A DNA stretch of 64,000 nucleotides. It comes from Macrostomum lignano (lineage: Eukaryota). The translations under genes were made by a program, and so were the position numbers. The first letter of the stretch is position 1. Each line of letters begins with the position of its first letter. Shown here one piece after another: positions 1-64,000 of this stretch. The notes under the pieces were generated by a model. The model was not told the DNA's origin. It was given only the letters and a program-made list of their open reading frames with translations, and searched no databases. The stretch is from contig NIVC01000660.1 in NCBI GenBank assembly GCA_002269645.1, positions 372,001-436,000 on the forward strand. The letters are read 5' to 3'.

Positions 1-55
1 ACCGAATAATTTTCGACGGTAAACGCAGTCTTTAACTCGCCACTCCAATCCGCAG

Positions 56-1319
56 GGACTGCCGGTTCCCTCTGTTAGCATTCTGGTTCGACATCGGCGC
101 TCGCATGGTGTTCGGGCGGAAGATCGTGCTGGACCGAATGGAGTACGAATTAGCCGAACTAGTTCGCATTGGCAACAATGTTAATTGCCTATTGCAGCAC
201 CAGGTTGATTGGAAATCGCATTTCAAGCTTCGACTACAGATGCTTGAGCCGCTATTGCGCAATGGGCTTCATCTGCACGACACCTGCGTTGGCTGTCCAA
301 AGATTCGCCCGGAACAGCGGGAGTTCTCGCTCTGTCTAATACGGCTGCTGGTGGACATTATGACCGCCTGCGATGTCATTGGCTATGAGGACGCTTTTCT
401 TAATCTGTTTCTGACATTCTGCGGAACTCCCGCGCAGGTGAATGTTTCATTTGGTTCAGTATCCACTACAAAGACCTACTTTTTGGTAGCTTACATGTAC
501 TTGTAGGTCCAATGTCCCATAACAAAGACCTTAGTTATGCAGATTTAATATCCCACAACAAAGACATTAGTTATGCAGGTTCAGTATCCTACAACAAAGA
601 CCTTAGTTATGCAGGTCCAGTATCCTACGACAAAGACCTTAGTTACATGGTTCCTATATCCTACAACAAAGACCTTAGTTACATGGTTCCTATATCCTAC
701 AACAAAGACCTTAGTTACATAGTTCCTATATCCTACAACAAAGACCTTAGTTACATAGTTCCTATATCCTACAACAAAGACCTTAGTTACATAGTTCCTA
801 TATCCTACAACAAAGACCTTAGTTACATAGTTCCTATATCCTACAACAAAGACCTTATAGTTATACAGGTGCAATATTCATATAAAAAACATTGCATTAG
901 TAAATATGAAAATTCAAATAAACCCATTAAAAAACTGCTTGTTTGAACAGGTGAAACACCTCACGGACATGAACATCACCATGGACGACTTTTTAAACGA
1001 TTTCTCTCACGTGGCCTCATTTTTATACGGTCGAAAATTTCACAACGACGCCGAGAAGGCGCTGTTCGTCCGACAGCGAAGAGTGTTCTACGATCGGGTG
1101 AGCAAAGTCGGCCAACTGTTTGTGCAGCCACTGCCGCTCTACCTGCTAGCCAGGAATTCTGTTCGCCGTTGCATTGGCGGCGTTCATTTTCAAAAACGCG
1201 TAGCAACTTTAACTAATCTGCCGCCTATGCTGCGCGAGTCCATTGTTTACCTTAGTCACGGTGAGCTCTGTCAGATATTGGATAGGTTGCCAAGGCTGCA
1301 GTCAGTTTCTCCTAGCTAA
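56..1319 (+). CDS. SOCS-box protein, last two visible exons (56-437, 951-1319); 5' part lies upstream of the window
   Basis: Acceptor ccgcag|56; GT-AG intron 438-950 is phase 0 and joins ORF 105-506 to ORF 906-1319; C-terminal PLPLYLLARNSVRRCIGG...LTNLPPMLRESI fits the SOCS-box pattern; TAA at 1317-1319. Confidence 0.7.
512..856. repeat. 36-bp minisatellite (TCCTACAACAAAGACCTTAGTTACATAGTTCCTATA), ~9 copies, intronic
   Basis: Direct tandem copies; source of the SYNKDLSYIVPI pseudo-ORF. Confidence 0.95.
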
Positions 1320-1377
1320 TATGTTGCTGCATTGTGTGCGTGAATAGGTTCAGTAGATGAACTTGCCTTTCCGAAAA

Positions 1378-2017
1378 CTATAGGAGATCCCAAATCCTAG
1401 ATCCCTATAATAGGAGATCCCAAATCCTAGATCCCTATGATAGGAGATCCCAAATCCCAGATCCCTATGATAGGAGATCCCAAATCCTAGATCCCTATGA
1501 TAGGAGATCCCAAATCCCGGATCCCTATGATAGGCGATCCCAAATCCTAGATCCCTATGATAGGAGATCCCAAATCCCGGATCCCTATGATAGGCGATCC
1601 CAAATCCTAGATCCCTATGATAGGAGATCCCAAATCTCAGATCCCTGTGATAGGAGATTCCAAATCCTAGTAGATCCCTATGATAGGGGATCCCAAATCT
1701 CAGATCCCTATGATAGGCGATCCCAAATCCTAGATCCCTATGATAGGAGATCCCAAATCTCAGATCCCTGTGATAGGAGATTCCAAATCCTAGATCCCTA
1801 TGATAGGAGATCCCAAATCCCGGATCCCTATGATAGGCGATCCCAAATCCTAGATCCCTATGATAGGAGATCCCAAATCCCGGATCCCTATGATAGGCGA
1901 TCCCAAATCCTAGATCCCTATGATAGGAGATCCCAAATCTCAGATCCCTGTGATAGGAGATTCCAAATCCTAGTAGATCCCTATGATAGTAGATCCCAAA
2001 TCCCGGATCCCTATGAT
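1378..2017. repeat. 30-bp minisatellite (ATAGGAGATCCCAAATCCTAGATCCCTATG), ~21 copies
   Basis: Tandem copies with 33-bp variants; the unit resembles the PFAS intron-1 array (GATCCCAA...AGATCC). Confidence 0.95.
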
Positions 2018-2049
2018 ACGGTACATCCCACATCCCTTTAAATAACGAT

Positions 2050-2190
2050 AGATAAAGTTAGGGCCGCTGTACACTCCTGTGTAAGTGTGTGCCTGCTCAG
2101 GGGAGTCGGTGGAATGAGCAGTACTGCATCTTGCCGGTAGTGTGACAATGTCGCTTAAAGTGCGCCATGGCGCACACAGCCCCCTGACTA
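2050..2190 (+). mobile_element. SINE family A, 5'-truncated copy
   Basis: AAAGTTAGGGCCGCTGTACACTCCTGTG...GCACACAGCCCCCTG matches segments at 18960-18990, 52635 (rc) and 56703 (rc). Confidence 0.7.
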
Positions 2191-2688
2191 TTTGACTTGC
2201 ACTTTATAACTGTGATAATCCTACGTCATAGTTGGCTTAGGCTGTCATTGTTGATATGAGATATGCTTAGTTGTGTAATATAGTGACTAATCATGCTGTC
2301 AATTATTTCAATTATTTTCAAATTTTAACGCTGCAATTTTGCATAATTCTAATCAACTCTGTATTCTGTAGAATTCTTCTGTTGCTTACATTGTCTGTCT
2401 ATGAATTGTGATCTCATTTCTGAGTTAATGAGTCCGAGTCCCGGTTGTAAATATAGTTAGTACGAGGCATGCCACTAACTATTGGTAGCATGTTGTTAAC
2501 AGTTCCCATGCAATTTTTTACAATCTAGTCTTTGTTACGACTTTTAATCTGGTGTATAGAATGCTTAATAAATGAATAAAATCTTTCTTAAAACTAAAAT
2601 AACATTGTGTCCGGTTTCTCTATTATTTTTGTGCTTCTTTCAATAGACATTTAAATGTCTAGGGTTTTGATACTTTTAAATACCCTAG

Positions 2689-3700
2689 CTAGGGTATTTA
2701 ACCTCTGAGAGATACGTACATTCCTGGGTATTTTAACTCCGAAGGGTACATTCCTAGGGTATTTAACCTCTGAGAGATACGTACATTCCTGGGTATTTTA
2801 ACTCCGAAGGGTACATTCCTAGGGTATTTAACCTCTGAGAGATACGTACATTCCTGGGTATTTTAACTCCGAAGGGTACATTCCTAGGGTATTTAACCTC
2901 TGAGAGATACGTACATTCCTGGGTATTTTAACTCCGAAGGGTACATTCCTGGGTATTTTAGCTCTGAGGGGTACATTCCTAGGGTATTTTAGCTCCAAGG
3001 GGTACATTCCTAGGGAATTTTAGCTCCGAGGGGTAGATTCCTAGGGTATTTTAGCTCCGAGGGATACATTTCTGGATTATTTTAGCTCCGAGGAATACAT
3101 TCCTAGGGTATTTTAGCTCCGAGGGGTACATTCCTAGGGTATTTTAGCTCCGAGGGGTACATTCCTAGGGTATTTTAGCTCCGAGGGGTACATTCCTAGG
3201 GTATTTTAGCTCCAAGGGGTACATTCCTAGGGTATTTTAGCTCCGAGGGGTAGATTCCTAGGGTATTTTAGCTCCGAGGGATACATTTCTGGATTATTTT
3301 AGCTCCGAGGGATACATTTCTAGGGTATTTTAGCTCCAAGGGGTACATTCCTAGGGAATTTTAGCTCCGAGGGGTAGATTCCTAGGGTATTTTAGCTCCG
3401 AGGGATACATTTCTGGATTATTTTAGCTCCGAGGGATACATTCCTAGGGTATTTTAGCTCCAAGGGGTACATTCCTAGGGAATTTTAGCTCCGAGGGGTA
3501 CATTCCTAGGGTATTTTAGCTCCAAGGGGTACATTCCTAGGGAATTTTAGCTCCGAGGGGTAGATTCCTAGGGTATTTTAGCTCCGAGGGATACATTTCT
3601 GGATTATTTTAGCTCCGAGGGATACATTCCTAGGGTATTTTAGCTCCGAGGGGTACATTCCTAGGGTATTTTAGCTCCGAGGGGTACATTCCTAGGGTAT
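2689..3700. repeat. 31-bp minisatellite (CTAGGGTATTTTAGCTCCGAGGGGTACATTC) with dimeric variants
   Basis: About 32 tandem units; related to the 32-bp array at 4008-4519. Confidence 0.95.
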
Positions 3701-3719
3701 CCTAGCGAATCCCTAGTTC

Positions 3720-3917
3720 CTAAACTGCTCTAGTCAGGACAGACGTCTGCTGATTTTATTCTGATTTCAACAAAGTAAAGTATTTTTAGCCTAAAAAACA
3801 TGATTTTGATACTTTTAAAAGCATTTTTCAGCAAAAAATGCAAAGAAACTGTTTTATTAGTCTATAATTTTGTCCCTGAAAGTTATCCCCCCTTTTCAAA
3901 ATCCTAGCTACGCCACT
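3720..3917. mobile_element. Probable MITE 3' end interrupting the arrays
   Basis: Ends in CCTAGCTACGCCACTG, the reverse complement of CAGTGGCGTAGCTAGG, a terminus common in invertebrate MITEs; no intact partner TIR seen. Confidence 0.35.
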
Positions 3918-4007
3918 GCTAGGGCTATTTTAGCTCTGAGGGACATTCCTAGAGGTGGTGGGGTTCATTCGAAGGGGTACTTTAGCTCTGATGGGTACAT
4001 TCCCAGG

Positions 4008-4519
4008 CGTATTTTAGCTTTGGGAAGTACATTTCTAGGGGTATTTAAGATTTGGGAAGTACATTTCTAGGGGTATTTTAGCTTTGGGAAGTACATTTCT
4101 AGGGGTATTTTAGCTTTGGGCAGTACATTTCTAGGGGTATTTAAGCTTTGGGAAGTACATTTCTAGGGGTATTTAAGCTTTGGGAAGTACATTTCTAGGG
4201 GTATTTAAGCTTTGGGAAGTACATTTCTAGGGGTATTTTAGCTTTGGGAAGTACATTTCTAGGGGTATTTAAGCTTTGGGAAGTACATTTCTAGGGGTAT
4301 TTTAGCCTTGGGAAGTACATTTCCAGGGGTATTTAAGATTTGGGAAGTACATTTCTAGGGGTATTTTAGCTTTGGGAAGTACATTTCTAGGGGTATTTTA
4401 GCTTTGGGCAGTACATTTCTAGGGGTATTTTAGCTTTGGAAAGTACATTTCTAGGGGTATTTAAGCTTTGGGAAGTACATTTCTAGGGGTATTTTAGCTT
4501 TGGGAAGTACATTTTGCAG
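4008..4519. repeat. 32-bp minisatellite (GCTTTGGGAAGTACATTTCTAGGGGTATTTTA) ending in the PFAS acceptor
   Basis: About 16 copies; the last unit is altered to ...TACATTTTGCAG, the 3' splice site at 4518-4519. Confidence 0.95.
4510..4519 (+). promoter_or_regulatory. 3' splice site opening the PFAS ORF; candidate spliced-leader trans-splice acceptor
   Basis: TTTTGCAG|GCT TAT, phase 0; no in-frame ATG until far inside the conserved domain. Confidence 0.55.
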
Positions 4520-7500
4520 GCTTATTTTGTTCGCACCTGGACACTGCAGGCCTTCTATCGGCTCTACCTGTCCGACTGTCACACAGCCGAGCAGCTGTCC
4601 AACCTGCTAGCCAGCTGCCGCGATGCCTGCCCACCAGTTGAGTCTGTAGCCACAGAGCGCTGCTTCTATGTCCAGTGCAGCCAGCAGCTTAGCCCAGAGC
4701 AGCAGTGTCAGCTGCATTACCTGCTGGGCACAGATAAAACCAGTTCCCAGCTGTCAGCTTCATCGGAATCTTCAAGCGTTGAAGCAGCATTCCACGGTGC
4801 CTATAGAGCCGAGGTCGGGCCTCGGCTAAGCGTCACCACCGCTTTCTCAACCAACTGCGTAGCGATTTGCTCCGGCATCGGTCTGGCTCCGCCTGTTCAA
4901 CGCGTTGAAAGCTCCATAGTTTATCGGTTTGTTTATAATAGGTTGCTTAGCAACTGGCCAGATAGCGTTGTGCATCGTAGATTGACTGAATTTGTACACA
5001 GCGACAAACTGTGCGATCGCATGACCCAGTCTGTGTACCCGGCGCCGCTCACTGCCGACTCCTACCGATCCGAGTTGCTGCGCTGTCCGCCTCAGCCGGT
5101 CTTCGAAGTTGACGTCTGCGGCCGAGGCAGGGAAGCCCTGGCCGAAGTCAACGCTACTATGGGCCTGTCTATGGACGACTGGGATTTGGACTATTATACG
5201 AAATTGTTTGCTGAAACTATTGGCAGAAATCCTACTAGCGTTGAATGCTTCGATTTGGCCCAGTCTAATAGCGAGCACTGCAGGCATTGGTTCTTTAAAG
5301 GTTCGCAGTCTGTTTTAAAACGTGTGATCTTTAGAAATCCCAAATGGGATATTTCAAGTTCAAGATACCTAAAAAATCCCAAAATGGGATATCTCAAGTT
5401 CCAGATCCTTAAAATCTTAAAACGGGATATCCCAAGTTCCAGATTCTTAAAAATCCCTAAAGGGATATTTCAAGTTCAAGATACCTAAAAATCCCAAGGC
5501 GGGATATCCCAAGTTCCAGATCCCTAAAAAATCCCAAAATGGGATATCTCAAGTTCCAGATCCTTAAAATCTTAAAACGGGATATCCCAAGTTCCAGATC
5601 CTTAAAAATCCCAAGTGGGATATTTCAAGTTCAAGATACCTAAAAATCCCAAAGCGGGATATCACAAGTTCCAGATCCTTAACATCTTAAAACGGGATAT
5701 CCCAAGTTCCAGATCCTTAAAAATCCCAAGTGGGATATTTCAAGTTCAAGATACCTAAAAATCCCAAAGCGGGATATCACAAGTTCCATATCCTTAACAT
5801 CTTAAAACGGGATATCCCAAGTTCCAGATCCTTAAAAATCCCAAGTGGGATATTTCAAGTTCAAGATACCTAAAAATCCCAAAGCGGGATATCACAAGTT
5901 CCAGATCCTTAACATCTTAAAACGGGATATCCCAAGTTCCAGATCCTTAAAAATCCAAAATGGGATATCTCAAGTTCCAGATCCTTAAAATCTTAAAACG
6001 GGATATCCTAAGTTCCAGATTCCTAAAAATCCAAACTGGGATATCTAAAGTTCCAGATACCTAAAAATCCCAAAATTGGATGTTTTTTCAAGTTCTACTA
6101 TAGATCTTAAAAAATCTCAAACCAGGCCGCCTACTCAACGCATCGACTCGCGAGCCGTTGCTAGGCAACAAATATCCCCATCTGATGGCGCTGGTCTCAT
6201 CAACTCTGGCCGAATCGGCGTCCAACAGCGTGCTGGCCATGTGCGACAACAGCAGCGCCATCCGCGGCCTCCGTGTGCCCGTCTTGTGCCCCGTTGACCC
6301 CGCTCGCGGCTCCGAGCTCCGCCTGTTGCCAGATCCCCAGCTGCGTCACGTGATCCTCACCGCCGAGACGCACAATTTCCCAACCGCTGTGGCGCCGTTT
6401 GAGGGCGCGGCAACTGGCGCCGGCGGTAGAATTCGGGACGTGCACGCCACTGGTCGGGGCGGGTATGAAAGATTTCTGCTTTATGAAGCTGGTTAATGGC
6501 TCAGCTGTTTGCTTGGCCACCAGCCCCCCCCCCCCCCCAGATGCTCAGTTGCTTGGCCACCAGCCCCCCCCCCCCAGATGCTCAGTTGCTTGGCCACCAG
6601 CCCCCCCCCCCCAGATGCTCAGTTGCTTGGCCACCAGCCCCCCCCCCCAAGATGCTCAGTTGCTTGGCCACCAGCCCACCCCCCCCCAAGATGCTCAGTT
6701 GCTTGGCCACCAGCCCCCCCCCCCAGATGCTCAGTTGCTTGGCCACCAGCCCCCCCCCCCAGATGCTCAGTTGCTTGGCCACCAGCCCCCCCCAAGATGC
6801 TCAGTTGCTTGGCCACCAGCCCACCCCCCCCCAAGATGCTCAGTTGCTTGGCCAGCCTCCCAGAGTGTCAGTTGCTGGGCCAGCCTCCCAGAGTGTCAGT
6901 TGCTAGGCCAGCCTCCCAGAGTGTCAGTTGCTGGGCCAGCCTCCCAGAGTGTCAGTTGCTAGGCCAGCCTCCCAGAGTCTCAGTTGCTGGGCCAGCCTCC
7001 CAGATCCTCAGTTGCTGGGCCAGCCTCCCAGATCCTCAGTTGCTGGGCCAGCCTCCCTGATCCTCAGTTGCTGTGCCAGCCTCCCAGATCCTCAGTTGCT
7101 GGGCCAGCCTCCCAGATCCTCAGTTTCTGGGCCAGCCTCCCAGATCCTCAGTTGCTGGGCCAGCCTCGAGCTTCAACACATGGCTTCAGGTACACCATCG
7201 CGGGCACAGCGGGCTACTGCGTCGGCGACTTAGACGAACGATTCGCTGTCGAAGGCTACGCAGCCGGCATGGCTCGGCCTCGCCGAGTTCTACTCGAAGC
7301 CTCGGACGGCGCCAGCGACTACGGCAACAAATTTGGCGAGCCGCTGATTGCCGGCTTCTGCCGCGCATTCGGCGACGTCTTTCAAGGCGGCGAGCGTCGG
7401 GAATGGGTCAAACCGGTCATGTTCAGCGGCGGTATCGGCGCCCTTGACGACGGATTGGTTGCTAAGCGACCGGCCAAGCCAGGCGATCTGGTAGTCAAGC

Positions 7501-10500
7501 TGGGCGGGCCGGCCTATCGGATCGGCGTCGGTGGCGGCGCCGCCAGCTCAGTCGGCGTCCAAGGCGAAGGCGGGGCGGCCGCTGACGAGTTGAACTTTAA
7601 CGCCGTGCAGCGCGGCGACGCGCAGATGGGCGGCAAACTCAACCGGTTGGTGCGGGCCTGCGCCGAGCTGGGGGCGAACTGCAACCCCATACAGAGCGTG
7701 CATGATCAGGTAAATCCTGTTGTTGAAGCTGAAATACCCCCTGATTGAGATCTGCTAATGAAGCTGAAATACCCCCTGATTGAGATCTGCTATTCAAGCT
7801 GAAATACCCCCTGATTGAGATCTGCTAATGAAGCTGAAATACTCCCTGATTGAGATCTGCTAATGAAGCTAAAATACTCCCTGATTGAGATCTGCTATTA
7901 AAGCTGAAATACCCCCTGATTGAGATCTGCTAATGAAGCTAAAATACTCCCTGATTGAGATCTGCTATTGAAGCTGAAATACCCCCTGATTGAGATCTGC
8001 TAATGAAGCTGAAATACCCCCTGATTGAGATCTGCTAATGAAGCTGAAATACCCCCTGATTGAGATCTGCTATTGAAGCTGAAATACCCCCTGATTGAGA
8101 TAATGTTAAAACGCCCCTAAGAATGTAGCTTTCAATGCTAAAATACCTGAAATAAAACTAATAGCGCAATTTTTCATTCTTTTCTCAGGGCGCTGGCGGA
8201 AACGCCAACGTATTAAAAGAGATCTGCGAGCCGCTTGGCGCCGATATCTACGCCGACAAATTTCAATTAGGCGATCCAACACTGAGCGCTCTCGAACTCT
8301 GGGGCGCCGAGTATCAAGAGTCTGACGCTTGCCTCGTACCGCCAGACTTGATGGAGCGGCTCAGGCGGATTGGAGCCAGAGAACGGTGTCCTGCCATCGA
8401 TGTTGGAGTTGTACGCGACACTGGTGTGGTCACGCTGTACAGCTTCGGCCGCGGCGACAGCGTTGTTAGCGACGGTGGAGATGGAGCAAAGCGGGCCAGA
8501 GTGCGAGATCCGGAGGCAACTCCCGTCTGTCTGCCATTGGACGCCGTGCTCAGCGGGGTGCCACAGAAGGAGTTCCTGTTGGATTGCAGCAACTTGAAGC
8601 CTTATCGACTGACGGATGAGGTGTGTGAGAATGGATTGCTAATCTAGCCTGTCTATGGGTTAATAGGCATTGAGAATGGATTGCTAGTCTAGCCTGTCTA
8701 TGGGTTAATAGGCATTGAGAATGGATTGCTAGTCTAGCCTGTCTATGGGTTAATAGGCATTGAGAATGGATTGCTAATCTAGCCTGTCTATGGGTTAATA
8801 GGCATTGAGAATGGATTGCTAATCTAGCCTGTCTATGGGTTAATAGGCATTGAGAATGGATTGCTAGTCTAGCCTGTCTATGGGTTAATAGGCATTGAGA
8901 ATGGATTGCTAGTCTAGCCTGTCTATGGGTTAATAGGCATTGAGAATGGATTGCTAGTCTAGCCTGTCTATGGGTTAATAGGCATTGAGAATGGATTGCT
9001 AGTCTAGCCTGTCTATGGGTTAATAGGCATTGAGAATGGATTGCTAGTCTAGCCTGTCTATGGGTTAATAGGCATTGAGAATGGATTGCTAATCTAGCCT
9101 GTCTATGGGTGAATAGGCATTGAGAATGGATTGCTAATCTAACCTATCTAGACTCTAAATAATAGAAACGGATTGCTAATCTGGCCTATCCAGACTATAA
9201 ATAATAAGAACAGATTGCTAATCGCACCGTAGTTACTATTATATTCCCCTTCTCCCCCAGCAACCGCCTTCGCCGCTGGAGTGCAGCCAATCATATCTCC
9301 TAGCGAGCCTGCTCTCAGTTCTCTCCTGCCCAGACGTCGGCAGCAAGCGGTTCCTAACTAACAAGGTGGATCGTTCTGTCACCGGCCTTGTGGCCCAGCA
9401 GCAGTGCGTCGGGCCGCTGCACACGCCTCTAGCCGACGTGGCCGTTGTCGCTCTGAGCTATTTCGACCGCGTCGGCGGCACCACCGCTATTGGCGAGCAG
9501 CCAATCAAAGGATTGCTAGACCCGTCGCGCGCCGGTCGTATGGCCGTCTGCGAAGCCCTCACTAACCTGGCGATGGCCCGGGTCACAAGTCTGGCCGATG
9601 TGAAATGCTCCACTAATTGGATGTGGCCAGGTAAACGCGGCGCCGATGGCGGCCAGCTGGTTGCTACGGCCTTGGCTACGGTGGATTTTATGAAACAGCT
9701 TGGCGTGGCCATCGACGGAGGCAAAGACTCCCTGAGTATGGCCGCCAGCGTTACTAATCAGACTACGGGAAAGACGCAGGTGTGACGCTCGAAAATATTT
9801 CCAAAAATAGCTACTCTAGATACACTACTGTTAGTAGCAATGCAAGTAAAATACAAGTAAAATAGCATAAAAATGTAAAGAATTTTTTTTCAAACTGGTG
9901 CAGGTGATCCGCAGTCCTGGACAGCTTGTAGTCTCGGTCTATGCCGTGTGTCCGGACATCACGCTGACCCTACAGCCGGTGCTGCAACCCCACGCTGGAC
10001 CGTTGATCCACGTGCCACTCGGCGACCTACCCGACGCTTGCCGCCTGGGCGGCTCGGCTTTCGCCCGTTGCAGCTCCGGCGGCGGCGACATCTTCGGCCG
10101 GGACTGTCCAAACCCGGACGCCCTCCGACTAGCGGCCGGATTCGCCGCTGTCCAATCGTTGTTGTCGGCGACTTCGCCGAAGCTGCTGACTGCCGGGCAC
10201 GACATCAGCGATGGCGGCCTGGCCGTGGCGGCTATCGAGATGGCTCTGGCTGCTGGCGGCCGCTGCGGCTTGGAGCTTCGAGTGCCGGACAGTGTCGCCT
10301 GTCCGACAGCCTGGCTGATGTCCGAAGAGCCGGGCTGGCTGCTTCAGGCCGCGTCTAATGAGGCAGCCAATCAGGTGTTGGATCGGCTGAACTCCGCCGG
10401 ACTATCGACTGGAGTGCGCATTGTTGGCCTAGCAACCGTTGCCGGGGAACTGAGGATCGTTGCCGGGGATCGTGTGGTGAGTTTCACACAATAACTTCAA

Positions 10501-12903
10501 AGTGTCGGGTGATGGCTTTAATTAGTGTCAGATGGTGGCTTGAATTAGTGTCAGATGATGGCTTGAATTAGTGTCAGATGATGGGTTGAATTAGTGTCAG
10601 ATGATGGCTTGAATTAGTGTCAGGTGATGGGTTGAATTAGTGTCAGGTGATGGGTTGAATTAGTGTCAGGTGATGGCTTGAATTAGTGTCAGGTGATGGG
10701 TTGAATTAGTGTCAGATGGTGGTTTGGATTTGTGTCAGGTGATGGCTTGAATAAGTGTCAGATGATGGCTTGAATTAGTGTCAGGTGATGGGTTGAATTA
10801 GTGTCAGGTGATGGCTTGAATTAGTGTCAGGTGATGGGTTGAATTAGTGTCAGATGGTGGTTTGGATTTGTGTCAGGTGATGGCTTGAATTAGTGTCAGA
10901 TGATGGCTTGAATTAGTGTCAGGTGATGGGTTGAATTAGTGTCAGGTGATGGCTTGAATTAGTGTCAGGTGATGGGTTGAATTAGTGTCAGATGGTGGTT
11001 TGGATTTGTGTCAGGTGATGGCTTGAATTAGTGTCAGATGATAGCTTGAATTAGTGTCAGATGATGGCTTGAATTAGTGTCATGATGGGTTGAATTAGTG
11101 TCAGATGATGGCTTGAATTAGTGTCAGATGATGGGTTGAATTAGTGTCAGATGATGGCTTGAATTAGTGTCAGGTGATGGGTTGAATTTGTGTCAGATGA
11201 TGGCTTGAATTAGTGTCAGATGATGGGTTGAATTAGTGTCAGATGATGGCTTGAATTAGTGTCAGGTGATGGGTTGAATTAGTGTCAGATGATGGCTTGA
11301 ATTAGTGTCAGATGTCAGTGTCATTAAGTGTCAGATAATGATGATTTGACACTTTCACCGCAGCTGCTGGACAAAGTCAGCCTCGCAGACCTTCGAGAAG
11401 CCTGGGAGCGGCCGTCGCACCAGCTGGAATTGGCTCAGTGCCAGCCGGACTGTGCCAGGTCCGAGCTGCGCTACCTAAGAGAAGCCGGCGGCGCCAATCA
11501 GTACGTTGCCACGGCAACGGAACCCTGCTTGTTGCCAAGCGTTGACCGACTGTTGGCTATGGAACGGCGCTTCACGGTGGCCATCATTCGCGAGGAGGGG
11601 TCCAACGGCGACAGGGAGATGGCCGCTGCCTTCTACGCCGCTGGCTTTCGAGTCTTGGACGTCACCACTGGCGACCTGGCTGCCGACGGCGACGGCGAAG
11701 ACGGGGTCAGCCTAGCCGACTGTCGCGGCGTGGCGTTTGTTGGCGGATTCAGCTATGCCGACGTGCTGGGCTCCGCCAAGGGCTGGGCAGCTCAGGTGAG
11801 AGATGTGCTCACGGCTAAAGTCGAATCCCAAATCCCAATGAAGAAGTATCCCCTATCTTCCCTTTTATCCCAACGGGGAAAACATCCTACAATAATATAT
11901 CTCCCGCTGAACCTAACGGAGAAATATCCCGTTTCTCCCCTTAATCCCAACGGAGAATTATCCCATATCAGTCCTTAATCCCAACGGAGAAATATCCCAT
12001 TTCTCCCCTTAATCCCAACGGATTAATATCCCATTTCTCTCTTTAATCCCAACGGAGAATTATCCCATATCAGTCCTTAATCCCAGCGGAGAAATATTCC
12101 ATATCAGTCCTTAATCCCAGCGGAGAAATATTCCATATCAGTCCTTAATCCCAGCGGAGAATTATCCCATATCAGTCCTTAATCCCAACGGAGAAATACC
12201 CCATTTCTTACTTAATCCCATGTCCTTCATCCAATTTTTAAGTCCCCTTGTCTCTTTCAATTCCCAATGCAAAGCAAGATCCCCACTAATCTCCGCGCAG
12301 GTGCAATTTCATCCCAGCGTTCGTCGCGAACTGGACGCCCTCCGTCGCCGTGGCAACAGTTTCAGCCTGGGCGTGTGCAACGGCTGCCAGCTCATGGCTC
12401 GCATCGGCTGGCTTGACGGCGACTCCGATAGCGGCAGCAGCGACTCCAGCGCCCCGGTGACCTTGGAGCCGAACTTAAGCGGCCGTTTCGAGTCTCGCTA
12501 TCCGACTGTCCGAGTTTTGCCAACTTCTTGTCCGCTGCTTCGCGGCATGTCGGACAGCCGGCTGGGCGTGTGGAGCGCCCACGGCGAGGGCCGGTTCTCG
12601 GTGGCCTCGGCCGACAGCCTGCTAGCGGCTGGCCGGGTGCCGCTGGTGTACGTCGATCAGGCTGGCGAGGCCACAGAGTCGTATCCGTGCAATCCGAACG
12701 GCTCGCCTAAAGGCTTGGCGGCCGTCTGCAGCCCTTGCGGCCGTCACCTGGCGATGATGCCGCATCCGGAGCGCAGCTTCCTCACCTGGCAGTGTCCGGC
12801 TGGACAGCAAGCGTCTACTAATAGTAGTGATGACAATAAGCTGGCGTCGCCTTGGTTTAAAATGTTTGTCAACGCCTACGAGTTCTGCTGCGAGACCGAA
12901 TGA
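4520..12903 (+). CDS. PFAS: Phosphoribosylformylglycinamidine synthase (FGAM synthase, PurL-type), 8 exons, ~1400 aa
   Basis: Exons 4520-5300, 6126-6462, 7190-7709, 8189-8620, 9261-9779, 9904-10476, 11364-11795, 12301-12903; all GT-AG and phase-compatible. Motifs [79 protein letters not shown] (glutaminase Cys), MMPHPER. Confidence 0.97.
5332..6120. repeat. 38-39-bp minisatellite with a 115-bp trimeric higher-order repeat, PFAS intron 1
   Basis: ACGGGATATCCCAAG recurs at 5577, 5692, 5807 and 5922 (spacing 115). Confidence 0.93.
6500..7167. repeat. Compound C-rich array: ~35-bp units, then 28-bp GATCCTCAGTTGCTGGGCCAGCCTCCCA, PFAS intron 2
   Basis: Tandem units; the 28-bp unit and its GAGTGTCAG variant recur reverse-complemented at 60465-61150. 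Confidence 0.95.
7724..8101. repeat. 35-bp minisatellite (GAAGCTGAAATACCCCCTGATTGAGATCTGCTAAT), PFAS intron 3
   Basis: About 11 tandem copies starting ~15 bp after the donor. Confidence 0.95.
8626..9222. repeat. 45-bp minisatellite, PFAS intron 4
   Basis: TGAGAATGGATTGCTA recurs every 45 bp from 5 bp after the donor; the terminal degenerate unit supplies a CTAAT branch-like motif. Confidence 0.95.
10502..11332. repeat. 23-bp minisatellite (GTCAGATGATGGCTTGAATTAGT), PFAS intron 6
   Basis: About 36 copies; many variants contain CAG|GTGA. Confidence 0.95.
11920..12235. repeat. 34-bp minisatellite (CTTAATCCCAACGGAGAATTATCCCATATCAGTC), PFAS intron 7
   Basis: About 9 tandem copies. Confidence 0.9.
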
Positions 12904-13524
12904 AAGACTGAAGCTGCTCAAACTATTTTGCGAGTATCAATATTAATATATGCGACTTGCAACTCAATAAGAACTATCAAGGTCGAAAACTATCTAGTAT
13001 CTCTGTAATCCTAGTTGAATCAATTATGCATTAAGCATTTCCACTACAGCCACAAACAATAATCTCATATTGTTCGGTAATATTAGTCACGATTTTATTT
13101 GTATGTTTTTCAATGCAAATTTCAGTTTTTTTAGTGTTTTTAATTACATCATTAAATTGATTTATAGTTATAGTTTATATCACATGAATGTAGTTTGTTT
13201 AATTCGTTTCGGTATGTTGACTGACCATCTTTATGATTTTGAACCAATTATGAATCTATGATAAAATTTCCAGTTCTTGTAGGTTGGCATTTTTAATTGA
13301 TGCATTGATTGACAGTTGTCTGCCATTTTTCCAATATATTTTGTATGCTAGCACTAGTTGTTATTTTAGTTCTATGCCAAATACAGAGTATTTAATCAAT
13401 AATAAATAGGAATAAGTTGACTAAATTTAGCTAATAATGAATTGTTAAATGTTTTTTTAGATTTCTTTTTTGGATCTTTCAATTCTATTATTTATTTTTC
13501 CCCTTTCAAATCACTGCTGCTTCC

Positions 13525-14658
13525 TGTTCAATAGGAATGACACCTGTTCATTAAGAATGACACCTGTTCACTAAGAATGACACCTGTTCATTAAGAATGG
13601 CACCTGTTCATTAAGAATGACACCTGTTCATTAAGAATGACACCTGTTCATTAAGAATGACACCTGTTCACTAAGAATGACACCTGTTCATTAAGAATGA
13701 CACCTGTTCATTAAGAATGACACCTGTTCATTAAGAATGGCACCTGTTCACTAAGAATGACACCTGTTCACTAAGAATGACACCTGTTCATTAAGAATGG
13801 CACCTGTTCATTAAGAATGACACCTGTTCATTAAGAATGACACCTGTTCATTAAGAATGACACCTGTTCACTAAGAATGACACCTGTTCATTAGGAATGA
13901 CACCTGTTCATTAAGAATGGCACCTGTTCACTAAGAATGACACCTGTTCATTAAGAATGACACCTGTTCACTAAGAATGACACCTGTTCATTAAGAATGA
14001 CACCTGTTCACTAAGAATGACACCTGTTCACTAAGAATGACACCTGTTCACTAAGAATGACACCTGTTCATTAAGAATGACACCTGTTCACTAAGAATGA
14101 CACCTGTTCATTAAGAATAACACCTGTTCACTAAGAATGACACCTGTTCACTAATAATGACACCTGTTCACTAATAATGACACCTGTTCACTAATAATGA
14201 CACCTGTTAATTCAGAATGACACCTGTTCATCAAGAATGACACCTGTTCATTAAGAATGACACCTGTTCATTAAGAATGACACCTGTTCATTAAGAATGA
14301 CACCTGTTCACTAAGAATGACACCTGTTCACTAAGAATGACATCTGTTCATTCAGAATGACACCTGTTCACTAAGAATGACACCTGTTCACTAAGAATGA
14401 CACCTGTTCACTAAGAATGACACCTGTTCATTAAGAATGACACCTGTTCATTCAGAATGACACCTGTTCATTCAGAATGACACTTGTTCATTAAGAATGA
14501 CACTTGTTCATTAAGAATGACACCTGTTCATTAAGAATGACACCTGTTCAATAAGAATGACACCTGTTCATTCAGAATGACACTTGTTCATTAAGAATGA
14601 CACTTGTTCATTAAGAATGACACCTGTTCATTAAGAATGACACCTGTTCATTAAGAAT
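13525..14658. repeat. 20-bp minisatellite (AAGAATGACACCTGTTCATT), ~56 copies
   Basis: Near-perfect tandem array; most units carry CACCTG. Confidence 0.97.
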
Positions 14659-14741
14659 CAGAGCCTCAGTTCAATAAAAATACGAACTACTAAAAACGAT
14701 TCAATATTAAACAAAAATAAATAAAATAAGCAAAGATGAGC

Positions 14742-15780
14742 GCCTGTCACAAATTCATCTAGGTTGGGGCATCTGTCACAAATTCATCTAGGTTGGGGCA
14801 CCTGTCACAAATTCATCTAGGTTGGGGCACCTGTCACAAATTCATATAGGTTGTGGCACCTGTCACAAATTCATCTAGGTTGTGGAACCTGTCACAAATT
14901 CATCTAGGTTGTGGCACCTGTCACAAATTCATCTAGGTTGGGGCACCTGTCACAAATTCATCTAGGTTGGGGCACCTGTCACAAATTCATCTAGGTTGGG
15001 GCACCTGTCACAAATTCATCTAGGTTGTGGCACCTGTCACAAATTCATCTAGGTTGTGGCACCTGTCACAAATTCATCTAGGTTGTGGCATCTGTCACAA
15101 ATTCATCTAGGTTGGGGCACCTGTCACAAATTCATCTAGGTTGGGGCACCTGTCACAAATTCATCTAGGTTGGGGCACCTGTCACAAATTCATCTAGGTT
15201 GTGGCACCTGTCACAAATTCATCTAGGTTGTGGCACCTGTCACAAATTCATCTAGGTTGGGGCATCTGTCACAAATTCATCTAGGTTGGGCCGCCTGTCA
15301 CAAATTCATCTAGGTTGGGGCACCTGTCACAAATTCATCTAGGTTGTGGCACCTGTCACAAATTCATCTAGGTTGTGGAACCTGTCACAAATTCATCTAG
15401 GTTGGGGCACCTGTCACAAATTCATCTAGGTTGGGGCACCTGTCACAAATTCATCTAGGTTGGGGCACCTGTCACAAATTCATCTAGGTTGGGGCACCTG
15501 TCACAAATTCATCTAGGTTGTGGCACCTGTCACAAATTCATCTAGGTTGTGGCACCTGTCACAAATTCATCTAGGTTGGGGCACCTGTCACAAATTCATC
15601 TAGGTTGGGCCGCCTGTCACAAATTCATCTAGGTTGGGGCACCTGTCACAAATTCATCTAGGTTGGGCCGCCTGTCACAAATTCATCTAGGTTGGGGCAC
15701 CTGTCACAAATTCATCTAGGTTGTGGCACCTGTCACAAATTCATCTAGGTTGTGGCACCTGTCACAAATTCATATAGGTT
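14742..15780. repeat. 29-bp minisatellite (CACCTGTCACAAATTCATCTAGGTTGGGG), ~36 copies
   Basis: Near-perfect tandem array; shares CACCTGT with the adjacent array. Confidence 0.97.
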
Positions 15781-16122
15781 AACCCGCATCGATTTGCAGT
15801 GTGGGATCTGCTTCAATTTAAAGGAGATACTCATATAGTCTAGCCAATTCTTTATCAAATGATTTTTCTATCATTTTCTACCAGAAGCATTGTATTGAAA
15901 CAATCAAACAAACAATAGAAAAAAACAGGTTCGGCGGCTGGAATCCTTTGATGTCGATTCCCAGATTCTCAGAGCATTTATTGCATGGCGATCAAGATAA
16001 ACCAAGGGGGCGCAGACAGGAGGAAGCAATTTTTTAATCTGATTTCTTTCTGTTGCTAGTGGGTTGCTAAGCAAACAGAGAAGTGATCCGCTTTAGACAA
16101 AGGAATTCTAGAGCCAGAGCAA

Positions 16123-16157
16123 TTTATATATTCTGTCGGCCGTCATCAAAGTCAGTC
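16123..16157 (+). promoter_or_regulatory. Candidate TATA box plus initiator of lectin gene 1
   Basis: TTTATATA at 16123-16130 and TCAGTC at 16152-16157, ~50 bp before the ATG. Confidence 0.4.
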
Positions 16158-16203
16158 TGAGGCTGGAGCGAACAGTTGAAGCTGCCATACGACAAATTTC
16201 GTC

Positions 16204-16929
16204 ATGACGAAACCATTCGCAGTCATCATCGCGCTGGTGATCCTTCCAGCCTCCTTGGCCGCCTGTCCATCACCCTACACCCTGGTGAATGGGTTCTGCC
16301 TGTTCTGGAACCTGTCGGACACAAAGCGATCCTGGTGGGACTCGGCCAGGTTCTGCCAGAGCATCAACGGGGAGCTGGCACTCGGCATCGAGCGCGCCAG
16401 AGCCGTCAGGCCGCTGATTGGCGGCTCGCAGCTCTGGATCGGTGCCAACGACTTCTTAGTCGAGCGCTACCGCAACCGCACCGGCTGGCTGTGGGCCAAC
16501 GGCACCCAGCTGCCCGAACTGGGCGATTCCGACTGGTCGCCAGGCATGCCGGACGACCAGTCCCGGAACGACGACTGCATGGTCATCAGGGGGAACGGTC
16601 TGATGGACGCCTGTACCAAATGTAAGAAGGCCTGCCTGTGCCAGCCGGTGCAGACTCCAAACAGCAGCACTTTTGAGCCGGCCGACTTCCTCCAGCTGGG
16701 TGATATTACTCCATTCTACTGCTCCACGGATATTGAGGTTGAGAAGGATGTGAAAGCCGGCTTGTTCCGCTGTTTGGACGCCTGCGCCTCCCGCTGGGAG
16801 TGCCGGGCCGCGCTGGTCAACACCAAGCTGGGCCGCTGCCGCATGTTGGACTATTCGGATGCGAGCGTTGGGGATGGCATTGAGAAGAATCCCGACTGGC
16901 GCAAGTTTGTCAAGGTGCTGACCGGCTGA
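16204..16929 (+). CDS. Secreted C-type lectin domain + PAN/apple-like domain protein, 241 aa, single exon
   Basis: Hydrophobic signal peptide; CPSPY...C, W..A..FC, LWIG, W.W.NG, W.PGMPD...DC; C-terminal C...CLDACASRWEC...CR module. Confidence 0.88.
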   Translation: MTKPFAVIIALVILPASLAACPSPYTLVNGFCLFWNLSDTKRSWWDSARFCQSINGELALGIERARAVRPLIGGSQLWIGANDFLVERYRNRTGWLWANGTQLPELGDSDWSPGMPDDQSRNDDCMVIRGNGLMDACTKCKKACLCQPVQTPNSSTFEPADFLQLGDITPFYCSTDIEVEKDVKAGLFRCLDACASRWECRAALVNTKLGRCRMLDYSDASVGDGIEKNPDWRKFVKVLTG

Positions 16930-18150
16930 TGGGGTGGAGTGGCAGATTGAGTAGAGTGGCAGATTGGGTAGAGTGACAGATAAGGTAGAGTGACAGATAA
17001 GGTAGAGTGACAGATAAAGTAGAGTGACAGATAAAGTAGAGTGACAGATAAGGTAGAGTGACAGATAAGGTAGAGCGACAGATAAGGTAGAGTGACAGAT
17101 AAGGTAGAGTGACAGATGGAGTAGAGTGGCAGATGGGGTAGAGTGGCGGATTGGGTAGAGTGGCAGATTGGGTAGAGTGGCAGATGGGGTAGAGTGGCAG
17201 ATTGGGTAGAGTGACAGATAAGGTAGAGTGACAGATAAGGTAGAGCGACAGATAAGGTAGAGTGGCAGATTGGGTAGAGTGACAGATGGGGTAGAGTGGC
17301 AGATGGGGTAGAGCGACAGATAAGGTAGAGCGACAGATAAGGTAGAGTGACAGATAAGGTAGAGTGACAGATGGAGTAGAGTGGCAGATGGGGTAGAGTG
17401 GCAGATTGGGTAGAGTGACAGATAAGGTAGAGTGACAGATAAGGTAGAGCGACAGATAAGGTAGAGTGGCAGATTGGGTAGAGTGACAGATGGGGTAGAG
17501 TGGCAGATGGGGTAGAGCGACAGATAAGGTAGAGCGACAGATAAGGTAGAGTGACAGATAAGGTAGAGTGACAGATGGAGTAGAGTGGCAGATTGGGTAG
17601 AGTGGCAGATTGGGTAGAGTGGCAGATGGGGTAGAGTGGCAGATTGGGTAGAGTGACAGATAAGGTAGAGTGGCAGATTGGGTAGAGTGACAGATGGGGT
17701 AGAGTGGCAGATGGGGTAGAGCGGCAGATTGGGTAGAGTGGCATATTGGGTAGAGTAGCAGATTGGGTAGAGTGGCATATTGGGTAGAGTAGCAGATTGG
17801 GTAGAGTGGCATATTGGGTAGAGTAGCAGATTGGGTAGAGTGGCATATTGGGTAGAGTAGCAGATTGGGTAGAGTAGCAGATTGGGTAGAGTGGCAGATT
17901 GGGTAGAGTGGCATATTGGGTAGAGTAGCAGATTGGGTAGAGTGGCATATTGGGTAGAGTAGCAGATTGGGTAGAGTGGCATATTGGGTAGAGTAGCAGA
18001 TTGGGTAGAGTGGCATATTGGGTAGAGTAGCAGATTGGGTAGAGTAGCAGATTGGGTAGAGTGGCAGATTGGGTAGAGTGGCATATTGGGTAGAGTAGCA
18101 GATTGGGTAGAGTGGCATATTGGGTAGAGTAGCAGATTGGGTAGAGTAGC
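16930..18150. repeat. 17-bp minisatellite (ATTGGGTAGAGTGGCAG and variants), ~70 copies
   Basis: Starts immediately after the lectin stop; produces three overlapping minus-strand pseudo-ORFs. Confidence 0.96.
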
Positions 18151-18784
18151 AGATGAAGTAGGAATACATTCCAGAAGCTACTCAAGACAGTAGTGTTTGA
18201 GCTCTGCCTACTAGGAATTTTTCGTTGGTCTTTAAGTTTCTGTCTGTCCGTTTTTTTTATCAATTTTCGTTGAACTGTTTATATTTTTCCTATACTTTTC
18301 CATTGTCATTTTCAACAGTTTTTAGTGTCTGTTTTTAGTTATCTGTGTTTTGGAAATTACTTATTTAATTAAAATCTACTTTAATTGAGCTGAAGCAATT
18401 GTAGTCATTCAAAAATAATTATCAATTACTACTCTTCTTTTTATGCATTAACTTAAGCACCTCCTATTTAATCAACTGGAGAGGTCCAAATTCGATTTGT
18501 CTCATTCGATCTGTGAATTTGAAAATAAACATGCTGTTGTGAAATTGACAGGCTGTTATATAGTCTAGTTGTGTAAAACAGCACACGGACAAGATCTTAC
18601 TTACTACTTACTATAGATAGTAGTAGTCTCAATGCATCGATGCAAAAAATACTCTGAAAATACTTTAAGTATGAGTGTACTTTAAGTGTACATGCCTGAC
18701 GATTAGAAAGTCAGGGCTCAAATAAAAATCCCTGGATCAGTGTGATCGACCCGTGGCAGGTGAGAGAGGTACAACTGATAGGCT

Positions 18785-19110
18785 TCCGTAGCCCAGTGCA
18801 TGGTCCATGTGGTCAATGTGATGTGCCAGCGGCCCAGGCTCGATTCCAAGTGCAGTCACATTAATTTGGGGCTGAATTGGAATTTCGGCTTGGCTCTGCT
18901 CGTGCAATTAACAGGGCCAAACCTCCAAGGCGCAGTGAAGTGTACATGCCTAACGATAAAAATAAAGTTAGGGCCGCTGTACACTCCTGTGTGCCTGTGC
19001 GTATGACTGCGTACGTATCCGCGCGCTTGTGTGCCTGCTCAGGGGAGTCTGCGGAGTGGGCAGCAATGCCTCTCGCCAGTTGTGAGCTGTCTGAGACTGC
19101 GCCGTTATCG
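18785..19110 (+). mobile_element. SINE family A, near full length (tRNA-like head, central hairpin)
   Basis: B-box-like GGCTCGATTCC at ~18837; hairpin GTGTACA...TGTACAC at 18940-18984; extra fragment at 18686-18717. Confidence 0.75.
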
Positions 19111-19669
19111 CCGGCTTCAGGGCCTTCGTTAGCTTCCGTTTGTCTGCTGGTTGGTGATTGTCCTGCTAGTTGCTAACACCCGTGAAAAATTGTCAGAAAT
19201 ATATGAATTTTATTCATACTTGGCTCTACTTTGCTCTCGGGACTTTTTTCTACTATTAGTATTACATTAAGTGAATGATGTGCCCGTTCGTGAAGTTCGT
19301 CTAAAGTTCAATTTTAAGAGAGGGACAGAGTGGCCCAGTGATAATTTTGGGCGTTTGACTCTTAACAAAAAGCGTAACGTGCGCAGAGGGGGGGGCAGAG
19401 GGCCGTGTCCCCCTCCACAATAGCCGGTAGAAAATTGCACTTCTCCAGAAACTAAATGAAACAGGCTGGTTAATCTCGACGAATGACGGCTTTTGAAATT
19501 TTGCTATCTCTTGGATGTGGCACCCACCTGTCTCGCGCCCACCAAGAGACTGAGGCGAAGTCTGCTCATTCCTTATTCAACTGTCACCTGTATTAATAAG
19601 TAGAAAATAACAATTTAGTTAGTCTTTTGGCAGACAGTCAAAGGCAGAACTTCGCAAGCTAATGAGGAG

Positions 19670-19939
19670 GTAAGCAAGTGACAACCGAAGTTCGACCTGT
19701 CTCGCCCGGCCCCTGCATCCATTCTTTCTTTCAGTACAGTTTAATTACTATAAAAAGCCGCGAACTTTGTACAGCACAATATAATAGTTTTGCACAATGG
19801 CTTTCAACGAGTGTACACTGTTGGAAGAGGCAGACTTACTGTAAGTTGCTGTATATAGTGTCAGAGAGAAGTTTCTACCAAAACCTTCTCAAATAATACT
19901 GTTTTTTAATCTAAATTTGACGCTAACTTCGGCTTCCAG
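19670..19939 (+). other. 5'-UTR intron of the Vav-like gene
   Basis: GAG|GTAAGC donor, CTAAC branch motif at 19923-19927, TTCCAG acceptor 5 nt before the ATG. Confidence 0.6.
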
Positions 19940-19944
19940 AGGCC

Positions 19945-21848
19945 ATGTCAGTTGAAAGCCGGCGAGTCAAGGAGTGCATCGAGCATATCCGAGCTCTGCT
20001 ATCGTCGCCAGACTTTGCAGACGGGTGCACCACCTCTTTGGAGCTGTGCGAGTTGCTAAGCGATGGCGAGATTCTTTGCAGCGTGCTGGCAGAGCTGAGC
20101 CAAGGACAGGACCTTGCTGAGGTGGCCTACACGTCCTACTACATGCGCAACTCGCAGCTGTTGGCCAGGCGCAATATTCGCAACTTCCTGCGTCAATGCT
20201 GGACCGCATTCGGCACCAGCGAGAAGGAGCTGTTCGAAGTGGACGACCTCGTAGAGATGAACGACCCCGATCGCGTCGTGTGGGTTTTGCACGGCCTGCT
20301 CCAGCGGAGATCGAAAGCTGCTCAATCGCGAGACAGCGGGATCCTGGCCAATGTTGTGCAGGAGATCTGCGATCACGAGAGGCAGCTCACTGAGAAGCTG
20401 CTCAAAGTGCTACTATTTCGCAAAGAACTCCTGGGCATCCTGTCCGAATGGGACGAGGAGCTGGTCGCTGTTGTGTTCAGGTACACTGACCAGCTCTACC
20501 TGCTGCACAAGCAGCTCCACAGCAAGCTCACCGCTCTAGCTTCGAAGGGTTGCGAGCACTTCTGCCAGAACATTTCCTCCGTATTCGCCGGCATGCTGCC
20601 TCGAATTGAAATCTATTTTCAGTATTTTTCGCACCTGCCAACGGCTAATGCTAGATTGAAGGCCGAATTGGAGCGGTTTCCTGAGAAGAACGACCAGTTG
20701 GAGATGCTTGAGAAGCTTATATGTGACCCAAACACCTTTAATTACGTTTACGACGCTCCAATTCGTCAGCTGCCCAACTACCAGCAGCTTTTCATCCGGT
20801 TAGAAAAGACCGCTAAAAAGGAGGCTCCAGAAACTCTGCCATCCGTGTCCAAGGCTCTCTCCGACCTGAAGTCCCTGCTGACAAGGGCCGACGTCTACCA
20901 GAGCGAGGCTCAACAGACTGACGACACCATCGTGGTGCTGTCCGAGGTTACTGGTCTGAAGGCGGAGCTCAGGCAGCCGTCCGAGATCGGGCTGCTGCAG
21001 GCAGACGCGTCGTTTCGTGTTCGCTACCGGCCTCGGGCAGCCAGGGGGAGCGCAAGGAGATCAGAGAGCTGTGCAACTGCATTCTCACAACCAAGTATCT
21101 CTTTGTAGCGTCCAGAGCTACGAAGAAAGATCCTCTGTGCCATTGGATGTCCGTGCCAATGGATCAGGTGCAGGGCGTGAAACGCAAGGACGCGACAACT
21201 CTGGAGATTGCTCTCGAGGCCGGGGCTCGGTTGAAGCTCGAGAAGCACAAGTCACCGCGGGATGCCGACCCGGCTGATTGGATCGAGTTGCTCAATAAGG
21301 CCAAGGCCGACTGTTTCCCAACTGGCTGGGATAAGAACGGGCACGAGTTCAAGCTCACTACATTCTCGTCTGGCACGGAATGCCAGGGCTGCGGCGGTAT
21401 CATGAACGGCACCGTACTGCAGGGCTACCTGTGCAACAACTGCGGCTGCCGTGTTGACCGGGCCTGCTTCGAGGCCCAAGCCAAAAAGAATTGCCAGCCA
21501 CGGCGCATCTCTCAGCCGTCGAATTTTTGTTCGGAAGACTTCTTTCATCGAACAGCGAACCGAGATAGAGCGGCCGAGCTGCTCAAGTACAAAGAGAACG
21601 GCGCCTTTCTAATTCGACCGAAAGGCAGCAGTGATGAGGGCAGAGTGCTGTCTCTCAATGTCTCAGGCGACGTTGTACATATTGAGATACTCCGAAAGGA
21701 CGGCCAGTACGGACTGGGCCTCAACCAGAAGCGCTGGTTCCCCACCATGGAGGGATTGATCAGCTATTATAGAAGTACGAACATGTCTCGTCACTTCAGC
21801 AACCTGAACTGCACGCTGACAAGAGGCGTGCCCCCGACAGCTGACTGA
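19945..21848 (+). CDS. vav: Vav-like Rho-GEF/adaptor (CH-DH-PH-C1-SH2), ~634 aa, intronless CDS with one -1 frame break at ~21044-21048
   Basis: CH (ELLSDGEILC...NIRNFLRQC...ELFEVDDL), degenerate DH (EICDHE; PIRQLPNYQQL), PH split across frames, C1 (HEFK...CQGC...QGYLCNNC), SH2 (GAFLIRP...HIEI). Adding one G to the G5 run fuses ORFs 19945-21108 and 21147-21848. Confidence 0.85.
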
Positions 21849-22349
21849 ATTGCCGGTCGAGAGGTGACTAACTGAAATTTTTCGACTTGTTTAATCCGGT
21901 TAAACTATGCCAAATTAAGCCAGTGAACCCATGTATATTCTCTAAGCAACTTACGAATACTCAAGTGCATTGAGTGGATTTACACAAGAACAAGAACGAT
22001 AAAGTTTCCTTCCACTAAGTATTACAATATTTATCCTACTAGGTTGGTTGTCGTAGACCTACACCCTTTTTTCTGATATTTTTGTCATTTTGTGCGAAGT
22101 TTATCGAACACCTTTAGCTAATGGCTTCTCACAATGAAGCCAGTAGAAGTTTCATAATTATTTTTTATTAGTTAACTGTCTAGAATTTCATTTAATCGCT
22201 TGTTCAGAGCTTCCACAGCCAATTATAATCGAACTTTTCATTGTCTCTGAGCTTTTATCTATGGCCAAAACCGACAAATTCAACGTTTCGTAGCAGAATC
22301 GGAAACGCTTTTATTTTGGAGTTTTCTTTGCCAACTCTTGGACGCGCTG

Positions 22350-23010
22350 TCCACCCGCCAAGGAGATAGACGTAGGGGGACCTATCAAGAGACAGCTGGG
22401 GCGCCCACCAAGGAGATAGACGTAGGGGGACCTATCAAGAGACAGCTGGGGCGCCCACCAAGGAGATAGACGTAGGGGGACCTATCAAGAGACAGCTGGG
22501 GCGCCCACCAAGGAGATAGACGTAGGGGGACCTATCAAGAGACAGCTGGGGCGCCCACCAAGAGACAGGGGCCACCCACCAAGAGACAGGGGCCACCCAC
22601 CAAGAGACAGGGGCCACCCACCCCCACCAAGAGACAGGGGCCACCCACCAAGAGACAGGGGCCACCCACCCCACCAAGAGACAGGGGCCACCCACCAAGA
22701 GACAGGGGCCACCCACCAAGAGACAGGGGCCACCCACCAGGAGACAGGGGCCACCCACCAAGAGACAGGGGCCGCCCACCAAGAGACAGGGGCCACCCAC
22801 CAAGAGACAGGGGCCACCCACCAAGAGACAGGGGCCACCCACCAAGAGACACGGGCCGCCCACCAAGAGACAGGGGACGCCCACCAAGAGACACGGGCCG
22901 CCCACCAAGAGACGCGGGCCGCCCACCAAGAGACAGGGGCGCCCACCAAGAGACACGGGCCGCCCACCAAGAGACACGGGCCGCCCACCAAGAGACAGGG
23001 GACGCCCACC
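22350..23010. repeat. Compound array: 50-bp x4, then 21-bp (CCCACCAAGAGACAGGGGCCA) x~21
   Basis: Tandem units; the flanks resemble the unexpanded segment at ~19509-19550. Confidence 0.93.
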
Positions 23011-23601
23011 AAATCACCAAATATTGGCGCCCCGTAGGGTTGCGGTCCCAGAAAAACTGCTGCTTAAGTCATTGGGCGTTGCCATTTACAATTCCAAGGC
23101 TTTGTGCTTATAAAACTAGCAACAAGTCGCATTTGTTGCTCACTAGAAACACCTTTTCGTGCTTCATCCATGGGTCTGATGCATCTGCTAACTTTTCGCC
23201 CAACAGTCAATATTGTGAGGGGGGCGGGGGCTTTGATTCCTTACAAAAACAGCCAAAAGTGTTGAATCAGGATTAGCGTAGAAGAAAGCTTAAATCGATT
23301 CGTCTGTTCCAAAAAGTCTCGGAGGGGATTTCCCGACATGGCTTCCGGAGTTGAGAAGCAAGTTGAAGCAAACAAGCAATGACAGACTGAGAAACTAATC
23401 GCATTGAGGCATTGTCTGTCTGACTTCCCTTTGTGATAGCATCGATTTTAGTACCTACGAAAGGAAGAAAGATTTCCTTTCACTTTCCTGTGACTGTCAC
23501 TAATAGCTATATCTACATGTGTTAGCTGGAACTTTTCCAGTGAGTTTCTTCACTCGAACTAGCTGAAGTTAAAATCTTAACAGACAACACTGTCGGTTGT
23601 C

Positions 23602-24419
23602 ATGCGGCTGCTCTGCCAGTCTACTGCCATCGTTGCGTTGTCAGCTGTTCTTCTACAGGGGGCTATCGCAAATTTACTCGATACACTGGGAACAGTACAA
23701 GCTGTATCGGATGCGCTTGGAGCAAGCTGCCCACCTGGCTTTTCAAGAATCCGAAGCCACTGCGTACTGATCAACCTGACAGCCAAGGTGAGCTGGTGCG
23801 AGGCCAACCATCGATGCGCCGCTCTGGGAGCCGAACTCGTCACGAGCTGGTCGCTGGTCGGCAATCTGAGCTCTCTGGTAGCTGAGCCGGGCGCCCAGTT
23901 CTGGATTGGAGTCAGCGACCTGGCTGAGGAGAGAGTCAACTCAAAGCTGGGCTGGCAGCTGGTCAACGGACGAGGCCAAATGCCCGAGAGCGACTCGATC
24001 TGGTACTCTTTTGATCCGAACAACTTCAACGGCCAGCAGGACTGTTTGATGCTCTCAAACGGCACCCGCGTGTGGGGCTGATGGACAAACAGTGCGAAGA
24101 GCTCAGCGGATTTGTCTGCGAACTGCAGCCGCCAGCAGCCGATGACGGCGGCTGCCCGACGAAATCGCGTTGGCGATGGGCAGCCCGGCGTGAAGTGCCA
24201 ACGACTGGCTTCAACAAGCCCGAGCGCTACTGCTTCTGGGAGGCGGATCGGCCCGTGCCAAGCCTGGACGACTGCACCCTGCTGGCTGCTCTGAGGCCGT
24301 TCAGTCGCAGCCTCCTGTACCACGGCGGGCTCATGCGGTGCCGGGTGACGGAGTTCAGCGACTCGGAGACAGAGCTGGAGTTTGAGAAGCCCGACTGGAT
24401 GAAGTTGGTGCGAATCTGA
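23602..24419 (+). CDS. Secreted C-type lectin + PAN-like protein 2, ~272 aa, one -1 frame break at ~24074-24077
   Basis: Signal peptide; CPPGF...C, W.EA...C, FWIG, DPN...DC. Adding one G to the G4 run gives RVWGLMDKQC, matching GLMDAC of lectin 1; shared C-terminal RCR..(Y/F)SD...PDW.K(F/L)V. Confidence 0.82.
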
Positions 24420-24429
24420 CTGACGGGAT

Positions 24430-24690
24430 GACTCAAAATCGTATAAATGATAATCGTCCCACAGCCGAGAGGCAATTCTGCCCAATCCACAGACTCCTGA
24501 GCACATGAGTACAAGCGCGCCAATGCTGTACACTCGCTCATGCAGGGTGAACAGTGGCCCTGACTTTCTAATCGGTCAGGCATGTACACTGTGCCTCGCA
24601 GTCGCAGGAAAACCAACCTGGTCCATTTTTTATGCACACAAGCCCCAACCATGACCCGTGACTCGAGCGTCAATCACGCTTACCCTTCAG
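24430..24690 (-). mobile_element. SINE family A copy just downstream of lectin 2
   Basis: Reverse complement contains GTGTACATGCCTGAC...GTCAGGGCC and TTGGGGCTTGTGTGC, as in the other copies. Confidence 0.65.
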
Positions 24691-26413
24691 CTCTGGACCA
24701 AACAACGCAAATTTTCGTTTCAACTAAATAAACTCGAATTTTTATCAAGTAGAAATCTCTTAATGAGTCTTAATGAAGCATAGCAAAGCTGTTAACCTTC
24801 CTAAAAATGTTGCTATTTATAGAAACCTTAACAATTTTAGTTTTGCAAACGAACTGCCTACTTTACTGAGTAGCTTTTTACCAATACAATCTAAATTTAA
24901 AGAAAAATTTTTAAAATTTTCAAGCCCACTGCTGTTTATGTCATGGACCATCAAATCAACTGGTTGGGAAGCAAAGCAGGTTGCAAGTGCAGTTAGTAAG
25001 CTACTAAAAGTAGCATAGATGCGGGGTCTGTTCTATTTCTATTTCTTCAATTTAAATTTCAATATGATGCTTAAATTAAAGAACTTTTGTAAGGTAAAAA
25101 ATTTTGACCCTTAAACCAATTTATTGTTTAGCGTGTATAGCCTTTTAATAATAAACTATACTACTTATTTTTGTTACTTAACAGTAGCATATTGTGGAAA
25201 TTATTTTTTTCCAATAATTACTATAACCTACCGGTTAGTCGCCACAGGTGGTAGCAATTTTATGCTACTTTCTTGGTGATGCCATCTTTTTAGCTATACA
25301 GCTGTAGTTAATAATAAAGTACTTTTAACCTACTGATGTTTATTTACAGTGGCAGACGGATATACCGATATTACCTACATCGAGCTGCTACCAATACTGC
25401 ATATATAATACACAATCTTGATGCTATGCCTTGTAGTTTCTACGGGTTTAAATCCTGTAGCCGAAGCCAGAGAGCAAAAAGAATTTATTCCAAATCTGAA
25501 GCCACTTGTATGCATCCTACTGCACACTTTGGCGTGGCTTGCTACAAGACGCCACAAGTTAGATAGCGGAATGAAGGACTGAGAGAGGCTGATTCAGGTA
25601 CGTAAGTATGCGGCTAACTATAACTAAGACAAAACAATACACTGATTGATGCATAACAAATAATAATGTTCCATTACAATATAGTTTGATAAATGGCGAT
25701 TATCACGATTTCGAGTACAGCGCTGTCCATGACTACTACTGGTACAATAATTGATTTCGCATTTGATACAATAATAACAAATTTATTGAAATGTGAAAAG
25801 ACACGGTAAATTGTGCATTTACTTGTACAGATATAATTTGTTTAAAATTGCAGTAATTCTTTTCAAAAATTGTGACATCGATAAAAATCTATTAGATAAA
25901 TGTACTTTTAAGCAGAAATCAGTGAATGGGCTGTTGGCCATAGACATAGGCAGTATCAAGTTGCTTGCCTTTTCCCGTCTATGTCTATGTCTATGGGCAA
26001 GACCGAATCTACTGCTGCCAAATGGCATTTCTCAAAGTTGGTTGGATTTACTATAAACTTGACTGACAATAGCAACGTAGCTGATCGACCAGGGCGTTCC
26101 AGACCGGACACCGAATGTCTTTGACAATTGACAACAAAAGCAATTCAATGGAATATACTAGGGATATATGATTAGGTATAAGCTAGTACAAAAGTAGAAA
26201 AGTGATAACGACAGTGTCTCCTAGACATCAACTAGAATTCTGTTAATGCAATATTTAGTTCAGTTAAAAAGTCTCTGACCAATAAGAAAAACTGCGAGGT
26301 ACAACGCACATACTGGTACAAAACAATTGACGACACCATTAGAGAGCTGCAGCATTGAGTTTCAGCATTGTAAATGTACTTTGTTTTACTAAAGACAGTT
26401 TCCATTTTCGGCC

Positions 26414-26585
26414 TAAAGCCCCTGGTGCTAAAGCCCCTGATGCTAAAGCCCCTGATGCTAAAGCCACCGGTACTAATGCCCCTGGTGCTAAAGCCCCTGG
26501 TGCTAAAGCCCCTGGTGCTTAAGCCCATGGTGCTAAAGCCACCGGTGCTAAAGCCCATGGTGCTAAAGCCCCTCAATTCTAAAGC
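26414..26585. repeat. 15-bp minisatellite (AAGCCCCTGGTGCTA) just 3' of the TMEM26-like stop
   Basis: About 11 tandem copies. Confidence 0.9.
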
Positions 26586-26640
26586 CATGAAAAAGCCTTC
26601 TACCAGCCCCTGGATCAGTGCACAACGCCGGCCGGAGAAG

Positions 26641-38127
<11,487 letters not shown>

Positions 38128-39113
38128 GACTACTATAAAGCCTAAACAGTAATGCTATATTACTGTTGTATCAGATTCAATAGAAAGTTTTTAGGCTTTA
38201 AATAGATAAACAAAGATAAACTAAAAACTCATAAAATCTTTTCCGCTCTAAGCAAGGAGTATATAAAATGCAGGGATCTGAATTGAAGGACTGTATAGGA
38301 AGCTAAAGCTGGGGTTTTATTGGTTCCTGGTCAAGGGTCCAATCAGGTCATCAAAGTTCAGTGCAGCTTCCTCGATGGCTACTATAGTAGATAGGTCTTT
38401 TAACCCAGGGGGCCATTTTGGATCTATGGGAATGCTTTCTCTTTCAGTATTGTGTCATAAAAATGAGGTTAAACTGTGCGCTGCATAGTATGACACTACA
38501 TGTGCACGCATAGAAAGAATAGATCTTGAATTATGTTCTTCTATCGCACGTACAGGTATGCCTATGACTGGATTATTTAAACAAAAATCTAAATATGCTC
38601 AGAAGCTAAAGATATATATAGACACCATAAGAATTCAGATGTTAGAATTAGCTAGCAAATGTACATGCCAGAAGCAGCATTTATTTGTTAATTTGAGATT
38701 CATTATTCGTAAGTTGTCCTTCCGGCGGACATACGAACTATAATTGGAGGTTTTTTTAGCTTTGTTTACTCTGTGACGATGTCACTTTCTTTATTTCACC
38801 TTTCTTTCTTATCTCGTCTCGTACAGCATAGCATTCGAAATTACACTTATAATTTACTTTCCTTTTTAGCGTTAGCGTATTTTTTGTTATTCCGTATAAT
38901 TCATAGAAATATCCAGCAGTATATAAAATGTATTCGAATCTATTTTACGTGCGCTCGCTCCCTCTCGCTCTCCTTCCCTCACACCGTCTCATTGCCATAC
39001 TACTACGCTACGCTCGTTGCTTTCTATCATATTAAGAGTATAGTAGATTATTATCATTGTGAATTGATTGAAATAAACTCTCAGCACAATCGATCTAAAT
39101 TCGACACAATTTC

Positions 39114-39128
39114 TGGAGGTCCCACCGA
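39114..39128 (+). promoter_or_regulatory. Primer-binding site complementary to the tRNA-Gln 3' end
   Basis: TGGAGGTCCCACCGA is the reverse complement of ...UCGGUGGGACCUCCA, the conserved metazoan tRNA-Gln 3' end, 5 nt after the 5' LTR. Confidence 0.8.
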
Positions 39129-39212
39129 TCAAACCGACTTAGGTCGACTCTGCAATTCCGAGTCCCAGATCACTGTGAGAGGAAGCAGTAGTGATCCACC
39201 GCTGCACTTGTC

Positions 39213-39523
39213 CTGAGTACGTAGAGTACGTGTCTTGAGTACGTGTCCTGATTACGTATCCTGAGTACGTGTCCTGAGTACGTGTCCTGATTACGTATCC
39301 TGAGTACGTGTCCTGAGTACGTAGAGTACGTGTCTTGAGTACGTGTCCTGAGTACGTGTCCTGAGTACGTGTCCTGAGTACGTGACCTGATTACGTGTCC
39401 TGAGTACGTGTCCTGAGTACGTGTCCTGATTACGTATCCTGAGTACGTGTCCTGAGTACGTGTCCTGAGTACGTGTCCTGAGTACGTGTCCTGATTACGT
39501 GTCCTGAGTACGTGTCCTGATTA
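39213..39523. repeat. 13-bp minisatellite (CCTGAGTACGTGT) inside the LTR element
   Basis: About 23 copies. Confidence 0.93.
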
Positions 39524-42510
39524 CGGCCTTCAACTATGGCACCACAGGCGTGCGCTGTCTATCACTGAGTCATCACGTACCCTACCCAGTCTCGCTAGGT
39601 GTTTGCGCGCCCTGAATCGCAGCCTGAATCGCGCTACCTGCTATGCCAGTGTGGTAGTCAGCTTAAGCTGTTAGTTTTTTACTGTCAAGTGCAGATAAGT
39701 TGTTATTTTACATGTATATTGTCCATGTACATATGGCCGCATACATTTTATTTACGCGCGTCGAAGTCTGACGTACTGGTAATTATCGTTTTCTGAACGC
39801 TGCGATTTTCACCTGCGTTTCTTATAACTCCAATTACCTTCTGTACAGACTGCTTTCACTAAGAATTTTGTACTATTCTTAGTTATTTTGTAGTTGCCGT
39901 CACCTAATAAGTTGTGCACGCATTTTAATATAAAAACTGTTTACTAATATTGATTCGCTTATTAATCGTTGTTTGCCCTACTAGCTGAGCGTACAATCTT
40001 CAATTTGACGTTTTGTTCTGAAATTTTTCTATTTACGAGACGTACACTCAACAATATGCTTTTTAAAGAAAACTATATTTTCGCTCTAGGACGTTCGATA
40101 TTCTTTCGATAATTAGTATGCGCACACCCTTCTACTTGTAAGTAGTGTAGCTAACCTCTTTCTGGAAGGAGGCGAGTGTGACGATGTCGCTTTCTTTATT
40201 TCACCTTTCTTTTCTTATCTCGTCTCGTACAGCATAGTATTCTAAATTAGACTTAAAGTTTACTTTCCTTTTTAGCGTTAACGTATTGTTTGTTATACCG
40301 TATATAATTCAAAGAAACATCTCGCAGTACATGTATATAAAATTTATTCGAATCTACATGTATTTTACACGCGCTTGCTCCCTCTCTCGTTCTCCTTCCT
40401 TCACAAATAATATTTGTCAATAATATTCCTTCCGATAATATTAAGAGTAGATTATTATCAATGTGAATTAATTTAAATATATAAACTCGATCAGCATGAC
40501 GCAACGACATCGTTCATTATCATAAATAATCGATCTAAATTCGTCACAACTTATTATATAGTTAAAACTCGTAGTATTCGCTCGCATTTGTGTACTTCAT
40601 TTTTGTGAATCTATCTAAAGAATAAATAATTTAGGCTTTGTTCTAATTCTACTATTAGTATTGCGCAAATTATACCAATTTTCTTATTTATTCCAAATTG
40701 TGTTTGGTATAAACTAGGAAAGTTGAGCTTCCCAGTTTGGACACAGAATGTACACAGAAATAAAGTTGAGCTCGCATAATTTATATCATATATAGGGAGA
40801 CGAACGAGAAAAGAAAGACAGGAAGAATGAGACAAATGGACTAAATTTCTCTGTGTTAGATATGCTGTCCTCAGCTTCCGTAAATCAATAATGAGCAATG
40901 CCGGAACGAAAATAATCAATTACTAGCACATTTAAACAAAAAAAGCAAAAAAATGAAACACGAACAATTAGGGGGTTGTTCTATTTAAAGCTAGTTATAA
41001 TTTAACAAATTATAATCCAACAGTAAAAAATATGCTGCAAAAAAGCATTCAAACAATAGTTTTCATCGCAAAAGTTTGATTTCGTATCTACGATCTCATT
41101 TACTTTTCAACCACGCTATATCAGAAAAGAAACTACGAGCTAAAAATAATTGTCAGTTTGTTTTATACGTTTCTGTCTTCAAAAAAGGGTTCAATGGGCA
41201 CTAAATATTTTGACATTTCTTTTAACAGAATTCAAAAGAAGCCGAATTATATGTCCTTAATATTTAGCTGGCTATACATACATATTAAATCGCATGTTTT
41301 AATGCAAGCCCGATGAATGCTTTATATGTACACAGTTAATTATAAACTGGTTGTCTGTTTCTCAAAAAAGCATCGAATTAATATTTCTTTCTTGAAACCA
41401 TTTATTTATACTTTTTCTATAAACCCCAGAGCATATTAGAACTTTTCAAAAATAATTCACATCTAGTAAAGCAAGGCGGATTTAAACATTTTTATTGACA
41501 ATCTACAGTTTAAAGTTTAAAATGAAATAAAGTTGTGTAGATCATCATTTATTTTTGGTAAAAAAACCTCGAAATAGAGTTTTTAATGCTCTTTTCTCGT
41601 GTCGTCAATGGTATATCTTTATGTAACTAAGAAGCTTGAAAATCTAAAAAAGTGTTTATTTAATTTTATTATAAAATATAGACCTATAATACCCAGCTGG
41701 CCACCTGGCCTATGGAAGATGAACGAAGAATTTTTTAATGAAACCTAATATAAAGGCCATGAAGTAGAAAATGAGTAATCAGTAGTAAACAACGTTTTTA
41801 CTAACCTAAAATTGCGTTTCTTTGTGATGCTACAAATGTTGAGGTCTTGGAAAGTTGAATTCTTAAGCTACATGAATGCCTTTGTAATTTGTAATTTTTT
41901 TGTATTTTCAGTCTATAAAGCATGAATGTGATTGTTTCGAAGAACAAGTTGTAGCTACTTAATTTATAATGTGTCCAGATATATCTAGCTTTTATATATA
42001 GTCCGAGCCTAAAAGATACATAGCCCTCACGGACAGCTAAAATCCGATGATGCATCATTGGCACATCGTGCAGATTTTCACAGGTTTTCAACTTTAATAA
42101 ACACTAAATTGACAAAAAATATTCCACTTAGAAGTACTGAACTTTAAAGTTTGAGGACAGATTGTTAGGAACGTGGTCAAAAATATATCTGTTGCTCTCT
42201 AAAACGGATTTTGCAAAAATTCGCTTTGTTACTTCACGTTAGCTAGGGTTTTAACCATAGACAAACTCAAATTCATTTGACATCTAGACAGTATAGAGGG
42301 CCGAAGCCATTTTTAGCAGCGAAAACGGGCCTCCAGCGAAATTCACACGATATGCTAATGCAAATTCCTTCTGCCCAATTCCGGAATAGTCAGTGAGAGT
42401 ATTTTATAGAGTTTTCCCACGGTAAATTTTGGCGACTAACTTGAATTGCTCGTTAACAAAATGTTTGGAAAATCTAAGCTTTGCTCAATGGATGCCTAAA
42501 AATTTCAGTC

Positions 42511-45500
42511 ATGGATGCTCATTTCGCCAGCTTGGACTTGAAGTCCCAGACAAACGACAGTGACAATGAACTTTTAACATACTATGACCAGCACTTCCCG
42601 GCTGCGAATCTTACCCAGAAAGACGTAGAAAATGTTCTGCGAGCAATCTGCGACTGCATGGCCAAGGGGCCGGGTTTTTGGCCGAAAAGACATTCTCCCG
42701 GATACTATTGTGTGCTGAGAACGATCGTGCATATGCGGGATGCAGTGTAAGACAACTGAGATCTATGCTGGCTGAGTCAGACACCTGTGGCATATGCTGG
42801 TTGAGTCAAACTCATGGATAGTAGAGTGAGAAACCTGGGGTAGTCGTAGTAGAGTGAGAAACCTGGAATAGTAGAGTGAGACACCTGGGATAGTAGAATG
42901 AGACACCTGGGATAGTAGAGTGAGACACCTGGAATAGTAGAGTGAGACACCTGGAACAGTAGAGTGAGATGCCTGGAATACACTCAGCAATATTTAAAAC
43001 GCAACACTCTAACTAGAAGAAAAATCAACTCACTCAGAAGAGTCAAAGCGCATAGTCTATGGTTCAAATCGAGCTTCAGAAACGCGTGTAGCTTCCTCTC
43101 GCAAGTAACAGGGCGATGACTATGGACTGTTTTCAGATAGAGTGATCCAGCTGAGAGAATGGTTCAACAGATGACAGACGCGTAAAGATGGCGAGCAGTC
43201 GGAACGAGCCAGCGCAGAGCACAGATCACTTGGTTGTTGATGATTGCCTCGAATAACTTTGAGCAGTGTTAGATACTCGTAACTTGGGATTAGAATCTAC
43301 GAGCCGTAACTAACTCAACTAACTCATCTCTTATGCAATTTTCAGCGACGAAGTTGCACTAGAAAACACGGAGGAAATCCAGGCGCTCTACCTGGACTAC
43401 GTCAGTCACGGCGGGGCGGAGTACGACGAGATTCGATCCTATTGGGCCTTCGCCCTCGGCTGCCTGGGCAGGAAGCTGGAGAGCAGCCAATCGGCTCCTA
43501 TGAGTTCGTCAATTGTTCATGTAAATAAATGACAGTTTGTTTGCTTAAGGTTGATTTAGGGAACTAATTAATTTAGTGCTTAGAAAATGTCTTTATCTTG
43601 CTCATACATTTTCGGGTCTCCAGTGGAATTTCCACGATATTTTTGCGCATCGTCCTTTTACTCTAAGTGGTCAGAGGCTTGATAACAGACTCAGGTTCTA
43701 ATAGTCCTAATTATTTTATATTCAAGTATATTGCTCTGGTATGCTGTATAATCTACGAAATTTCAGTTCTACGCCAAAGACGACGCCTTCATGCGACGGC
43801 TAATCGGAGCCTTGGATTCGGCAGCCAGTTCGGACCTGTCAGATGATGCCGCTGATAGACTCGACAGAGTCGTCACGAGCTTCGGCTCGGCGCTTTGGTG
43901 AGGCTAAAAAGCCAGAATTTGAACTGGTTCCAAAAGATGCTGTATCACAGTACGCTGTAAGAGTTGGGCCCGGCACTGCACTCTTAAGGCCGGTTTACAT
44001 TGCCCTCAGTAGCTTAGCGGCCAAAGATGGCTCAAGTCAATACACAGTTGGTTCGGATAGCAATTACGCGTGAAAAAAAGTAAAGACACTTGCCATGGTA
44101 TACAGTAAGTTTTATTGAGAAGGCGATGGCGCTAATCGTGAGCGGTCGTACGCTCGTCCGTTAGGAGACCCTTTTTAAGTTAAGTTTAGCTACGAGTACA
44201 ATCACGCCCCTATTCAGAACCAATGAGATGCATGTAGACTGAGAAGTGCAGTTTTTTATTCTAAGTTTTATGCATTCGGCACATATAATGACTCATGTTC
44301 AATTGTTCTATGACACACAGCGCCACAAAGGACGTCGATTTCAAGTACCTGTTCAACGATGCCTACCAAGCATGCTTCAAGCTGTTGAGCAACAAAAAGA
44401 CGTCGAAGTCAGGCGGTTTTTTTCTGCGACGCCTCACTGAATTGGCAATTAGCAAGAAATATACACTGGCGGTGAGTACACGAGGCCGAGCATTCAGTAG
44501 GAACTCATACGGTATTTTGAAGAGTTGGCTAGGATTGCAACAGGTATAAGGTCATCTAAAGAACAGGCAAATCTGTTCTCGGTGATAAAAAAAAACCCAC
44601 CTACACAAGAGACTAAGATCGCCGGGCTTAACTTGCTTCTTAAAATCAAAGCGACAGTCGAACTGCAAGTCAGTGAGGAAACAAGAAACAAGCACTAACC
44701 CTGACTTTTCTTTTGGCCTACAGGGCCCACTGCCTTGCGATTTATGCCAGTTTCCAAGAATTAACTCCAAAATACTCGTACTAGACTAAGCACCTACTCT
44801 TTTATTAGTAGTTCGTCTGCGCATTGTCATTTAAATTTTGGCAGCTCAAGTGTCTTTTCCTTCATGGTCTGCGGCTTCAGAGCGTATGGGTTGAGAATTA
44901 ACAACACAGTTATATGAACAATAATAAACAACTCACGAAACTCAGCCTAGGGGGCAGGCCCAATCTGGCTTAGCCAATGAGAGAGCAGTAAGGAGAGAGG
45001 TAAAAGTCAGACGGACGAAACTTTCAGCCTAGGGGGCAGGCCCAATCTGGCTCAGCCAATGAGAGAGCAGTAAGGAGAGATGTAAAAGTCAGACGGACGA
45101 AACTTAGCCTAAGGGGCAGGCCCAATCTAACTCAGCCAATGAGAGAGCAGTAAGGAGAGAGGTGAAAGTCAGACACAAGCGGGCAAGAAGAAAGCCAAAA
45201 TATGTGTCGGCCTGGCTGGGGGCTGCTGGGGGCTGCTGGGGCGCTGCCCTTCTCTCTCTTGCTTGCTATGCACACGCACTGGATTCGGGTTTTTAAATTT
45301 TCCTGCAATCCTCACTCATAAATAAGTTATCTATTGAAATAACTTCAAGGCTGAGACAGTCTGGAGTCAGCAAAACAGGCTAGGTTAATGGGTCTGCTTT
45401 TAGAAAACCAGAGGCGATGATTGCATATCGAGCAAACTGTAATAAATTTTCAACTCTGCTCTTATAAATATTCATTAATGTGTTTTTAAGCTATTAGAAC

Positions 45501-48500
45501 ACTTTTATTGAAGCTCGAGTCTTCAATGGGCAATAAAACTCGTTCTAACTTTCAGGACACATCAAGCCTTAGCGAGTTGGTCTCGGGCAAAGCTAACATC
45601 GACCTCATCATGCAACGTCCCAATAAATCAGATGATGAGGAGTTGACACCGGAGGACGAGATACTCAAGGAGGCTCGATACGAGCTATTCCAAAAACTGT
45701 TGCCAAGTGCTGCAACTGCAGTTGAGGACATGGCCTCGTGCATGCCGTTGTATGTAAAGCTGCTGAGCGTGTCCTTCAAGCAGTTTGTCGAAAGCATTGA
45801 AAAAATGTACTTTGACAATGCTAAGCTGAAGCTCATTCAGTTGAACGCTGCAGTGAGTTTGATAATATTACCTTTTTGCATCCTTGTCGTTTTGTTCCCG
45901 AGGTTCGACCCCCAGTTTTAGTGTATAGCAGCGTTAAATTAGGTTTACTACTGAACTACTGAAAGTAAAAATACTTTTTTTGTACTCAACAAAAAACTTT
46001 TTCAGAAATTTCAACCGGCTTTCATTTTGTTCATCGAAGAGTGCGCCAACGCTCTGACAAAACTAGACGAGTCTGTGCCCGAGGACAAGCAGGGTGACCC
46101 GTTGATATACGGACCGGTGCAAAAGCTGGCTTCCATTCTGGAGAAAATGATTGAAAAGCTTTAGTAAGTGATGGATGCGATAGTACGAGTAGTGTTTCTA
46201 TGTCAGTGAGGTTGATAGTTAAGCCCTAATCATGTCGAGAGTGTGTGAGAGTCGATTCGATTTGCTTGATTACAAGCCACGCTTCAACTTGACTGACCCT
46301 ACTGGAGTCCTTGATATAGTTATCTACTTTGCGGTTTGTAGTATCTTTGAAAGAATTATTCGATATTCGAAACTGATTTATTGTTTTAGCAAATCACCCG
46401 GCAAGAAGATCGTGCATGAGAAAGTTACCCAGGCAAAGCTGTTTGAAGTCATGCAGAAGATGGTGTCCAGTCGAAGTCTTTGCCTTCTCGGCGCAATACG
46501 TGGCTTTGACAAGGAAATTTTCAACTGGCCGGCGCTGCAAGATCGTTTTCAAGAAAATCTGGATATGCTTGAGGCATTTCTGAATGATAACTTCACTACT
46601 ATTGAGAGCGTGCACTACGGTATCGGGTTCGCCGTGATCCCGGTAGACTTCATCTTGTTTATGATGTGAGAAGCATTAAAGCCATGTTTTATCATCTGCT
46701 TTCCGCATCCTAAGTAAAGGTGGGGTATTCACAGATGAAGTGCTCTACATTGTCAACACTGGAGCGATAGAACTGGCATTCCTCACTGCGGATTTCCCCT
46801 AGAGGTAGCAATGCCTAGCGAAGCAGCCATGACCTGGGAGGGCTATGGTTACCGCCCTGACATCCCTGCGGTTGAGTCCAAGCAAGGGCCCGAACAGGAC
46901 AGGGCCGGTTTTTGAGTCCCTACACGTAGTCAAGGCTGAGTCAGGAACTCATTACATATACTTTAAGTACTACAAGAGATTCCATTCAAAATCTTTTTGC
47001 TACTCTTTAGTAGTATAACTTCCTACTTACTATACCACTCTTCTACTTTAAATTTCTGGCAAAAAAGTTTTTGACAGCTTCAGAAATACCTATATTCTGT
47101 CCACCGTAGAAAAAGCAAGCCACCTACTGTGTGCAAGAGTATGGAAAGTCTTCGCAAGATTATCGAAACCTGCTTAACTAGCGACATCATGGTGACAATG
47201 ATGAGTGGGTCGGAAATTCTGTCTGCCGAGGGTCTCGTATTGATCAATCTACTCAGCAACCTGATGTCGGCAACTAGTGTTCAGACGGTAAATCTTCATT
47301 CGTCCTTACAATCCGTTCCTTGATGTGCGCCAGACCCCCCAAATATGACCAATTTCTAAAATGTAAACTTGCCAACCAACTGCTATGCAAATTCCTATGC
47401 CCAAAGCTTTACATACCGCTGCCAAATTGTCAGATGCTGCCTATCAACAAAGAGCTCTACCCGCTGTACGTCAGCATGTGCCGGAAAACCAATGAGTATC
47501 CCGAGTCTGGCACAAGTGGAATAATGATTGGTCTGACAACCTGCCTCGGCTACAGCCCGGATACGGTTTTCCAGTTTCTGCCGCATTTTCCGCTTCTGTT
47601 GGAATTTCTACAGGAGCAAAAGACTGCGGGCTCTCAGATGTTTGGAGCATTGTTTGTGGGACTGTTGCGTGAGTAAATGCACAAACATTTTTTGACTCGA
47701 AAAACTAAATCTAAATCTAAACGATAATAGTCATTCCTTAAAAAAAACTTTTGCGAGCAGAATGCCTGCAACTGTCAGCGAAAACGGAGATTCCGGATCA
47801 ACTAGCCAGCCGAGTCGACCAGCTAATCAGCCTAAGCGAGGGAGAAGACACCGTGCAAGTACAGATGGTTCAGTTCATTGGGACTGTCTGCAAACTTAAC
47901 AGCGCCAAATCTGCCGAAAAGATGCGAGATTATCTGCTAAGCTTTCTGCAAGGTCCATACGCCGCTATTGCGCTGGGTGGCCTCGCTTCCCTAGCAGAAA
48001 ATCAACCGCAGGTGATGTCAGGAGCCTTAGACCAGCTGGTGACGACAGCGATATCTAACATCGATCTTGTAGCACTCATAATTACTACCATTGATAAAGG
48101 AAAGTTTGAAGCACCAAAACTAATGACGTCCATGTGTGAGATTGTGAATCATCACCTTGCTCAAGACTCAGAGGCTAACAAGCTCACCAGCTGTCTCGCG
48201 CTGATGCGACGTGTCGGAGTCGACAGTCCGCAGCTGCTGGCCGAGCGAGAGTCCGACATCAAGCGCTGGAAGTCGAGCCCGGCTCTGCTCGACGCCTGCA
48301 ACCACCTGCTCGATGTGATCGCAAACCGCTCGCTCGTCGGTCTGGAAGGCCAAATCACCGACCAGAGCGACAAGATCGGCGGACTTGAGCGAGACTTGAG
48401 CGACACCGGACACAAAGTCGACGAGGTGTCGGGTCGCGTAGACGAGACCAGAGACGAGCTCGGACAAGTTCGGGGCAGAGTGGACGCGACGGAGGGCCGC

Positions 48501-50441
48501 GTGGATGAGCTGAATGTCGCTGTGGGCGTGCTGGGCGAGAAGGTCGAGGAGATCGATCTCAAGGTGAGTCGCTGAGTCGAAGCCTACAGCATGCTCATAT
48601 GGTTGATAAAGAAGCCAATTCGCAGTTACAACTCCACTACAGACTCTGAGCGCGGCTCCTGCGTGGTCTCGCGAAGTGTCCCGACTGATGAACCCGGAGT
48701 CCGACACTGACTGGCGACTGCTGGCTCAGAGACTGAACTTCTCGGCAGACGACATTCGAGCATGGGCCACAACTGCGGACCCGTGTATGAGTATGCTGGC
48801 CGAGTTCTACACAAACAACCGAGCAGCGGAAGCGTCCAAGGCTGTGCTGCAGCAGCTCAAGGAGATGAACCGTCTTGACGCAGCGGCCATTGTCGAGGCG
48901 TCCATTCTGAACGCAGGTGAGTAGCTGAGCTTGAATAGAGACCACTCGTTGCTCAATTGAATAACTGATACTACAACAGAGTTCTCTGCTCACCGCTTCC
49001 ATTCAGAGTCCGCTGCCTCCGACGACCCGGTCGAGTTCACGGCGCCTCGCAACGTCTTCCTCAGCTATCAATGGGGCCACCAGGCCGAGGTGAAGATGCT
49101 CAAGCAGCACCTGGAGAAGGCCGGGTATCGCTGCTGGATGGACATTGGCCAGATGGGAGGAGGAGACAAGCTGTTCTCGGCCATCGATGCTGGAATTCGG
49201 TCAGCCAAGGTGGTCATTGCGTGTGTGACAGACAAGTACTCCAAGTCGGACAACTGCAGACGAGAGGTGAGCCTGTTTGAGCTCATCTTTGCGGTAGAGT
49301 AGATGCATGCTCACACATACATGCCGCGCTTATCTCCAATTTGCAGCTGAACCTGTCCGTGTCGCTGAACAAGCACCTGATCCCGGTGCAGCTCGAGCGA
49401 GTGTCTTGGCCTCCGGAAGGAGCCATGGGACCTCTGCTGACCGAGTACCTGTACATCCGCTTGTTCGATCGGAGCGGCAAGGCGTCCGGCTCTGGCGGAG
49501 TGTTCTGGCCGCCGGACAAGTTCATGGAGCTGCTGGTTCAGATCCGGTTGGCCGTGGCGCCCGACTACGACTCGGTGAGTGCAGAGTACGCGAACTGGTG
49601 GCAGCCGCCCAGCGCCGACGAGACCATCGTGCTGCCCGACCGGAAGGAGGCCTCCAAGACGGACGCCAAGGCCAAGACGAGCTCGGCCTCGACCTCGGCC
49701 GACAAGTCCGACTCGGCGGACAGCCGCGACGCTCCGCCAGCCGCTCCGCAGGTGTTCCTGTCCTACCAGTGGTCCAAGCAGTCAGAGGTGAAGGCGCTCT
49801 ACTCTCGACTGTGCAGTCTCGGCTTCACCTGCTGGATGGACATCTTCCAGATGGGAGGCGGCGACTCGCTCTACGAGAAGATCGACCGCGGAGTTCGCGG
49901 CTGCAGCGTCGTTGTCGCCTTCGTCACTCCCAAGTACGCCGCCTCGCCCAACTGCAGGCGAGAGGTGAGCCTCGCCGACGCCGTCCGCAAGCCGATCGTT
50001 CCGGTGATGCTGGAGAAGATGGCGTGGCCGCCCGAGGGTCCGATGTCGATGCCGCTCACGCAGCTCATCTACGTGCAGATGTACAAGGACGCGGAGGACC
50101 AGCTGACGTGGCGCGGCGAAAAGTTCGAGGAGCTTCACGCCAGACTGCGGCAGATTGTGCCGGCGCCTGCGGCAGAGGCGGCGGCTGGTGGGCAGGCGAA
50201 GAGCGGAGCTGAGGCTGCGGCTGGTGGGCAGGCGAAGAGCGGAGCTGAGGCTGCGGCTGGTGGGCAGGCGAAGAGCGGAGCTGAGGCGGCGGCTGGTAGG
50301 CAGGCGAAGAGCGGAACAGAAGCTGCAGAGGCTGGGGGTGGCGGGCCTGCGAGCCTGCCTCCACTGAGCGAGAAGAAGCGGGAGAAGCTGGCAAGGGTGC
50401 AGAGCGCCGCTGGTCGCTCCAAGACATGCGAAATTCTCTGA
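42511..50441 (+). CDS. Large helical-repeat (ARM/HEAT-like) + coiled-coil + Death + TIR + TIR + CaaX protein, ~1500 aa
   Basis: Inferred exons 42511-42746 (or alternative 43159-43181), 43346-43520, 43767-43897, 44321-44471, 44501-44668, 45556-45852, 46006-46163, 46390-46619, 46735-46804 (needs +1 nt), 47078-47287, 47434-47668, 47758-48563, 48643-48916, 49007-49266, 49347-50441. Death DWRLLAQRLNFS; TIRs VFLSYQW...CWMDI.QMGGGD.L...NCRRE; ends CEIL-stop. The 3' half is secure; the 5' exons are less so. Confidence 0.82.
42800..42980. repeat. 22-bp minisatellite (GTAGAGTGAGACACCTGGGATA)
   Basis: About 8 copies in the putative first intron of the TIR gene. Confidence 0.88.
44940..45195 (+). repeat. 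~81-bp CCAAT-containing unit x3; dispersed element with an inverted copy at 51170-51335
   Basis: GGGGCAGGCCCA..CTCAGCCAATGAGAGA.CAGTAAGG..GTCAGAC repeated three times; GTCAGACACAAGCGGGCAAG shared with the reverse complement of 51170-51192. Confidence 0.85.
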
Positions 50442-50699
50442 CTACGATATGGAATTTAAGTCTTGATGTTAAATCAAATGTATAGGGTTTTGAAAGTCGA
50501 CAATATTGTACTGACAAGTCAAGTTGATCCGATTTCGTTATGTTAAGTTCAATTTATTTATTTGAGACAATATTTGACTTCTTTACTGCAGAAGTAAAAT
50601 TTAGGACAACTTCTGAAGCAACCACAGAACTAGAGTAACTAGACATGTCAGTTGCAAAGAATGCACTGATCTAAACTTTTCAGTATTATAAATATAGAT

Positions 50700-51130
50700 A
50701 TTGACGGACTAGCTAATTAGAGCTGGCTGCCAGCATCCAGAATAATTTTTTATTCTCCCCCCTTTAAGTGGGACCCAGTAAGTTTTCTTATCAGTTGGCT
50801 CTGGCGGAATCAATTAAAATTGGCTGTGAAGTTTCTCGCTGATAAAATTTGCATTGAAAAAGCCTATTTAAAACAGTTTTTTTCGAATATTTAATCCCTT
50901 TAGCATTGAGGCAGATAAAAGAAATTTTAACCATACGATCCTGGGCTAATTACAACTCGGTGAAATTCTTCACGCGATGAAAATCGGTGAAGAATTGCAA
51001 TCTCTAGAGCGTTATGGACAAGCATACAAATATTAGAGATTTAGTATATTTAGATTTAGAAGATAGATAGAAGATAGAAGAAGATTAGAAAGAAGAAGAT
51101 AGAAGATTAGATTAGAAGAAGATAAGAAGA
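50700..51130 (+). mobile_element. Possible non-autonomous Helitron/HINE-like fragment with an (AGAT/AGA)n tail
   Basis: GAAAATCGGTGAAGAATTGC...GGACAAGCATACAAA...TTAGTATATTTAGAT resembles invertebrate Helitron-derived ends; judged by resemblance only. Confidence 0.35.
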
Positions 51131-51169
51131 CTAGCGCCCTAGTCCCCTAGTCAGGTGGATAAACAGTTT

Positions 51170-51335
51170 GACTCTTGCCCGCTTGTGTCTGACCAGGGAA
51201 TTCTCCAGACTCCAGACCAGAGGGAATTCTCCAGACCAGAGAATTCCCTGGTCTGACTGACCTCTGTCCTTACTGGTCTCTCATTGGCTGAGCTAAACTG
51301 GGCCTGCCCCCTAGACTGGGTTTCGTCCGTCTTGC
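51170..51335 (-). repeat. Inverted copy of the CCAAT element with an internal hairpin insertion
   Basis: CAGGGAATTCTC...GAGAATTCCCTG inverted repeat inside the copy. Confidence 0.75.
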
Positions 51336-52634
51336 GTATACTTGTGTATATCGAGGTAAATGCTTGTTGTTGATTCCTTAACCCCATATGCTCCCGAAGC
51401 CGCAAACCCCGGGGTTCAAGAAGGGAAATTTTCAACTGCCACATTTAATTTAAAATACACGACTGCAGCGCAGACAAACTATGCTCGAACCTAAACAATA
51501 ATAGACGCTGTACTTTTTCACATCTCTAATTATCCTGATTATCTGTTAGTACTCTTTCGCAAAACATTTAAAAGTACATTTATATTTAGTCAGACGAGTT
51601 TAGATAACATACACAAGAGCGTAGTACTCGTAGTTTTCCTACCGTTGTAGGCATATCTACAGAGACTAGAAGGCTTCGACAGTAGTCTGTGTCGCCCTTT
51701 TTATAGCTCTCTAGGAAAACCACTGAGCTTATTTTACTGTTTTTAATTTTGACGTCAGATTGCACTAACAAGCGAATTAGAAACACAGTCTGTAAAAGCG
51801 CCGTTTCCACTGGTTTCTTAATGTCTAATTTCTAATTTCATGTCTAATTTAATGTCCGGCGTTTTTTTGTCGACTGTCTGCTGGCTGATGTCTGCGTTCG
51901 CGCCAAGTCCCTGAAACGCGCCATGTGATATTGTTGTTGTTTAATGTCTTTGTGCATGCTTATTTAACCTATCAGATAGGATTCTATAGTTTTAAGCAAA
52001 TATACTGAAATCACATTATTGTTTACTCAACTATAATAATTTAACCAAATTGTCAAATTTTCTAAGGTCAAAGTTGGCAGAGCTGGTTTCACATCAGATT
52101 TTATTTAGTTAGTAGAAAAGCTTAAACTTCTGCTCCGACTTTGGTACACTAATAAAGGCACACACAAGAGCTAAGGAAAGCATCTCGTCAAACAGCAAAT
52201 CACAGATGAAATTAGGTTTCGATAACGCACATATTAAGTATATCAATGCCGTACATTCGACTAGTCAACAAAATGCACCAAAATATCGATCTCATTGGCA
52301 TAATGTGACATCTTAATTAAACATAATAAATGTAAAAAATCTAAGTGATAAGACTAATCATGTCACAATAGATCCACGATAGAAAATACATGTGTGAATT
52401 CGTATAGTGAAATTATTTGAATTTGCGCCAGAATCCGGAAATTTTTGATTAACGTAAAACTACTAGCAAAATTCAATGATTTATTAAGGAGTGTTGAGAG
52501 CAATAATAAGGAACACGACACATTATCGGAATAGATAAATTGATAGATAATATAACCAATATAGTAAATTAATCATTTAAATTCTCCCTGCCTAGCCTAG
52601 CATACTAGCTAGGGTTTTCTTCTTTTATTAGAAG

Positions 52635-52774
52635 CAGGGGGCTGTGTGCACCCTGGCGCACTCTAAGCGACATTGTCGCACAACCGGCGAGAGGCATTAC
52701 TGCCCAAAGGCATTACTGCGACTGCACTTGGAATCGAGCCTGGGTCTAAAATCACACCACTGGAGTACGGCACC
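52635..52774 (-). mobile_element. SINE family A, internally deleted copy (head joined to 3' end)
   Basis: Reverse complement: CCCAGGCTCGATTCCAAGTGCAGTC...GGGCAGTAATGCCTCTCGCC...GCACACAGCCCCCTG. Confidence 0.7.
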
Positions 52775-52968
52775 TCTGAGGTTTTTTACTAGGCCAAGCA
52801 ATTTTCTATGCTCAGATAAATTTATCTTTCTATATGAAAACTATACTACCAAGCAAGGAGTAGTAGAAAATTATGTGAAAAGTGGTAAGATGACGACTTT
52901 AACTATATTTTATCTGTATCTTGTTTGGCTCAGCACTGTTCCAATATTGCCCTGCGGCTGCGAGTTTC

Positions 52969-55900
52969 TCAAGACCAGACGTCCTCCTTGTACCGGCCTT
53001 CAATTCGCATCCGAGCCAGCAGGTGAGCGGCAGCCGATCCGCCGCCCGACTTTTTCGTGGACGAATCGTCGACCTTGTCGATACCCGGAGTTAGGGCGGC
53101 CTCCAGCGCAGCCAGGACGTCCTTAGCCATGCCAGTGGCATCGCCGCAAACCAATACGCAACAGGTGGATTTGTGCTCGCCTAGTAACAGGCGCCTAATC
53201 TCGGCAGCCTCCGTTGCTATCCAATTAGTCACGTAGCCTCTGCATTGATTCGATGCCAGCTTAGGAATCTGGGATTCGTCTAAACGAGAGAAAGCCAGTC
53301 GGACCTGCTGCACAGCGCCAGAATCTTTCAGCACTTCGATCGGTTCGCGGAAAGCGAAATCCCAATCGGGTCGGCGGCAGCCGTGAAGCAGCCAGGCTTC
53401 GCCCAGCTGCTGCTCTTTGGCGTCTCTGCAAAAAATATCAAAAGGTCATTAAATTTTTCCAGGTCAATAATTCAAATAGACCAGGGGTCGGACAACTTTT
53501 TTTAACTCAAGGGCCGGATTAAGAATCCAGCTTATGGCTGCTGTTCAGATGAGAGTAGAAAGGAGAGGGAATAGATTATGAAAGACGAGAGAAGAGAGTG
53601 AGAGAGAAGAGAGAGAGGGGATAGGGGAGAGAGGAGAGGAGACGGGAGAGAGGAGAGAAGGGAGAGGAGACAGGGGAGAGAGGAGACGGGAGAGAGATGA
53701 GGGGGGGGAGAGGGGAGAGAGGAGAGAAGGGAAAGGGGAGAGGAGAGGAGAGGGGAGAGAGGAGAGGGGAGAGAGAGGAGAGAAGGGAGAGGAGAGGGGA
53801 GAGAGAGGAGAGAAGGGAGAGGAGAGGGGAGAGAGGACGGAGAGAAGGGAGAGGGGAGAGGAGAGAAGGGAAAGGGGAAAGGAGAGAGGAGAGAGCCTAC
53901 GGAAAAGGTTTCTCAGAGGATTTTTTGATTTTGTTGTAAGCTGTAGTGTCTGTTATTAAAGTTGTAAATTTCCTGACTTCCAAGACTTGGCGAACAACTG
54001 TTTATCTTTAGGTCCAGCTCACCCATTCTCAAGCAGCCGCTGTCGTCTCCAGTCCAGAAAAGCGCAGAGAGGCGCGCACCCAGTGCCCGGCCCGATCAGC
54101 AGCAGCGGCCCATCGGTCATCTGCGATTCTGTCAGCCGAAAATTGCGATTCTCTCTGCCGTAGACTGGGATGCGAGCGCCCGGCGATAGGCGTCTCAGCC
54201 AGCCTGTGGCCACGCCTTCACGACTAGCTGTGCGACCCGACTCAGCAGGGATGTATACCTCGCTAAAGTACAGTTTGACGGAGCTAGGCGAACCGTAGTT
54301 GGCTAGGGAGTACGGCCGGGCCTGCAGTCTGGAGTGTTCGAGCGGCAGTTTGTGACCCGCCGATTCTGGGACGGGTTTTTGGCCGATTCTGGGACGGGTT
54401 TTTGACCGATTTTGGGACGGGTTTTTTGGCCGATTCTGGGACGGGTTTTTGGCCGATTCTGGGACGGGTTTTTGGCCGATTCTGGGACGGGTTTTTGGCC
54501 GATTCTGGGACGGGTTTTTGGCCGATCTTGGGACGGGTTTTTGACCGATTCTGGGACGGATTTTGGCCGATTCTGGGACGGGTTTTTGACCGATTCTGGG
54601 ACGGGTTTTTGACCGGGAGGTTTTTTGGCCGGGACGGGTTTCTGGCCGATTCTGGGACGGGTTTTTTGGCCGATTCTGGGACGGGTTTTATGGCCGATTC
54701 TGAGACAGGTTTTTTGTTTGATCTGGCTTGTGTCTGATTCTAGGACGGATTTGTGGGGGATTCTTGGACAGGTTCGTGTCCGATTTTTTCGTCCTAGATT
54801 TGAAGAGGGTATTGCTGATACATTCGGAGCGATTTTTCCATGACTGTGATGTTTTTTACTAATGAATTTTAAAATTCGAATATTAGGCTGTTTTCACTTG
54901 TGAACTTCAGGTGTTTTTTTAATCAAGAATCGAAAACCATTAATTATACAAATGAGGAACAAAGGAAAGCTCATAAATATCAGGTTGCATTCCATTAAAC
55001 GGGCCTCACCTAGGCAGGTAGGGCAGCAGGTGATCCAGCGGCGGCCGGCAGGACGGGAAATGACGCAGCAGATCCAGTAGGGACAGCCGGGGCCCCAGCA
55101 ACAGGCGAGTCTTGGCTTCGCTGGTTTGCCTGCGTTAATAAAAGTTCCAGGTGAGCGCAGGTGTTGACATCAGGGGAGATTCTCAATGTGAATCAGGGGG
55201 ATTCTCAATGTGAATCAGGGGGATTCTCAATGTGAATCAGGGGGATTCTCAGTGTGAATCAGGGGGATTCTCAATGTGAATCAGGGGGATTCTCAATGTG
55301 AATCAGTGACGATTCTCAATGTGAATCAGTGACGATTCTCGATGTGAATCAGTGACGATTCTCAATGTGAATCAGTGACGATTCTCAATGTGAATCAGTG
55401 ACGATTCTCAATGTGAATCAGTGACGATTCTCAATGTGAATCAGTGCCGATTGTCAATCAATGTGAATCAGTGCCGATTGTCAATCAATGTGAATCAGTG
55501 CCGATTGTCAATCAATGTGAATCAGTGCCGACTCTCTGTACTTGATTAACTAATAGAATAATGGATTCCATGCATAACTATCACATTGTCACCTGGCGCA
55601 AAGCTGCCGCAGCCGCAGGCGCTCCCGACGGTTCCCAGCATACTCTGCCAGCACCCGGCGCAGCAGATTGCTCGGTGGCTGTCGAATATCAACGTAGCGC
55701 AGCAGCAGGCTGGCCAGAGTCACCGGCCTGTCCGCAGGCGGCAGATGGTCTGGCGCCTTCTTGCCACCGCTGCAAACCAGTCGAACAACCCGACGGCCGT
55801 CGACGCCGAGACGGTGCAGCAGATCGTCGACCTCTTGGGGACAGTTGGCCGGGCAGAGCGAGATGGCATCGCCAGGCGCCAGACTGTGCGCCCAGGCTCC

Positions 55901-57933
55901 GGCGCCAGACACATCAAGACTAACGCGCCAGATTCGTTTTGGCGCCGCAGACGAAGATAACTCGTCTAGCGCTAATAGAGGCGCTAAATATGTGGCGCCG
56001 CCTCCGCCGATGGCACCGGGCGGTCGACCGAAAGCGCCGCCAGCGCCGCCGTCGCCGCACAACTCCGAATCGGCAGCATCGGCAGCATCAACAGTTACGG
56101 AAGCGGCTCCATCGTCAGCCGGATGATCAACCAGGCTGAGGTAGCGAGCCGGCAGCGGTGGGACAGCCAGGCTGGCCTCGTCTGGCCACGCAACACCCTC
56201 GAGATCATCGCCGAAAACCTATAGGAACGCGAGCAGAGCAGAGGAAATCTTTGTGTCGGAATAATGGCTTGATAATGGTGTGGCTGCGGGGCAAAGCGTC
56301 TTCGCTCGCGCATCAACACCCACTTGGTTTGAATCCGCGGCCACATTAATTTGGGGCTTGTGTGCTCGAAAATTGACCGTGGAGGTTGTCGTGCGGTCAT
56401 GCAGGCCCACCCTCCAAGGCATATGGAGATGTACATGCCTGACGATTGGGAAGTTTTAAGGGCTGCTGTACACCCTGTGTGAGTGCGTGCCTGCGAACAG
56501 TATTGGCGCTTGTGTGCCCAGGAGTCAGCGCAATGGGCAGAGTTGATTCATGCGAAGGGTGCACACAGACCTCCTGCAAGTATACTCTACAGCCAGTTTG
56601 CTCTAAATGACCCTCGTTAGGAGTCGCATTCTTAAACGAGCACAATACATTGATTGGTTTCTGTACTTCGCTGAGCCAGGACGATAAGCCGTTCCTATTA
56701 GAGACAGGGGGCTGCGTGCATTCTGGCCCACTTCAAGCGACATTGGCACACAAGCGCTCGGATACGTACGCAGTCACACGCACAGGCACACACTCACACA
56801 GAAGTGTACAGCGGCCCTGACTTTATTTATCGTTAGGCATGTACACTTCACTGTGCCTTTGGGGTTGGCCAAGCCGGGATTCCATCCAATCCATATACTA
56901 AAAATGACTGCACTTGGATTCGAGCCTGGACCGCTGGTACATCAGAGCGCCGCGCTGGACTACCAGGCTACGGGACAACCTGACAAAATTTCGTAGACAA
57001 ACACTACTTGGAAGACAAGTTCTATTTAACACACTTCACAAGACTCGATTCACATTCTTACCATGCTACTCTTCAGTAGGCGATCTCTTCCTAGACACAG
57101 AATAATAAAAACTCAAATCGGAGTTCTTGACGCTAAAAGTATTTTCAGGGAAGGATTTTGAAGGAATAGACACATCGGGAAGTGACTGCGACCCTGGAAA
57201 TGCACTTAGACAGACGATCACACGGAATGTTACAGCAGACCTGACTTTCTTCTCATGGCCCTAATGTCAAGAAGCCCTACATACTCATAGGCCGATGTTC
57301 GTGCATTAGACCAAAACAATTGTAAGCAGCACTCACTGGGCCATCGTCGGAGTTATCGCAGCCAATGTCCGCATTGATATCAAGGGCACCAGATCCAGCA
57401 CCTGTCAGACTAATACCAGCCATATTATCAACAATCTTAGCGTCGTCTTTAACGTCAGAAGCGGCATCGGCGGCAATCAAAGCATCCACAGCTGGCCAGA
57501 GTCGCTCTAGAAACGGTCCAACAGTGAGTTCCAAGCCGACCGCATCGTCAGCCAAAGCGGTTGGCAGAAACAGTTCGGCGCCCAACGATTTAAGCTTAGT
57601 CTCAATGGTTTGCGGGCATTTGCCAAAGCTAGTGTAGTTGGTATCGCCCAGGCCTAGCAAAGAGAATCGAATATGGCTGTAGGCATCGGCTGGCAGATCC
57701 GACCGGCTCAGCAGGCGCACAAATTTAGCCGCATTATCCGGTGCGTCCCCATCGCCAGTGGATGAACACACTATGATAAGCCGACGGACAGTTGCTAGGT
57801 CTAACTGTTCGTTGCAGGTGCGCAGTTCAACGCGAATCTTCGGTCGAGTCTGCAACTCCGAAGCGATGTCCTCTGCGATGGCCTGCGCTTGGCCAGTCTG
57901 ACTGCCGTAGAGAATGTGCCAGGTGGCCGGCAT
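52969..57933 (-). CDS. MTRR: Methionine synthase reductase (diflavin reductase), 5 exons, ~701 aa
   Basis: Exons 57933-57337, 56218-55593, 55129-55010, 54328-54023, 53425-52969, phase-compatible. FMN domain ILYGSQTGQAQAIA, SSTGDGDAPDNA, GLGDTNY; PPLPARYL linker; PRLQARPYS; IGPGTGCAP; GCR; VCGDATGMAKDV; EDVWS-stop. Lacks the membrane anchor of P450 reductase. Confidence 0.9.
53590..53895. repeat. Degenerate polypurine (GGAGA/GAGAG) repeat, MTRR intron 4
   Basis: Almost entirely A/G on the + strand. Confidence 0.88.
54358..54710. repeat. 23-24-bp minisatellite (GGCCGATTCTGGGACGGGTTTTT), MTRR intron 3
   Basis: About 14 copies. Confidence 0.92.
55173..55510. repeat. 22-bp minisatellite (GATTCTCAATGTGAATCAGGGG and variants), MTRR intron 2
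   Basis: About 15 copies with stepwise variant gradients. Confidence 0.92.
56300..56580 (+). mobile_element. SINE family A, diverged copy in MTRR intron 1
   Basis: CACATTAATTTGGGGCT...CCTCCAAGGC...TGTACATGCCTGACGAT...GGGCTGCTGTACAC...GGGTGCACACAG. Confidence 0.65.
56703..56975 (-). mobile_element. SINE family A with the best-preserved tRNA-like head
   Basis: Reverse complement: CCGTAGCCTGGTAG (A-box-like), GGCTCGAATCC (B box), central hairpin, 3' CCCCCTG. Confidence 0.75.
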
Positions 57934-57989
57934 GACTTGTTTCAGTATGCGATAATTTCGCTTCCTTAGCATCAACGGCGTCAGGGTCT

Positions 57990-58860
57990 GCTTTCTGCAC
58001 TGGGTGGGACTGACTGACTGACTGACAAGGGCTGACTGACTGACTGACTAACTGACTGACAAGGGCTGACTGACTGACTGACAAGGGCTGACTGACTGAC
58101 TGACTGACTAACTGACTGACTGTGTGACTGACTGACTGACTGACAAGGGCTGACTGACTGTGTGACTGACTGACTGACTGGCTGACTGACTGACTGACTG
58201 ACTGGCTGACTGACTGACTGACTGACTGACTGGCTGACTGACTGCACTGAAGGGCTGACTGACTGTGTGACTGACTGACTGACTGTGTGACTGACTGACT
58301 GACTGACTGACAAGGGCTGACTGACTGACTGGCTGGCTGACTGACTGACTGACTGACTGACTGACTGACTGACTGACTGGCTGACTGACTGCACTGAAGG
58401 GCTGACTGACTGTGTGACTGACTGACTGACTGACTGACAAGGGCTGACTGACTGACTGACTGGCTGACTGACTGACTGACTGACTGACTGACTGGCTGAC
58501 TGACTGACTGACTGACTGGCTGACTGACTGCACTGAAGGGCTGACTGACTGTGTGACTGACTGACTGACTGACTGACAAGGGCTGACTGACTGCACTGAA
58601 GGGCTGACTGACTGTGTGACTGACTGACTGACAAGGGCTGACTGACTGTGTGACTGACTGACTGACAAGGGCTGACTAACTGACTGACTGACTGACTGAC
58701 AAGGGCTGACTAACTGACTGACTGACTGACTGACTGGCTGACTGGCTGACTGACTGACTGACTGACAAGGGCTGACTAACTGACTGGCTGACTGACTGAC
58801 TGGCTGACTGACTGACTGACTGGCTGACTGACTGACTGACTGACAAGGGCTGACTAACTA
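57990..58860. repeat. (TGAC)n tetranucleotide microsatellite, ~870 bp, with AAGGGC and TGTG interruptions
   Basis: Begins ~60 bp upstream of the MTRR ATG. Confidence 0.96.
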
Positions 58861-59469
58861 ACCTAAAGTTATTTTTTAAAGGAAAAGCACTTAAGATTCA
58901 TTTTGATAATACAGCGATCAGCTCAGTACAGTGAATATTAAAGCCAAATAATAAATTGTATATAATAATTTTGCTTAAAATTACACATGCGTTCAAGGTT
59001 ATACACGCTAGACAATAAACTATAAAGTACAGCATGATACCTCATAATTCATTATTAACATACACTTATTAATAACAGACATTACTAAATGGAACTACCA
59101 GAATTAATATTAGAAGATTCGCATACAGTTACGAAGCATAATAAAAATAGCCAAATTCTATTCAATATTATAATTCATACGTACGAGGTATATACAATAG
59201 CTATAAGATATATATAAGAATTTAAAATTTCGTAAACCTACAATAGAAGCAGACGAAAAGCAGACGAAATACAATTAATCAGATTTTCAAAGCAAAATAT
59301 TTGCAAAATTGAATTTGCTTTTAAAAAACGAAAATTTGTCGAAGGCTTATGAATTTTTCGGGAATTAGACCTGCGCTGGTACATATACTCGTAATAAGCT
59401 ATATTCCCAATACATAACGATCCCAGTTGCTAAGGGATGAAGTGGCGCAAAATGCAAGAGAAAATTCTA

Positions 59470-59930
59470 GGGATGGCTTATGAGCGATTCTATGAGTGGT
59501 TTATGAGTGATTCTTTGAGTGGTTTATGAGACATTCTAGGGGTGATTTATAGGCGACTGCAGGGGTGGTTTATGAGCAATTCTAGGGGTTGTTTATGAGC
59601 GATTTTTGGGGTGGTTTATGAGCGATTTTGAAGTGGTTTATGAGCGATTTTTGAGGTGGTTTATGAGCGATTTTGGAGTGGTCTATGAGCGATTATTGGG
59701 GTGCTTTATGAGCAATTCTTGGGGTGATTTATGAGCGATTCTAGGGGTTGTTTATGAGCGATTTTTGGGGTGGTTTATGAGCGATTTTGGAGTGGTTTAT
59801 GAGCGATTTTTGGGGTGGTTTATGAGCGATTTTGGAGTGGTTTATGAGCGATTTTTGGGGTGGTTTATGAGCGATTTTGGAGTGGTCTATGAGCGATTAT
59901 TGGGGTGCTTTATGAGCGATTCTAAGGGTA
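59470..59930. repeat. 22/23-bp minisatellite (TTATGAGCGATTTTGGAGTGGT), 45-bp dimer
   Basis: Tandem copies downstream of the MFF-like stop. Confidence 0.9.
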
Positions 59931-60121
59931 GTTTTGGGTGCTTAGAAAAGTTTTCCTGATCGAGCTAGGACCTAGGATCCTGTGAGTTCGAGGATGAGGA
60001 TTAGATCCAATTAACTGGGCAACCTTAAATTATGCAGAGGTTTGTAACTGGATCAAAACTTTCCGAGTCCTACCTGTCAAATCTAGATGCATGAGAATCT
60101 TATCCTATTGAACACAATTCA

Positions 60122-61553
60122 CTAAAAGCCAACAGAACGCCGTGGCCGCATCAGCCAGCCCATAATCTTGAACAGGAAGTACAGCCCAATAGCCGGGTAC
60201 AGCACCAGCTCCCGCCGTCTGCGCTGCTCATTCTCCGACTCTAGAGCTTCCAGTCGTTTCTGCAGCCGCAGCAGAGCCATGTTCAGATTGCCGCCAACCG
60301 GGGCGGCCCCAGTAGCCGAGGCGGCGACCAGGGCTCCGGGGTCGGAGGCGTCGCTGCCGCCGGGGTTGCGCTTACGCCTGGGCCTGTCGCTGGGGTTTCG
60401 ATTTGGAAACACATCGATTGAAAAATGTGCGTGATTGATTTTTTCAAGCTATTGGAGAGAAGACGATCTGGGAGGCTGGCACAGCGACTGAGGATCTGGG
60501 AGGCTAGCCTAGCAACTGAGGATCTGGGAGGCTGGCCCAGCAACTGACACTCTGGAGAAGCTGGCCCAGCAACTGACACTCTGGGAGGCTTGACCAGCAA
60601 CTGAGGATCTGGGAGGCTGGCCCAGCAAATGACACTCTGGTAGGCTGGCCCAGCAACTGAGGATCTGAGAGGCTGGCCCAGCAAATGACACTCTGGTAGG
60701 CTAGCCCAGCAACTGAGGATCTGGGAGGCTGGCCCAGCAACTGAGGATCTGGAAGGCTGGCCCAGCAACTGAGGATCTGGGAGGCTGGCCCAGCAAATGA
60801 CACTCTGGTAGGCTGGCCCAGCAACTGAGGATCTGAGAGGCTGGCCCAGCAAATGACACTCTGGTAGGCTAGCCCAGCAACTGAGGATCTGGGAGGCTGG
60901 CCCAGCGACTCAGAATCTGGGAGGCTGGGTCAGCAACTGAGGATCAGGGAGGCTGGCCCTATTGGCCCAGCAACTGGGGATCTAGGAGGCTGGCCCAGCA
61001 ACTGGGAATCTGGGAGGCTGGCCCTAGTGGCCCAGCAACTGGGGATCTAGGAGGCTGGCCCAGCAACTGGGAATCTGGGAGGCTGGCCCTAGCGGCCCAG
61101 CAACTGGGGATCTAGGAGGCTGGCCCAGCAACTGGGAATCTGGGAGGCTGGAGGAGGACCCAAAACTGGCAAGAGTCCCAACCGAATGCAACAAAGCAGG
61201 CACCTCTCCGACTGCTCAGGCTGGATATCTGGGTAGCGCACCCGGTCCAGAGTGATGGTGTCGGGTGGCGACTCCACCGAGATGAGGTCGCCGGGCCTGA
61301 CCTGGATGCTGGGGTCCAGCGGATCGTAGCTCGGGTCACTGGCGTCCCCAGCCTCGCCAGTGGCCAGAATGCGATCCGGGATGCTCATGTCTACCACGAT
61401 GCGGCTAAAACCGGAGCCCGGATAATCTGAGTCAACTCCGAATCCCTTAGACGAGGAGTCCAGCGCGCCCTGGGCGCCGATTCTCTCGGGAATGCGCATA
61501 TCCCTGCTGACGTCCTCGGAGAACTTGTGACTTTCGTACAGATTGGAGCTCAT
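60122..61553 (-). CDS. MFF: Mitochondrial fission factor-like tail-anchored protein, 2 exons, ~205 aa
   Basis: Exons 61553-61204 and 60389-60122 (phase 2). Repeated motifs MRIPERI and MSIPDRILATG, SPPDTITL, coiled coil RLQKRLEALESEN, RRELVLY followed by a C-terminal TM helix. Confidence 0.85.
60465..61150. repeat. 28-bp minisatellite identical in unit to the PFAS intron-2 array, MFF intron
   Basis: CTGGGAGGCTGGCCCAGCAACTGAGGAT is the reverse complement of the unit at 6984-7167. Confidence 0.95.
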
Positions 61554-61658
61554 CTGGCTGTACTGTAAGAAAGTTACAAAACTCGCATCTGTATTTTAGA
61601 TGCTTTGTTCTACTGTACTGAATGTAGAATATCGATATTTTCGGGTTTACTACAGATT

Positions 61659-61752
61659 GCCTGTCAACTTAAGCTCATAAAGTGGAGCCCGAGTAACCTA
61701 TGTACACAAATGATACGTCATTTTCGTCATTACATCACTTAAGTTGACAGGC
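61659..61752. other. 94-bp segment bounded by a perfect 15-bp inverted repeat (mini-MITE or hairpin)
   Basis: GCCTGTCAACTTAAG at 61659-61673 and CTTAAGTTGACAGGC at 61738-61752. Confidence 0.75.
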
Positions 61753-62035
61753 CATACATATTTGTATAACTACATAACTACATATTTGTAGTTTGTATCC
61801 GATGAAAAGGGTACATGGGCCTAGAAGCGTCCCAGAGTAACTTGTGTCATCCTAGAGTTGACTCTAAAACAATGAGATGCCTTAGTAGAAGTCGACAAAA
61901 AGTCATCAAAGAAATGCCTATGAGTCAATTTGAGGCATATATTCTCTGCAACTCTGAAATGACTTTGAGGCTATAGAGTCATTTGTAGTTGCCTCTAAAG
62001 TGCATCTGTATCCCTTTATGAATTAGAAACACACG

Positions 62036-63279
62036 TGTTGCATTTATAACCTTGTGTATTTTGTCTACTTTAGTTAAATACTAACACAATGACTCTTGGT
62101 AGACTCTTTTACATTTTTACAATTCATGTGATGCACTTATGACTCAACAGTTGCCTTTCTATCACTGTTGGCCATTGGCTCTTGTTACAAAAAACAAATT
62201 CAGTGGGGTTAGCAACTATAATAAGTATCTATGACTATAGTAGCTACAAATATGCCTATGAAAAGCAATTGCTCAAATGGCTGCAACTACAATAATATGG
62301 TAGTTTAAATATTTTCAAAAAAATTACCATAGTATTATTTTTAAATTTTGAATTTTTAGAAAAAATAAAAGTACTTCAAAATAGTAGCTAGCATAGATTA
62401 ATAAGAAAGCAACATTGTATGACAAAATTGAGACAAGCAAGACAAAAATAGTATGCTAAAAACTTAAACTTTTTATTAAGCAAATAGCAGAAAAAAATGT
62501 TTTGCTATATTTTGACTATTACCTATGGGTCCATGAGAATTGCCTGCAGTCTGCAGATGAATTGCTTGCAGGCAATTTGCACTGCCAGCAAATCTTGGTG
62601 AGAAAACATAAATGCACAACCCCCTGATTTACACTGGCCATGCAATTTACTTTTTGACCAAAAATGTAACTTACCTGTGAAAGAAACACTGGAGCAAAAG
62701 TTAATGCAATTTTGGGTAAATGGTAGGCATAACTATGATTGCCTTATTAAGGTTAAATGTCTTATCAGATAATTAGTATTTTATCTATTCTTTTGGGTGG
62801 GCATTTTTGCAACTTACCCCTGGTCTCCCACAATTTATGGTGGCCAGATTGGCCAAGTTGGCTAGCAGTTGCACATATATATGGGAAAAGCTCAGTAGGC
62901 AAATCTCCTACTGGCAAATCTTAGTAGGCAATTTATTTGTAGGCAATTCTTGTGCTCTTAGTATCTATTCTATATTGTAAGTAGTAACTTAATTTTAAGA
63001 GGTATGATAAAATGATAAAATATGATAATAGTTTTTTATAAAAATTTCAACTGTATTTTTTAATCTAAAGAGCATTTTGCTTTGTATAGGCCTAGCTTTG
63101 CTTTGTATACAATTAAAATAGTTTTTTTTCTTGGGTTTAATTATTTAATGCTCATTGTTTTTTGGTCTTTTACTTCAATAAACTTCAAGTTTTTCTTTTT
63201 TAAGTTTTTATAAATTACAATACCAGGATGGAATTTTTGCTTAGGGGAAAGAAAATGTGCACACATTTTTGGAACATTG
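62036..63279. other. CpG-free block, probably a decayed methylated repeat
   Basis: No CG dinucleotide found by eye between 62034-35 and 63280-81; degenerate GGCAAAT/GGCAATT motifs. Confidence 0.7.
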
Positions 63280-64000
63280 CGCAAGTGCACACGCCAGCTG
63301 TAAAAATAATTAGTCATAATGCAATCATGGCCTTTATGCTAAAAATGAAATTTCTAGTTTTTCAATTCCATGTTGACATAACTTAAAAAATGTACTCCAA
63401 GTGTAAAGTAGCTCTTATTTATGTGAAAACTCCATTTCAGGGGTAAGACCCCCCAAAGGCAGAGAGCTTGTATCTAATATACCTGGCCAACAATAAAGGT
63501 TGTTTGACAAAGCGTAAGCTAATCAAACGCACGCGTGCAGGTGTACACCTGCACTGTACATTACACTGAGGGGAGCAACTGAGCAGACCCACGCTACCAC
63601 AGCTACATTTTTAGAGAAAATATTTTTTTTAAATTATAAAAGTTTCACTAAACTTTAAAGTAACTGTTTTTGCCAAAAACTGTTATTCCTTGTTTTACTT
63701 TTGTTTAAAAATTTTCTGGTATAAAAACAACCTAGACCATGAAAAGTAAGAAAACTTGAGTGCACATATGCTCCATAACCATGTTGTATACTTATAAAAG
63801 TCAAATCCTGTCTATGATTCTGTGGCAAATAGCTTTTTGCATAAGTTTATATGATCAAGCGCGCATATACCTTCTTTGAGAGTGCACAAGTAGGCCCCTT
63901 TTCAGCATACACAAATGTGTAACAACTTTTGTGCAAGAATTCCATCCTGGTTTTAATATTTTTTTCTAACTAGGCCTAATCTAGGCCCTAGTTTTTTTGA

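What the first reader, a model, noticed from the sequence alone, without database searches (positions are those of the whole stretch)
42511..50441. Prenylated twin-TIR/Death protein with an ARM-like N-terminus: a candidate SARM1-analogous membrane-tethered NADase or immune switch
Seen: ~1000 aa of amphipathic helical sequence; a heptad coiled coil (IGGLERDLSDTGHKVDEVSGRVDETRDELGQVRGRVDATEGRVDELN); a Death domain (48643-48916); two TIR domains that both keep the Glu of NCRRE (codons 49264-66 and 49962-64); a 12-aa AEAAAGGQAKSG repeat linker; a basic patch; and a terminal CEIL-stop. Established: this Glu position in alpha-C is catalytic in NAD+-cleaving TIRs (SARM1, plant and bacterial TIRs); TIR enzymes need clustering; CaaL ends are geranylgeranylation signals. 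Inference: an autoinhibited, oligomerising, membrane-anchored TIR enzyme that can also recruit Death-domain partners, unlike MyD88 (Death-TIR) or SARM1 (ARM-SAM-SAM-TIR). Invertebrate twin-TIR families exist, so novelty is unproven.
Basis: partly seen in the sequence, partly recalled or inferred. Interest (0 to 1): 0.75.

Follow-up and report, generated by a model that had tools for sequence, protein, structure and literature searches.

The report
Lipid-anchored Death and twin-TIR flatworm protein
This is a real 13-exon gene of the flatworm Macrostomum lignano that belongs to a widespread but unstudied invertebrate protein family, whose two TIR domains look like NAD+-cleaving enzymes and whose tail carries a conserved lipid-anchor signal, so it may be a second animal TIR enzyme lineage besides SARM1.

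Summary
A 13-exon model (42511-50441, + strand) gives one open frame of 1422-1440 aa. It encodes a helical N-terminus, a 70-aa coiled coil, a Death domain, two TIR_2 domains, a 12-aa x3.9 repeat linker, a basic patch and CEIL-stop.

The organism is Macrostomum lignano. Two annotated proteins, 95% identical, join the same parts into one gene.

The Death-TIR-TIR module is 45-57% identical over its full length in molluscs, annelids, rotifers, bryozoans, echinoderms, hemichordates and amphioxus.
- The candidate catalytic Glu is invariant in both TIRs across a 22-sequence alignment.
- 94 of 106 homologs with an intact C-terminus end in a CaaX box.
- By sequence profile and by fold, the TIRs match NAD+-cleaving TIRs best (Cat1, SARM1, SPARTA, AbTir). 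Scaffold TIRs appear only lower down.
- The last 197 N-terminal residues model confidently as an ARM/HEAT-type solenoid. Nothing links them specifically to the SARM1 ARM domain, and there are no SAM domains.
- M. lignano is reported to lack TLRs, which argues against a MyD88-like adaptor role.

Enzyme activity, lipidation and autoinhibition remain inferences. I found no published characterisation. This window copy lacks two small exons that a sister copy has.

The parts
42511..50441 (+). Whole gene, 13 exons: 42511-42746, 43346-43520, 43767-43897, 44321-44471, 45556-45852, 46006-46163, 46390-46665, 47110-47287, 47434-47668, 47761-48563, 48643-48916, 49007-49266, 49347-50441. The product is 1422 aa. 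Alternative in-frame acceptors at 47407 and 48980 give 1440 aa.
   Evidence: Single open frame with GT..AG introns. 95% identical to M. lignano P0001 and P0002. Colinear with the P0001 locus L002.
42511..47668 (+). Exons 1-9: distal N-terminal region (about 610 aa), Leu-rich, with no recognisable domain. Evolves fast. Two exons present in the sister copy are missing between exons 1 and 2.
   Evidence: No Pfam hit and no PDB sequence hit. The word-based homolog search finds only Macrostomum proteins. tblastn finds no trace of the missing exons. The deletion is seen against L002.
47763..48353 (+). Proximal N-terminal alpha-solenoid (197 aa, first part of exon 10), ARM/HEAT-like fold.
   Evidence: AlphaFold2 model with pLDDT 87.5 and pTM 0.82, all helices. 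Foldseek best matches are the CLASP2 TOG domain, beta-catenin, designed armadillo proteins and importins, with TMq 0.5-0.66. hhalign relates P0001 residues 703-957 to the N-termini of rotifer and mollusc orthologs with probability 84-97%.
48354..48563 (+). Coiled coil, 70 aa (ITDQSDKIGG...EKVEEIDLK), in the same exon as the solenoid end.
   Evidence: Hydrophobic residues at 3-4-7 spacing. Weak Pfam coiled-coil hits (DUF7310, DUF1664, laminin). The pattern is kept in orthologs (alignment A2).
48643..48916 (+). Death domain (exon 11).
   Evidence: Pfam PF00531 E=1.8e-8. Family profile against the PDB: p75NTR death domain 1.3e-7, NRADD 4.6e-5, UNC5 2.3e-4, MyD88 8e-4.
49051..49556 (+). TIR domain 1, split by the intron 49267-49346 directly after the Glu codon 49264-49266 (GAG).
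   Evidence: Pfam TIR_2 E=4.9e-19. Exon junction read directly. Glu coordinates. Glu invariant in alignment A1.
49749..50159 (+). TIR domain 2, with the Glu codon at 49962-49964 (GAG).
   Evidence: Pfam TIR_2 E=3.6e-24. AlphaFold2 model with pLDDT 86.6. Foldseek: SPARTA TIR-APAZ 1.1e-6, human SARM1 1.4e-6, AbTir, RPS4. Profile against the PDB: Cat1 3e-9, SARM1 2e-7.
50175..50315 (+). 36-bp (12-aa, AEAAAGGQAKSG) tandem repeat x3.9: a low-complexity flexible tether between TIR2 and the tail.
   Evidence: Tandem Repeats Finder, 97% matches. P0001 carries more copies than this window copy. Orthologs have unrelated low-complexity tails, median about 90 aa.
50370..50441 (+). Basic patch (EKKREKLARVQSAAGRSKT), then the CaaX box CEIL and the stop codon.
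   Evidence: Read directly. 94 of 106 homologs with an intact C-terminus end C-x-x-X (L 48, M 27, I 8, S 8), mostly preceded by K/R-S-K/R-S/T.

Best explanation
**What it is.** The gene encodes a member of a conserved invertebrate protein family. From N- to C-terminus the family has these parts:
- a long, fast-evolving alpha-solenoid N-terminus (about 800-900 aa)
- a 70-aa coiled coil
- a p75NTR-like Death domain
- two tandem TIR domains of the enzymatic (TIR_2) type
- a floppy low-complexity tether
- a basic patch and a CaaX box

**How it most likely works (inferred).** The C-terminal Cys is prenylated; with X = Leu this would be a geranylgeranyl group. Together with the basic patch, the lipid holds the twin TIRs on the cytosolic face of a membrane. 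The coiled coil, and possibly the Death domain, bring several chains together. The paired TIRs then form the inter-TIR active sites that TIR enzymes need. These sites would cleave NAD+ or a related nucleotide through the conserved Glu, either depleting NAD+ or making a signalling nucleotide. The variable solenoid acts as the sensing or restraining part.

**Shown here:** the gene structure, the domains, the conservation of the Glu, of the BB-loop glycines and of the CaaX box, and the fold classes.

**Inferred:** lipidation, oligomerisation, catalysis, the regulatory role of the N-terminus, and the biological setting (immunity, cell death or injury response).
For: - **Single gene.** The model is one open frame. 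It matches the annotated 1518-aa and 1401-aa M. lignano proteins.
- **Conserved core.** The Death-TIR-TIR module is 45-57% identical over 100% of the query in at least eight phyla.
- **Catalytic-type residues.** In a 22-sequence alignment of both TIRs, C71 and E74 of S-x-N-C-x-x-E are invariant, and so are D33, G38 and G40 of the BB-loop region.
- **Sequence neighbours.** Of the 39 PDB hits to the family profile, nearly all are TIR domains of proteins described as NAD+-cleaving or their bacterial and plant relatives (Cat1 3e-9, SARM1 2e-7, PdTIR, AbTIR, TIR-APAZ, TcpB, Roq1). The exceptions are two bacterial SEFIR-domain entries. The family Glu sits on the corresponding Glu of Cat1, SARM1 and PdTIR in the alignments that were printed. 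No MyD88, TLR or MAL TIR scores below E=0.01.
- **Fold neighbours.** The TIR2 model (pLDDT 86.6) is closest to SPARTA TIR-APAZ and SARM1.
- **Membrane signal.** A CaaX box is present in 94 of 106 homologs and is preceded by basic or Ser-rich residues.
- **Solenoid.** The proximal N-terminus models confidently as a solenoid that matches ARM/HEAT proteins.
- **N-terminus diverges fastest.** Two tandem Rotaria copies are 54%, 75% and 89% identical going from N- to C-terminus. Between phyla only the last 250 aa or so can be aligned.
- **TLR-independent.** M. lignano and the bdelloid rotifer sampled (Rotaria tardigrada) have no TLRs (PMC8609888), yet they keep this family.
- **Still under constraint.** dN/dS against the sister locus is 0.18, based on 21 differences.
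Against: - No activity, lipidation or localisation data exist.
- A conserved Glu is not sufficient. Dictyostelium TirB and TirD keep it and do not cleave NAD+ (PMC13142454).
- The residue four positions before the Glu is Trp in Cat1 (alignment) and, as I read the SARM1 sequence in that alignment, also in SARM1. Here it is a nearly invariant Asn. The effect on nucleotide binding is unknown.
- The Foldseek matches of the solenoid are only fold-class matches (E about 0.03), and SARM1 ARM is not among the top 50.
- The distal 610 aa were not modelled.
- Death plus TIR is also the make-up of a pure adaptor.
- This copy lacks two exons, so it may not be the fully functional allele.
- No RNA evidence was available here.
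Confidence: 0.5

Rival explanations
1. It is a non-enzymatic, membrane-anchored signalling adaptor. The prenyl tail would play the role that lipid-binding or lipid-modified tags play in the TIR sorting adaptors TIRAP and TRAM. The TIRs would only dock on other TIR proteins, and the Death domain would nucleate a Myddosome-like assembly that recruits kinases.
For: Death plus TIR is the MyD88 make-up. The MyD88 Death domain is a detectable relative (E=8e-4). Membrane tags on TIR adaptors are established knowledge. Glu-bearing TIRs can be inactive (PMC13142454). The Trp to Asn difference next to the Glu could mean the nucleotide pocket has been lost.
Against: M. lignano, other flatworms and the bdelloid rotifer sampled have no TLRs to adapt (PMC8609888). 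No scaffold TIR (MyD88, MAL, TLR) is among the PDB profile hits at E<0.01, whereas NADase TIRs are. The fold search ranks SPARTA and SARM1 above IL-1RAcP and Hydra TRR-2. The Glu and the BB-loop glycines are invariant in both TIRs across phyla. The Death domain is closer to p75NTR than to MyD88.
Confidence: 0.3
2. The copy in this window is a decaying or non-functional duplicate. The animal carries several near-identical copies, and this one has lost two exons.
For: About 1.1 kb holding two exons (about 90 aa) is absent and a 22-bp tandem repeat sits at the site. At least three other near-identical products exist (P0001-P0003).
Against: The loss is in frame. There are no stops or frameshifts in 4.3 kb of coding sequence, and all splice sites are intact. 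Only 21 coding differences separate it from the sister locus, with dN/dS 0.18, while the colinear blocks as a whole, introns and flanks included, are 2-5% diverged.
Confidence: 0.12
3. The long N-terminus and the coiled coil-Death-TIR-TIR part are two neighbouring genes wrongly fused by prediction.
For: No transcript data were available here. Many ortholog models are only 480-780 aa. One UniProt entry (P0003) starts exactly at the Death exon.
Against: The solenoid end and the coiled coil share one exon (47761-48563). Every junction from exon 1 to exon 13 is in frame with a canonical splice site. Two independent annotations join them. Rotifer loci show a 1392-aa model and same-strand upstream coding exons directly in front of the 'short' model. 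The Saccostrea model is cut off by a contig end.
Confidence: 0.06

Closest known systems
Uncharacterised invertebrate orthogroup. Examples: M. lignano BOX15_Mlig018443g1 and A0A1I8I651, Saccostrea LOC134260086, Lottia LOTGIDRAFT_102305, Capitella CAPTEDRAFT_72501, Branchiostoma Bbelb_281210, Rotaria 'TIR domain-containing protein'.
   Same: Same order of parts: solenoid end, coiled coil, Death, TIR, TIR, low-complexity tail, CaaX. The window product is 95% identical to the Macrostomum entries and 45-57% identical to the others over the Death-TIR-TIR module.
   Different: The window copy lacks two N-terminal exons and has fewer linker repeats than P0001. The distal N-terminus cannot be aligned between phyla. 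The family may correspond to one of the 'ecTIR-DC' families of Gerdol et al. 2017; that paper could not be read here, so this is unverified.
SARM1 / TIR-1 (ARM-SAM-SAM-TIR NAD+ hydrolase)
   Same: A helical-repeat N-terminus, an oligomerisation element, and a C-terminal TIR. The TIR has a Glu at the SARM1 'HKE' position. The profile match to the SARM1 TIR has E=2e-7 and extends through the shared W-P motif after strand D. The fold match has E=1.4e-6 and 22% identity.
   Different: No SAM domains; a coiled coil and a Death domain take their place. Two TIRs instead of one. A CaaX tail, which I do not know of in SARM1 (from memory). No sequence or specific fold similarity to the SARM1 ARM domain. 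Asn replaces the Trp four residues before the Glu.
MyD88 (Death-TIR adaptor)
   Same: A Death domain followed by a TIR domain in one cytosolic protein. The MyD88 Death domain is a detectable relative (E=8e-4).
   Different: The TIRs are of the TIR_2/enzymatic type, and the MyD88 TIR is not hit. There are two TIRs. There is a long N-terminus, a coiled coil and a lipid-anchor signal. The host lacks TLRs. The Death domain is closer to p75NTR/NRADD.
Lipid-tagged TIR sorting adaptors (TIRAP/MAL with a phosphoinositide-binding motif; TRAM with N-myristoylation) and polybasic-CaaX proteins such as K-Ras4B and Rho GTPases
   Same: A TIR protein placed at a membrane by a lipid or basic tag. The tail is 'basic patch plus C-a-a-L/M', like the tails of small GTPases. 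The comparison itself rests on established knowledge.
   Different: The tag here is a C-terminal prenylation signal. I found no description of such a signal on any TIR protein in the paper search. No GTPase domain is present.
Prokaryotic TIR NADase effectors (Cat1, SPARTA TIR-APAZ, AbTir, PdTIR)
   Same: They are the best sequence and fold neighbours of both TIRs, with an aligned Glu and BB loop.
   Different: This is an animal multi-domain protein with a Death domain and a prenylation signal. Identity is only 15-22%.

Membership tests
Invertebrate solenoid-coiled coil-Death-TIR-TIR-CaaX orthogroup (uncharacterised) | Death-TIR-TIR module alignable end to end at high identity | tested here: met
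   45-57% identity over 100% of a 449-aa query in molluscs, Capitella, rotifers and amphioxus. Mean column identity is 61% for the TIR alignment and 66% for the Death alignment.
Invertebrate solenoid-coiled coil-Death-TIR-TIR-CaaX orthogroup (uncharacterised) | Coiled coil and helical-repeat region directly upstream of the Death domain | tested here: met
   hhalign probability 84-97% between P0001 residues 703-957 and ortholog N-termini. Alignment A2.
Invertebrate solenoid-coiled coil-Death-TIR-TIR-CaaX orthogroup (uncharacterised) | C-terminal CaaX box after a low-complexity tail | tested here: met
   The window ends CEIL. 94 of 106 homologs end C-x-x-X.
Invertebrate solenoid-coiled coil-Death-TIR-TIR-CaaX orthogroup (uncharacterised) | Long (about 900 aa) N-terminus homologous along its whole length | tested here: inconclusive
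   Rotifer orthologs also have about 900 aa before the Death domain. The first 650 aa or so show no detectable similarity to Macrostomum.
SARM1 family | TIR domain with a Glu at the catalytic position | tested here: met
   The invariant E74 of A1 aligns with the Glu of the SARM1 'HKE' motif. The residue number E642 is from memory.
SARM1 family | Tandem SAM domains that build the octamer | tested here: not met
   No SAM hit in Pfam scans of the exons or of the full-length P0001.
SARM1 family | N-terminal ARM domain homologous to the NMN/NAD+-binding ARM of SARM1 | tested here: inconclusive
   The fold class is ARM/HEAT. There is no Pfam ARM hit and no PDB sequence hit, and SARM1 is absent from the top 50 fold matches. 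Only 197 of 810 residues were modelled.
SARM1 family | NAD+ hydrolase activity | not testable with these tools
   Needs a biochemical assay.
MyD88 family | Death domain followed by a single scaffold-type TIR (PF01582 type) | tested here: not met
   Two TIRs that score on TIR_2 at 69-86 bits but on PF01582 at only 16-17 bits, below its cut-off. The MyD88 TIR is not among the PDB profile hits.
MyD88 family | Acts downstream of TLR/IL-1R receptors | not testable with these tools
   Indirect evidence only: no TLRs were found in the M. lignano genome (PMC8609888 Table 1).
Enzymatic TIR domains (NADase class) | Conserved Glu in the S-x-W-C-x-x-E-type motif, plus BB-loop glycine | tested here: met
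   C71 and E74 invariant; G38 and G40 invariant; aligned to Cat1, SARM1 and PdTIR.
Enzymatic TIR domains (NADase class) | Aromatic residue (Trp) four positions before the Glu | tested here: not met
   Asn in at least 90% of family sequences (N70), against Trp in Cat1 in the alignment. Its importance is taken from memory of the SARM1 and AbTir literature.
Enzymatic TIR domains (NADase class) | Measured nucleotide cleavage | not testable with these tools
   Caveat: TirB and TirD keep the Glu but are inactive (PMC13142454).
CaaX-prenylated proteins | Cys at position -4, aliphatic a2, and an X residue that selects the transferase | tested here: met
   C-E-I-L. X = Leu points to geranylgeranyltransferase I (established knowledge). 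Rotifer orthologs have X = Met, which points to farnesylation.
CaaX-prenylated proteins | Second membrane signal (polybasic stretch or nearby Cys) | tested here: met
   7 Lys/Arg in the 20 residues before the box. Amphioxus has KKKKKSKTCSIL, and some orthologs have an extra Cys (CCIL, CCCIFI).
CaaX-prenylated proteins | Lipid actually attached | not testable with these tools
   Needs mass spectrometry or metabolic labelling.

The most novel reading that the evidence does not exclude
This family is a second, independent lineage of animal TIR-domain nucleotide-cleaving enzymes besides SARM1. It would be tethered to membranes by prenylation and built around an intramolecular TIR pair, with a coiled coil and Death domain for assembly and a fast-evolving solenoid as sensor. 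It is kept in Spiralia, echinoderms, hemichordates and amphioxus, including animals that have lost TLRs. No vertebrate or ecdysozoan appears among the hits that carry organism names.
Probability: 0.35. Interest if true: 0.8.

Novelty: new variant of a known kind. Interest (0 to 1): 0.55.

Why it matters
SARM1 is the one well-studied animal TIR enzyme, and a 2026 TIR atlas states that several animal TIR clades have never been characterised (PMC13142454). This family is strongly conserved: the TIR domains are about 60% identical between flatworm and amphioxus. It combines enzyme-type TIRs with a Death domain and a lipid anchor, and it persists in animals without Toll-like receptors. If it is active, three things would follow:
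- NAD+-based or nucleotide-based TIR signalling in animals would be broader than axon degeneration.
- It would be a membrane-localised TIR enzyme with a built-in TIR pair, useful for understanding how TIR active sites assemble.
- Macrostomum, where RNAi and regeneration assays are routine, would become a tractable system for testing it.

If it is inactive, it is still an undescribed type of lipid-anchored adaptor.

Tried and rejected
1. **Prokaryotic reading.** I first treated the region as prokaryote-like ORFs. This was rejected because the frames join through GT..AG introns.
2. **Two acceptor choices.** My first acceptors (47407 and 48980) differ from the annotated sister proteins. I adopted 47434 and 49007. 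Both alternatives are in frame.
3. **Homolog searches for the N-terminus.** Word-based searches with the full protein and with the N-terminus returned only two Macrostomum proteins. phmmer of the exon-10 solenoid against 1.84 billion representatives gave only Macrostomum and two short fragments.
4. I then used only exact window pieces and did not try to get round the rule.
5. **Domain and structure libraries for the N-terminus.** Pfam, NCBIfam and the PDB sequence search gave nothing.
6. **Mollusc N-termini.** I looked for long N-termini in mollusc loci. The Saccostrea gene is cut by a contig end, the Pomacea protein is not on record, and 10 kb upstream of the Mytilus gene shows no similarity. 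The length in molluscs is therefore unresolved.
7. **Second copy in the window.** None was found. A 366-aa ORF on the minus strand with the same length as the last exon is TMEM26, a coincidence.
8. **Literature.** Gerdol et al. 2017 (ecTIR-DC classification) is not held. 'Twin-TIR' in the papers found refers to TLRs with two TIR domains, not to this family. There is no paper on Mlig018443 and none on a prenylated TIR protein.

Full report
**1. What is in the sequence**

The interval is part of a eukaryotic genome. Open frames on the + strand are short and change frame at GT..AG boundaries. Joining 13 exons between 42511 and 50441 gives one open reading frame with a single terminal stop. With the acceptors used in the annotated sister proteins (47434 and 49007) the product is 1422 aa. 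With my first choices (47407 and 48980) it is 1440 aa. Both are in frame.

Pfam finds a Death domain in exon 48643-48916 (E=1.8e-8) and two TIR_2 domains (E=4.9e-19 and 3.6e-24).
- Both NCRRE Glu codons are GAG, at 49264-66 and 49962-64. The first is the last codon of its exon.
- The quoted coiled-coil peptide is at 48375-48515, inside a 70-aa segment with hydrophobic residues at 3-4-7 spacing.
- The 12-aa linker repeat is a 36-bp unit x3.9 at 50175-50315.
- The gene ends EKKREKLARVQSAAGRSKT-CEIL-stop.

**2. Whose gene it is**

The product is 95% identical to two Macrostomum lignano proteins. These are BOX15_Mlig018443g1 (1518 aa, ending CNVL) and UniProt A0A1I8I651 (1401 aa). Both join the N-terminus to the Death-TIR-TIR part.

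Window 36200-50429 is colinear with the locus of the first protein (NIVC01000073.1) at 94-98% identity. The window therefore holds an allele or a recent duplicate.

It differs from that locus by a deletion of about 1.1 kb. The deletion removes two small exons (about 90 aa, KNHKEW...MLDNLS). A 22-bp tandem repeat lies at the site. The loss is in frame. The rest of the coding sequence differs at 21 sites, with dN/dS of 0.18, so there is no sign of decay. These counts are small.

**3. The family**

The 449-aa Death-TIR-TIR module finds 207 relatives. Those carrying names come from bivalves, gastropods, Capitella, Dimorphilus, rotifers, a bryozoan, sea urchin, sea cucumber, hemichordates and amphioxus. 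Most of the rest come from unnamed assemblies. The best matches are 45-57% identical over the whole query.

Orthologs share several further features:
- the coiled coil
- the conserved junction '...EEID-K-T-L/M-S-x-A-P-x-W' into the Death domain
- a helical stretch upstream of the coiled coil
- a non-conserved low-complexity tail (median about 90 aa)
- a C-terminal C-x-x-X

Of 106 homologs that extend past TIR2, 94 end in a CaaX box. The last residue is L in 48, M in 27, I in 8 and S in 8. The box is usually preceded by K/R-S-K/R-S/T. Amphioxus has KKKKKSKTCSIL. The 12 exceptions include models that are visibly truncated, for example ones that break off inside or just after a TIR domain.

TIR1 and TIR2 are each orthologous across phyla. 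The window TIR2 is 53-65% identical to other TIR2s and 30-48% identical to TIR1s. The duplication is therefore old.

**4. Are the TIRs of the enzymatic kind?**

In a 22-sequence alignment of both TIRs the motif S-x-N-C-x-x-E has an invariant Cys and Glu. The Asp and two glycines of the BB-loop region are also invariant.

A profile of this alignment hits 39 solved structures. Nearly all are TIR domains of NAD+-cleaving proteins or of their bacterial and plant relatives: Cat1 (3e-9), human SARM1 TIR (2e-7), PdTIR, AbTIR, SPARTA TIR-APAZ, TcpB/BtpA and Roq1. The only others are two bacterial SEFIR-domain entries. In the printed alignments the family Glu lies on the Glu of SARM1 'HKE', which I take from memory to be E642, and on the matching Glu of Cat1 and PdTIR. 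No MyD88, MAL or TLR TIR scores below E=0.01.

An AlphaFold2 model of TIR2 (pLDDT 86.6) is closest to SPARTA TIR-APAZ (1.1e-6) and SARM1 (1.4e-6, 22% identity). AbTir and plant TIRs follow. Scaffold TIRs such as IL-1RAcP and Hydra TRR-2 rank lower.

Two cautions apply:
- The residue four positions before the Glu is Trp in Cat1 and, as I read the aligned sequence, in SARM1. Here it is a nearly invariant Asn.
- A conserved Glu is not proof of activity. Dictyostelium TirB and TirD keep it and do not cleave NAD+ (PMC13142454).

A few rotifer paralogs have lost the Glu.

**5. The Death domain**

A family profile matches the p75NTR death domain best (1.3e-7). NRADD, UNC5 and MyD88 (8e-4) follow. It is a genuine Death domain but not specifically the MyD88 type.

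**6. The N-terminus**

No Pfam, NCBIfam or PDB sequence match exists for the 810 aa before the coiled coil. Even an exhaustive phmmer search with the last 197 residues finds only Macrostomum and two short fragments.

Profile-profile comparison nevertheless relates P0001 residues 703-957 (essentially exon 10) to the N-termini of mollusc and rotifer orthologs, with probability 84-97%.

With a 16-sequence alignment, AlphaFold2 models these 197 residues with pLDDT 87.5 and pTM 0.82, as a stack of 11-13 helices. Foldseek returns only ARM/HEAT-type solenoids as good matches, with TMq 0.5-0.66 and E about 0.03: the CLASP2 TOG domain, beta-catenin, designed armadillo proteins, importins and PP2A B56. 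SARM1 is not among the top 50. So 'ARM-like' is right as a fold class for the part tested. A specific link to the SARM1 ARM domain is not shown.

Most ortholog models are only 480-780 aa, but this appears to be an annotation artefact, at least in rotifers:
- One Rotaria locus carries a 1392-aa model beside a 5'-truncated tandem copy.
- In a second rotifer contig, same-strand coding exons of 198 aa and about 320 aa lie directly upstream of the 'short' gene, giving about 900 aa before the Death domain.
- The Saccostrea model is cut off by a contig end.

The distal 650 aa or so of the rotifer and flatworm proteins show no detectable similarity. Between the two tandem Rotaria copies identity rises from 54% to 75% to 89% along the protein. 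The N-terminus is thus the fastest-changing part, as expected of a sensing or regulatory surface. That reading is an inference.

**7. Mechanism**

What is shown:
- the order of parts
- their conservation
- the enzyme-type signature of both TIRs
- a conserved prenylation signal with a basic patch
- a coiled coil fused in one exon to the end of the solenoid

From established knowledge:
- C-a-a-L boxes are substrates of geranylgeranyltransferase I, and C-a-a-M/S boxes of farnesyltransferase.
- A polybasic stretch provides the second membrane signal.
- TIR enzymes become active only when TIR domains pack against each other.

I therefore infer a protein held at the cytosolic face of a membrane by its tail. 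Its two TIRs hang on a flexible tether. It is clustered through the coiled coil and perhaps the Death domain, and restrained or triggered through the solenoid. On clustering, the TIR pair would cleave NAD+ or a related nucleotide. I put this at about 0.5.

The main rival is a purely structural, lipid-anchored adaptor of the MyD88 or TRAM kind (about 0.3). Against it stand the enzyme-type TIRs and the reported absence of TLRs from M. lignano, other flatworms and the bdelloid rotifer sampled (PMC8609888). All of these lineages keep the family. The remaining rivals are a decaying duplicate (about 0.12) and a false gene fusion (about 0.06).

**8. Comparison with known systems, and novelty**

The protein works most like SARM1 in outline: helical-repeat N-terminus, oligomerisation element, enzyme-type TIR. 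It fails SARM1 membership because it has no SAM domains. It fails MyD88 membership because its TIRs are not of the scaffold type and there are two of them.

It is a clear member of an uncharacterised invertebrate orthogroup whose entries are named only 'uncharacterized' or 'Death domain-containing protein'. I found no paper that characterises the family, describes a prenylated TIR protein or mentions the Macrostomum gene. The catalogue of invertebrate TIR families by Gerdol et al. 2017 could not be read and may already list the architecture. A 2026 preprint states that several animal TIR clades remain unstudied.

I rate it a new variant of a known kind. It is interesting mainly because it is a strongly conserved candidate for a second animal TIR enzyme lineage with a membrane anchor. 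It is limited by the complete lack of functional data.

Noticed in passing
window 42747-43345 (intron 1), tandem repeat at 42847-42980: This copy lacks two small exons (about 90 aa) that lie at L002 10744-10908 and 10998-11132 in the sister locus. About 1.1 kb is missing, and a 22-bp x6 tandem repeat sits at the site. The loss keeps the reading frame.
   Followed up: yes
window 44935-45174: An 82-bp unit repeated 3 times (93% matches) inside the 1084-bp intron between exons 4 and 5. A short 10-bp repeat lies at 45215-45247.
   Followed up: no
window 50175-50315 compared with P0001: The copy number of the 12-aa linker repeat differs between gene copies: 3.9 units here and more, with variant units, in P0001. 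The tether length is therefore polymorphic. An 8-aa indel (TSSASTSA) also separates the copies in the TIR1-TIR2 linker.
   Followed up: partly
L002 20740-20976; window downstream of 50429: In the sister locus an exon-1-like open frame (38% identical, E=7e-14) lies about 1.9 kb downstream of the gene. The window has nothing like it, and colinearity between the two loci stops at the 3' end of the gene.
   Followed up: partly
L001 1719-9266 and 10001-12524 (Rotaria sp. Silwood2, CAJNUA010002060.1): Tandem duplication of the rotifer ortholog: a 1392-aa model followed by a 5'-truncated 778-aa copy. Identity between the copies rises from 54% to 89% from N- to C-terminus.
   Followed up: partly
proteins P0047, P0070, P0072 (rotifer or unnamed homologs): A few paralogs have replaced the conserved Glu (Gln or Lys) in one or both TIRs, which suggests that some copies have given up the Glu-dependent function.
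   Followed up: no
window 46619-47110 (exon 7/8 junction): The two annotated sister proteins use different donors here: P0001 reads ...IPVDFILFMIKNK... and P0002 reads ...IPKNK.... This is either alternative splicing or a difference between predictions.
   Followed up: no
window 4514-7748 (+), 19945-21848 (+), 26641-27741 (-): Neighbouring genes are ordinary animal genes: pieces of FGAR amidotransferase, a Vav-like CH-RhoGEF-C1-SH2 protein and TMEM26. None is related to the finding.
   Followed up: partly
window 29916-30950 (+), 32520-34622 (-), 57277-58668 (-): Long open frames in highly repetitive, skewed sequence. They give weak hits to repeat-type Pfam families (DUF7290, beta-roll) or none. 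One stretch encodes VSQSVSHTVS-like repeats. These are probably satellite or low-complexity DNA rather than genes.
   Followed up: no
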